From Octopus bimaculoides (taxonomy: Eukaryota), in contig NC_069004.1 in assembly GCF_001194135.2 (NCBI RefSeq), positions 15,164,365 through 15,228,364 of the forward strand: a stretch of DNA of 64,000 nucleotides, written 5' to 3'. Below the pieces are notes generated by a model. The model was not told the origin of the DNA. It was given only the letters and a program-made list of their open reading frames with translations, and did not search any database. Below, piece by piece: positions 1 to 64,000 of the stretch. The number at the start of each line of letters is the position of its first letter. The stretch's first letter is position 1. A program made the position numbers and the translations under genes.

Positions 1-2125
1 TTGTGGTATTTCATGTCTTTATGTTAAGAAGGTGCATGCAAAATTCAGCCAAGGTTGACTTTGCCTTTCATCAATTCAGGGTCAATAAAATAAGTACTAA
101 TCGAGTACTGAGGTTCAATGTAATCAACTTACCGATGACCCCGAAATTGCTGGCCTTGTGCCAAAATTTTAAATCAATATTTTTACTAATTATGTTCCAT
201 ATTTGACCATGAGTAAGAGTGTGTGGCAGCAGCTTAACTTTTGAGAAACTGAAAAGGAAAGGAGGTGGCAGTCATTATTGGAGAGGAGGGAGGAGGAGCC
301 GAGGATTGTTAATGTAAAAAGATAATGGTTAGAATATGTAAGACTGTTTTTATTAAATAAAAACAATAGTTTTCGAGAAGGTTTCAATATATTAGGTTTA
401 TATATTTAAGAAAACAGAAAAGTAAAAAGAAAAAAAAATATAAGAGGCAGCAGCAGGCAGTAGCATGACCATTCCTTGAAGTTCTGGAAATGAGTAGTGG
501 AAGGATCTTGCAGATGGTGTTCAGTGTGGAGAAAAGCCAGGCATGTCTCATTCAACAGGAATAACAAGAGAATTTTGATCTTGTGGGTCGCTTGTGTTGG
601 CAACTGTACAATACTGCTCTGGTAAACAGAACAGATCATTTATCAGCATCTAGCAACAACAATGGCAACAACTACAACAGCTACAACAACAATGGTTACA
701 ACAGCAGCAAGAACAACAATGCAATGGCAATTCTGCAACAATTATGAATAATTCATTAAATTCATTGAGGGAAATTTTTTTTCTAATGATTTAAAACGAT
801 TAAAAGAAAAGTACGTGTAACTTACGTGAGGCAATTAATAAATCATAAAATGAGACAACTAGTGTTGCTGTTGTTGATCAAGCATACCTATCTATAATCA
901 ATGGCAGTTCAATCAGGACCAGCCTCTCTTTTCCCCAGGCACAGAATACTAAAGTCTGCATTTTCCAATGTGTTCTTTTCTAACATTATAAGTTGCCCTT
1001 CATCCTTTCAGGGTCAATAAATTAAGTACCAGTTGAAGACTGGAGTTGATGTGATTGACTTTCTCCTCCCCTAAAATTTCAGGTTTTGTGTCTATAGTAG
1101 AAAGGATTATTATTATTATTATTATTATTATTATGATGAAAGCAGTGAACCGGCAGAATCGTTAGCATGCCAGGCAAAATGTTTAGCAGTATTTCATCTG
1201 CCGCTATGTTTTAAATCCAACTTCTGGCAATGTCAACTTTGCCTTCCATCCTTTTGGGGTCAGTAAAACAAGTACCACTTGTGGCAAAATTTGAAACCAT
1301 TATTACCTCTGCCTTAGCGAAGGCAGAGGTATTGTTTTCAGTCATGTTTGTTAGTTTGTTTGTTTGTTAGTCCGTTGACAAGATATCTCTAGGACTGCTG
1401 GAATGATTTGGATGAAACTTTCAGGGATGTTTGGCACGAACTGATTAGATTTTGAGATCAATCCAGTACCGGACAAGAATTCTGAATTATTTTTCGTTTT
1501 TTTACTTAATTTTTGAGAGCGGTCAGATTCATTTTTAGTATTCTTGTTTGTGAGAGCAATTTAGTTTATTTCAGATATACTCACTTTAAAAATCATCTCT
1601 GGCTAATCGTTGAGAGGACATTGGTGTTGCCTTGGCGGAAGATTGCACTCTCTGAGTGCTCTTGTTATTATCATTATGGCCAGGCAAGCTGGCAGAACTG
1701 TTAGCATGCCAGGCAAAATGCTTAGTGGCATTTCATTCATCTGCATATTCTGAGTTCAAATTCCACCAAGGTCGACTTTGCCTTTCATCCTTTCAGAGTC
1801 AATAAATTAAATACCAGTAAAATACTGAGGTTGATGTAATCGACTAGTCCCCTCCCCCAAAAACTTCAGGCCTCGTACCTTTAGTAGAAAGGATAATTAT
1901 TATTATTATTATGGCTGGGTCATCTGGCAGAAATGTTAGTATTCTGGGCAAAATGTTAAGCGGCATTTTGTCCAACTGCACATTCTGAGTTCAAATTCAG
2001 TCAATGTTAATTTTGCCTTTCATCCTTTTGGGGTTGATAAAAGAAGTACTGGGGTCAATGTAATCGACTTACCCCTTCCTCCAAAATTGCTGGCCTTGTG
2101 CCAACATTTAAAACCATTATTATTA
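1..2125 (+). mobile_element. Cluster of about 5 copies of a second SINE family (others at 23820, 32830, 35020, 36540, 45490, 52720, 58030)
   Basis: Recurrent ctgagttcaaattcc...gactttgcctttcatcctttc...ggccttgtgccaaaatttgaaac with (TTA)n tails. Confidence 0.8.
1303..1666 (+). mobile_element. Helentron/DINE-1-like non-autonomous element (second partial copy 32232-32465)
   Basis: 5' palindrome acctctgcctt-agcg-aaggcagaggt; 3' subterminal repeat gccttggcgga followed by hairpin gcactc-tct-gagtgc; T-rich flanks. Confidence 0.6.
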
Positions 2126-2149
2126 TGGCTGGGTTCCAACCTGGGCCAC

Positions 2150-2340
2150 AGCAACAAAGTCCATCTGCCAAATTTCTCGGTCCATCATCACTGCCTCATG
2201 ATCCTTGGAACATTCCAGGCCAGTATCTGTGATCAAGTTGTTGATGTGTGACGATTTTCCTCCTCTTGCATCACTATGAAGTGGGTTCAGGGTAGTACAC
2301 ACACTGACTAGATGATAGCAGCCATCTTTGCCTGACCTTC
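2150..2340 (-). mobile_element. RTE 3' coding relic
   Basis: NNLITDTGL...AVMMDREIWQ resembles the RTE C-terminus. Confidence 0.45.
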
Positions 2341-5129
2341 TAATATGATAAAGTTGTGACTGTGGGAGACTTGGTTGCTATTTGATGCAGGCCAAGCAAG
2401 CATACACAGATTCCGTATATAGACACAATTGTCAGAAGGTGTTTACATGATGTAATTGTATGACAGTTGTATGTTGGTTGCATGAGACAGCTAGACTAAA
2501 GAAAGGAAAAAATTGACTGTCGAGAGCTGGAAACATTCCATGCAGCCTTTTATCCTTCAACGTTTTCACTCCTTATATAATATTTTGTCTATCCAAACAA
2601 CTGGTTGTTTATTTGTTTAACAATTTCTGTCTATCAGTCTATCTCCTTCAATTTAAACGGAGTTGATGTAGATAGGCTTTATGAGCATACTACAACTTTA
2701 TAACTCTTGGAAACGCTTAAATACTAAAAGACTGTGTCACAACTGGATTCTGTGGGAGAGATTTTTGAGCATTAATGAGAGAGAGAGGGATAAAGGCAAA
2801 ATGAGATAATGAAATAGTTTGGAAGCATAGGAAGAAGTTGTTGTGAAAGAAATTGAAGTGATTATAGTAAATGTAGTAAAACAAAAGGGAATAGAAGAAC
2901 AACAGAATGGCTGAATGTTTAGTTAGGAGAATTGCTGGTTATATTAGTTCACAGAATATTTTCATAGAAACACTGAACTGTTTGCCAAAAACAATTCAGA
3001 TAGTAAAACTGAGCAGAGCCTCAAATAGTTTCCTGCGCAGTCTCAAAGACTAACAGCCCTTATTGGAGACAATTTCTCTGTAACTACACAACATCTTCAA
3101 TATAGTAGCCAAATTCCTTTTAATAAACACTTTTTATTTTTTTATAAAGATGAAGTATAATACAATTTTAGTTCAAAATTTTTGGCAATGTATTTATAAC
3201 AAAATACAACCCCAATTTGGAAACAGCATATCCAACATAATAAGGGTAAAAAGTAAAGACCCCCTTCAGTCATGAATGATCATGGGGTTGCACCTAGAGA
3301 GATACCCTCTGAGGCACAAGTCCGGGCAAAGTTGTTTATGGAAAACCAGCAGTTGCCCATGCATACCAACCTGCCCTCTCCACACTGATGTTATCCAAAG
3401 GAAAGGCAAAGGCTGATACAGTTTGGCACCAGTGATGTCGCCAACTCATTTCTACAGATGAGTGAACTGGAGCAATGTGAAATAAAGTGTCTTGCTGAAG
3501 AACACAACGCACAGCCTGGTCTAGGAATCGAACTCACTACCTCATGATTGTGAGCCAAGCACTCTAACCACTGAGCCATATTCCTTCACTTCCACCATAA
3601 AGATGACAAAACAGTCACAGATTGGACATAACCATTATGCTTTGTGTTATAGAAACTCAAGCAGGGCTGACAAACTCAACAACAGCAACAGTTATTACAT
3701 TCACAAACATTTATAGTCAAAAGATTATTAACCCTTTAGCATTTAAACTAGCCAAATCAGGCTCAAATATTCTACTGTCTTATGTTCAAACTGGCAAGAT
3801 CTGGCCTCTCACACCAATCCTATAATGTCATTCTAAAACAAACAATTACATCATCGAAATCTTGAAGCTACAAGATAATGCATGAGTAACTCAAAACAAT
3901 ATTAATAAATAAGCATCATATCTGACAGAGTAATATGAATGCTAAAGGGTTAAATTCTGCACAAATATTCAACAGTTGAAGCTATCATGAAGTTAATACT
4001 ACAAAAAGAAAAAAGAAAAAAAAGACTTTGGTATATAACCCACCAAGAGTATATAAACCTACCAAGAATACAAACACCATAGTAGACATCCATCAGGGGA
4101 ATCCATTTGGAATACAGCAACCCAGTACATACATTGATATGGAGACAAAAAAAAGTTAACACTTCAATAATGAACAAAAAATTAAAGCACTCAGCAAAAC
4201 AAAGCCTTATTTATTTAAGGAACTTTTATTTTCAATATTTGATATAGATGCAATGGAGGTTACCTAGAAAAGGTGGAGAAAGTGTTGAGGCACAGGGAGA
4301 ACAAAACAGACTCTCTAAGGAGAAGAAATGGATCAAACTAGAAGGTAAGCATGTTGAAACACGTAGATTCTGTGAAAGGCTGACAACCAGATTCCAATGC
4401 TCTGGGTTAGCAAGCTGAAGCAAGAATAGAAAGAATGGAACAGATGGGGGGAAAAGATGAGATCGAGGGAAAAAAACAAACAAGGAAACTGCAGTATATT
4501 GGTGCAAAATTTTGGTGCAGCATTGTTGAGCAGCAGACTTCTTTAAATTGTTCAAGAATTATCTGTCAAACCCTTGTTGGTTTCTTCTACAGTTATGCTG
4601 TTTCTCGCTAGAAAAATCATAGGCAGTTGTGTATGTAACTCACATGAAGCGCAATGAGGCAGACTACACAATTCAATCACCAACATCTGCGACAACATTT
4701 TCACACAGCATCAAATGGAAGAGAGCAAAAGTACCATGCCAGAAAAAAAAAAAAAAAAAAAANNNNNNNNNNNNNNNNNNNNNNNNNNNNNNNNNNNNNN
4801 NNNNNNNNNNNNNNNNNNNNNNNNNNNNNNNNNNNNNNNNNNNNNNNNNNNNNNNNNNNNNNNNNNNNNNNNNNNNNNNNNNNNNNNNNNNNNNNNNNNN
4901 NNNNNNNNNNNNNNNNNNNNNNNNNNNNNNNNNNNNNNNNNNNNNNNNNNNNNNNNNNNNNNNNNNNNNNNNNNNNNNNNNNNNNNNNNNNNNNNNNNNN
5001 NNNNNNNNNNNNNNNNNNNNNNNNNNNNNNNNNNNNNNNNNNNNNNNNNNNNNNNNNNNNNNNNNNNNNNNNNNNNNNNNNNNNNNNNNNNNNNNNNNNN
5101 NNNNNNNNNNNNNNNNNNNNNNNNNNNNN

Positions 5130-5278
5130 ATTACTATACAAGAATGCCTCATGCTAAGAGGGACTCTAAGGTCAAACTACTATAATAAACACATTACATT
5201 TTTATCAGTAAAATTGTGTTTATTATGGTAGTCTGACCTTAGAGTCCCTCTTAGCATGAGGCATTCTTGTATAGTAAT
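5130..5278. repeat. Foldback inverted repeat (about 63-bp stem)
   Basis: attactatacaagaatgcc...aaacaca pairs with tgtgttt...gcattcttgtatagtaat, 2 mismatches; left end abuts an N gap. Confidence 0.9.
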
Positions 5279-6488
5279 GCCCTTATATAACTAAATATAT
5301 ATATATATATACATGTATATACACACACACATATATATATTTCAAATATTTTTAACATTATCAAAAGACAAGTGAGTTGGAAAGTCAGAGTTACACATGA
5401 TAAGGCAGTGACCAACATTGCAATATCCTCTTGAGTTCAAAGTCCAACAAACATTAATTCCGTTCAAATAGACTGGAAGTAAATCAATACAGTATTCCAA
5501 ATGTGTCAACAGGGGCTCAAGGGATTCATAAGCATGGATCCTTATTTCATAAGCAAGATTGCTAAAATAGTCAACTACACTAAATACTTTATACATTCTC
5601 AACATCTACTGAGCCCACTCCAATCTCTCTCAAAAGCAAAAAAAAACACTACATGTACAAGTGTCTAAATCAGTGATTCTCAAGCAATTTTTTTTTTTAC
5701 TTATGGACCCCTCTGATTCCAATTCTAATCAGTTAGACCCTCATAGTCGGTCAATGTTTCCAAAAAAAGAAGAAAAAAATCCTGTTACATTTTTATAATT
5801 AGATGTTATAAGAAATTGTACTAAAAAATTTGTTAAAACATTTTGCATTGTGAAGAAGTATAACCAATTTATTGCACATAAAGTTTAACAACAAAATTTT
5901 ATGTGGATCCCACTCAAAGGTCATATAGACCCCAGTTGAGGACCACTGGTCTAAATGATACAAAATGAATTTAAACTTGAGCCATGTCAATTAGTTTGGT
6001 GATAATTTCGCCACCCATCTAATTTGTTATCCAGGACAGCTGTAAGCGAAAGAATTTAGAATTTATATTTTATGAACATTTCACTTCTTAAAGTCCCGAA
6101 ATATGAAATAGTACTATTACAGTGCATCAATACTGGCCACAACAGACCATCTAAAATAAAAGAATATTGGGTGTTTTCTTGTGTGTGTGTATTTATTTTA
6201 TTTTATTTTATTTTTTTATTTTTCTAATACAAACTATAAACCAAAGAGAAGTGTTTAGATACAAACAAATGTGTATCTATTACCAATAAGACAACAAGCA
6301 ACAATACAATTCTGTTTATTCTGTCTGAAAGGAACCAATCAGTTGTTATCAAGGAGTGATTTCTGCTTAAAAACAAATGTCATTTGCAGATGAATTCAAA
6401 TAAATACAATTTCTGTTAATTGGAAATTTATGATGAATAAATATGTTTTGTAAATATACTTCATCTTCAGAGTTGATTGCTTACCATA

Positions 6489-6534
<46 letters not shown>

Positions 6535-6555
6535 CANNNNNNNNNNCACACACAC

Positions 6556-6588
<33 letters not shown>

Positions 6589-8296
6589 TAGAGAGAGAGT
6601 AACCTAGATACACATGTATACACAAGTAGCTATCTATTTACCTATATATATATATATGGGAGAATTTACGAAAAAAACAGATGAAGACAGGTGGTGTAAA
6701 CATATATATGTATATATGTATTGTTGTATACATACATGGGGCAAAGGTGATAAAAAATACATGGAGAGGAGGTGAGAATAAACAGAGAACTGGTATTGGT
6801 TTGATGTTCAGGAGAAGGGAAAAGGAGAACGAAATGTTTTTAATGTTTCAAGCATTTACTCTTATTCTGACAGATAGGACAAACACAGAAAGAACAGACG
6901 GAAAAGAAAAATTGGACAAATTGAAATGTATGTGTATCCAACAAGTACAGCATGGTGAATGTGGTAGCATTAGGAAGAGCATCCCGCCATAGAAACTTTA
7001 CCAAAACAGGCAATTGGTACTTGGTGCAGCTCTCTGTCTGGCTTGCTAGCTTCTGCCGAACCACCCAACCAAAGCTAGCATGGAAAATGGATGTTGAATG
7101 ATGATGATGATGATGATATTATATACACACACACACACACACATATACACATTTTTTATCTCATACTATAAAAGGCCTTTGAGTTAGAAGAGAAGTTTTC
7201 ATGTTAGCATAGGGAGGGTTATACCAACATATTTGGTGTTTCCTTGGTTTGTTTGTAATTGAACAGTGAAGACACATGACAGTGATTAGGGGGCATTTGA
7301 CTCAGGGTTATAAGGTTGTGAGTTCAATTCCTGGGGGTGTCTTCTTTCCTTGAGCAAGACACTTTATTTCACATTGCTCCAGTTCACTCAGCTGGCAGAA
7401 ATGAGTTGTACCTGCAATTCAAAAGGGTCATACAATCTCCCTGAGAACTACATTAATGGCACATATATCTGTGGAGTGCTCAGCCACTTGCACGTTAATT
7501 TCATGAGCAGGCTGTTCCATTGAATGGATCAACTGGAACTCACATCACAGTAACCAACAGGGTGCCAGATTTGTAATCATACAGATAGTCCCAGGGTTCG
7601 TTGTATCAGTGGAAAGATCCAAGTTCTGAGGTTCACCACAAGCTCTTCATCTAGCCTATTATTCAATCAAACAGTATAGTGGTGGTTGTTATGTTTATGG
7701 GTGACCAAACTATTTCTAGAGTTGTGGGGTTTAGAAGATGAATCCAAAGTATTGTTAATTCAAGTAGTCAAACTATTGGTAAATGTGGCTTGTTTAAGTT
7801 TGGTGTTATTGCAGTATGATTATAATTTGATCCTAACCACTTCTTTTAAGAGCTGGTTGTAGTATTTGGCATGATTTTGGAATATATTTTGGTGAGCAGA
7901 AATATTAGAGATTCTAATGGATATGGTTTAACAATGCTGTCCCTAACTGAAAGAGGTTTGTAATTTGGGCAGAGTCAGATGAGCCATTGTAATGTCAAAC
8001 TCATTATTTCAGGTGACACGGTACCATAATTTACCCTGGAAACTCATAAGTGTATGCACTACTCCATCAGAGATTACAAAAAAAATGAGTTGCAAAAATC
8101 AGAGCCTTATTCAATAGAATTGGTGAAATCAAAGAATAATAACTGTCTATGTCAAACTGGATGAAATGATATATTAATTTTGTTAGTAAGCTTAATGAAC
8201 CAATTAATGACTTTGCTGGAGTTGTACCATAGGCTCAGATGGGTATTATTCTAATATTATGATTATTCTAATATTAGCAGAACATATTCATTCACA

Positions 8297-8420
8297 TGGC
8301 CCATTATGGTTAAAGCCCAACCCTATAGTGGTATTGGAAGATCCTGTAAACTCTGCCTTGGCAAAACCCTCAAAATTCTATTCACAGATAGGAAAACATT
8401 CTCAACAAACATAAACTCAT
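8297..8420 (+). mobile_element. Penelope-like element, GIY-YIG C-terminal fragment
   Basis: WPIMVKAQPYSGIGRSCKLCL.K...IL resembles the recalled PLE motif W.I..KA.PY......C.LCL.EK..IL. Confidence 0.5.
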
Positions 8421-8505
8421 CATCGACTATATATACTTATATACATTAAAGACAGTGCCCCAGCATGGCTGCAATTGTCAAGCTGAAACTAGTGAAAGAA
8501 TTAAA

Positions 8506-8566
<61 letters not shown>

Positions 8567-8567
<1 letters not shown>

Positions 8568-8925
8568 TAGCAAACGCATCCCACCATCTGTTGGCTGATG
8601 CAAGTTTGTGATAAGACTGGAGTCTAAAATGTGTAACGCTGCTTCTGTCTGTGATGCTCTGGCGATCAAAGTAGAAGCAGCATTGCGAGCATGCTGAAGA
8701 TCTGCTTGTTGAGCTGTCTGTGATGATCTGGTGATCAAATTAGAGGCAGCATTGCAAGCACGCCAGAGTTCTGCTTCTTGAGCTGTCTGTGATGTTCTGG
8801 CGGTTGAAGTAGAAGCAGCATTGTGAACATGCCGAAGCACACATTGTTCTTCTGTCTCACTTGCCTGCAAGGAATGCAAAATGGAAGCATTTTTTTGTTT
8901 TTCTGATAATGCTTTCACGAGGCAT
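8567..8925 (-). mobile_element. Helitron-like fragment: N-terminal repeat peptide then CTAG end
   Basis: ATG CCT CGT (MPR) at 8925, frameshifting into 63-bp/21-aa repeats (RNAAST..R.SQT.QQA); minus-strand CTAG|T at 8570-8567 with a weak hairpin. Confidence 0.45.
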
Positions 8926-10391
8926 CCTATCGAAAATCTGTAATTGAATGAATCTTTGAAAAATCAAATTGACCTCATTGCTAAATATGGTATTTCAACA
9001 CAAAAAATTCCCACAACATTTAAGTGCACAATTATTTGCAATGATATTGTAAGCACCAAATGACACATGGATGCAGACAGCTGTGAATGAGCATTCATAT
9101 CTATAAGCACATGTGGACAGAACATATTTCGAGAAAATCGATATTCTATTGACCAAAAGTGCAATTGTGATAAAATATAAATGATCGATGCAAGCACCAG
9201 TGCACTGACAGGTAGCAGAAGGTAAAGGGTATTTCTAAGAAATATCACACTTAAATGCGAAATTCAATACAAAGAATATGCAAATCAAAATGGTTTCTAA
9301 GACTTCTCTGAAAATGAAAGACAGCCAAAACCAGGCTTCGTTTGGGAAAAAAAGGATGTTAGCATTAAAATTACCTTATATTCATTTGGAAGTAATGAAA
9401 ATTCTTTATAAATAAAGTTAAAGTCCATGTAACTGGAAAACTTCAAATGGAATATAGGGTTTGGCAATATGCGATGTTGACTGATAAAGTAGCAAACCTT
9501 GTGGATGAATAAGCTACCAGAACTGACCAAACAGTGCAATTTAGAATATAACCGATAAATTTGATCTGTAAAATTTGTAAAAATGATTAGAAGTTGCCAA
9601 AATATTGTTCCATTATGCTTACCGATAAAAACAACTCATCATTTGAAATGTTAATACTAATATTCCTTCTGCATGAAATGGAATGAAAGAATAAACAATG
9701 GGCATGCACATGTCAAATCAAGTGAGTTACGCAAAAGTCGAAAAATACCGCTCATCTTTTGTTCTATATAAGAAACTGTCAGCTGAAGTTTTATATATTT
9801 ATCACCCAAATTTCCACGTTCAATTACCAATCAATTTGTCATTTTCTACTGTCAATTGAATTTTGTTGTGAGAAAATATTCACACAGTTGATTGACCGCC
9901 AATCAGTGCCAATTATTCCTTAAAGTTAATATTTTATTTCATTTTTACTTATTCAAAGTAATTGCCTTGTCTTCTTGCTCTTTTGTGTCAGCTTATTTAT
10001 CAAATACAGAATGACACACCTGGATACATGTGTTCAAGTACAGTTCATTCTAGAATGATATCGATTTTAATTGCAATCTCATATGTTCTTTCATGAAATT
10101 GCTTAGAAAGCTTAATGCAATTAATATTCTGATGCTGATTGTATGAACATAGCGACCGTTCACACATGATTTGCGGAACGATAGCCAATAAGCACTATTG
10201 AAATCAGATTTTTCATCAAGATTTTGATTAAAAAAGGGCAAATCTCACTTTGAAACCAACGATTATGTTATGAAATTTAACTGATGCACCCACTGTGATG
10301 CCTTCTACCTATGTGTAAAATTTCAGCAGAATCAGTTGAAAAATACAGCCATTATAATCTTTTACACAGATACACACACACACAGAATGGG

Positions 10392-10462
<71 letters not shown>

Positions 10463-10482
10463 TAGGCATATATACATAAGTA

Positions 10483-10552
<70 letters not shown>

Positions 10553-11249
10553 TACACATACATACATACATATAAATTTGTAATATGGATTCATAGAATT
10601 GTGTAGTTATCACAGAAAGTTCCTCTAATAGACCTGGCTATCATGCTATAAAGTAATCTATACAGAGGAGTATAATGCAGAGTTCCATGCAGCTTAAATC
10701 TGAAGGATCTGATCAATGAGATTATTTCATGAGGAGTTAGGAATATGAAAGACAAATGTATTTATTTAACCACTTCTTATCTTTAGCATTTCAGCGACTT
10801 CACAGCCTTCTCTATGTAACAATAATTTCAGTGTATAATAAATTATGTTTACATGTCTACACTCATATATTTACAATTGTATATTCACAAATCAATGCAG
10901 ATAAAGAAAGCTAGCTTTCTTTATCTACATTGATTCAATGCAGATAAAACTGCATCATTTCTGTAACTATATTCTGGTGATCTGATAAGCTAGCTTTCTT
11001 TGTGTGGGCATGTGTGTGTGTGTGTAAGAAAAAATATATATATAGATCTTTGCATCATAGCCAATTGATGTGCTGTCCTCTTCATAGTATCTCATGTCTC
11101 ATTTGCATATAAGGGCATAGTAGGATGGTGTTATTGAAGAGTCTGATAAATATGGTATTGTCTGGCTTTGTTTTGAACATCCTTTATCAAGTTAAGTGCC
11201 CTCTATCCAGCTCTTATTCTCTTTGAGATTTCAGCATTCATATCTCAGT

Positions 11250-11625
11250 GCATTTTCACTGTGTTCTCTAAGAAAACGTGCTCCTTTATCTCCTTGATTT
11301 CATTACTTCCCACCTCTATTTGGCCTTGTGTTATGCCTAGCAAACACAAATATTTTGCTTCCATGCAGTTCATTTTAAGACCTACTGCTAAGCTCTGAGT
11401 GTCCAGCTTGGTCAGCATGGTCTGCAGCTGCTCTGTGGTTTCAACAATGAGTACAATGTCATCAGCGAATCAGAGGTGTGTCAGTTACTTCCCATTGTGT
11501 TTGTCCTATCTGTCAGAATAAGAGTAAATGCTTGAAACATGCCCAGTCAATGTCCTTGATGACTATTTCTAAACATGTGGTAAAGAGCTTTAGAGAGATG
11601 ATATCTCCTTGCTTGACACCCTTCT
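11250..11625 (-). mobile_element. RTE-clade RT relic
   Basis: KGVKQGDIISLKLFTTCLE ... LTHL*FADDIVL ... GLKMN. Confidence 0.75.
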
Positions 11626-12925
11626 CAACTGGGACTCATACACACATGCACACACACACACACATATATTAAGTAGTTAAAAGCTATGGCTAGTCATAGA
11701 GTGACCATTGGTTTCACACTTATAAAGTGCTTAGCTGTATAGTAATCAGACTCAAAATCAGATTCTAATGAATCCTGTAACTGCTTTATAAGTGCTAAAC
11801 TAATGGTCGCTCTAAGACTGGGCATAACTTTTAACTTCCTAAAAAATATTACTGCTCTAATGCTTCAGAGTGTGCTTCTTTTCAGATATATAAACAACTG
11901 ATTATATATATATNNNNNNNNNNNNNNNNNNNNNNNNNNNNNNNNNNNNNNNNNNNNNNNNNNNNNNNNNNNNNNNNNNNNNNNNNNNNNNNNNNNNNNN
12001 NNNNNNNNNNNNNNNNNNNNNNNNNNNNNNNNNNNNNNNNNNNNNNNNNNNNNNNNNNNNNNNNNNNNNNNNNNNNNNNNNNNNNNNNNNNNNNNNNNNN
12101 NNNNNNNNNNNNNNNNNNNNNATTTGAGCGTGGTCAATGCCAGTGCCGGCTGACTGGTTTCTGTACTAGTGGCACATAAAAAGCACCATTCAAGCGTGGT
12201 CAATGCCAGTACCACTTGACTAACACTCGTGCCAGTGGCATGTAAAAAGTACCCACTACACTCCCAGAGTGGTTGGCGTTAGGAAGGGCATCCAGCTGTA
12301 GAAACTTCACCAGATCAGATTGGAGCCTGGTGCAGCCTTCTGGCTTGTCAGCCCTGTCAAACTGTCCAACCCAGGCTAGCAATGGAAAACAGATGTTAAA
12401 CGATGAAGATGATGATATGCATACATATATATTTATATATATGCGAGGTATGATTTTCAACAAGTAGTGTAGCACTCAGTCAGTTAAGAGAGTAAAGATA
12501 TTATAATAAAAACCACAAAAAGCCTTGTGAAATACAACTGCCCAGGGTTTCTTGGTCAAAATAATTTATTTCACCATTTATCAAGCTGATGATAGGAAAA
12601 CAAAGTTTAGTAACTGCATTCAATACAATCAACATCTGAATGAGCACACACATTTAGATGAAGAATCTTCAGTAAGTTGGGGTGAGATTTTTCTCTTGAT
12701 GTCCATATTTTACAAAATACATTTCAGCGGGAATTAAGAATAAGTCACCAGACACCATAAAGCATACCAATGTTGGTTTATGTAATTTCTGATATTCATA
12801 AGACACTGGGAATATTTATTGTGAGGTTAATTCTCCCCTTGTGTTTCTCACTACCTTTTTTCTAAATATGCATGCTCATTCATGTCGATTGCATTGAACA
12901 CAGTTATAAAACTGTCTTCTTCACT

Positions 12926-12975
<50 letters not shown>

Positions 12976-13047
12976 NNNNNNNNNNNNNNNNNNNNNNNNN
13001 NNNNNNNNNNNNNNNNNNNNNNNNNNNNNNNNNNNNNNNNNNNNNNN

Positions 13048-13082
<35 letters not shown>

Positions 13083-14691
13083 CAAATATATATATATATA
13101 CACACACACATATACATATACACACACATACATACATCATATATACACACACATACATCATACACATATATACATACATCATATACAAACATATACATAC
13201 ATATGTTCCTGATGAGATGATCATGTCATCCAGTCTGATGGTGCTGGTGCCATATAGAAAGCACTCGGTCCACACTGTAAAGTGTCTGTAGTTAGGAAAG
13301 ACATCCAGCTGTAAAAACCAGGCCAAAGCAGATCTTGCCAGTGGTGGTGCCATATAAAAAGCATCCAGTCCATTTTATAAGGAAAGACATCCAATTGTAA
13401 AAGCCATGCCAAAGGAAACTTCGCAGGTGGTGGTGCCATGCGAAAAGCACTCAGCCCACTCTGTAAAATGGTTGGTGCTAGGAAGGGCATCCAGTCATAA
13501 AAACTATGCCAAAGTAGACAGTAAAACTTGATTCTGTCTTCTGGCTTACCAGCTCCTGTCAAACTGTCCAACCCAAGACAGATTTAAATGATGATGATAT
13601 ACAAGATGTCCACAAATTATCCTAAGATCCGAATGACCTGTCCGTGTTTTCTTTGTATCGTCTATCTGTCGTTTTGTCCCTTTCTTGTATCACCTAACTG
13701 TCTGGATGTTTTGCATCCTTGTCCCATTCTGTATTATTTATTATTTTGTATTTTTATTATAGGTCTTTTTAGTGTATTTACTTATTAAAGTTTTCTACAT
13801 GTGACTGGATTTTCATGGATGAATTCAATAATTGTGGTTTTTTTCTCTAAATTATATTTTTATATATATATACATACATACATATAAATCCTTTAACCGT
13901 TCTTTATCCTTTGCTACTCTCAGCTCAAGAGCTGCAACCATGTTGGGGCAACTTGAAACTTCTTCTGAACAAGGGATTTTGATGTTGCTGCCCTTATCTG
14001 TATTTCTTGCCAGACAGTAGGTTCAGGAAGATGCCAATTTCTCTGTCCTGAAGATGGACGCTGGATTTACGGTAACGTTTATATGCATCCACTACTGGTT
14101 GCATAATTGACATTTTTGCACACACAATCTGCCAACATTACTACTACTATGTAATTCTCAGCCCCCAGAAACAGCATTCAGACCTGAAACAACATGGCCC
14201 TCTCCTTAATTTTCTGTATCTTTTGTACTCCATTTAAACCTGTTCTGCAAGTAAATAAATATATGCTGATACATAAATGTTCATGTTCTGAATATTTTCA
14301 CTTTTGGTTTTTTCTCTACATATATCATTAAAAAAAACACCACCACCTACATTTACATGTATATATGTACATTTTATATATCAAGACCAAGTGTGATTAT
14401 TGTTTATTTGCATCATTATCGCTATACATACATATATATAGGCACATACATACGTACAAATATATATATTCTTCTATTCTTTTATTCATTTCAGCTATAC
14501 AGCCACGGTCATGCTGGAGCTATATGTATCTTTTTTACTTGTTTCAGTCATTAGACCCCAGTACTTATTTTTTTTTAAGCATGGCATTTATTCTATTAGT
14601 CACTTTGGCCAAACAGCTGAGTTTCAGGGATGTAAACACACCAACACTGGCTATGAAGTGAGTGGTAGTAGGGGACAAACACAAGCACAAA

Positions 14692-14739
<48 letters not shown>

Positions 14740-14935
14740 CATACACACATCCATACATACATATAAGTACACATGCATACACATATATATTCACATACTT
14801 ACATATATGTATACATATAAATACATAATACATATATTTGCATATATATATATATGCATATATATACACGCAGGCATATGCATGCAAACATATTTACACA
14901 CACATGCACACACACATCTCAAATAATTAATCCTT

Positions 14936-16300
14936 TTTTAAGTGACAAATGGTACAAAGCAAGAATGTGTGTTGGCACCAGTATTATTTGCTTTATTCTC
15001 TGCAGCTATGCTAGAGTATGTCTTTGTTGATGATCCCTGTGTAAAAATTGCCCCTCTGGTGGCATCTTCAATCAGCACCATATTAAGCAAAAAGAAAGAA
15101 AAAAACGAAAAAAAAAAAAAAAAAGGTCTTCCTTTCAAATTACCAGAGACTTATTTTTTTACAGATGACTGTGCACAGTTTGCTAATTCCCTTGAAGATA
15201 TTCAACAGATTGTCAATATATTTATTGCAGCAGTCAGATGTTTTGGCTTCACCATAAGCACAGAGAAGATAGAGCTTCTGTTGCAGCCACATTCTGGCAG
15301 TAATCAAGGTTATGCCTAGAGTGTGTCTTGAAGGTAAAAGTAATAAGACAGTTAATGCTTTCATTCATCTTCACTCCACAGTGACCAATGATGCTAAGCT
15401 TGATAAAGAGATTAAAACATGAAGAGGAAGAGCAAACTCTATAAGAGGCTTTGGAATATCTGTGAAGGTGTTGGTGTACCATAGAAAGTGTACAAGTACA
15501 TTATAAAACTTACCTACTACTTAAACATTTGTGGCATGATGTTTATCTGATTTATGACTCCTACAAGGCAGAAAGGATTTATTTACCAAAGAAAACTGAA
15601 GCAGGATTAATTGGTCAGTTACGGGCCAATATAAATCCTGAATGTAGATGGCAAGATTTACATGGGCTTACTTGCTAAAAGAACAGCTACATGTCTATAC
15701 AAAATGATGGCTAGGCTGGAAGGCTGGACTTCCTGATGTGTCAAACACACATTTCAATCTGGGATGCAATACAAGACACTGTGAAGAATATAAGGGATTT
15801 GAATGTAGGGTGTAATCTGGCAAATGATTATGGTTCTGTACCACACAAACTGGTGACAGAAACAATAGATTTTTTGGATGCCGAAGAGGATCACAGATTT
15901 GATGAAGTGTAACTGCAACAGTATCTGAGTGTGGTTTACAACAGACTGGCAATGTCTTGGAATTGTTGTAGGCTGCACAATATCAGTTGTGTGGTTTTTA
16001 CATGTCATGGAGATGCTATTTAGATCAGCAGACTAAGAAGGCAATTGTGGATGGCATAACAACACTGACAAAGGAACCAAAATGGTATGCAAATAGTTCT
16101 AGGAAGACTGGATGAACTATTTACTTGATCAAAAGTACAGTTTAAAGCAAATAGTTCTAGGAAGACTGGATGAACTATTTACTTGATCAAAAATACAGTT
16201 TAAAGCAAGAAAGCCAAGCAGTCTGACATCTGTCAAAGGTTGGCAGAAGCAAGTGAAGTTCAAAATAACAGGGGAAACCATGCCAATAGTTAAAGGCTAA
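14936..16300 (+). mobile_element. RTE-BovB-like LINE relic
   Basis: TNGTKQECVLAPVLF, FFTDDCA, GFTISTEK; heavily disrupted. Confidence 0.7.
16090..16208. repeat. 59-bp tandem duplication
   Basis: gcaaatagttctaggaagactgg...acagtttaaa twice, 1 mismatch. Confidence 0.9.
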
Positions 16301-16959
16301 CCCATGTAGGTTTAAGACTATGGCACACTGAGTCTTTGTTGAGATAATGGCACAAGCTGAAGATAAGTTAAAAGCAACAAGTCAAAACTACTTGGCAAAT
16401 ATAAGATTTGGTGCTTGCAGTTTGATCTATACCACCCACCCCACATCTTGCTTGCTCCCCCCCCCCTCCCGCTTGTATGCAGAGTAACACTGTCTAAAGC
16501 AGAGATCATGGAATAAAAATGCAATATTTACACCAGGAAATGGCTTGATCTACCTCAAATGATTAACAGATCAGCACAGTACTGAAAGAGAGGGTTTCTT
16601 CAACCACTTATAACATCAATTGAGATCTACAAAGCTGGAATGGTGTAAACAGTCCAATGTTGTAGAATTTCAAGACAATTTGTCAGATATCAAAACTGCA
16701 AGAACACGGCATACAGAGAAAGAAACTACTGACATACCAGAATTACTTGAACGTCAAGACATAGTGGGAGTGATTAATAGTGACTAGAAAGGTATTGGCT
16801 GTAATCGACTTAAACAATTTTCAATAACGACACGGAGGGAACACAGAGCTGTGTTAAGTTAGAGAAGCAGAGAAAAGGAAACTGCATTCGATTCAATGCC
16901 CCCAGCAAGGACAGATTACCAAAGGGGGAAGAAGAATCTATTGACATGCTAGCATACAA

Positions 16960-17560
16960 GATATAGTGGGAATAATTAAAAATGACCAGAAAGGAAGAAG
17001 GTTATTGAAAGAAAAGTTGGTTGGAATATGATCTGGAGGTGAAGCACATCGTGGCTGAACTTCCACTTTTGAGATGTCTATGATGTATTACCAGCCTCTG
17101 TTCAATCTGCTGAGATGGAAAATGGTAAATTTTCCAAATGTAGATGCAGAAAAGTTGGGACACTACAGAATATATCATCTAAGTGCTCAATGGCACTGGA
17201 CAGGTATATGTGGAGACACAATGAGGTTCTCAAAATTCTCCATTGTGTTGTCAAGAAGCAGATGGAAATGACCAATGATAGCAAGAAACCACAGAAGAAT
17301 GGCAGTAAATGGTTTATCACATATAGTTAGTCAGGGCCAAGATGGTTACCCAAAACGGGAGAAAGCTGTAAAGCTGTGATTGATGAAAACTGGGATGGAG
17401 TTTGGGAGGTGGCAGCAACTCTTTTAGGGGTTGCCTGTTTGTTCGGCAGTGAATTATCTCCCTTCGATTGCCCCTTGTCTTTTTTCAAATCACCTGGGCT
17501 CATTCAAAATTCACATCAAATGCAGTTACTAAAAACTCTTTTGTGGATGTTCCAGCTTAC
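16960..17560 (+). mobile_element. Restriction-like-endonuclease LINE relic (HERO/R4-like)
   Basis: CRCRKVGTLQNISSKCSMALDRYMWRHNEVL resembles the CCHC + RY.WRH..VL motif. Confidence 0.5.
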
Positions 17561-17850
17561 AAAATGGCAAAAGAAATGTAATATTTTGGTCAAGAAATAC
17601 TGGGTAGCTGACTTTCAATAGGCTCTTTGTGTTTTTCTTATTTATAATATCTTTATTACTGGTTGAACTTCATATCTCACACATACACAGTGTATAGGGA
17701 GAGGTGTAGCTGTGTAGTAAGAAGTTTGCTACCCAACTGTATCGTTTCAGGTTCAGTCCCATAGCATGTCACCTTAATTAATTGTCTTCTACTATAGCCC
17801 TGAGCCAACCAAAGCCTTGTGAGTGAATTTGTAGACAAAAACTGAAAGAA

Positions 17851-17886
<36 letters not shown>

Positions 17887-18080
17887 CTGACTGACTTCTG
17901 CCTTCTTATAAATGAATGTCATTTACATGCAAGCGGGAACCTTCATTCTGTGAAAACATGTCTGGTCATGGGGACAGGAAGGGCACCTGGCTATAGAAAA
18001 TTTGCCTCAACAAATTCTGTCCAACACATGCAATCAAACAACAATGAAGACATTATATATCTCTCTCTCCCTCTCTCTCA

Positions 18081-18115
<35 letters not shown>

Positions 18116-18977
18116 NNNNNNNNNNNNNNNNNNNNNNNNNNNNNNNNNNNNNNNNNNNNNNNNNNNNNNNNNNNNNNNNNNNNNNNNNNNNNNNNNNNNN
18201 NNNNNNNNNNNNNNNNNNNNNNNNNNNNNNNNNNNNNNNNNNNNNNNNNNNNNNNNNNNNNNNNNNNNNNNNNNNNNNNNNNNNNNNNNNNNNNNNNNNN
18301 NNNNNNNNNNNNNNNNNNNNNNNNNNNNNNNNNNNNNNNNNNNNNNNNNNNNNNNNNNNNNNNNNNNNNNNNNNNNNNNNNNNNNNNNNNNNNNNNNNNN
18401 NNNNNNNNNNNNNNNNNNNNNNNNNNNNNNNNNNNNNNNNNNNNNNNNNNNNNNNNNNNNNNNNNNNNNNNNNNNNNNNNNNNNNNNNNNNNNNNNNNNN
18501 NNNNNNNNNNNNNNNNNNNNNNNNNNNNNNNNNNNNNNNNNNNNNNNNNNNNNNNNNNNNNNNNNNNNNNNNNNNNNNNNNNNNNNNNNNNNNNNNNNNN
18601 NNNNNNNNNNNNNNNNNNNNNNNNNNNNNNNNNNNNNNNNNNNNNNNNNNNNNNNNNNNNNNNNNNNNNNNNNNNNNNNNNNNNNNNNNNNNNNNNNNNN
18701 NNNNNNNNNNNNNNNNNNNNNNNNNNNNNNNNNNNNNNNNNNNNNNNNNNNNNNNNNNNNNNNNNNNNNNNNNNNNNNNNNNNNNNNNNNAAGTAAGAGT
18801 GAGAGAAAGTTGTGGTGAAAGAGTACAGCAGGGTTCGCCACCATCCCCTGCCGGAGCCTCGTGGAGCTTTAGGTGTTTTCACTCAATAAACACTCACAAC
18901 GCCCGGTCTGGGAATCGAAACCGCAATCCTATGAGCGCGAGTCCGCTGCCCTAACCACTGGGCCATTGCGCCTCCAC

Positions 18978-21450
18978 GTTCAAAATACTAGAACACAACC
19001 AATGAACGCGATGTGCTGAGAAATTTCTCCAAATCTTGAGAATAATCAGTTTGTCACACATGAGGAGGTGATAGAGGCTATAGTGGACTGCAGCAGTGGT
19101 AAGGCGCCAGGCCTCAATGGTCTACCGTACGAACTATATAAGAGTATGCCAGGCTTGTTCGGGCACATACTGGCTAGTGTTTACGCAAACTGGCTGCAGA
19201 ATGGGTTAATCCCCGATCTGTGTGCCGGGAAGAGGTGACGCTGGTCAGGAAGGACCCAGACAAGGAGGATAGTATAGATAACTTTAGGCCCATCACTCTG
19301 CTGAACGCAGAGATGAAGATTTTGGCTAAGGTGTTGGCAAAAAGATTGACATGTGTCGTGGGTGGCCTGATTGGGGAAGCACAAACATGTGCGATCCCTG
19401 GTAGAACCATTCAGGATAATCTTCATCTTATATGCTACACCATAGAAGGGTTTGGTAATAAATCTGGTAAGGGCGAGGCACTGGTTTATTTAGACCAAGC
19501 TAAAGCATTCGATAGGGTAGACCATCGCTACCTGATATCTGTTCTCGTGCGGTTCAGACTAGGTCTTGGCTTCCTTAGGTGGATCATACAGTTGTATGAC
19601 AATATCAACTCAATCGTTCGGGTGAACGGCTTTCTCACAAAGCCATTCTGTATCAAGCGTTCGGTTCGCCAAGAATGTCCACTCTCACTGCTTTTGTACA
19701 TGATGGCCCTTGAGCCGTTGCTGTGAAGGCTGAGTGGCATCCTGACGAATCCAGGTGGTGGAGGATCGGTTTCAGCTTACGTGGACGACATCACTATCAT
19801 CAGGACCAAGATGTAACACCTACAGAAAGTAGGCGAGACCATCATGGCTTACAAGACGGTGGCAGGAGCAAAGATTAACTGGGAAAAATCAGTCGGCTTG
19901 CAACTTGGCACCTGGAGGGGTGAGTTGATGCCTTTGAATAGCGTNNNNNNNNNNNNNNNNNNNNNNNNNNNNNNNNNNNNNNNNNNNNNNNNNNNNNNNN
20001 NNNNNNNNNNNNNNNNNNNNNNNNNNNNNNNNNNNNNNNNNTCGTGGGACACTGGACGGAGGCTGTTAGGAATCTGGTCTGGCCCAGATCTCCAGATAGA
20101 AAAGAACTGGACTGAGGCAGCGAGCAAGGTGAGCCTCAAAGTCAAGACCTAGTCTTGGCAGTGACTATCCTTGAAAGGGAGGGCGGCGGTGTCCAATGTG
20201 TTTATCACATCGGTCATCGTTTACCACCTAACTGTTGTTCCTTGTCCAGATTCGTGGTTGGGCAAGTTGGAGAGGCAGATCTTCCACTTTTTGTGGAAGA
20301 GCTCCGGTCTACTTGTGAGGTGTTCTATCTGCTGTCAAAAACCGTTAAAGGGTGAGTTAGGGATGCCTTGACTGTTGATGCGCAAACATGCATTAAGGTT
20401 GAGGCACCTCTGGCTTTACCTGGATGGTGAACGGGTGTGGTCTCCACTTGCAAAACGGATGTTCCCCAGGTTCACTAGTTTTGGTGGAAGAGAAAACTGG
20501 TTTCATCGAAGATCGAAGTTGGGTACAAGTTATACAGAGTGTCGCAAGGCTCTCCTCCATTTCTGCAACTCGGGCAATGCCAGTGGTTTGGGTACCACCA
20601 TGGTTTTCTATAGTAGGTTGGTAGAGGCTGGAAACGATGATGCCCTGGGGAGGACCCTGGGTCTTGATGATAATCAGTTGGACAGTCTGTTCCGCAGAAC
20701 ATTCGGGCCAAAGACACTGGATAATTTCAAAAGGTCTATGGCCTGGCAGTGTTACCAAGGAGCCCTACCAGTTCAGGATAAGCTCACTAGACACAGTCAT
20801 CCTGGCCCATCGGCCTGTCCAAGATGCGGGCGGGATGAGGAAACTGTCCCACATGCTATTGTTCAGTGTCCAGGTGTGTCAGAATTGTGGGCTTATACAG
20901 AACACCTTTTGTCAGATGTGAGGAAAGTACAGCTATCGTCTGTGTCAATTTTAAAAACTGACCCACCAGATTTCCTTACGGAAGAAGGTAAGAATTGTTT
21001 TCTCGTGGTAGTAGCAATCGCAAAAAGAGGTGATTTGGAAGTCGAGGGTGAAAGGAGTAATGACAGGTAGCTTCGTCTCCGGCCTCACATTGGTGAAGGC
21101 CTTCATCTTTCATCTAAAAAGGAAAGTGGGGCTATAGAGAAGGTGCCTGTCAGTGAGAATGTATAAAAATAGATGGGTACGTGTAGCACGAATGTTGGTA
21201 TGAAAGACTCTGCATGAACACGCTATAAAGGTTACCAGAAGGTGTCAGTAGAGAAACAGGGTTCACGGGGTCGGGGCGCTAACCTGTTTTAATACCTGAT
21301 TTTTTGTCTTTTATTGTTTTGTAATTGTCTTTTGTCTATCATACGATTATCATTTTTGCGCATCTTAAAATCTTATAACCATCCGTATGTATCTGACCCC
21401 AACCAGGCTGCATTGTCCCCTCTATATGTCTCCTTGTGGGAAATAAAGAA
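18978..21450 (+). mobile_element. 5'-truncated L1/Tx1-clade LINE (RT + C-terminal zinc knuckle), disrupted
   Basis: Motifs KAPGLNGLPYELY, FRPITLLN, QTCAIPGRTIQDNL, LDQAKAFDRVDH, RQECPLSLLLY, AYVDDITI, CPRC...ETVPHAIVQC; stops and frameshifts; ends at AATAAAGAAA. Confidence 0.9.
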
Positions 21451-21487
21451 ATAGCTTATATAAAATTGTCATGCCTCAGATTACTGA

Positions 21488-21650
21488 GATGAACTTACCA
21501 AGGATATATATACAAACTTTAAATTTTTTTACCAAAGTCTACCTGCATAAATCAAAACTAGTCATGGATTACTGAGATGAACATACCAAAGCTATATATA
21601 CAATCTTTAAAATTTCATACAAAAGTCTACCTGCATAAATCAAAACCAGT
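21488..21650. repeat. About 88-bp tandem duplication
   Basis: gattactgagatgaac...aagtctacctgcataaatcaaaac twice. Confidence 0.85.
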
Positions 21651-21740
21651 AAATTTTAATCTATTTTTCAAAAATACTTCTTCATATATTTTTCTAATTT
21701 TAAAACAACATTCAATATATTATAAAAATGTTATCTTCTC

Positions 21741-21832
21741 CATCTCTGACGAGCGGAAGTATTGTTTATCAATGTGTATCAACAATGGATTCCATTATAA
21801 CGATAATACTTTCGTGAAACGATCATATGATG
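21741..21832 (+). ncRNA. Degenerate type I hammerhead ribozyme
   Basis: CTGACGA (21746-52), 11-bp stem II gcggaagtatt/aatactttcgt (2 GU), GAAAC-gatc-ATA, stem I catc/gatg. There is a mismatch at 16.2 and at the first stem I pair. Confidence 0.55.
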
Positions 21833-22285
21833 CATTAATTAACAAATTTTTAAACTGTCATGTTTCATATATTTACATATATTTTTAATACAATACTACT
21901 TTAGACACATGTATCTTCGTGAGAAATTTTTTTGATATTAAATTTCATGCTATTGTTTCAAAATACAGTATATATAATCGCTCATATTAATGTCTAAATA
22001 CTTTATAGTTTTAATATTTTTGACACTTATACAAAGAGCACTCATAAATTCAGTGTATAATATTCTAACAGAATATACATAATTAATGATATAGAATTTT
22101 GTCAGTGAACAGGTCACAGTCTCAAAGCAACGAAAGTATTTTGACAAATTAAATTTAAATGTTGAAGTGAATCTAACTGATTTTGTGTGTTATTTTAAAT
22201 GGCTTATAAACACCTTCCACGCTGCAATTGTTTTCGTTCCAGCACACGATCTCAGATCAGGTCACTTGCTATGCAAGTGCATCTC

Positions 22286-22327
<42 letters not shown>

Positions 22328-24699
22328 GAGTAAGTACATACATATAAAACAAGGTGGGGAAAATAGTACTTGAATACCAGAGGTAGAATAATATGCTTCA
22401 TTATTAAAGCTGCAAAAGCATCACAAAAATATCACAAAAAACTGCTACTCCGAGTTTCATGTTCCCATTTGTTGGGCAGGTGTGATCACAAGTGCCTGAC
22501 GAATGGGAGATATTTTTGTGATGTTTTTGCAACTTTAATAAAGTGTATATATAATACATACATAAATGAAAGTGTGTGTGTGTGTGTGAAAGAGAGAGAG
22601 AGAGAGGTGGAGGGAGAGAGTGAGTGCAATGTAGTTAGCACAATAATTCATTAAGTTTATACCCGTATGAAATAGAGTTGAAGATTGAAGAATATTTTAC
22701 TCAACCAAAGGCAAGGGAGATAACTCAAAGAATATTTGAAATAGATTGCCAAACCAGATTCCACACGTATGCATACACACTCACACATGGACATACACAC
22801 GTAAAGCAATCTTTCTTCCCATGCATACGAAGAGTCGAATGTATAGAAGGGGATTTAATAAATTATAACCCTCACTGTTAGAATATAAATGATGGAAATA
22901 GAATTCAGAGCTATAGGTTTTCTTCAGCTATCCAAGAAATAAAGGAAGTCCAGGATTTAGTTCTGATAGCTGTGGAAGGAGCTAGCTGAAAGTTCAATTA
23001 TTCTACAAGCAGGTGTCCAGGGTTCAGTTTAGCTACTCAAGAATAAGGGGGTCTAGGGTTAACTGTAGCTACCAATGGAAGGAGAGGTCTAACTACCAAG
23101 AAATGAAAGGGGCCCATGGTTCAGTTAAGCTAGCCAGGAGCGATAAGTGTTCAGTGTAGATATGGATCCAGAGTTTATTTGGTATGTAACTCAACTCATC
23201 CTGGACACTGATAAAATTTGATGTTTAATATGAAAACTCTTCAACTTATTTGAGATAAAGTGACAACCTCCTAACACTTTGTCAAATGAAATGTCATACT
23301 AAAGTGAAAGTGGGGTCAAAAAAAGAAATCGAAGGAATAGGTCTCTGTTGAAGTCGAGTCAAGAAAACCCAGCTGAGGTTATGAGAAAGGTTGCATTAGG
23401 GTCAAAGGAAATGGTCATGCAGTAATAAGGTCAACCTCAATTATATTGCTGACAACAAAGACGACAAATTAATAGAGTTCACAAACATATGCACACATTT
23501 GGAAATGTATGCAGATAGCTGGATTCACACACACAAACACATGTTGAGATCGATGTAACATAAATATTTCACACTAATATAGAATGAGCAAAATGAAATG
23601 CAAGTTCTGAGCCTAAGAATATATTAGAGCACTAATTAGCAAAATGTATTTATTCTGTTACTTAGTGTTCTAATTAGTGCAGAATTCAATGCAGAATTGA
23701 ATACATATGATGTACTTAAAATCCACTAATTATGGTTTTGCTTTATGTTGCTTGTTTCAGAATCACTTGTATTTCCATTGTCACTTTTTCAATCATTGCT
23801 TTTCATCTGATTGCATTACTGCAATAGAACCGACTTTGTCTTTCATCCTTTCAGGGTCGATAAATTAAGTACCAGTTGTGTACTGGGGTCGATCTAATCG
23901 ACTGCCCCCCATTCCCCCAAAATCTCAGGCCTTGTGCCTAGAGTAAAAAAGAACATCTTTGTATGTCTTTGGTCTCTGTGTCATTTCTTCTTTGTAAACA
24001 CAATGTTGTCAAGTTTAACAAGCTACATTATCTTAAATCTTAGTTCACTTCTTATTCAGCTACCTTTTATTTCATATTCGTAGCAAACACTTCCCCCTAG
24101 AATATATCATCTCCACGTTTTTGCCTTCCAACACCTGCTTCTGGATTCACATTTGAAATGTGAAGGTGGAGAACAGTCATGGCAGTAGGCTGATGTTAAA
24201 TGTTTCTCATTACTTGACATTGTGGTTATGAAGTGTAAAACATAATGAACAATTTGATAACGATGATAATGCTGAGTCAAACAGTAGGTATTCTAAGAGT
24301 TAATTAAAGCTTAGTTTAATTTATTATCCAAAGATATTTGAATATGAGCAAGGACTATTCTTTGAAGTATCCAAAATATTAAAGAAAAACAAAGAAAAAC
24401 AGAATTTTTACTCAGAGTAAAGATGAAGCAGGTGTTATTTAGCAAGGAGAACTTTAAGAATCAGTTAGTCAAAAGGTGTAAAAACAAATTCCTCACAAAT
24501 CAAGCTCCAACTCTGAAAATCAAAATTCTTTTCTTGCTGCAGTTCATGTTAAACATCAACCATTTCTTTGAACCAGTTCCGTATCCTTTGGTTATTATGC
24601 TTCTATCCACACGGCTCTCAGATTGTGTGAGTTCACTCATTTGACTTATTTTCTTCATTATTCAGTCACGAGGTGGAGGACCAAGAACTTTTAGTGAAA

Positions 24700-26350
24700 T
24701 CAGTTTGGATATGTATAGGCAGGCTGAAAATATCAGATTTAACCCTTAAAATGTTGGAGTAGGAGCATTACGTCGCCATATGAGTTTTCTCCTCTCTCAA
24801 TGTGACACAATAAACCTGCAGCTACAAGGGAGAAAACTCTACAGCGATATAATGGACTTAAGTGTGTTAAAGATTAACAAGGATAACAATAATTAGGTAA
24901 ACCTTGATGGCTTTTATTTGTCGCTCCTGTGAAGGCTGGGAGCAGTGCAAAACTGTTTCTTTGATGTATAATGACTGAATCTTTATGCTGCTTTGGTGGG
25001 AATTAGGTCGTTATGTCCCCATAGATGGAATGATTGTGGTGTTCAAAGGAGGAGACAGAATTGGTACAGTGACAGAAGGTTTACTAAGTCAGAGGAGCAG
25101 AAGCCATTGCAGGAGAAGTAAAAGAGACAGAGCAAAAAAATAATAATAATTAGGTTTAGGTGATTGGGTATTTGCTAGGATTAGTATGGGACAATTGTGT
25201 AGCAACAGCATTGCCTCACATATGACAACATTACTACTAAGTGGAGTATATCAGTAATTAGGGCCTAATCAAGCGGAAATATTCCCTGATTCTGAAAAGG
25301 ACATGTGATGTTTGGGATGCAATCTTTGCTATATTATATATTCAAGATTGCAACGTGAGATCAGATATTGTGAGGCTAAACATTTATAGATACCATCAGG
25401 GATTTACTGATTAACTGTCTGTGTGTAATACAAAAAAGAAACTGTTTTCTTAAATGTGTATTAATTGAACATTTGTGTTGGTTGCTCACAGATGAATGCC
25501 CTATTTAGAGGAGGATTTCAAAGTCTCTAATCACAGAAGAATGAGTCTGGCATGATGGAAGCCTATAAACAAGGTAACTTAGCTAGGAAGTCCTCATGCA
25601 AGTTGGAGGCTTTGCAGATGTCAATGGCAACAATATTGCTTTCAGCAAATTTCTCCTGGTAGGGCTCTTTGGAAAATGTAATGAGAAAGGAGAAAAACCT
25701 CGGAATAAATTGGTCCATGGAAACTGCATCAAGAAAGGAGAATATCATGGAAAAGCATGCCTATGGAAACTCTATTCAGAAGAGATCTTTGGCAGAGTTT
25801 GTTAATGGAAACTTTATTGAGAATAGACATTGAAGATGATATTTCCAATTTCTAAATTTTGGATATGACAGTACTAGAAGTGTGATTGGTAGGGTGAAAG
25901 AGTTTACTTTTCTTGGGAATAAAACATATTGCCATGTGTTTTAATAAGCTGGGATATTCCACAATGTGTGAGAGAGAGAAAGATTGAACAGTTTAGAGAG
26001 GGTAAGATCTAGTTTGGGTACACACTATTTGAGGCCCTGTCATTGATACAAAGTTCCTTCATGATAAAAACCTCCCTGCTGGTGACGGTGACTTCATTAA
26101 GGTGTTACAACTGCAAGTAGACCATCAAAAAGGGATCTATTACTAAGGTGATAAAAGGCTATGGTAAGCTACGTAACAATGCTTACAAGAACATTGCATA
26201 GCAAGTTACTCAAAGATCAGCAGAGAAAAGCCTTGAGAACATTTTTTAAAAGTGTGTTGCTGATGGGAAAAACTCGTTTGCATATAAAAGTTGGTGTTTC
26301 TTTTAACAAGGTCGGGCTCAGAACTTTTGAATCAACCCCTAAATATTGAC
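24700..26350 (-). mobile_element. CR1/L2-like LINE relic (similar relic possibly at 2490-3130)
   Basis: IVAIDICKA..LHEDFLAKL resembles the RT motif ALDISKAFD.VWH..LL.KL; very degenerate. Confidence 0.45.
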
Positions 26351-28069
26351 ACATAAACATCCATCATTTAGATTAGTAGTATATTACTTGAGCAGATCTT
26401 TCTACAGATATTATAGCCCACACATACGTCTGTGTACATGTGTGTCATCACTGATATAATATATTCTATATTCATATACACAATTTACAACTGAGATCAG
26501 AGTGATGTATATTATTTGCTAATTTCTCTCTCTCTCACTCATTTTCCCTCTCTCCACACTAACATACATGAGATCACTATATTTATTCATACATTTATAC
26601 ACACACACACACATATGTGTATATGTGTGTGGATGTGTGTATTTGTATATATGTGCATATATTTGTATATAAGTATATATATCTGTGTGTGTGTGTGTGT
26701 GTGTGTAAACACATATTGCCCCTGAGTTTGAAACAGAACACTGGTAGAAAACTGAAATTGTGTAAAATGTTTACAGACAACAAGGATGATGATGATGATA
26801 ATGATGTTGATGATGGTGATGATAATAAAACTGTACAGAATAAAAAAAACAAAACGGTGAAGATGAGTGAGTGTGCGGCAGATTATGACATCATTTCAGC
26901 TGAAGTATAGCCACCATCAAGGTTGATACAATAAGAAGGAACACATTGTGGATATTGCAATCTCACAGTTTAAAACATACTATTCATTATAGGGAGATGG
27001 CAGTTAACTCTTCTGATTGTCATTTAATTTACATCATTGAAATTGTCAGTGAAAAATAGTTTTGTCGTTTCAGATCAATATAATCACTACCCAAAACAGA
27101 CACCACAAACACACATGCACACACACACATGCACATTCAGACACTCACATGCACTTGAATCAATGAAAGAGCTTCTTGGTAGCTGCTCACTATACTCAAT
27201 ATAAGAGCTAAATCTCCTTCTAGCATCTTTAGAATGGAGATCACATTTTTTTTCTTTTTTCTTTTAAGGATATCTTGCATCATAAATAAATACAGAATAA
27301 AGATCAACAATATAAAGAGGATGGCCACAATATATACACTGATCAAATAAGGGAATTCAATCCAAACTGACATGCTGGACCTCTTATATTTGCATATTCA
27401 GGGTGACGGGCCCCGTGAATTACTGCTAAACATTATATCAGCACCACTATGTTAAACAGCAATAAACCTTATACATACCTCACTCACACGCAATCATTAT
27501 CATTATTATTATGATATCTATGAGTTCCACGTTTCTGATTGAACAATTGGAAACATAAAACAGTTATGACTGAAGAAGCTTTGGCTTCTAATAAAACAGG
27601 CACGCTATTTTAAATTCTGAGCACTTGCCCCATTTGTAAATGCAAATAATCAATCAATCCAGATACATACATACATACATATATATATATATATATGTAT
27701 GTATGTATATATATTACACACAGACACACACTTATATACAAAATAGAATACAGTTAAATAAAACAAGTCCTTGAACTGGAATCCAGTCTTCTAGTCAGGA
27801 ACAAATATAATTTTTGATTTTGTTTTTGCAATACAGCCCATCTTGTCTTTTTTTTTTTAATTCTTTTTTCTGGGGGGTTAGGGCTTTCAGCTGCTTCCAG
27901 AAATAAGTTAAATGGTAGGAAAATTGAAGAAAGACTCTCTCAAAAATTCTTTATGAATGGTGAGTAGACTTTGGTGAGCAATGAGAGAATTGCTAGAAAT
28001 TATAAAGTAGTGAAAATGATTTTAGTAAAATGCAAGGAGGTGATGGTGGTGGTGGGTATTTTTTTAGCC

Positions 28070-28360
28070 TTATTCTAGAACTAAGGCACTGTTTAAGAAA
28101 ATGTTCATAGTGATTTCGGAATCAGTGTCATTACCTTTACTGCTGCCATCTGGTAGTTCCCGTCGTCCTGGCAACAGGAACACTATTGATGTGGCAATGA
28201 GTACATGCCAGATGCTGTGAACATATTTATAATTTGTTTCGGTCTCAAACAGTGTGAACAAAAGAAGGCCCACCAGAGCCAGTAGCACTCCGGGTAGTAA
28301 GCAGAAGACGTATCGACGCCACGTTGGGTAACAATGATGCCTCAATCGACATTGGTAACC
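28070..28360 (-). CDS. PGAP6: PGAP6/TMEM8 last coding exon: GYQCRLRHHCYPTWRRY...FETETNYKYVHSIWH...stop
   Basis: tttcAG acceptor; HSIWH motif; TAA at 28072-28070. An additional downstream exon cannot be excluded. Confidence 0.92.
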   Translation of the reverse strand, partial: GYQCRLRHHCYPTWRRYVFCLLPGVLLALVGLLLFTLFETETNYKYVHSIWHVLIATSIVFLLPGRRELPDGSSKGNDTDSEITMNIFLNSALVLE

Positions 28361-28739
28361 CTGAAATGAAGGAGATTGTAAACACTTTTAAAAATATGTA
28401 TGTATGCGTGTGTATGTATGTATGCATGCATGTGTGTGAGTGTATACACTAAATATACTAATATATATATGCATATGGATGAGGACAGCTGTGTGAAGAA
28501 GTGTCACACCCTAACAGTGAAGGGAACCTGTGGAAAAGGTAGACCCAGGAAGACATGGAATGAGGTAGTGAAGCACAACCTTCAAACATTGGGCCTCACA
28601 GAGGCAATGACAAGCAACCAAAACATTTAGAGATATGCTGTGCTTGAGAAGACCTGGCAAGCCAAGTGAGGTCATAGCCATGGCTGATGCCAGTGTCGCA
28701 TAACTGGCCTGTTTAAAAGCACCCTTCAATCATTGGGCA

Positions 28740-29070
28740 ATATGCTGTGCTTGTGTTAAACCAAGTGAAATCGTAGTTATGGCCGATGCCAGTGCCACCT
28801 GACTGGCACCTGTGCTGGTGGCATGTAATAAGCACTGTTCAAGCGTGGTTGATGCCAGTGGCACATAAAATGCACCATTCAAGCGTGACTAATGTCAGTG
28901 CCTTCTGACTGGCACCCGTGTCGGTAGCACACAAAAAGCACTATTCAAGCATGACCAATGCAAGTGCTGCCTGACTGGCACCTGCGCCAGTGGCACATAA
29001 AATGCACCATTCGAGCATGGCTGATGCCAGTGCTGCCTGACTGGCTCTCATGCCAGTGACACATAAAAGC
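28740..29070. repeat. About 5 tandem 65-70 bp units within a retroelement
   Basis: Repeated gccagtg..cctgactggcacc..tgg cacataaaa.gcaccattc.agc; also 2 units at 12121-12240. Confidence 0.7.
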
Positions 29071-29239
29071 ACCCACTATACTCACAGAGTGGTTAGCATT
29101 AGGAAGGACATCCAGCTGTAGAAACCTTGCCAAATCAGATTGGAGCCTGGTGTAGCCTCCTGGCTAGCCAGTTTGCAGTCAAACTGTTCAACCCATGCCA
29201 GCATGGAAAGCGGACGTTAAACGATGATGATGATGATAT

Positions 29240-29560
29240 ATACATCAGTCAGTCTACAGAGACTACAGGCCAAGACCAAGGTGGAAGAAGACTCAATGCA
29301 TGACTTCCTGTCTACAGATGACTGCACACTCAACGCTGCCACAGAGGGTCATATGCACCAGAGCATGAACAGCTTTCCCACTGTCTGCAACAACTTTGAC
29401 CTCACAATCGGTACTCAGAAGACAGAGGTCAGGTACCAACCTGCCCCACAAAAGCTGTTTGTGGAACCAACTATCATTGTTGAAGGGGAAACCCTGAAGG
29501 TCATTGATAAGTTCATGTACCCCGATAGCACACTCTCCAGATCTGTGAATATTACACTGA
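29240..29560 (+). mobile_element. RTE-BovB-like RT fragment
   Basis: DFLSTDDCTLNA...LTIGTQKTEVRYQPAP...VIDKFMYPDSTLSRSVNI. Confidence 0.75.
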
Positions 29561-29653
29561 TAATTCCTAATTAGAAGGCAGTAATCCTGAGCAGCAATAA
29601 TTGACAAAATACAGTTAAACAAGACACAAAACTGCTAAAAGCTATTTACTTAC

Positions 29654-29917
29654 CCAAGATAAGAAGACCATTCCTATACCAAGTACTAAGGGAACAACAT
29701 TTAAAAGTAAACTATGTTTGTCATAGTCAACAGCTAATGCCAAGAACAAGGCACCCATCACATCGAATATTGTCCGAAGTTTATCAGGCAGGCGAGCCAT
29801 GGCCATTAATGTTACCCATACTGCCATATAGCTACCAAGAAAGTCACTGAAGCTCAAAACATCATATTTCATCATACAATATTGGTACAAGTTGCTGGCA
29901 TCACATGCGTGGTACAC
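29654..29917 (-). CDS. PGAP6: PGAP6/TMEM8 exon: VYHACD...CMMKYDVLSFSDFLGSYMAVWVTLMAMA...FLSW
   Basis: ttccAG acceptor, TGG|GTaagt donor; YHACD and DF.GS motifs. Confidence 0.95.
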
Positions 29918-30016
29918 CTGGAATAAAAAGAAGAGTTACAACGTTAAACAGGAGTGTGAGTTCTTCTTTTACAGTTGAGATGAAGGTATAAATTTACCTA
30001 GATTAGAGAGGGTAGT

Positions 30017-30399
30017 TGTTGTTAGCACTCCATCACTTACGACGTCGAGGGTTCCAGTTGATCCAATCAACGGAACAGCCTGCTCGTGAAATTAACGTGC
30101 AAGTGGCTGAGCACTCCACAGACACATGTACCCTTAACGTAGTTCTCGGGGATATTCAGCCTGACACAGTGTGACAAGGCTGGCCGTTTGAATTACAGGC
30201 ACAACAGAAACAGGAAGTAAGAGTGAGAGAACGTTGTGGTGGAAGAGTACAGCAGGGTTTGCCACCATCCCCTGCCGGACCCTCGTGGAGCTGTAGGCGT
30301 TTTCACTCAATAAACACTCACAATGTCTGGTCTGGGAATCGAAACCGCGATCCTATGACCGCGAGTCCGCTGCCCTAACCACTGGGCCATTGCGCCTCC
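30017..30399 (-). mobile_element. tRNA-derived SINE, full length (family also at 3330-3590, 7290-7570, 18791-18975, 33170-33460, 53430-53750, 57770-57880)
   Basis: Head ggaggcgcaaTGGCCCAGTGG (A box) ... GGTTTCGATTCC (B box); about 12-bp TSD agagagg(g/a)tagt. Confidence 0.85.
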
Positions 30400-30769
30400 A
30401 CAGAGAGGATAGTAGTAGTAGGTAAATAAGTAAGTAAAATCCCTAGTTGGTGACTGCAGTGGGAGGCTGTCCTCTCAACCAATACGATGTTGTAGGTGCT
30501 GCTGGATGACAGACTTTGGTGATGATGTTATTCCACACTTTCCAATCCATAGAACAAACCAAATAATGTACCATGCTTATGGGTTCACAAAACAATGATT
30601 ATAAGAAAGCCGGAACTCATGAAATAACAGTGATCAATGCAATTACTGAAACTAAGATGATGATCTTACAAATACAAATTTATTTTTTACATTACATATC
30701 CTGTGGTCTGGTTGACCGTTGGGGCACCACTGATGACTTTGCAACCAGGATTGTTTTGGCCATCAAGGA

Positions 30770-30957
30770 GGTTATTACAAGTTCAAATATGCTTGGGGCA
30801 CATTCAAGCCCATAACAAAGCCATTCACTGTGTTTTGTCATGGAGAAAATTTCTCGCTGTTAGAAGAAAATGGAGTGTTTTCTCCATGACAAAACATAGT
30901 GAATGACTTTCTTACGGATTCAAATATGTCCCAAGCATATTTGAACTAGTAATAACC
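30770..30957. repeat. Foldback inverted repeat
   Basis: ggttattacaagttcaaatatgcttgg/ccaagcatatttgaactagtaataacc and cattcactgtgttttgtcatggagaaaa/ttttctccatgacaaaacatagtgaatg. Confidence 0.88.
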
Positions 30958-31708
30958 TTGTGTTTATTACACATCACTGCTTAGCGCTGCCACCCCAATG
31001 ATCTTACAACCTTTTTTTAATTTTTAAGTAGTAAAAATAATATTTTGAAAAATTTAAAAGAGCAGCAATGAAATTTTAAAAGATTAATGATTGTAGCAAA
31101 ATTTGAACTCAGAACAAATATCTTCACCTAACTATCAGCAATTCTGGTTTAACTCAGAACAAGAAAAAGATGTTTTTTTTGGTATTAATCAGTAGAAAAA
31201 GAGCAGCACCAAATTTTCCAAAATTTATCCAAAACTAGTGAGGAAAAAAGGAGGAAGATCTCAGTAGCCTCACACTGAAGGGAGATCTTATTTAAATATT
31301 TGTAACAGAGTGGATTCCACTAAGACACCTAAGAGTAGTAATGTGATGATGCTGAACCGTTATGATAAAAACCCATCCACAATGTCATTGATTCTATGGT
31401 ACAAACTTTGTTTTAAAGTGACGTATGATGATGATGGTGAATGATGATGACCTAAATTAAAACTGTTCATCAAACTTTCATGGTAATTTATGTTCCAAAT
31501 TCCAGACTAATAAAGACAAAATTTAATTTCAAAATTTACTTTCAAAATTAATTGAAACGAAGACAGTGTATTTCACTAGAAATACGATAACAAAACAGTT
31601 AAATTATGTGACAGATTAAGTCTAACACCCAAAACTGTTGAAATGAAATAATTTGTGATGTTGTGTAAAATAACAGAAACAAACTAAGAAGTAAAAGGTT
31701 ATACTTAC

Positions 31709-31887
31709 TGCTGAGAAGAACATTGTGAAGATATATACAACCCCTTCAAGGTAAAAGCGTCGGTAGAAAGCCAAGATGATAGCTGGGATGAAGAATCCAT
31801 TACTGAGGGTTAACAACATTACCGCCAACAGTTCCAAACTATCAGAGTTGGCATCAGTGTCATCAGTACATACATAACCTTTCCATC
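31709..31887 (-). CDS. PGAP6: PGAP6/TMEM8 exon: WKGYVCTDD...[36 protein letters not shown]
   Basis: tttcAG acceptor, GCA|GTaagt donor; start of the TMEM8 transmembrane domain. Confidence 0.95.
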
Positions 31888-32646
31888 CTGAAACAATAAC
31901 AAAATGGGGTACTTAAAAGAGGATGCATCCACTATCCACTAACTAGACTGTTCTATACAATGACAGTCGTAAGAGTAACAAAAATAACAACAAAATCTAA
32001 TGCTGGCACAGAGGCCACAAATTTGAGCAGAAGGATATAGGTGATTAGACTTGAACAGATACTTTCATCTGTGAACCGCAGACAAATAAAATCAAATTCG
32101 GCTTTCGCCAGATTTGAACTCAAGAAGCAAAAAGCAAACCAAATAGCACAAGGTGTTTGTTTGTCATTCAAAATTTGTGATACAGAATCCTACAAATTTA
32201 AATAGCGGGAATATATGGCCTCATGACTGGCATGAACTGATTAGATTTTGGGATCAATCCAGTACCAGACAAGGATTCTGGATTATTTTTCCTGTTTTTT
32301 TACTTAATTTTTGAGAGCAGTCGGGTTCATTTTTAGTATTCTCGTTTGTGAAAGCAGTCAAGTTTATTTCAGATATCCTCATTCTAAAAATCATCTCTGG
32401 CTAATCGTTCAGAGGACATTGGTGTTGCCTTGGCGGAGGTTTGTGCTCTCTGAGTGCTCTTGTTCATATTGTTTTGAATTAAACATGCATTTTCTCATAG
32501 GCTTGAGATTTCAATGATATGATTGTTTATTTTACAATGACATTGTAGGGTAGGTGTGAAAGGCAGGATCTGGCTAGTTTGAACATAAAACAGGGAAAAT
32601 ATATACTAAAGGGTTAAGCAATAACAGAAAAACAGACAGAACTTAC

Positions 32647-32792
32647 CAGCAAAACATCGACATGCACTAAATACAAATAATCCACTAATGTATTCAGCAC
32701 AGTGACCATAATGGCCACATTTTTCATTTAAACATCGAGATTGAATGATAGTGAAACGTGCAGTTGGAAATGTATGACATGGCTCCACAGTC
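32647..32792 (-). CDS. PGAP6: PGAP6/TMEM8 exon, EGF-like module: CLNEKCGHYGHC...SACRCFAG
   Basis: tttcAG acceptor, G|GTaagt donor; EGF-type Cys spacing completed by WKGYVC in the next exon. Confidence 0.92.
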
Positions 32793-33496
32793 CTGAAAGT
32801 AGAAGAATACAAGAGCTGATTCAGTAATAGCGAGTCAAAACATATTGATTTCAAATTTTGGCACAAGGTCAGTACTTTGCGGGAAGGGAATAAGTTGATT
32901 ATATCAACCATAGTGTTTAACTGGTATTTATTTTATCGACTCCAAAAGGATGAAAGGCAAAGTTGACTTCATCGGAATTTGAACTCAGAACAGAAGGATG
33001 GATGAAATGCTGCTAAGCATTTTGACCGGCGTGCAAATGATTTTGCCAGCTCGCTGCTTTAGCATTGAAAATATTTAGAATTTTGTTACACAATGTAGGG
33101 TGGATTGTATTTTAACTTTCTAGGGGCCAGATAACTGGCATTCCAACAGTTACGACAATAAAGGTTCCAGTTGAGCCAACCAATGGAACAGCCTGCTCAT
33201 GAAGTTAATGTGCAAGTGGCTGAGCACTCCACAGATACGAGTACACTTAATATAGTTCTCAAGGAGATTCAGCATGACACGGAATGTGACAAGGCCAGCC
33301 TTTTGAATAACAGGTACAACTCATGTTTGACAGCTGAGTGGACTGGAGCAACATGAAATAAAGTGTCTTGCTCAAGGACACAACATGCTGCTAGGAATCA
33401 AACTCACAACCTCTTGATTGTGAGCCAATTATCCTGACCACTAAACCATGAGCCTTCACAGAGGCCAGATATGGAAAGAGATACAATGTCTAAATA

Positions 33497-33750
33497 AGTG
33501 GCTCTCAATTGGGGTCTGTATGGCCCTTGGGGATCCATATAAGATTTTCTTGTTAAAATTAATGTGCAATAAATCACTTAAATTCCTTCTGCAATACACA
33601 AAATATTAAAATTTCTTTTACAAAATTCCTGATAATATTTAATTATAAAAATACAGTAAGATTCCATTTTTATATAATTTGAATAACTATGGAGGTCCAG
33701 TAGAATAAAATAGGAATCAGGGGTCCATAGGCAAAAAATGATTGAGAATC
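33497..33750. mobile_element. Older hAT-like non-autonomous element (related copies at about 5665-5950 inverted and 59512-59840)
   Basis: CAGTGG(T/C)TCTCAA-type termini and shared internal ggtccatataagatttt segments. Confidence 0.55.
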
Positions 33751-34566
33751 AATGGTCTGAAGCATCATCATCATCATCATCATCGTTTAACGTCTGCTTT
33801 CCATGCTATAGTTACCATGAGAAAAACTCTCATATTGGCTTTTGGTGCAAAATGCACTCTTGTGTATGTCACTAGCAGGAAGGTGAATCCTTGCCATCTC
33901 CATTGTGGAGACCACCAGATCATGTGATTTCGACCATAACTTGGATGCTCAACTGAAATTAAAATGCCTTTGATCATTGGGGCTAAACAAGTCCCTTCTT
34001 TGGGGAAAAAGAAATGCTGTACTTGACAATGTGATACAGACTATTAACATCATCATCATAATTTTACTCTAGCATCGGTTGACTGACAGTATCTCACCAC
34101 ATGGCATGGTCTTTTATCGTCTGACATACACAACAAAAGAGAACATTGACAATCCATGTTCTTGTGCATGTAAAATGGTTGGCAACAGGAAAGGCATCCA
34201 ACCATGGAAACTAATAAAAAAAAAAGAAATACAACAGCAGAATGGACTATGGGAATTTTACAGTGCCACCAGCACCAAAGAGGTTGTATGCTAGGACTAA
34301 AGAGTCCCCTGCCTGAATAAACAACAAATAATCATAGCTAGAAAAAACACCTTTGGTCATAGGTTTGCTTAATCAGGGCTAACCTAAGGTTAACAAATGA
34401 AACAAATCATTTACAAATAAAACGATATATCTAGATATATAAGTGCTCCAGAATGGTCCTGACCATAATGGCTAAAAGAAATTAAAGAACATAAAGGTAC
34501 AGAGCAATTTACAGATGAATTCCATGACTCCTCTTCATTTTCAGCACAAATTGATTAAGTACTTAC

Positions 34567-34778
34567 TGATTTCTCTCTATGGAGTAGCACCGACTTATTA
34601 AAGCTACATAATAGTCCCCAAACTCTGGATATGGTATATGAATTCTTTGATGATGATGTTGATCGTCTGCAGACTCAATAGAAAGCAGTGCACCATTGGA
34701 ACAATTCTCTAAATTGTGAACATCAGGGAAACCATCTTTGACAATGCACATATAGATGGTAGCAGTCTGGTTCTCTGA
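34567..34778 (-). CDS. PGAP6: PGAP6/TMEM8 exon: SENQTATIYMC...IHIPYPEFGDYYVALISRC
   Basis: ttacAG acceptor, CA|GTaagt donor; IPYPE.G.YY motif. Confidence 0.9.
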
Positions 34779-35288
34779 CTGTAACAAGAAACATAAGTTT
34801 ACATTAACAAATTTCTGAGATATATTCCATTTAAGAGAAATGACAAATGTTTGGGGCCTGAGAATAACAACAAAATCTGACAATGTAACCCTTAGGACTT
34901 CAATATCAATGTGCAATGTTATACTGCAAAGGGACAATGCTCAATCACATAAAATGTCTGAAAAGACTCAGAATTCTTTGACAACATGAGAATAATGATT
35001 TCTTTCACGGACACAAGGCCAAATATTGTATGGGGAGAGAACAGTCAATTACATCAACCCCACTACTTATTCAGTGTTTTATTTAACTGACTCCAGAAGG
35101 ATTGAAAAGTAAAGTTGACCTCAGCAGGATTTGAACTCAGAACGTAAAAATTATTCTATCAAATGTAAGGTTTGTTCATTTATATTATTTTGAATTAATC
35201 ATGCATTATCTTGTAGTTGATGTGGTTGCTTAGACTTCAAGAACACAACACACGGTCAGGAATCGATCATGTGCTGAATACCCTAACC

Positions 35289-35567
35289 CAGGGGCTTTCA
35301 AACTGTGGTCCGCAAGGACAAGATAGGGGGTCCGTGGACAGCAAATACTTTTTCTGGGCAATTTGATTTTATATATGTTTTTTAATCGAAATCTTTTAAT
35401 TGACAATAAACGTATTTGTTAAATACTGTTAAATAAACAAATGTAAAAATATATGTTATTTTAAGCAAATATTTATGTATAAATTTCATAAGCGTTTATA
35501 AGGGGGTCCCTAAGGTAAAGCTTGAAATATAAAGGGGTCTGCAAGTCAAAAAGTTTGAAAACCCCTG
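35289..35567. mobile_element. hAT-type MITE with exact 8-bp TSD
   Basis: TIR caggggctttcaaact / agtttgaaaacccctg; ccctaacc at 35281-88 and 35568-75. Confidence 0.88.
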
Positions 35568-36736
35568 CCCTAACCCACATGTCTCTACTTAGTAATTTAA
35601 AATAAGGTATTTCTATATTATTATTGTCTACCAGGACTTGACATCTCTGATATTTTCGGGTTCATGTCATTGAAGAAAATAAAGATACTAATGACATTTA
35701 AGTAATTGTTTCACTTCATCCAGTTAAATTGTAAATTTTTCATAGATTTTCATCCTCCACAGGAGGCAGTGAACTGGTAGAATTGGTGGATTAGCATTAG
35801 CTCTAACATTTTATATCCAGAGTTAAAGCATCATAGTAACTCTAACTCTTTACTCCACAATACTTTATTTTCAACCAAAAATAAACATATGGGCGTAGGA
35901 GTGGCTGTGTGGTAAGTAGCTTGCTTACGAACCACATGGCTCCGGGTTCAGTCCCACTATGTGGCACCTTGGGCAAGTGTCTTCTACTATAGCATCGGGC
36001 CAACCAAAGCCTTGTGAGTGGATTTGGTATACGGAAACTGAAAGAAGCCCGTCGTATATAAGTTTGTGTCTGTGTATATGCTTGTGTGTCTGTGTTTGTC
36101 CCCACCAACATCACTTGACAACTGATGCTGGTGTGTTTACGTCCCCGTAACCTAGCGGTTCGGCAAAGGAGACCGATAGAATAATACTAGGCTTACAAAG
36201 AATAAGTCCTGGGGTCAATTTGCTTGACTAAAGGCAGTGCTCTAGCATGGCCACAGTCAAATGACTGAAACAAGTAAAAGAGTAAAGAGTATTCAAAATC
36301 GTGAGCATAATACATTTTAAGGCCATTTTCCCTAAAGTAAGCCATTAACCATTGCAAACTCCATAACAGTTTTCTCCACTTTGAATCATATTTATCATGG
36401 CTCCCTTTTTGGGGCAGTGTTTTACAACCAATCAACAACTCTTTTACCTGCCTCATATGACACACAAAGACACTACTGGGCACCTATTCTAGGACAGGGG
36501 AAAACTTAGTAACCTGAATACAAATGTAATAGTGGTTTCAAATTTTGGCACAAGGCCAGTAATTTCGAGAAGAAGGTAAGTCGATTACAACAACCCCAGT
36601 ACTTAACTGGTACTTATTTTATCGACCTCAAAAGGACGAAAGGCAAAGTCGACCTTGGTGGAATAATATTAAAAAAGTATACTAAATTACATCACACAGG
36701 AGGGAAAAAGAAAATAAAAAATTTTTAGAAACTCAC

Positions 36737-37047
36737 AAGTTTTTGTTTATCAAAATGCAACGTTATACCAATGGTACCTCCGGAATTGGATAGAAAACGG
36801 ACATTGAAACCAGTTATCAGACTGTGAGTGTCAGGAACAACTAAAGTGTTGTTCCTCTTTGGCATGAGAAATTCATTGGGAAAGACATAAATACTGTTGA
36901 AGTTCTCACTGGCACTACTGAACTGTCCCAACATAGGAAGTATAATACACTTGGACTGAAATTCTGAGGCCACCTGGCTTTTGTTAGCTGCCATTGATTC
37001 ATCTGTGGAATTCTCCATGAAGATATGTGATGACTTTGCTTCACATT
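36737..37047 (-). CDS. PGAP6: PGAP6/TMEM8 exon: CEAKSSHIF...SNSGGTIGITLHFDKQKL
   Basis: tttcAG acceptor, CTT|GTgagt donor; SGGT motif; phases consistent. Confidence 0.88.
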
Positions 37048-37312
37048 CTGAAACAGTAAGACAACAGAGTTGTTAGTAGTAGCAGCAGCAGCAATAAGGA
37101 GTCTTGTACATTTGTCACAAGGTTGTACTTGAATAAAGAGAAGGTTAAGGCAGAATATCAACAATCCAATGAGAAATACTTATGTGGTGAGGAAAAAGCA
37201 ATGCTGGTTTCAAATTTTGGCACAAGGCCAGCAATTTTGGGGAGAGACTGGATGATAACATCAACCCCAGTATGTGACTGGTACTTATTTTATCAACCCT
37301 GAAAGGATGAAA

Positions 37313-37617
37313 GGAGGCGCAATGGCCCACTGGTTAGGGCAGCGGACTCGCGGTCGGAGGATCGCGGTTTCGATTCCCAGACCGGGGTTTGTGAGTGTTT
37401 ATTGAGCGAAAACACCTAAGCTCCATGAGGCTCTGGCAGGGGGTGGTGGCGACCCCTGTTGTACTCTTTCGCCCCAACTTTCTCTCACTCTTTCTTCCTG
37501 TTTCTTGAGTAACGCTGCGATGGACTGGCGTCCCGTCCAGCAGCTGGGGGGGAACACATACGCCATAGAAACCGGGAAACTGGGCCCATGAGCCTGGCTA
37601 GGCTTTGAAAGGGCGAC
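37313..37617 (+). mobile_element. tRNA-derived SINE nested in another SINE
   Basis: A and B boxes; TSD gaaaggatgaaag / gaaaggatggaag; splits a second-family SINE (37205-37312 + 37618-37730). Confidence 0.85.
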
Positions 37618-38264
37618 GAAAGGATGGAAGGCAAAGTCAACCTTGACAGATTTTGAACTCAGAACATAAAGACAGACAAAATGTCACTAAGCATTTTGCC
37701 TGGTGTGCAAATGCTTCTGCCATCTTGGTGTCTTATGAAAAGGCAATATTAATGAATGACTAATATTTTAATTTCAGGAAATATGGATGAGAAACAATGC
37801 ATGGCATGTTTCAGTATTATTAAGCTTCCTCAACAAAACAGATTTCACTGTTCTTACTTAAGTAATGACAAAAGAATTACTAAGTAGATGTTTGACAATA
37901 TTGCACAGGAGCGGATAGGGAAACTCTGTTAGAGTGACCTGATCCCTGAATAAATTACTGGTATCTTTCTCATTTCCCCCCCGAGACTGAGGGAAAATAA
38001 AAATCAACCTCAACTCAATTTGAATTTTGGGAACGTAGCAGGAGTATAGCTAAATGTCGTATTCAGTAATTAGTTACGTCCACAAAACACTTTCTGAAAC
38101 TGCAACATCTTAATGGATGATACTGATGACAGTGATGATGTTGGTGATGTTGGTGATGAGGTGGAGGAGAACATAGGCTGAGAACTAAAAAATTTAGCAG
38201 CGGAAGAAAGAGGACCATCAATAAAAAAACAATCAAGTGATCATCATCATCATCATCATCATCA

Positions 38265-38530
38265 TCATCGTTTAACGTCCGCTTTCCATGCTAGCACGGG
38301 TTGGACGATTTGACTGAGGACTGGTGAAACCAGATGGCTACACCAGGCTCCAATCTGATTTGGCAGAGTTTCTACAGCTGGATGCCCTTCTTAACGCCAA
38401 CCACTCAGAGAGTGTAGTGGGTGCTTTTACGTGCCACCAGCACGAAGGCCAGTCAGGCGGTACTGGCAACGGCCACACGCTCAAAATGGTATATTTTACG
38501 TGCCACCTGCACGGGAGCCAGTCCAGCAGC
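38265..38530 (-). mobile_element. RTE-related non-autonomous retroelement with (GAT)n tail (copies at about 6980, 12121, 13220, 28700, 47400, 50751, 53900, 60630, 63680)
   Basis: Shared gaagggcatccagctgtagaaa core and catcatcatcgtttaacgtccgctttccatg end; copies at 38265, 50751 and 53900 are near identical. Confidence 0.75.
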
Positions 38531-38838
38531 ACTGGCAACTACTATTTACTATTTAGTACACACCTTCACCACACAGACACTCACAGTATCACCTCCTCCA
38601 TTACTGAGATCTTCTATAACAATTTGCACCACTACATTGACATTGCAGTACCACTTCAGACTGCTACATTGCCACTCCCAAAACACTCCGTGCTACTAGG
38701 CTAACATAATATACCATACCTCTCCTCAGACATTCATATATCACTACATTGACACTGCTGCAACACTTCATACCACTATGCTGACACTGACACAACACAT
38801 CATATACCTACGTTAACGGTACCCCAACAGTAACTTAC

Positions 38839-39122
38839 CTTCAGTGGTTACCTGCCATGTGACAGTGACAGGTGCTGTACTGTTGATATCACGGAGATAG
38901 AAGGCAACAAAGTTTAACCCTGAGCTATTGGGTGACACAACTCGAAGGTGACAGTTCTCCGTAGAATTTGTACAGTTGATGAGAAACTCATCGACATCAA
39001 AAGGTGGCATGTTACCGTTGCCGATGGATACATAGATAGGACATCCTCCAGTGTCCACCGAGTCAACGGTACAGTTGAGTACAGAAAAATAGTACAGGTA
39101 GCTCAGAGGAGGGAGGACAATT
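38839..39122 (-). CDS. PGAP6: PGAP6/TMEM8 exon: IVLPPLSYLYYFSVLNC...NCHLRVVSP...WQVTTE
   Basis: ttccAG acceptor, G|GTaagt donor; open frame extends ORF 38813..39058 upstream. Confidence 0.88.
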
Positions 39123-39337
39123 CTGGAATGAAAAGATTGAACAAATGATAAGAGAAAAGAAAGACTAACTATATAAACATGGTACAGACATACACATATT
39201 CGGGGTGTGAGGTAAATTTAGTGTTGTGCTACAGATGTAGTGAAAGATCCTTTGTTAATTTGAACTCAGAACATTGTAATACAATACCATTTCTCTTCTA
39301 TTTATATATTTAGAACAAATAAGGGATATACATGCAT

Positions 39338-41461
39338 ATTGCATAAGACATGCGTGTAGGACACTGCACAAGATATGCATGAAGAACACTGCACAAGATG
39401 CTTGTAGAACTCTGTGCAAAACACACCTGTGCAACACTGTGCAAGACACCTGTAGGACACTGCACAAAACACACCTGTGCAAGATATACCTGCAGGACAC
39501 TGTGCAAGATACACCTGTAGGGCAGTACATAGGACACACCTGTAGGACAGTACACAAGACACACCTGTAGGGCACTGCACAAGACACACCTGTAGGACAC
39601 TGCACAAGGCATACCTGTAGGACACTGCACAAGACACACCTGTAGGACACTGCACAAGACACACCAATAAGACACTGCAAAAAACACACCTATAAGACAC
39701 TGCATAAGACACACCTATAGGACACTGCACAAGACATGCCTGTAGGACACTGCACAAGACATGCCTGTAGGACACTGCACAATATACACCTGTAAGACGT
39801 TACACAAGACACACCTGTAATACACTGCACAAGACACACATGTAGAAGACTGCACAAAACCCACCTGCAGGACATTACACAAGACACACCTGTAGGAGTC
39901 TGCACACGGCACACTTGTAGGGCACTGCACAAGACACACTTGTAGGACACTGTGCTGCACTAGACATGTCTGTAGGAAATTGTACTGCACTAAACACACT
40001 TGTAGGACACTGCACAAGACACCTGTAGGACACTGCACAAGACACACCTGTAGGATACTGCACAAGACACACCTGTAGGATACTGCACAAGAAACACCTC
40101 TAGGACACTTTACTAAAAACACAGATGTACGACACTGCACAAAACACACCTGTAAAACACTACACACAAGACACACCTATAGGACATTGCACAAAATGCA
40201 CCTCAAAAATGTTGCACAAGACACACCTGTAGGACACTGCTCAAGACATACTTGGAGGACACTGTTCAAGACATACCTGTAGGACACTGTGTGAGACATA
40301 CCTCTAAGACACTATGAGACATACCTGTAGGGCACTGTGTGAGACATACCTCTAAGACACTATGAGACATACCTGTAGGGCACTGTGTGAGACATACCTG
40401 TAAGACACTGCATGAGACATACCTGTAGGACACAGCACAAAACCCACTTGTAGGGCACTGTGTCAGACACAAATGTAGAACACTGCACAAAATGCACTTG
40501 TGTGACACTGTACAAAACACAAGTGTAGGACACTGTACTGCACAAAACACACCTGTAGGACACTGCACAGAACACGTTTGTAAGACAATGCACAAAACAC
40601 TCTTGTAAGACACTTCATGAGACCCACCTGTAGGATACTACACAAAACAAACCTGTTGGACATTTCATAAAACACACATGTGGGACACTGCATAAGACAC
40701 ACCTATAAATCACTGCACAAAGCACATCTGTGCCACACTGCACGGAACATGCCTGTGGGACAATGCAAAAAACACACCTGTGGGACACTGCAAAAAACAA
40801 CACACTTTGTGGGGCACTACACAAAACATACCTGTGAGGCACTGCATAAGTCACACCTATAAAACACTGCACAAGACACACCTGCAGGACACAGCAGAAG
40901 ACACAACTGCAGCACACTGCACAAGACACACCTGTGGCACACTGCACAAGACACATCTGAAGGCACAGCACAAGACACGCCTGTGAGACACTGCACAAGA
41001 TGCCTGTGGAAAACTGCACAAAGCATGCCTGTGGCACACTGCACAAGACATGCTTGTAGGACACTGCACAAAACACACTTGTGGGACACTACACAAAACA
41101 CACCTGTGGAACACTGCACAAGACAGCTGTAGGACACTGCACAAGACACAGCTGTGTGACACTGCATAAAACACACCTGTAGTGCACTGCACAAGACACA
41201 CACATAGAAGATTGCACAAAACACACATGCAGGACATTACACAAGACACATGTGTAGGAGTCTGCACATGGCACACCTGTAAGACATGGCATAAGGCACA
41301 CCTGTAGGACACTGCACAAAGCGCACTTGTAAGACACTGCACAGAACACACTTGTAGGACACTGCAGAAGACACACCTGTAGGACACTGCACAAAACACA
41401 CCTGTAGGACACTGCACAAAACACACCTGTAGGACACTGCACAAAACACACCTGTGGGACG
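39338..41461. repeat. 25-bp minisatellite, about 85 degenerate units
   Basis: Consensus ctgcacaagacacacctgtaggaca; produces Cys-rich ORFs in all minus frames. Confidence 0.95.
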
Positions 41462-41477
41462 TGTCTTTAATACTCAC

Positions 41478-41617
41478 TTATAGTATTTCATCTTGGACTC
41501 AAAACCATGCATTAATGTTGTTGTAACAATTGTATTGGCCACAGCTTGTCCATAACCTTTCCTCGTCTGAGTGACCAACATACCACGTACAGAGTATTTA
41601 CATTTGGTGAGGATACC
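41478..41617 (-). CDS. PGAP6: PGAP6/TMEM8 exon: GILTKCKYSVRGMLVTQ...ESKMKYY
   Basis: ctgcAG acceptor and AA|GTgagt donor; bridges the phase 0 to phase 2 requirement between neighbouring exons. Confidence 0.85.
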
Positions 41618-44169
41618 CTGCAGAAAAATGTACAGTACCACCATCATAATCATTCTAAGCATCATCATCAGCATCACAGCATGACATTTACATAACCTTT
41701 AACCCTTTAGCATTCAGATTACTCTGCGAAATGTGATGTTTGTTTATTCACATTGTTTTGAATTAATCATGAATTAAACTTGTAGCTTCAAAATTTTGAT
41801 AAAGTGATTGCCTGTTTTTAGAATGACATTGTATATAGGGTCAGCCTGAGAGGCAGAGTTTGGCCAGTTTGAGTATAAAATAAGTAGAATATTTGAGCCT
41901 AATATGGCTGGTTTAAATGCTGAAGGGTTAAACATGGATGATATAAAACAGAAAATAGCATAACAGCATAATAATTAGCTCAGTTATTAGCAGAAAGTTG
42001 AAGAGAAAGTAGATGTTATACATGGCAGATGTACAAGAGCAATAAACACAAAGAAAAACAAAGGAGATAGATTTTCTTAAACGCCCAGGAGATTCTCTGG
42101 AGCTAATAGATACTTTCTGATACTTAGGTAGTCAAATTCGCAGTGAAGAAGGATGTTCTGAAAGAATAGTAGCTGGAATAAGAACAGGATGGAGAAAATT
42201 CAGAAAGCTATTACCTCTGTTGGTAATAAAAGGTCTTTCTATCAGAGTGAAAAGAAAATTGTATGATGCTTGAGAACAAACAGCAATGCTACATGGTAGT
42301 GAGAATAGAGTCGAGAATGCAGAGAGCATGCGAAGACTAAAAAGAAATGAAACAAGCCTGCTCTGTTGCAGTACAATGTAAGTGCATTCATGGCAAAATG
42401 TATATGCATTGAGAGAAAAATTGGGCGTAAGCGGAATCAGATGTAGTGTGCAAGAGAGAAGACTGGGTCGGTATGGCCATGTGAAGCATATGGATGAGAA
42501 CAGCTGTATAAAGAAGTGCCAACTGCTAAATGTGGATGGAACTTGTGAAAGAAGACGATCCAGGAAGACATGGGACAAGTAGTGAAGTTTTATCTCAAGA
42601 TGCTGAGCCTTGTGGAATAGAAATGACAAAGGATCAAGGTGATTGGTATTTGCTGTACTCAAGACCTGTCCATCTCAATGAAAGTGAGGTCTCAAAAAGC
42701 ATTAGGTTTATGGATCTTGCCTCTACATCCAACTTGTACTTGTGAAGCCTTCCCTGCCTTTTATCTTCCTAACACCCATCCTTCCACTTTTCTAACTGTG
42801 ACCTTATTCAACTGCTATAACCAAGAGAAAAATATGCACACATTTCATTCTCCTTTGTACTACTAGTTACTTCTCCTCTCCTAAAACCACTTCCTTTCAA
42901 AATCCATCCCTTCCACTTTACTTTTCACCTCTCATCCCTTTCTGTATCTCACTGAGATACATTTTAGGACTGCTATTACTTTATCTTTAACACCCTCCAT
43001 CATTCTCATCACCCTGGCATATCTGCCATTGACAACCCTCCTCCCTACACACACACACACACACACTTGTCTCCTCCACTCACTACTGCCACCCTTTTGT
43101 ATCTCTGACATCCATCTCTTTCACTGTACACCTCTCTCTCTCTCTCTTTCTTTCACACACCTAGTACATCCTCTACATAATTTCTTATCTACCCACAGGT
43201 ATGTTATACTGCTGCTCTCCTACCTTCCCGTACTGCCATTTATCACCTCCTCCTTTCTGAACAACTTCTCACCTCTCCCCCACCATACTGACATTTACCA
43301 TCAGCCCCACCTCCACCTGTGTTCCATTCACTACACTCACCCTACACCCATCTCTAACTATCTGTGACCCTCTCCTCATCCTCTCACACTCTAATGAACT
43401 TATTCACCCCTCCTTTCCAGTTCTTTGTCCTTATTCTCTCCTATACTCAACTTCTTGTATCTTGAAAGTGCACTCTGGCACTTCATTACTGCTATTACTA
43501 TTGTTGTCTTCTTTTCAGCTTCTTACCTCCATCCTCATAACGTGAGATGGCCATGTATCTCCTCCAGAGCAAGATACCCGAATCTGTCCCTCTATCATAC
43601 TTTAGACTCTAAACACCTGGCATAAATCCACCTCCCTCTCTACTACAATTTTACTTAATTGAGGATCTTTTCTTTGTCTTGTGAGTTGCCTGACAACCTC
43701 ACTGTTGCCTGTGGAATATAAAAAAAAAAAGCACCCAGTACAATCTGTAAAGTGGTTGGTCTCTCCCCATAGAAACTATGCCAAAACAGACATTGAAGCT
43801 CAACACAGTCCGCCAACTTATTGGATCCTGTCAAATCATCCAGCTTGTGCTGGCAAGCAAGACAAATATTACATGATGATGGTGATATATATATCATATT
43901 TTGATAGGTTATCATCATTAGATATTATATTCTTGGACATGCACATGGTACCAGGCTGGATTTGGACAAGGAAACTTTCAAGCAAGGTGTTCCCAACTAG
44001 TAATACTTGCATTCTCTGAGAGTGAGATATTATTTCATAGGGTGAGACAAAGAGGGAAAGTATATACTTTATTAAAATCACTTTTCAGAAAAAAATTATT
44101 AAACAATTCCTAAGAAATAACTTTGTTTTATTAAGCACAGCAGAAATTTTATTGTTCCACAGTACCAAA

Positions 44170-45423
44170 CAGGGGTTGGACAAAATAATGGAAACACCTT
44201 AAAATTTCAAACAAATTTATTTTAATATGGGGTACGATCGCCTTCGGCAGTAATTACAGCTTGAATTCTACGAGGTAAGGACTCGTACAAAGTTTGAATT
44301 GCTTCCAAAGGAATTTTTGTCCATTCTTCAGCTAAAACAGTCTCCAGTTCTTGTAGTGATGATGGTGGTGGATATCGACTCCTTATTTGTTTTTCTAAAA
44401 TGCACTATAAATGTTCAATAATATTGAGATCTGGGGACTGTGGTGGCCAGATAAGATGTTCAACTTCACTAGAATGTTCCTCGTGCCATTCAGTAACAGC
44501 TTTAGCTGTGTGAATTGGTGCATTATCATCATGAAACAATTCTGCAACCATAGGATGAATTTGATCAGATAAAATGCTTAAATAGTCATGACTATTAATT
44601 CTGCCATAAAAGGGAAACCATTGGGCCAGCGGATTTCCAAGATATAGCCCCACCAGATCATCACAGATCCTCCTTCACGTTTAACAGTTGGAAGAAGGCA
44701 GTCTGGATCAAATGCTTCTTTTGGCTGTCTCCACACATATACTTAGCCAGTGGTCGGAAATAAGGTAAAGGATGACTTGTCTGAGAAAATAACATTCTTC
44801 CACTGCTCTAGGGACCAATTCTGTAGGTTTTCACTTCACTCTAAACACTTTGCAATGTTTGTTTTTGGAAGTAGTGGTTTTCTAATTGCAGCCCTCCTGT
44901 GAAATGCAGCTTTGTGCAGCGCCCGGCGAACAGTTTTTGTGGAAACTGGGTTCTCGAGGTGGTCATTAAGCTCTGCAGTAATTTTGGGAGCTGTACTTTT
45001 GTGATCCTTTCTAACAATTTGCATAAGAGTCTGATGGTCCCTATCTGAAAGTCTTGGTTTTCTTCCAGAGTTTTGTTTCGACAAGGAGGTTTTTCACTCT
45101 TTCTCAAAGGCTGTCATTACTTTCGAGACAGTACATTTTGATATCACCAAACATTTTGGCTGTTTTGTTATGCTAGCACTTGCCATATGAGCACCAACAA
45201 TTTGACCGCTTTGAAAGTCCGATAGATCTGTCATTTTAATGAATTTTAATTACCTTTTTCTGGTGATATCTGAAAAGAAACAGCAATTTTAGCAAAACAT
45301 ATTAAGCAACACTAATAATAAATCAAAAAGCATAAAAATAAACAAGCTTTTGACAGTTTTATAGATATTTCAAGATTTTGATGCTATGATGCTAAGTGTT
45401 TCCATTATTTTGTCCAACCCCTA
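44170..45423 (-). mobile_element. Full-length degenerate Tc1-like DNA transposon
   Basis: About 28-bp TIRs (caggggttggacaaaataatggaaacac / gtgtttccattattttgtccaacccct). Transposase pieces MTDLSDFQSGQIVG, SGRKPRLSDRD...RKPLL and DDNAPIH...WPPQSPDLNIIEHL, with frameshifts. Confidence 0.93.
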
Positions 45424-45793
45424 TATGTCATTGAATTTCTAATAAATAAACTTAGAAAACTGATTTTTCTCATTTCCAAATGTAATATTGGTTTCAAATT
45501 TTGGCACAAAATTTGAAACCAATATTAGGGTCGGGGGGCTAAGTCATTAACATCAACCCCAGTGCTCAAATCATACTTATTTCATCGACCCCAAAAGGAT
45601 GAAAGCCAAAGTCAACCTCAACAGAATTTGAACTCAGAGTGTAAAGATAAAGTGCTGCTAAGTATTTTACCCAGTGTGCTAATGGTTCTGCCAGCTACCT
45701 ACCTTATTATTCCTTCCAAAATGTTCTCTCATAAATTTATTTGTACTTCACACTGTATTACTTGTACTCTAGTAATAACTAACATATAATTAC

Positions 45794-45998
45794 CTTCTGT
45801 TGTATTTTTTCATTGGGGTTTGGTAAAAGTGCAGCTGCAAACCATGGTCCATGTCTTGGTGCATCCATATTAATGACAGTTGTCCTGTTGTCAGAACGTA
45901 AGATGAAACGCTCGGAAAATGTTCGTTTTAAGTAGAATGTATTTGGAAATGTTTTGTTGGTGAGGTTGATGATAGGAAAACTGCCATACTGTAAAAAA
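45794..45998 (-). CDS. PGAP6: PGAP6/TMEM8 exon: FLQYGSFPIIN...DAPRHGPWFAAALLPNPNEKIQQK
   Basis: Polypyrimidine tract + ccAG acceptor, AAG|GTaatt donor; within ORF 45779..46090. Confidence 0.9.
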
Positions 45999-47914
45999 CT
46001 GGAAAGGAAAAAAAAAAAAGTTAAAATCAGTATTGAAGGAGATACAACCATAAAAGATAAACAAGCTGGAAATTGCAGGTCAAGTCCCATCAGAGGTACA
46101 GAATTTTTTTTATAGGCGTAGGTGTGGCTGTGTGGTAAGAAGCTTAGATTGCAAATTTAAAGACACATAGTTTATGTTAAAACTAGCCCCTTGTGGGCAA
46201 TAAAGAAATAAGAAGCTTGTGATAAGAAAACTAAAAATAAATGAAGCAAGCTTGCTCTGTTGCATGTACAATGTAAGTGCATGACAAAACGTAAATGTGT
46301 TGAGAGAAAAACTGGGCATAAAATGAATCAGATGTAGTATGCAAATGTGAAGATTACACTGGTATTGCTCAGTAGTGCATATGGATGAGAAGAGCTGCAA
46401 GGTTCAACATCGGTTTTCACCACTTCATCCCATGTCTTCCTCTTCCACAGGTCCGATCAACTTTGTGTGCTCAGCACTTCCTTTATGCAGCTTTCATTAT
46501 ACACATCACACATCCATATCATCACAGTTCTCTCTCTTACAAACTACAGCTCATTCCTCATGTGCACAGTTTTCCTCTGAGGTCATTTGTCCCATGTTGT
46601 TCAAGCAGACTGACATTATGCCTCCATTGGAACATGCTTGTGCCATTTCTTTCTAGCCTTTGCTTATCCTCAACATTCAAGGCTCAGATCTCATTACACT
46701 TCACACTCAAGTATCATCTCAGAGTATTGGTAACGAGTGCCTCATTTATAGATAATGACAATGAAAACTTTTAGTAAGATTAAAAAACAAGAAAACAAGA
46801 GGTAGATTACTGAGTGGAAGGGACATCAAAAAGGTTTCCAGAAGTCAGTCGTGGTTATGGTGGTGTGAATACAAGGTGAAAAGATTGGCAAACCAAGGTG
46901 TTGAAGGATTAATGAATCCAAGCAAAAGAGTCACTTAACTTTCCATTTAACAGCCCAATCAAATCCAGTAAGATGAGAATCAAATGAAACTTATATCATT
47001 AGCAGAATTTAGTATTAACACACACACACACACACAAGAAAAGAGAACCAGTATTTCATAAAGGGCAATTGGATGTATCTCATTCTTAATGTAAAGTTTT
47101 ATGATAAATTAGGTGACAGGTGTATAATAAAGAATACAGTTTTCAAAGATGTTGTCTCCAACAACTGCACCATCTGTACTACCTGCGTAGGCTTTATGTT
47201 AACACGAGAATGAAACAACTCAGAAGAAAATACAACTTCAAATAAAAAAGAAAATTATGTATTTCATGATCCTCTGTAAAATTCAAATTATCATATAACT
47301 TTGCAAAATACCTACAAAACATTCATAAGTATTGTTTGTAATTAATGTGTAGCAAAAAAGCCAATGTATTCAGAGAAATAACTACATTTCTACAAAATTG
47401 CAGTCATGGCAGATACCGGTGTACACAAAATAGCACCCATTGCCAGTGATACATAAAAGCACCCCAGTGTTATGCAAAAGGCACTCGTACAGTAGCATGT
47501 AAAAGCACCCATTACACTCTCGGAGTGGTTGTCGTTAGGAAGGGCATTCAGCCGTAGAAAAAAAAACCATGCCAAATCAGACTGGAGTCTGGTGCAGCCT
47601 TTCAGTGTGCCAGCCTGGTCAAACCATCCAACCCATGCCAACATGGACAATGGACATTAAATGACGATGTTGATGATGATGGTAACGCATGCTAAGTAAA
47701 AACAAATGTGCAACAATATGATGATGAAAGAATTTTGCAGCAGAAATGAGCTGAGTGACTGGAGACAGATGAAGTTTTTAAAAAGATCAAAGAGTGATAG
47801 GTTTCAACACACAAAGGGTTAAGGCAACAGGAATAGAGATTATTAAATATAGCTTCATCCAACACAACCATGTATCAATGAATATGCTAAAGATATTAGA
47901 CTATGTTTTTTAAC

Positions 47915-48450
47915 GAGCTCACTGGCTAATCACAACACCAGTGTCTGTCCTGAGATGGCAGGGATTTATCTCTCTGCTAGCAATATAAGCAAGCATGCAT
48001 TTTGCACCAAAAGCCTATAGGAGAGTATCTCTCGTGCTATCTACTGCAGTATAGTTTGTTCTAACAGAACATCCAGGTTTAAGTGGGGATAAATATTACC
48101 TCTCAGTATTAATACTGCCTCTGTCGCTAATATATATTTTTTAACAAGCTCAGTGGTTAATCATGACACCAGCGCCTGTCCTGGTACTGACTTTCTATAG
48201 ACTGCTGGTGGGGAGATGAGTTGCTGCTATCTCTAGCGGTTGAGTGTCTGTCAATGAAAAGATCAAGGAAGGTCGAAATCATGTGATCTAATGCTCTCGG
48301 CACTGGAGATGGCAGGGATTTATCTCCCACTAGCAATATAAACAGGTGAGCATTTTACATCAAAAGCCCATATGAGAATTTCTCTCATGGTATCTACTGC
48401 AGTATAGTTTGTTCTAACAGAACATCCACATTTAAATGAGAATAAATATT
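47915..48450. repeat. Diverged tandem duplication (about 190-bp unit; second copy has about 120 extra bp)
   Basis: gagatggcagggatttatctc...ctactgcagtatagtttgttctaacagaacatcca occurs twice. Confidence 0.8.
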
Positions 48451-48955
48451 AGCATTAGACACTATGGAGACAGAAAATAGCAACAGGCCTAGTGACAGGA
48501 TTTGAACAACTAATTTAACACTTCTAGGTAATCATGCTGTTAGCAATTTACCTTTTTCAAACCATGAATCATTTTGTTTCATTGTTGTGTATATTTTTTT
48601 TTTTTTGTTATTTTATTAACTATTTTATCTTTGACATGCTTTATCAGTCATTTAGTCATTTATTGCTAACAGACAAGGCCACTTTACTAATGTCCAACAT
48701 AGTAAGATATCCTACTTTGTTTCTTCTTTTTATGTTTGTGATAAGAAATAACCGATTAATCAAATTACAAATTATCTACAGGCGTGGTAAGAAGCTTACT
48801 TCCAAACTACATAATTCCAGGCCCAGTCTCACTACACAGCACCTTGGGCAAGTGTCTTCTACTACAGCCTCAGGCCAACCAAAGCCTTGTGAGTGGATTT
48901 AGTAGATGGAAACTGAAAGAAGCCCATTGTATGTATGTATATATATATATATATA

Positions 48956-49310
48956 TACAGGGTGTGGTGAATAAACTGTCGTCTAAATTACACAAAAATG
49001 AAAATAACACTGACATCTCATTTTAACATATATTTACCAAAATTACATTAAAATATCTTGAAATACTAAAGAGTAAATTTATTCAATAAAATCGCCATTG
49101 GCTTCAACCACAGCCTCTAGATGACTTCAGAATCTCCTACAACTCTTCTGGACAGTCTCCTTGTTTAAGTCGGTGAATGTTACCATAATCCTTGCCTTCA
49201 GCTCATCTTTGGTGTTACAAGGAGTTTTGTTGGTCTCTCATTCAACTGCACCCCACCCATTATAATCAAGGGGGTTGCAGCCTGGGGAGTTAGGTGGCCA
49301 GATGTTAGGG
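48956..49310 (-). mobile_element. 3' end of mariner/maT-like transposon
   Basis: TA-CAGGGTG terminus; minus-strand NIWPPNSPGCNPLDY...VVEANGDFIE*, similar to 52110-52330. Confidence 0.75.
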
Positions 49311-49673
49311 ATCAGGAACTTTTTTTAACCAATTACCCCAAAATACGTTTATTTACACTGATGTTACCCCCTTTATTTGAAAGGAAGAAAATCATAGATT
49401 CTTTGAATTCAAAAGGTTTACTGAATCCATTTTATTGAATCTATTTAAACATCCATTACATTAGAAAGATGCAATGTTGCCAGAAAAAAATTTCTGTCAT
49501 AACAAGGAACACATATTATGTAATTTTACTTAAGTCTAATGAGTCCTCATTACCCACAAGAATTTCATTTTTACCCTACTTGGGGTAATTTACTCTGGTT
49601 CACCAACCCCTGTTCTAAGCCATAACGCTTTTTTTTCTATTTTCTTTTTTTTTTGTTTCAAAATCCAACTTAC

Positions 49674-49848
49674 ATGTAAACCTGCTTAACTTCGCAACTG
49701 GCTTTATCTGAGAAACTTTGGAACTTCCATATACTCTGTGTGGATGCTTCTGGAACAGTGAATTCTAACAGCTGTGAATCAGGGAACAAATGGTAACCTC
49801 GAATTTGTAATGGAGGGGTCCATGACACATAATCTTGATATATGACTT
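49674..49848 (-). CDS. PGAP6: PGAP6/TMEM8 coding exon (first visible): VIYQDYVSW...EFTVPEASTQSIWKFQSFSDKASCEVKQVY
   Basis: Acceptor tctttcAG and donor GTaagt. Starts phase 1 and ends phase 2 (AT|T = Ile with the next exon). Resembles the TMEM8 N-terminal F.VPE...W.F...C segment. Absent from the ORF track. Confidence 0.85.
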
Positions 49849-50942
49849 CTGAAAGACAAAATATTTTTTAAAAAATATTTAGTATAGCAACATTACACTG
49901 TCTGGAACAATAACATCTATATCATAATTTCTTTGTTCGTGTGCCCATTATACTTTAGTTAGTTAGAGAGGTGGAGTGAGAGAGAGAGAGAGAGAGTCAG
50001 AGGGGAGAAATATGAGTAGAGAAAAAAGAAGAGAGGAGTATAATAATACACTAAGGCTAGATGCATCACATGGTTAGTTGAAGGGCGAGGCAAAGATGGT
50101 GAGGAAAAAGACAGTGAGAGAAAAGTGGGAGAGAGAAGTGTTAATGACGTACTGTAGGATGGGGAGAAAAAGGTGAAGAAAATGAGAGAAATTTTAAAGA
50201 TATGAAGAGGGGAATTACATGGTTAAAAAGTTTGTTGAAGAGGTAGAGAGAGAGGGGAATTTTAAAATCATATAATATATAATTGTGATTGGAAGGGAAA
50301 TAATTTAGCAAAATAAAAATATTGGATCTAGAATTTTCAGTTGTGCGATCACCAGCAATGCAACTTTCCAATGCTCTGTCGAGTAGGAGGATACCACAGT
50401 GAGAATGGAAGCTGCAGGTGTAGTCTTGAGTGAAGCCAACCATGGGTACAATAACCTCATACATAGGCATTGTCGACATTTTGCATAAGCGATGATCAGT
50501 AATGGTCTTCCTGAGTCACAAGTGTACATCATGTATGTATGTGTGTGTATGTATATGTATATNNNNNNNNNNNNNNNNNNNNNNNNNNNNNNNNNNNNNN
50601 NNNNNNNNNNNNNNNNNNNNNNNNNNNNNNNNNNNNNNNNNNNNNNNNNNNNNNNNNNNNNNNNNNNNNNNNNNNNNNNNNNNNNNNNNNNNNNNNNNNN
50701 NNNNNNNNNNNNNNNNNNNNNNNNNNNNNNNNNNNNNNNNNNNNNNNNNNTGGGTTGGACGATTTGACTGAGGACTGGTGAAACCGGATGGCAACACCAG
50801 GCTCCAATCTAATTTGGCAGAGTTTCTACAGCTGGATGCCCTTCCTAACGCCAACCACTCAGAGAGTGTAGTGGGTGCTTTTACGTGTCACCCGCACGAA
50901 AACGGCCACGCTCGAAATGGTGTCTTATATATATATAATTTA

Positions 50943-51106
50943 AAATTTAGGGTTCAGCAGGTATTGCTTCACCACACACCAAAAATTAAAAATAGCAGCC
51001 AAAACCACTATTTCTCTACTAAAATTTAAGTAGAGAAAGAGTGGTTTTGGCTGCTATTTCTAATTTTCGGTGTGTGGTGAAGCAATACTTGCTGAACCCT
51101 AAATTT
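50943..51106. repeat. Foldback palindrome (about 78-bp stem, 8-nt loop)
   Basis: aaatttagggttcagcag...tctctact-aaaattta-agtagaga...ctgaaccctaaattt, about 5 mismatches/indels. Confidence 0.92.
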
Positions 51107-51224
51107 CAAATTGTGTTTATATATTTACCGATAATGGTTTTAACACACCAAACTACTTGGTAAAATTACTGATTATCAATTAATTATTAATTTTTACCCT
51201 ATGTGTGTGTGTGTATATATATAT

Positions 51225-52330
51225 ATATACAAGGTGCATAAGGTATTTGAGGACATACCTTTTTTGGGTCACTGTTGCATTTTTTGCTAACTCTGTATAA
51301 TCTTTGTTTCAGAAAATAATAATGGCAGACCCTCAACTTACTCAAGAAATGAAGAGGCATGCTGTTATTGTGGTTATAAAGGCTGAGCATAGTGATTTAG
51401 AAATATCTTTATTTTTAAAAGTTACCAGATCTTTCATCTACAAAAGTTTGTAAGGAGTGAGAGACTGAAGATGGAAACGTCTCAACAGTATCAAAGCATA
51501 AAATGCATTCTAAATGCTCTGAAATCACTAGAACACCTGAATTTATCCAAGTTCAACAGACCATTGATTACAATCCCAGAAAATCCATGAGGTCAATTGC
51601 AAAAGATCTCCATGTGTCAGAAGGAACAGTCAGAAATGTTGTCCATGAAGACATCAGATGTCCATGAAGACATCAATGTCACATGGATAACTCATATTTT
51701 TCAAATAGTTTGCTTGTTATGTTGCTCAATAAGTAAATAAATAAAGGAAAATTTGTGTATATTTACACAGTTCAAAGAGCATTGCTGCTAAATGCTCTAT
51801 GAACAATGTAAAAGCTGTAAGATGTGACATGGACAGCTGCAACAGAAATTATGAAGTCGTGGCCAGTAAGAACGGACACAGCAGGCATTCTTACTGTGTC
51901 CGCATGCTAGAATTCATCCCACATCTTTGAAGAAGGCCTCAGGTTCAATTCCAATGGCCATGTGAAGCTGCTGGAGATTGTCGTCAATCTCTGGTTGGAG
52001 AGGGTTGCTGCTGGAAGGCCATATATGCAACAGCAGGATTTGGCTCCATACCTCCAGAATGGGTCAGAAGTAGTTGTTAGAAAACTTCTATGACTTCACA
52101 GACCCAATTTCTGGCATCCTAATTCACCTGATTATAATCCTATGGATTACTACGTGTGGGGTGCAGATGAGAAAGGCACAAACTGTTCTGCCTGCAACAC
52201 CAAGGTCAAGCTGGTGACCAAGATCAAGGTGTCTGAAGATCTTCCCAGGGACACAGTGAAGAATGCATGAGATAGGTTCTGGAGCCATCCTCAGGCTATG
52301 GTGGAAGCTAAGGACGACTACTTAGAGTAA
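51225..52330 (+). mobile_element. Degenerate mariner/maT-like transposon
   Basis: Fragmented transposase: HTH-like start MADPQLTQEMKRHAVI, QQDLAP, FWHPNSPDYNPMDYYVWG. Confidence 0.75.
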
Positions 52331-53050
52331 GCTGCTATTATTATTATTATCATCATTTAAGACGGTAAGGAGGCTAGGTAGGGGGGGGCTCCGAAAGGGG
52401 TCTCAGGGAGTAGCGTACTTGCCTTCCTGAGCCAGTTTTCCACCGCATTTCTTAAAAATCGTGGTAGAGGCCTTGGTCTCAAGACTATTCGTGTCTAGAA
52501 ACTGAGGTTGGGGGTAAGCAAGGGCATGCACCCCATAGAAAATCCAGCTCCAAAACAATACCTCATGGGAGGGTTGGCTTGAGAAGGGAGGACATCCAAA
52601 ACCAGGTAAGATGGTGTGAGGGCAGTTGCTATGGCATTGAGGTAGATACGGCCACCCCCCGTTAACAGGGACAAAACTTGGATTTAAAACACTGGATGAT
52701 GATGATGATGATGATAAGGCGGCATGGTAGCAGAATCATTGGCCTGCCCAGTAAAATGTTAAACAGCATTTCATCCATCTTTACATTCTGTGTTCAAATT
52801 GTGCCAAGGTTAACTTTGCCTTTTATCCTTTCAGAGTCAAAACTTTGAAACCATTATTATTATTATTATTATTATTACTATTATCCAAAAGGCTGGATGC
52901 TCACCTGATTCATTTAAGTGCTTTTTGTAATTTATGTCTTCTTTATTTGTTGATAAAATGTGTCTAAGATGATGTAAGACGAAGCATTAATCACACAAAT
53001 TAGTCACAGATGGTCACATTGTATTGCTGTGTTTCTCTGTCGAAAGAGAG

Positions 53051-53093
<43 letters not shown>

Positions 53094-54499
53094 GCGTGTG
53101 TGTGTGTGTGTTTATTCACCAACTGTTAATCTAGTTTAAAAGGTGTATATCTATGCACCAGCTGTTAACATCTACCTTAGAGCAATATTCCCTACTCAAT
53201 ACTAATTAATGCATCTGTGATATAGATAAATCATGGCACTGAAACAAGACACTTCCTTTTTTTTCCTATGGTATGCACAGGTTATTCTTATGTTTTAAAT
53301 GAGATTTTATTATTCAAAGCATAAGTTTACACAACTGCTATTCCGCAGGTGGTGCCATTGATGTCACCTTTTATAATGATGCTTCTTTTAATTTTTCTTG
53401 GTCATATTATATTACGTGAAAGTGTGTAACCTAGTGGTTAGGGTATTCAACCCACAATCATAAGATCACGAGTTCAATTCCCAGCAGCACGTTGTGTCCT
53501 TGTGCAAGACACTTTATTTCATTTATTTCATATTGCTCCAGTCGACCCAGCTGACAAAAATAAGAGTTGTATCTGTAGTTCAAAGGGTTAGCCTCATCAC
53601 ATTCTATGTCACGCTGAATCTCCATTAGATCTAGGTTAAAGGTAAGCCTGTCTGTGGAGTACTCAACCACTTTCACATAAATTTCACAAGCAGGCTGTTC
53701 TGTTGATCAGATCAACTGGAACCCTCATTGTCCTAACCGATGGAGTGCCAGTTATTATATTACTGTGAGTGTGTGAGATAGAAAGAAAGTGAGAAGGTGG
53801 AAAGTACAAAGGAGGGATATTAAGAAGGAAAGACCAAAATGTACATAAAGAATCTCAACAAACCCTGTTTGTTAACTGGTATATATATATCATCATCATC
53901 ATCATCATCATCGTTTAACGTCCGCTTTCCATGCTAGCATGGGTTGGACGATTTGACTGAGGACTGGTGAAACCGGATGGCAACACCAGGCTCCAATCTA
54001 AATTTGGCAGAGTTTCTACAGCTGGATGCCCTTCCTAACGCCAACCACTCAGAGAGTGTAGTAGGTGCTTTTACGTGTCACCTGCACAAAGGCCAGTTAG
54101 GCGGTACTGGCAACGGCCACGTTCAAAATGGTGCATCTTATGTGCCAACCGCACAAGAGCCAGTCCAGGGGCACTTAATATTAGACCCTGCTTGTTAACC
54201 AGTATATATTCTTTTATTCTTTTACTTTAACTGCAGCCATGCTGGAGCACCACCTTAAAGGGTTTTTTAATCAAAGAAATCGACCCTAGGACTTATTCTT
54301 TATAAGCCTAGTATTCATTCTATTGGTCTCTTTTGCTGAACTGCCAAGTTACTTGGATGTAAGCACACCAACATCAGTTGTCAAGTAATGGCAGGGAGAC
54401 AAACACAAAGATACACACACAATATATATGTATATATATACATATATGTAAAATAGGCTTCTTTCAGTTTCTATCTACCAAATCTACTCACAAGGAAAT

Positions 54500-57390
54500 G
54501 GAACAAAGGACTGTTGTAAATACCAAAACCTTTCTGGCAAAGAATGCATTAAACAATAAAGATAAGTGGCTGGAGACTTCAGGGACAATATTAGGCAGAC
54601 ATAGAAACAGAAGACAGCATGGAAAAGGAAGGCATGGAAATTAAAGGATTCCACAATTGGGAAAAGATTTAAAGAAATTCTAATTGATTATAGGTACAGC
54701 ATAGATGACAACTGGAAATTTCTATGAAATTTCTGCTTAGTGCAACAGATGAGATATGTGGCTGGGACAAAATCCCTGCCAAACCAAAAGTAATGTGGTG
54801 GAAGAATAACGCAGTTGATGGGGAAGTAAATGTGCTAAGAGACAGGTTTGGAAAACCAGTAAGGGAGATAGTAGTGGGGAGACTTATCAAATTACTAGAC
54901 AAGCAGCTAGGTAACAGGTACGAGGAGTGCTGAAAAGTTCATGGCTTTGGGTAAAAGAAAATATAGAAGAATCAGTTAATTATGATTTTATTCAACATAT
55001 TCCCTTCTTGGATTCACACACTTATGGCAGCAGTCCTTCAGTTTTTCTAAGCTCTGTAAAAGAACTTGGAAGCTTGAACCTCCAACCAGGCCCTTCGCAA
55101 TACCCTTAAAGCTGGGAATTTTTCAGCACCCCTACTTCACCCTTAGCCAAATATATATATGGTTAAGGGTGAAGCAGAAAGGAAGAGATTTACATATATT
55201 TAGCAATGTGAGGATCAGAGACACGAAGTATTCCAAATTGCAAGACAATGTGCAAGAGAGAAACGCATCATAATTGATGAGAAGTGTATTCAAAATGAAA
55301 GTACACTTGCCACAGATATGGAAGACAAGAAAGTGGTGTGGAAATGCTATTATGAGAGGCTGAGATAAAGAGGGGCTACTCCATGCTGACTCATCAGAGG
55401 GACTAGCAATTCAAGTTGATGGTAGCATGATTGATAGAACAATTAAAGATATAAAGAGACAGAAAGCTGCAGGTATTCAACCACTCCAAGAGTGTAATGG
55501 ATGCTTTTACGTGCCACTAGCACAGGCACCATTTGTGTGACACCAATATCTGCCATGACGGCAGTTTTACTTGATTTTATGGATCTTCTTCTCAAGCACA
55601 GCATAATGCCAAATGGACTCAGCCATTACCTCTGTGAGGCCCAACGCTCAAAGCACAGTATAATGCCAAATAGTCTCAGTTGCAGGGATAATTATAGATG
55701 CTCAAAATATCTGATAAGGTAGGATACATGATTACCACCTGGATAGTTAACCATGTTATACAAGAAGGTGTCACGCTTAATGACTGACTTAGCAGTATCC
55801 TGATAAACTGCAACAAAGGCAAAGGAGATACCTTCAAAAGAACTACAAAGGAATCAAGCAACTGGATCGGGTTATGAAGGTCACAGAGAGAGTGTCACAG
55901 CACAACTGATCTGTGACAGAGTAAACCCAGATGGGATGTAGGTTGGCTTTGTATCAGGAAGAGGTAGGAACCACAGATGCAATCTTCCCAGTGAAGCAAC
56001 TGCAGAAGAAATACTTGTCTAAGAATAAGCTATTATTCCTAGCTTTTGATTTGGTGATGGTGTTTAACAGGGTACCATTCAGTAATTTGGTGGTCACCGA
56101 ATAAACAAAGATGCAGTGAGTAAAGTGAGCGTCAACAACGATTTCAGTGATAAATCTAGCGTGAAGCTAGTTTGTTACAGTTCTGTTCCCAGTCCTCTCT
56201 TATTTATCATAATCTCACAGGCAATTACTGAACAGATTAAGACTGGCTCTCCATGGGAAAGGGAAAAGCTATAAACTGATAACCTAGTTCTCATAGCTGA
56301 ATCTAAAAGGGAATTAGAAGAAAAAAATCCAGCCATGCAAGCTAAAACTAGAATCAAAAACCCTCAAAATAAATTTAACAAAGACTGAGGTTTTAATAAG
56401 TAGGAAAGAAGATAAGACCCAAGTAACTTCAGGGAAATGACCTTGCTTGATATGCAGGAAAGGAGCAGGTATAAACTCCATTTGCTATGCGCAGTGTAAT
56501 ACATACACAAACAAGATATATGGTGAAATCATAGGCCGACAAACAAAGTGAGGCTTCTCTTTGAGTTTATTCATTGAAGAGTTGGGCCTGCTCGGTGGTT
56601 AATATTTAACAGCTGCAGTATTATAACTGTATTAAGGTAGCATAATAATTTGCCTTATAAATTGGGGCTAGAAAGAATGGTTTGACGAGAAGTAGACTGT
56701 CTCTATTTTATCCTTTAAAAATTAATTCTTATAGTGAGAAAGCTTAAATGATTTAAAGGGACAAAAAGACCCTAAATTGTCTTAAATGCTCAGATGATTC
56801 ACTAAAAGTAGTTGATAGCTTTTTCTTAATTTTTTTTTATCTAGGATACATAATTAGCAGGGGAAGTAGTTGTTCTAAATGTATAGTAGCTAGGGTAAGA
56901 ACGGATTGGGAAAAGTTCAAGGAATTTTTACTACTGCTGGCAACAAAGGTTTTTTCTTTCTTTCAGAGTGAAGAGGAAATTGTATGATGCTCATGTTAGA
57001 ACTGCAATGCTGCATGGTAGTGAGACATGGGCTTTGAATGCAGAGGACTTAAGATGGAAAAGGGATAACATGAGTATGCTCATAGATGCACAATGCTATG
57101 TGCATGAAAGGTTAAGTACAAATGAGTTGAAAGAAAAACTGAGCATAAGAAGTATCAGATGTAGTGTACAAGAAAGAAGAGTGCACTGGTATAGACGTGT
57201 GATGCATATGGATGAGGACATCTGTTTAAAGAAGTGTCAATCACTAAATGTGGATGGAGCTTGCAGAAGAGGGAGACCCAGGAAAACATGGGACAAAGTA
57301 GTGAAGGATGATCTCAGGACCTTGAACTTCATGAAGGAGATGACAAGGGAGACTGTGATAACTGGTGATATGCCTATCTGCAGCTTTTCC
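54500..57390 (+). mobile_element. Long fragmented RTE-clade LINE relic with nested insertions (related 3' fragments at 42125-42620, 46200-46400, 28480-28700)
   Basis: TDAIFPVKQLQKKYL; KRKLYDAHVRTAMLHGSETW; RRGRPRKTW. Confidence 0.7.
54919..55134. mobile_element. Mariner-derived MITE
   Basis: tacgaggagtgctgaaaagttc ... gaatttttcagcacccct imperfect TIRs, about 215 bp, nested in an RTE relic. Confidence 0.6.
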
Positions 57391-60300
57391 TAGACATGAC
57401 TAATTTTTCTCACTACCCGGAACCATTTCACTTCATACCCATTCCACATCCTTAATACTGTCCTCTCAACCCACTAACATGACTCCTTCACCCCCACATA
57501 TCGGTGGTCATCCCCACCCATTGTCTACCACTTAATACATTCACATGCCCAATCTTTACAGTTGTCACCTACTCTTTCCTATCTCCTCAACATATAATCC
57601 ACTCAACAATACTTGTTCTTCATTCATTATATTCAGCCCCTTACCTATTCTGACCACAAACCATCCCTCACTTTCCCCATATACTTTTGCAACTACTACC
57701 CTACCCACACTCACAGTTCTTCTCCCTACTTCACTTTTTTTCACCTTGTACCTTGAGGACCCATGTTAAGGGTATGCAAGTCTGTGGAGTGCTCAGTCAC
57801 TTGCATGTTAATTCCATGAGCTAGCTGCTCCATTTATTGGATCAACTGGAACCTTTATTGTTATAACCGACTGAGTGCCAGTATGTATTTGCATTCATTT
57901 AAAATGTTATCAAGATACACTTGACATTATTCTTGGATAGTAAATATCAGTTTCCAGTAATGCCATTGGATGATATAATGCTGACCATTATCATGATTAG
58001 ATAAACTTGAAACTTACGTTATTAAACAAAGGTCATATATTCTTTTCTACTCCAGGCACAAGACCCGAAATTTTGGGGGAGGGGGCCAGCTGATTAGATC
58101 AATCCCAGTATGCAACTGGTACTTAATATATCGACCCCGAAAGGATGAAAGGCAAAATCAACCTCAGCGGAATTTGAACTCAGAACGTAAAGACATGAAA
58201 TACCGTTAAGCATTTCGCCCTGCATGCTAACGTTTCTGCCAGCTCGCCGCCTTTAAGCAAAGGTCATATATTGATTGACTCTGTGTGTGTGTAAACACAC
58301 CTTAGCAGTATACTAACATAATGTATATATAGTTGATGTTTCATTGAAACTATGAAAGCTGTTAAATTAGTAACAAGTAATGGTACACCTGTTACATTTG
58401 TTTTTTGTTTCTTTTATGCAATTAATTGTTGTCCTTATCAATTATTTCTCAAAAACATTTACAAAACTGATCCAATTCATTGATAAGAGAATTTCAAAAC
58501 ATGTTAGCCGTGGCTGTGTGGTAAGAAGCTTGCTTCCCAACCACATGCTTCAGGCCTACTGCATGGCACCTTGGGCAAGTGTCTTCTATTATAGCCTCAA
58601 GTCAACCAAAGCTTTGTGAGTGGATTTGGTAGATGGAAACTGAAAGAAGNNNNNNNNNNNNNNNNNNNNNNNNNNNNNNNNNNNNNNNNNNNNNNNNNNN
58701 NNNNNNNNNNNNNNNNNNNNNNNNNNNNNNNNNNNNNNNNNNNNNNNNNNNNNNNNNNTATATATATATATATATATCAGGAGCAAATATTCAGGATTGA
58801 ATATTTATATATATATTAATATTGTTATTATTATCGAAGGCATAATAGTTGATAATAACAGCAACATTAATATAGGTGTATACTAATACCAAAAAATATA
58901 GCTTTATGCTATATGGGTATGTGAGGGATTTCTTTCAATCCATTTGGCTCAAGTACTGTTGATTCTGTTATTATTTTCAGTGTTGTTTTGGTGGTTTAAA
59001 TGAGTGTTTTATCCCTCATTTCTAGCAGGTAGACACATGTCTGTTTGACCTGACACTCCCCCTACAAGCACTTGACAACTGAAGCTGGTGTGTTCATGTT
59101 CCCGTGACTAAGCAGTTCAGCAAAAGAGAATAGAATAAGAACTTGGCTTACAAAGAATAAATCCTGGAGTCAATTTCTTCGACTAAACACCCTTAAGGCA
59201 GTGCTCCAGCATGGCTGCAGTCAAATGACTAAAACAAGTAAAAAGAATGAAAGAATAATAATTATGCCTGAGCAGGACTCAGCATCTGACAACAGAGGCA
59301 CCTCCATCTAGCATTGGTTAGCATGGACAGGTGAGCCTGTACCCAGCATAGATAAGAGGAAAATGGTATGGTGAAGTTTCACCTGGCAGTGGATAGAAAA
59401 TAGCTGAATGAGTTGTCACATTCTGGATGTTCTTGAAGGTCAAAAGTAGAAAGACCAATGAGAAGGTATGGTCTTGGTAAAAGTTATGTGTTGTTATCAT
59501 CATCTATAGCAGTGGTTCTCAATTGAGGTCCATATAAGATTTTTGGGGGATTCACACAACAAAATAGTAAATTGAGGATCAACAGTAGTATTTTAAGGGA
59601 CCATGAAAAAAGTTTGTTTTAGATGTATGTATAGGTATGTATTGCAAGAAACAGCTAGGTTTCTTTCTCTAACATTTTACATAGTTCAACCTACACAAGT
59701 TAATGTGTGAAAAACAAAATAGGAATTTTGAAAGAAGTATCTATACAACTAGTTTTCACACACTGAATGGCTGTGGAAGTCCACCAGAATAAAATAGTGA
59801 ACAAAGGGGTCTACAGATAAAAAAAAGGTTGAAAACCCTAATTTACAGGGTCACCAAGTTGACATCAGAAAAACTTCTCTTCTGATTACACAATATCAAG
59901 TCTTTATTTGAAATGTGAAGGTGAATGGGTTTAGTAGTTCAGGTACTCAGCTCATGGTCACTCATGGTTGTGAGTTTGATTCTCAATAAGTTCATTTAGA
60001 AAATTATGGTTTCTGTCAGTGATTTCCCCTCCAGATCAATGCTTCCCAAACTTTTACTTAATTAATGATCCTCTGCAAAAATATTTTTCTTGGTCAGATA
60101 CTCCTTAGTTTTTATTTACAACATATGTTGTCGTATCTTCCTTGGTGTAAGAAGAATACAACACAACATACACTGTAAATACAACTCAACAAGCAGTAAA
60201 TGAAAGTATGAATAATTGTGTATACATAACATATCTACTTTATCTTTTAGTTGATTCAGTCATTAGACTGCAGCCATGCTGGGGCACCACCTTCAAGAAT

Positions 60301-60964
60301 TTTTAGTTGAATGAATTGACCCCAGTACTTGTTATTTTTTTAAGCCTAGTACTTATTCTATCAATCTCTTTGCTGAACCACTAAGTTATGGGAACATAAA
60401 CCTAATACTGGTTGTCAAGCATAAGTGGGGGACAAATAGATACAAAGATATGCACACATTATATATATATATACATATACATACATATATACATTTTATT
60501 TTCAATATTAATAAGATTCTACTTTTGTGACCACTTTCAAAATTAGACCAACACTAGTTTTGGCAGGAAATTAGTACCCAACATAAACTTGGTGTAGCCT
60601 TTACTAATTACTGAGTAAATTTACGAATTCATCATCATAATCATTTAACATCTGCTGTCCATGCTGGCATAGGTTGGACAGATTGACCAGGGCTGACAAG
60701 CTGGAAGGCTGCACCAGACTCCAACCACTCCAAGAGTGTAATGGATGCTTTTACATGCCACCAGCACGGGTGCCATTTGTTTGACATCAATATCTGCCAT
60801 AACGGCAGTTTTACTTGATTTTATGGGTCTTCTTCTCAAGCACAGCATAATGCCAAATGGACTCAGCCATTACCTCTGTGAGGCCCAACACTCAAAGCAC
60901 AGTATAATGCCAAATAGTCTCAGTCCTTGCCTCCATGAGGCCCTATAAATATATATAACACGTA

Positions 60965-61433
60965 TATAAGGGATGACCACTAATGTTCTCCAACCGGCAA
61001 CATATACTGCAGTGAATTATTCTCTGCAGAATTGTTTCCAGAATTTTGCGCGCCGGAGCTGAGGCATTTTGAAAAGTAGCCCCAATGTAATCGGTAGAAC
61101 TGTATGTAAGTCTTATTTTCATGAAGACAATTCGTGTATAGTTCTGCAAATTATATTGATTCTAGAACGTCTATGCTGATGAGAACATGGATGTTACTAC
61201 GCAAGTATAACGTTAATGTTCGAAACTGCAGTCCATAGATAACTCTTTATTCTGTATAGTTCTCATTTTGTCCTGTTCTGGCGTTTTGCGAAATTTTTCT
61301 GGAGAACATTATTTTTCTTTGTGGTTGGGTCGTTGATGACCTCTTTCTAGCATATTGGATGCCCACCTAGTGGTCATCCCTTATACACGTGTAATACAAT
61401 TTTTTCTGAATTTTCAAATTTTTTATATGCTAG
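60965..61433 (+). mobile_element. Hammerhead-carrying element with 18-bp terminal inverted repeat (Penelope pLTR/retrozyme-like)
   Basis: tataagggatgaccacta (60965) and tagtggtcatcccttata (61368-85); CpG-richer interior with the hammerhead; the right-end tail is homologous to 63350-63450; truncated by an N gap. Confidence 0.6.
61169..61240 (+). ncRNA. Minimal type I hammerhead ribozyme (Penelope/retrozyme-type)
   Basis: Stem I gtctatg/catagat; core CTGATGA (61176-82); stem II gaacat/atgttc extended to a GCAA tetraloop; GAAA (61222-25); stem III AC-tgca-GT; cleavage triplet GTC (predicted cut after 61233). Confidence 0.88.
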
Positions 61434-63203
61434 NNNNNNNNNNNNNNNNNNNNNNNNNNNNNNNNNNNNNNNNNNNNNNNNNNNNNNNNNNNNNNNNNNN
61501 NNNNNNNNNNNNNNNNNNNNNNNNNNNNNNNNNNNNNNNNNNNNNNNNNNNNNNNNNNNNNNNNNNNNNNNNNNNNNNNNNNNNNNNNNNNNNNNNNNNN
61601 NNNNNNNNNNNNNNNNNNNNNNNNNNNNNNNNNNNNNNNNNNNNNNNNNNNNNNNNNNNNNNNNNNNNNNNNNNNNNNNNNNNNNNNNNNNNNNNNNNNN
61701 NNNNNNNNNNNNNNNNNNNNNNNNNNNNNNNNNNNNNNNNNNNNNNNNNNNNNNNNNNNNNNNNNNNNNNNNNNNNNNNNNNNNNNNNNNNNNNNNNNNN
61801 NNNNNNNNNNNNNNNNNNNNNNNNNNNNNNNNNNNNNNNNNNNNNNNNNNNNNNNNNNNNNNNNNNNNNNNNNNNNNNNNNNNNNNNNNNNNNNNNNNNN
61901 NNNNNNNNNNNNNNNNNNNNNNNNNNNNNNNNNNNNNNNNNNNNNNNNNNNNNNNNNNNNNNNNNNNNNNNNNNNNNNNNNNNNNNNNNNNNNNNNNNNN
62001 TGTGTGTGACGTAGTGGAAGGAATTAGTAGCAGGAATAGTTAGTGGGTGCTTATGGACAATGGTTAGTGGAGGGTCAGCAGGCAGTTTTTGAGTATGTGT
62101 GTGTTTGTGTGAGGTTGTAGGTGTTGGGTACGTGTGCGTGTGTGTGTGTGTATTTTGTACGTGCGCATGTGTGTATGTGTATGTTTTTGTGCGTGCGTGT
62201 GTGTTTGTGTGTATGTGTATGTTGTGTATATGTGCGTTGCTGTGTACGTGTGTGTGCGTGCGTTTGCTATTGTATGTGCGTGTGTTGTTTATTCCCATGT
62301 GTGTGTGATTGTATGCGTGTCTGTGTGAGTATATACATATATAACATTGTTTTGTTTTGAAAAGAAATTTCTGTAAGAGTGTTTACCTACTCAACAATGA
62401 AATTTCTCCTTGACATTGAATATACTTGTCGATAAAGGAGTGATTTCCATACACAATATAGATAAGGCTTTTAAGCAGATGTCTAATATTTGATCAGAAA
62501 ACATTATCTCAATTGGTTCCAACTATCAACTCACTGAAAAGCTACCTTTCTACACATTTCTCAGACACCCTGGAAACATTTCTCATGAGAAAAATATTAC
62601 ATTGAAAGACTGAATAGGTTACAAAGTTCAACAATTACATAAAGACTTGTAAGCCAATGTTTCTCAACCTGTATGACTTGTATTTCAACATTACAAAAAA
62701 AAACATACACAATCATCATCATCATTTTAACGTTTACTTTTACACACACACACTCATATTAATCAAAGTGTACAGGTTTATATAGATCCATTGTAACTGA
62801 TCTTATCAGTCAGTTTCACACTGGGTATTAAACAGCACACTTTCATGATATAGTCTGCTCATCAGAGTTAGGAAGATTGGCAAAAAATGAGGCAACTCTT
62901 CACTATGTGTCTACAATAAGACACCTATCTATCTCTGTCCCTCCTTTAATCTCTCAAACGGCACAAAGCCTCCACCACAGCTCAATACAACTCTCACTTC
63001 CTAGATGAAGGAATTTTACCTATATTTTCTTGTTTTGTCTTGCAAGGCACTTGGTAAGCATGTAGATGATGATGACACATAAAAAGCACCAGTGATGGTG
63101 CCACATAAAAGGCACCCAGTACACTGTAAAATGGTTGGCATCCACCTGTAGAAAACATGCCAAAACAAAAAATTGAACCAGGTACGCCCCACCCATGAAC
63201 AGA

Positions 63204-63296
<93 letters not shown>

Positions 63297-63390
63297 GAGG
63301 GATGACCACTAAGTGGACATCAATTATGCTAGAAGAAGACCAGGTGGGTTTCTTCTAGCATAATTGATGTCCACTTAATGGTCATCCCTC
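63297..63390. repeat. 41-bp-stem foldback related to the ends of the hammerhead element
   Basis: gagggatgaccactaagtggacatc...agaagaa, 12-nt loop, reverse complement with 1 mismatch. Confidence 0.9.
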
Positions 63391-63527
63391 TTATATGTAT
63401 GTAATATAATTTTTCTGAATCTTCAGACTTTTCAATATGCTAGGCCACTAGTTTTAAATTGATATTAATTAAATTAATACTCAATTTTTCACCCTATTTA
63501 AATATATATATATATATATATATATAT

Positions 63528-63969
63528 ACATTTTATTTTCAATATTAATAAGATTCTACTTTTGTGACCACTTTCAAAATTAGACTAACACTAGTTTTGG
63601 CAGGAAACTAGTACCCAAGATAAACTTGGTATAGCCTTTACTAATTACTGAGTGAATTTACTAATTTATCATCATAATTATTTAATATCTGCTGTCCATG
63701 CTGGCATGGGTTGGACAGATTGACCAGGGCTGGCAAACTGGAAGGCTGTACCAAACTCCAACCACTCCAAGAGTGTAATGAGTACTTTTACATGCCACAA
63801 GTGCCATTTGCGTGACACCAGTATCTTCTATGACTGCAGTTTTACTTAGTTTGATTGGTCTTCTCAAGCACTGCATAATACCAAATGCACTCTGTCATAG
63901 CCTCTGTGAGGCCTAACGCTCGAAGCATGGCATAATGCCAAATGGTTTTAGTTCTGGCCTCTATGAGGC

Positions 63970-63973
<4 letters not shown>
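63528..63973 (+). repeat. About 450-bp direct duplicate of 60491-60945
   Basis: acattttattttcaatattaataagattctacttttgtgaccactttc... colinear through the retroelement part. Confidence 0.9.

Positions 63974-64000
<27 letters not shown>

What the first reader, a model, noticed from the sequence alone, without database searches (positions are those of the whole stretch)
61169..61240. Intact minimal type I hammerhead ribozyme hidden in an apparently non-coding repeat
Seen: every catalytic core nucleotide is present (CUGAUGA, G10.1-C11.1, GAAA, A-U/C-G stem III, GUC). Stem I has 6 WC + 1 GU pairs, and stem II has 6 WC pairs extending to a GCAA (GNRA) tetraloop. Stem III is only 2 bp with a palindromic loop; ACTGCAGT is self-complementary. 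Established: minimal type I hammerheads with palindromic loop III occur in Penelope-like elements and metazoan retrozymes, and can cleave as dimers. Inference: this is a probably active self-cleaving RNA, antisense to the PGAP6-like gene.
Basis: partly seen in the sequence, partly recalled or inferred. Interest (0 to 1): 0.88.

Follow-up and report, generated by a model that had tools for sequence, protein, structure and literature searches.

The report
Solitary hammerhead ribozyme retroelement copy
A complete self-cleaving hammerhead ribozyme motif really is at this spot, but it sits in a single ~340-base copy of a kind of small ribozyme-carrying mobile element that is already known to litter animal genomes, so it is a real and fairly ordinary find.

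Summary
Window 61169-61240 (+) holds a type I hammerhead with every core nucleotide. Helix I has 7 bp and helix II has 6 bp extended to 16 bp with a GCAA loop. Helix III has 2 bp inside the palindrome ACUGCAGU, and the cut site follows C61233. None of 300 dinucleotide shuffles of the window gave such a motif. Rfam Hammerhead_1 aligns end to end but scores below its threshold (22.6 against 34 bits).

The motif is not free-standing. It lies in a non-coding unit of about 340 nt with 37% G+C (60983-61322) that interrupts one arm of a hairpin repeat. As + strand RNA the unit folds into a rod with z about -7 to -8. The - strand gives z about -2 to -3, and none of 38 control segments shows this asymmetry. 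A lone ribozyme copy is predicted to misfold, whereas two copies pair through helix III with both cores open.

The best reading is a solitary daughter copy of a retrozyme-like or Penelope-related hammerhead element in an octopod-like genome. It probably cleaves only with a partner and cannot release a circle on its own.

Three points are not supported. "Probably active" is untested. "Antisense to the PGAP6-like gene" is unresolved. No other copies could be reached, so covariation was not tested. The finding is a new member of a known kind, of low to moderate interest.

The parts
61169..61240 (+). Type I hammerhead ribozyme motif (helix I open, helices II and III closed). The predicted cut lies between C61233 and C61234.
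   Evidence: Sequence read; descriptor scan I=7, II=6; 0 of 300 shuffles give such a motif; Rfam Hammerhead_1 aligned full length at 22.6 bits.
61176..61182 (+). Catalytic box CUGAUGA (C3-A9).
61183..61221 (+). Helix II. It has 6 Watson-Crick pairs from G10.1-C11.1, then a 1x1 G/A internal loop, 7 bp, a bulged C and 3 bp, capped by a GCAA tetraloop (61201-61204).
   Evidence: Fold. This helix also persists in the fold of the whole unit.
61222..61233 (+). GAA box (G12-A14), helix III (A15.1-U16.1 and C15.2-G16.2 closing loop UGCA; ACUGCAGU is a palindrome) and C17.
   Evidence: The homodimer cofold forms an 8-bp intermolecular helix III.
60983..61322 (+). Non-coding unit of about 340 nt with 37% G+C that carries the hammerhead. 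It is a single copy in the window, and its + strand RNA is strongly self-paired.
   Evidence: Similarity to the uninterrupted hairpin copy is lost at 60983 and resumes near 61323. No second copy in the window. Fold energy -108.2 kcal/mol with z -7.2 on +, against -72.6 with z -2.3 on -. The asymmetry is unique among 38 controls. The longest ORF is 68 aa and has no homologue.
60983..60992 (+). 5' strand of the unit's closing helix (AUGUUCUCCA). It pairs with 61300-61309.
61300..61309 (+). 3' strand of the closing helix (UGGAGAACAU). It is followed by a 13-nt U-rich end, 61310-61322.
61040..61078 (+). 5' strand of the long-range rod helix. It pairs with 61257-61297, and 6 of the 32 pairs in this helix are G-U (42 long-range pairs in all when the 10-bp closing helix is included).
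   Evidence: Pair list.
61257..61297 (+). 3' strand of the long-range rod helix.
60947..60982 (.). Left arm of hairpin repeat H1, the insertion target, lying next to a TA-rich tract.
   Evidence: Inverted repeat I1; alignment to H2.
61323..61433 (.). Remainder of hairpin repeat H1: the resumed left arm (GGTTGGG), a diverged centre, the right arm (to 61403) and the conserved tail, running up to the assembly gap at 61434-62000.
   Evidence: Joining 60982 to 61323 gives the most stable joined hairpin of those tried.
63294..63443 (.). H2, an uninterrupted paralogue of the hairpin repeat. It serves as an 'empty site' comparator and follows a (TA)38 tract.
28073..49849 (-). Mapped exons of the TMEM8/PGAP6-like (DUF3522) gene. 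The ribozyme lies 11.3 kb beyond its most upstream mapped exon, on the other strand.
   Evidence: Pfam DUF3522; tblastn with the Argonauta hians protein; collinear tblastx with Argonauta locus L002; no ATG in the exon at 49.8 kb.

Best explanation
This is one solitary, unit-length genomic copy of a small, non-coding, hammerhead-carrying retroelement. It is of the metazoan non-LTR retrozyme / Penelope-pLTR-derived kind and sits in an octopod-like genome.

Shown here:
- The ~340-nt AT-rich unit (60983-61322) interrupts the arm of an unrelated hairpin repeat.
- Its + strand RNA, which is the ribozyme's polarity, folds into a highly paired rod whose two ends pair with each other. The hammerhead lies in the 3' half.

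Inferred:
- Master copies elsewhere, either tandem arrays or elements next to a Penelope-like reverse transcriptase, are transcribed.
- Two hammerheads pair through the palindrome ACUGCAGU to build a stable helix III, and each cuts after its C17.
- The unit-length RNA, possibly circularised by a host ligase, is copied back into DNA by a Penelope-like RT/endonuclease that favours AT-rich targets.
- The copy in this window is a dead-end daughter. If read through by a host transcript it could cut that RNA between 61233 and 61234. As a single copy it would cut weakly, and it cannot release a unit or a circle.
For: - The motif is complete and far beyond chance. Rfam Hammerhead_1 aligns end to end.
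- Unit size (~340 nt), G+C (37%), lack of an ORF and strong self-pairing (z -7.2; circular fold -107.7 kcal/mol) match the published description of non-LTR retrozymes: ~150-450 bp, G+C below 45-50%, 'highly self-paired', type I hammerhead (PMC7229834).
- The structure is strand-specific. It scores -108.2 against -72.6 kcal/mol and has 14 against 6 G-U pairs. With 40 shuffles per strand, z is -8.3 against -2.9, the largest asymmetry among 39 segments. True DNA palindromes in the window are symmetric, for example -6.1 and -6.6. This points to selection on an RNA of the ribozyme's polarity.
- There is an insertion signature. The hairpin arm breaks at 60982/60983 and resumes at about 61323, and an uninterrupted paralogue lies at 63294-63443. 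The site adjoins a TA-rich tract, and (TA)n or AT-rich targets are reported for Penelope-like elements (PMC8557442, PMC11167929).
- The dimer-dependent fold is predicted, as reported for this class (PMC4209133, PMC7229834).
- Monomeric derivatives of retrozyme families are reported to be dispersed along chromosomes, and retrozymes are reported to derive from Penelope pLTRs (bioRxiv 10.64898/2026.07.22.740005).
- Penelope-like elements exist in cephalopods (PMC6962438, PMC8557442).
Against: - The defining tandem arrangement is absent here; there is one unit only.
- No other copy of the unit could be found by any route, so family membership, copy number and covariation are untested.
- No Penelope-like ORF occurs in the window.
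- There is no target-site duplication, and the unit's exact ends rest on one diverged paralogue.
- The unit has 10-bp perfect terminal inverted repeats flanked by TA on both sides, which also fits a DNA-transposon-derived element.
- Helix II (16 bp) is much longer than in canonical retrozyme hammerheads, so the usual loop-loop tertiary contacts are unlikely.
Confidence: 0.58

Rival explanations
1. It is the 5'-truncated 3' end (pseudo-LTR piece) of an autonomous Penelope-like element, possibly with a short inverted truncated copy at its left end, rather than a separate non-autonomous retrozyme-type element.
For: - Penelope-like elements carry type I hammerheads with a long helix II and a small palindromic helix III in their pLTRs.
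- Most genomic motifs of this kind are single and are attributed to truncated elements (PMC4209133).
- Insertions are often heavily 5'-truncated, with an inverted truncated copy forming inverted repeats, and they favour (TA)n or AT-rich targets (PMC8557442, PMC11167929).
- The unit's ends are inverted repeats, and the site adjoins a TA-rich tract.
Against: - No RT or GIY-YIG coding remnant occurs in the window (tblastn with the Poseidon_Ac protein; Pfam).
- The end-to-end pairing is RNA-like, being G-U rich and strand-asymmetric, not a clean DNA-level inverted duplication. A DNA alignment of the two ends is poor.
- The bulged base between A9 and G10.1 that is typical of Penelope minimal hammerheads is absent, and helix I is 7 bp rather than 4-5 (against PMC4209133).
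Confidence: 0.22
2. It is a miniature inverted-repeat DNA transposon (Tc1/mariner-like, with TA duplication) that happens to carry, or has captured, a hammerhead motif.
For: The sequence reads TA|ATGTTCTCCA ... TGGAGAACAT|TA. That is a 10-bp perfect terminal inverted repeat at 60983-60992 and 61300-61309, with TA on both sides. The size (327 bp) and AT-richness are typical of such elements.
Against: - After the right-hand TA the sequence does not continue the interrupted hairpin arm. The arm resumes only at about 61323, so the TA pair is not a clean duplication of the target.
- The fold is strongly strand-asymmetric, unlike the window's true DNA palindromes.
- A complete hammerhead arising in such an element by chance is very unlikely.
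Confidence: 0.08
3. It is a host-domesticated ribozyme that processes a transcript of, or antisense to, the neighbouring TMEM8/PGAP6-like gene, like the conserved intronic hammerheads of amniotes.
For: The motif is intact and lies within 11.3 kb of the gene's most upstream mapped exon, which is not the first exon.
Against: - It is on the opposite strand to the gene.
- It sits inside an insertion within a repeat.
- The Argonauta hians orthologous locus shows neither the unit nor any hammerhead, although only 7.2 kb of DNA upstream of that gene model could be fetched.
Confidence: 0.03
4. It is a chance match with no biology behind it.
For: Relaxed hammerhead-like matches do occur by chance at about 0.13 per window. 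One such match lies at 62799-62865 on the minus strand.
Against: None of 300 shuffles gave the observed helix lengths. My own rough estimate combines the core pattern (0.04 per window) with two independent 6-bp helices and gives about 1e-8 per window. That stays far below one expected occurrence even across a multi-gigabase genome. The surrounding strand-specific rod is independent support.
Confidence: 0.01

Closest known systems
Metazoan non-LTR retrozymes (Cervera & de la Pena 2020, PMC7229834), e.g. the 350-390-bp mussel repeats
   Same: Both have a type I hammerhead, a unit of a few hundred bp, low G+C and no ORF, LTR, PBS or PPT. Both have a highly self-paired RNA of the ribozyme's polarity and a helix III of 2 bp capped by a palindromic tetraloop. 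As in the mussel family, the canonical loop1-loop2 contact nucleotides are missing.
   Different: There is a single unit here, not a tandem array. Helix II has 16 bp instead of about 4. No expression or circular RNA evidence is available. I found no paper in the searched library that treats hammerhead ribozymes together with cephalopods beyond a Rfam count in the giant squid genome and a Penelope-like element survey; no retrozyme-plus-cephalopod query was run with all terms required.
Minimal hammerheads of Penelope-like elements (Cervera & de la Pena 2014, PMC4209133; Craig et al. 2021, PMC8557442)
   Same: Both have a longer than usual helix II, a conserved G10.1-C11.1 pair, a palindromic 15.2-16.2 region and loop 3, and an inferred dimer mechanism. 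Most genomic copies of this class are solitary, and AT-rich targets are reported.
   Different: There is no adjacent RT/GIY-YIG ORF. The bulged nucleotide between A9 and G10.1 is absent. Helix I has 7 bp rather than 4-5, and a real 2-bp helix III with a 4-nt loop is present.
Newt/axolotl satellite hammerheads (HHR_Amex1 and HHR_Amex2, PMC7229834)
   Same: Helix III is very weak with a palindromic tetraloop. Self-cleavage is poor in monomers and efficient in dimers, which matches the cofold prediction here.
   Different: Those ribozymes occur in huge tandem arrays of 330-350-bp units and keep the loop-loop tertiary contacts. This one does neither.
Rfam Hammerhead_1 (RF00163)
   Same: The alignment covers the full length of the model. 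All core positions and all three helices are aligned.
   Different: The score of 22.6 bits is below the gathering score of 34, and the motif is invisible in a whole-window scan. The main cause is the 31-nt insertion in helix II.
Schistosoma Sm-alpha SINE-like hammerhead repeats (cited in PMC4209133; details from my own knowledge)
   Same: Both are short non-coding retroposed units that carry a type I hammerhead and are dispersed in an invertebrate genome.
   Different: I did not establish a tRNA-like or Pol III promoter region here. The ribozyme architecture also differs.

Membership tests
Hammerhead ribozyme, type I | Conserved core: C3 U4 G5 A6 N7 G8 A9, G12 A13 A14, A15.1-U16.1 and H17. | tested here: met
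   CUGAUGA 61176-82, GAA 61222-24, A61225-U61232 and C61233.
Hammerhead ribozyme, type I | Three helices around the core, with helix I open-ended and a G10.1-C11.1 pair. | tested here: met
   Helix I has 7 bp, helix II has 6+10 bp and helix III has 2 bp.
Hammerhead ribozyme, type I | Score at or above the Rfam RF00163 gathering threshold. | tested here: not met
   No hit at gathering thresholds. The score is 22.6 bits against 34 when 101 nt are searched.
Hammerhead ribozyme, type I | Site-specific self-cleavage that depends on core nucleotides. | not testable with these tools
   This needs in vitro transcription and cleavage assays. Folding predicts a misfolded monomer and a competent dimer.
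Hammerhead ribozyme, type I | Compensatory changes in helices I and II among related copies. | not testable with these tools
   No second copy was found in the window, in protein-space searches, in metagenomes or in the Argonauta locus.
Non-LTR retrozyme | Short unit (~150-450 bp), low G+C, no ORF, LTR, PBS or PPT. | tested here: met
   The unit is ~340 nt with 37% G+C. The longest ORF is 68 aa and has no homologue.
Non-LTR retrozyme | Head-to-tail tandem repeats (dimer to multimer), each unit with a hammerhead. | tested here: not met
   One unit and one hammerhead are present. Hairpin-repeat sequence flanks both sides. An assembly gap starts 111 nt downstream.
Non-LTR retrozyme | Highly self-paired RNA of the ribozyme's polarity. 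| tested here: met
   z is -7.2 to -8.3 on the + strand against -2.3 to -2.9 on the - strand, unique among 38 controls.
Non-LTR retrozyme | Expression as linear and circular unit-length RNA. | not testable with these tools
   No transcriptome data were available.
Penelope-like element hammerhead | Location in the pseudo-LTR of an element that encodes RT plus a GIY-YIG endonuclease. | tested here: not met
   tblastn with the Poseidon_Ac protein against the window gives no hit. The only RT fragments are LINE-type with zf-RVT.
Penelope-like element hammerhead | Long helix II, a palindromic 15.2-16.2 region and loop 3, and G10.1-C11.1. | tested here: met
Penelope-like element hammerhead | An unpaired nucleotide between A9 and G10.1, and a short (4-5 bp) helix I. 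| tested here: not met
   A9 is followed directly by G10.1, and helix I has 7 bp.
MITE (Tc1/mariner-type) | Terminal inverted repeats with a TA target duplication. | tested here: inconclusive
   A 10-bp perfect inverted repeat and flanking TA dinucleotides are present. However, the target sequence resumes 13 nt beyond the right-hand end of the inverted repeat (11 nt beyond the flanking TA), not directly after it.
MITE (Tc1/mariner-type) | DNA-level palindromic ends, with structure equal on both strands. | tested here: not met
   The strand asymmetry in z is 5.5 units, whereas real DNA palindromes in the window are symmetric.

The most novel reading that the evidence does not exclude
This copy may betray an undescribed cephalopod family of retrozyme-like elements. 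Its hammerhead has an unusually long 16-bp helix II and works only as a dimer, and the family may be expressed as ~340-nt circular RNAs in octopod tissues. The exact-ended insertion, with both ends meeting in the U-rich loop that closes the rod, would then record where reverse transcription of the circle starts and stops.
Probability: 0.2. Interest if true: 0.45.

Novelty: new member of a known kind. Interest (0 to 1): 0.27.

Why it matters
The find matters only modestly. It adds a cephalopod-type genome to the hosts of hammerhead-carrying retroelements. It also gives a concrete probe, the 340-nt unit and the covariance model, for asking whether octopods have active retrozymes or circular RNAs and which Penelope-like element mobilises them.

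It illustrates two practical points. Curated Rfam thresholds miss such variants because of a long helix II. And strand-asymmetric fold z-scores can separate RNA-derived insertions from DNA palindromes.

For the neighbouring TMEM8/PGAP6-like gene it matters only if a transcript crosses the site in the + direction.

Tried and rejected
- Other copies through protein space. The 68-aa ORF across the unit found nothing in the 5.8-billion protein index. It found only one spurious hit (E=5e-4) among 1.84 billion representatives.
- Metagenome scans. The family-specific pattern gave 0 hits. A generic pattern (CTGATGAG..CGAAACTGCAGTC) gave 11 contigs. Only one of them, L004 1432-1463 on the minus strand, is a proper hammerhead, and it is unrelated to the unit.
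- A covariance model built from the motif and run over the whole window with filters off. Only the motif itself scored (112.8 bits). The next hits, at 20 bits or less, are microsatellites or hairpins.
- The orthologous region in Argonauta hians (L002, 24.9 kb). It contains neither the unit nor a hammerhead.
- A link to a Penelope-like element. The window has no such ORF. A search with the Poseidon_Ac RT found 4779 relatives, but the 120 listed are reptile, insect and other non-cephalopod proteins, so no cephalopod element could be fetched.
- Raw fold energy and raw strand difference as evidence. I rejected these because control segments reach -112 kcal/mol and differences of 35 kcal/mol. Only the composition-corrected z-scores discriminate.
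- A DNA-level alignment of the unit's two ends as inverted repeats. It was weak.
- A second hammerhead on the opposite strand at 62799-62865. It is at chance level.
- Identifying the species. Only 'octopod-like' is supported: the best protein match is Argonauta hians at 57% identity, with exon identities of 55-85% and apparent similarity between a window repeat and the Argonauta locus in a noisy tblastx comparison.

Full report
**Observation.**
- Helix I pairs GUCUAUG (61169-61175) with CAUAGAU (61234-61240), giving six Watson-Crick pairs and a terminal G-U.
- The box CUGAUGA is at 61176-61182.
- Helix II starts with G10.1-C11.1 and has six Watson-Crick pairs (61183-61188 with 61216-61221). 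The fold of the 72-nt motif extends it past a 1x1 G/A internal loop by seven pairs, a bulged C and three pairs to a GCAA loop.
- GAAA is at 61222-61225.
- Helix III is A-U plus C-G around UGCA, so ACUGCAGU (61225-61232) is a perfect palindrome.
- C17 is 61233.

**Chance.**
- The bare core pattern occurs once and is expected 0.04 times per window.
- My structural descriptor finds this motif as the only strong hit on either strand (helix I 7 bp, helix II 6 bp). It also finds one weak hit at 62799-62865 on the minus strand.
- In 300 dinucleotide shuffles of the window, strict hits numbered 0, intermediate hits averaged 0.013 per window and relaxed hits averaged 0.13 per window.
- The weak hit is therefore at chance level and the candidate is not. 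My rough estimate combines the core rate with two independent 6-bp helices and gives about 1e-8 per window. That remains negligible for a genome of gigabases.

**Rfam.**
- At gathering thresholds the whole window yields only a borderline tRNA-like hit.
- With 431 nt searched, only RAGATH-1-hammerhead appears, at 21.5 bits and E=0.29.
- With 101 nt searched, Hammerhead_1 (RF00163) aligns over its full 45 positions at 22.6 bits and E=0.001, below the gathering score of 34. The alignment shows a 31-nt insertion where the model expects 6 nt of helix II.
- The motif is thus a hammerhead by anatomy but fails the curated score.

**Monomer or dimer.**
- The minimum-energy fold of the isolated motif (-21.5 kcal/mol) is not the active one. 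C3-U4-G5 pair with the CAG of loop III.
- The hammerhead-competent secondary structure scores -16.0 kcal/mol.
- Two copies cofold at -48.9 kcal/mol, against -43.0 for two misfolded monomers. They form an 8-bp intermolecular helix III through the palindrome and leave both cores open.
- This is the behaviour described for newt and axolotl hammerheads and inferred for those of Penelope-like elements. Single motifs cleave poorly or not at all and dimers cleave (PMC4209133, PMC7229834). In the anole element, cleavage even needed the element's protein (PMC11167929).

**Context.**
- The ribozyme is single-copy in the window by blastn and by a covariance model built from it.
- It lies between the arms of an inverted repeat, 60947-60982 and 61368-61403.
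- That inverted repeat belongs to a hairpin repeat that has an uninterrupted paralogue at 63294-63443, directly after a (TA)38 tract.
- Similarity between the two copies is lost at 60983. Joining 60982 to 61323 gives the most stable joined hairpin of those tried, and the arm resumes as GGTTGGG opposite CCCACC.
- The carrying unit is therefore 60983-61322, about 340 nt, inserted into the left arm with no clear target duplication.
- It has 37% G+C. Its longest ORF is 68 aa, with no homologue in either large protein search.

**The unit as RNA.**
- The + strand folds at -108.2 kcal/mol (z -7.2) into a rod. The ends pair (60983-60992 with 61300-61309), and a long helix joins 61040-61078 to 61257-61297. 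Helix II of the ribozyme is kept.
- The - strand folds at only -72.6 kcal/mol (z -2.3).
- The + fold uses 14 G-U pairs and the - fold uses 6.
- Raw energies and raw strand differences of this size also occur in control segments, so I compared z-scores instead. Among the unit and 38 control segments of the same length, the unit has the lowest z (-8.3) and by far the largest strand asymmetry (5.5 units; the next largest is 3.3). Segments that hold DNA palindromes or microsatellites are symmetric, for example -6.1 and -6.6, or -5.1 and -6.0.
- A direct DNA alignment of the unit's two ends as inverted repeats is poor.
- The pairing therefore looks selected at the RNA level, in the ribozyme's polarity.
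- As a circle the unit folds equally well (-107.7 kcal/mol), with the 13-nt U-rich 3' end forming the closing loop.

**Host and neighbouring gene.**
- Pfam DUF3522 exons lie on the minus strand.
- The best protein match is a partial Argonauta hians protein at 57% identity.
- Exons map to 37048-28073. By collinear tblastx with the Argonauta locus L002, further exons map to 49849-49667, 46009-45791, 41629-41474 and 39169-38831.
- In a noisy tblastx comparison, the core of a SINE-like repeat next to the ribozyme also appears to match the Argonauta locus. The window is therefore from an octopod-like cephalopod.
- The exon at 49.8 kb has no start codon, so at least one exon lies further upstream.
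- The ribozyme lies 11.3 kb beyond that exon on the other strand. It may be in a 5' intron or outside the gene. 'Antisense to the gene' is not established.

**Interpretation.** The anatomy fits the published description of metazoan non-LTR retrozymes: a type I hammerhead, a unit of a few hundred bp, low G+C, no coding capacity and a highly self-paired RNA (PMC7229834). A 2026 preprint derives these elements from the pseudo-LTRs of Penelope-like elements and reports that their monomeric derivatives are dispersed along chromosomes (bioRxiv 10.64898/2026.07.22.740005). The defining tandem arrangement is not met at this locus. I therefore read the copy as a solitary daughter of such a family. It could self-cut only with a partner ribozyme or a helper protein, and it cannot release a unit-length or circular RNA.

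**Rivals.**
- The closest rival is a heavily 5'-truncated end of an autonomous Penelope-like element. Such truncated solitary motifs are the majority in other animals (PMC4209133). Penelope insertions favour AT-rich or (TA)n targets and often carry inverted truncated copies (PMC8557442, PMC11167929). Against it, the window has no RT/GIY-YIG remnant, the end pairing is RNA-like, and two details of the Penelope minimal hammerhead are missing: the bulge after A9 and the short helix I.
- A MITE reading is suggested by 10-bp perfect terminal inverted repeats with TA on both sides. However, the target does not resume right after the right-hand TA, and the strand asymmetry argues against a DNA palindrome.
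- Domestication by the host gene and pure chance are both unlikely.

**What could not be done.** No eukaryotic genome collection was searchable by DNA. Copy number, tandem arrays elsewhere, association with a Penelope-like ORF and covariation in helices I and II all remain untested. All indirect routes failed.

**Verdict.** The motif is real and well formed. The class is well known, with thousands of such motifs per genome in many animals (PMC4209133), and 235 Hammerhead_1 hits were already counted in the giant squid genome (PMC6962438). This is a new member of a known kind. The long helix II and the clean strand-specific rod are the only unusual traits.

Noticed in passing
window 63294-63443 (H2) and 60947-61433 (H1): A hairpin repeat with near-perfect 45-bp arms and a 7-nt centre lies directly after a (TA)38 tract and is followed by a conserved ~55-nt tail. 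It is a DNA-level palindrome, with symmetric fold z-scores on both strands. I do not know which element family it belongs to.
   Followed up: partly
window 60486-60943; copies at 55478-55680 and 63524-63990; fragments near 12.3, 28.7, 38.4, 47.5, 50.8 and 54.0 kb: A SINE-like repeat ends in a 57-nt internal duplication (60838-60886 and 60895-60943) followed by a TA-rich tract. In a noisy tblastx comparison its core also appears to match the Argonauta hians locus L002 (about 1500-1550 and 2002-2055), which would make it an old octopod repeat.
   Followed up: partly
window 39480-41460: A 25-nt minisatellite with about 79 copies and 76% matches lies in an intron of the TMEM8/PGAP6-like gene. It produces long Cys-rich pseudo-ORFs on the minus strand.
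   Followed up: partly
window ~48200-48335 (+): An imperfect hairpin of about 135 nt lies here. The 341-nt segment that contains it has the second largest strand asymmetry of fold z-scores in the window (-6.0 on + against -2.7 on -).
   Followed up: no
window 3522-3585 (-): A tRNA-like match sits exactly at the Rfam threshold (29.2 against 29 bits). It may be the head of a tRNA-derived SINE.
   Followed up: no
window 14942-15319, 19220-19726, 20375-21070, 29224-29574 and 56968-57393: ORFs here look like fragments of LINE-type retrotransposons. Pfam found RVT_1 in the first two (weakly in 14942-15319) and zf-RVT in the third. It found nothing in 56968-57393, and 29224-29574 was not scanned. None is Penelope-like.
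   Followed up: partly
window 62799-62865 (-): A relaxed hammerhead-like pattern (helix I 5 bp, helix II 3 bp, helix III 1 bp) lies 1.6 kb from the real motif on the opposite strand, beyond the assembly gap. Such hits occur at 0.13 per shuffled window, and it shows no sequence similarity to the unit.
   Followed up: yes
window 49667-49849, 45791-46009, 41474-41629 and 38831-39169 (-): Four further exons of the TMEM8/PGAP6-like gene are collinear with a separately annotated 254-aa gene just upstream of the Argonauta hians homologue. The Argonauta annotation probably splits one gene in two.
   Followed up: partly
L004 1432-1463 (-), metagenome contig Ga0105240_10178229: This is a compact canonical type I hammerhead (helix I 5 bp, helix II 4-5 bp) with the same ACUGCAGU helix III. 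It is unrelated in sequence to the unit studied here.
   Followed up: partly
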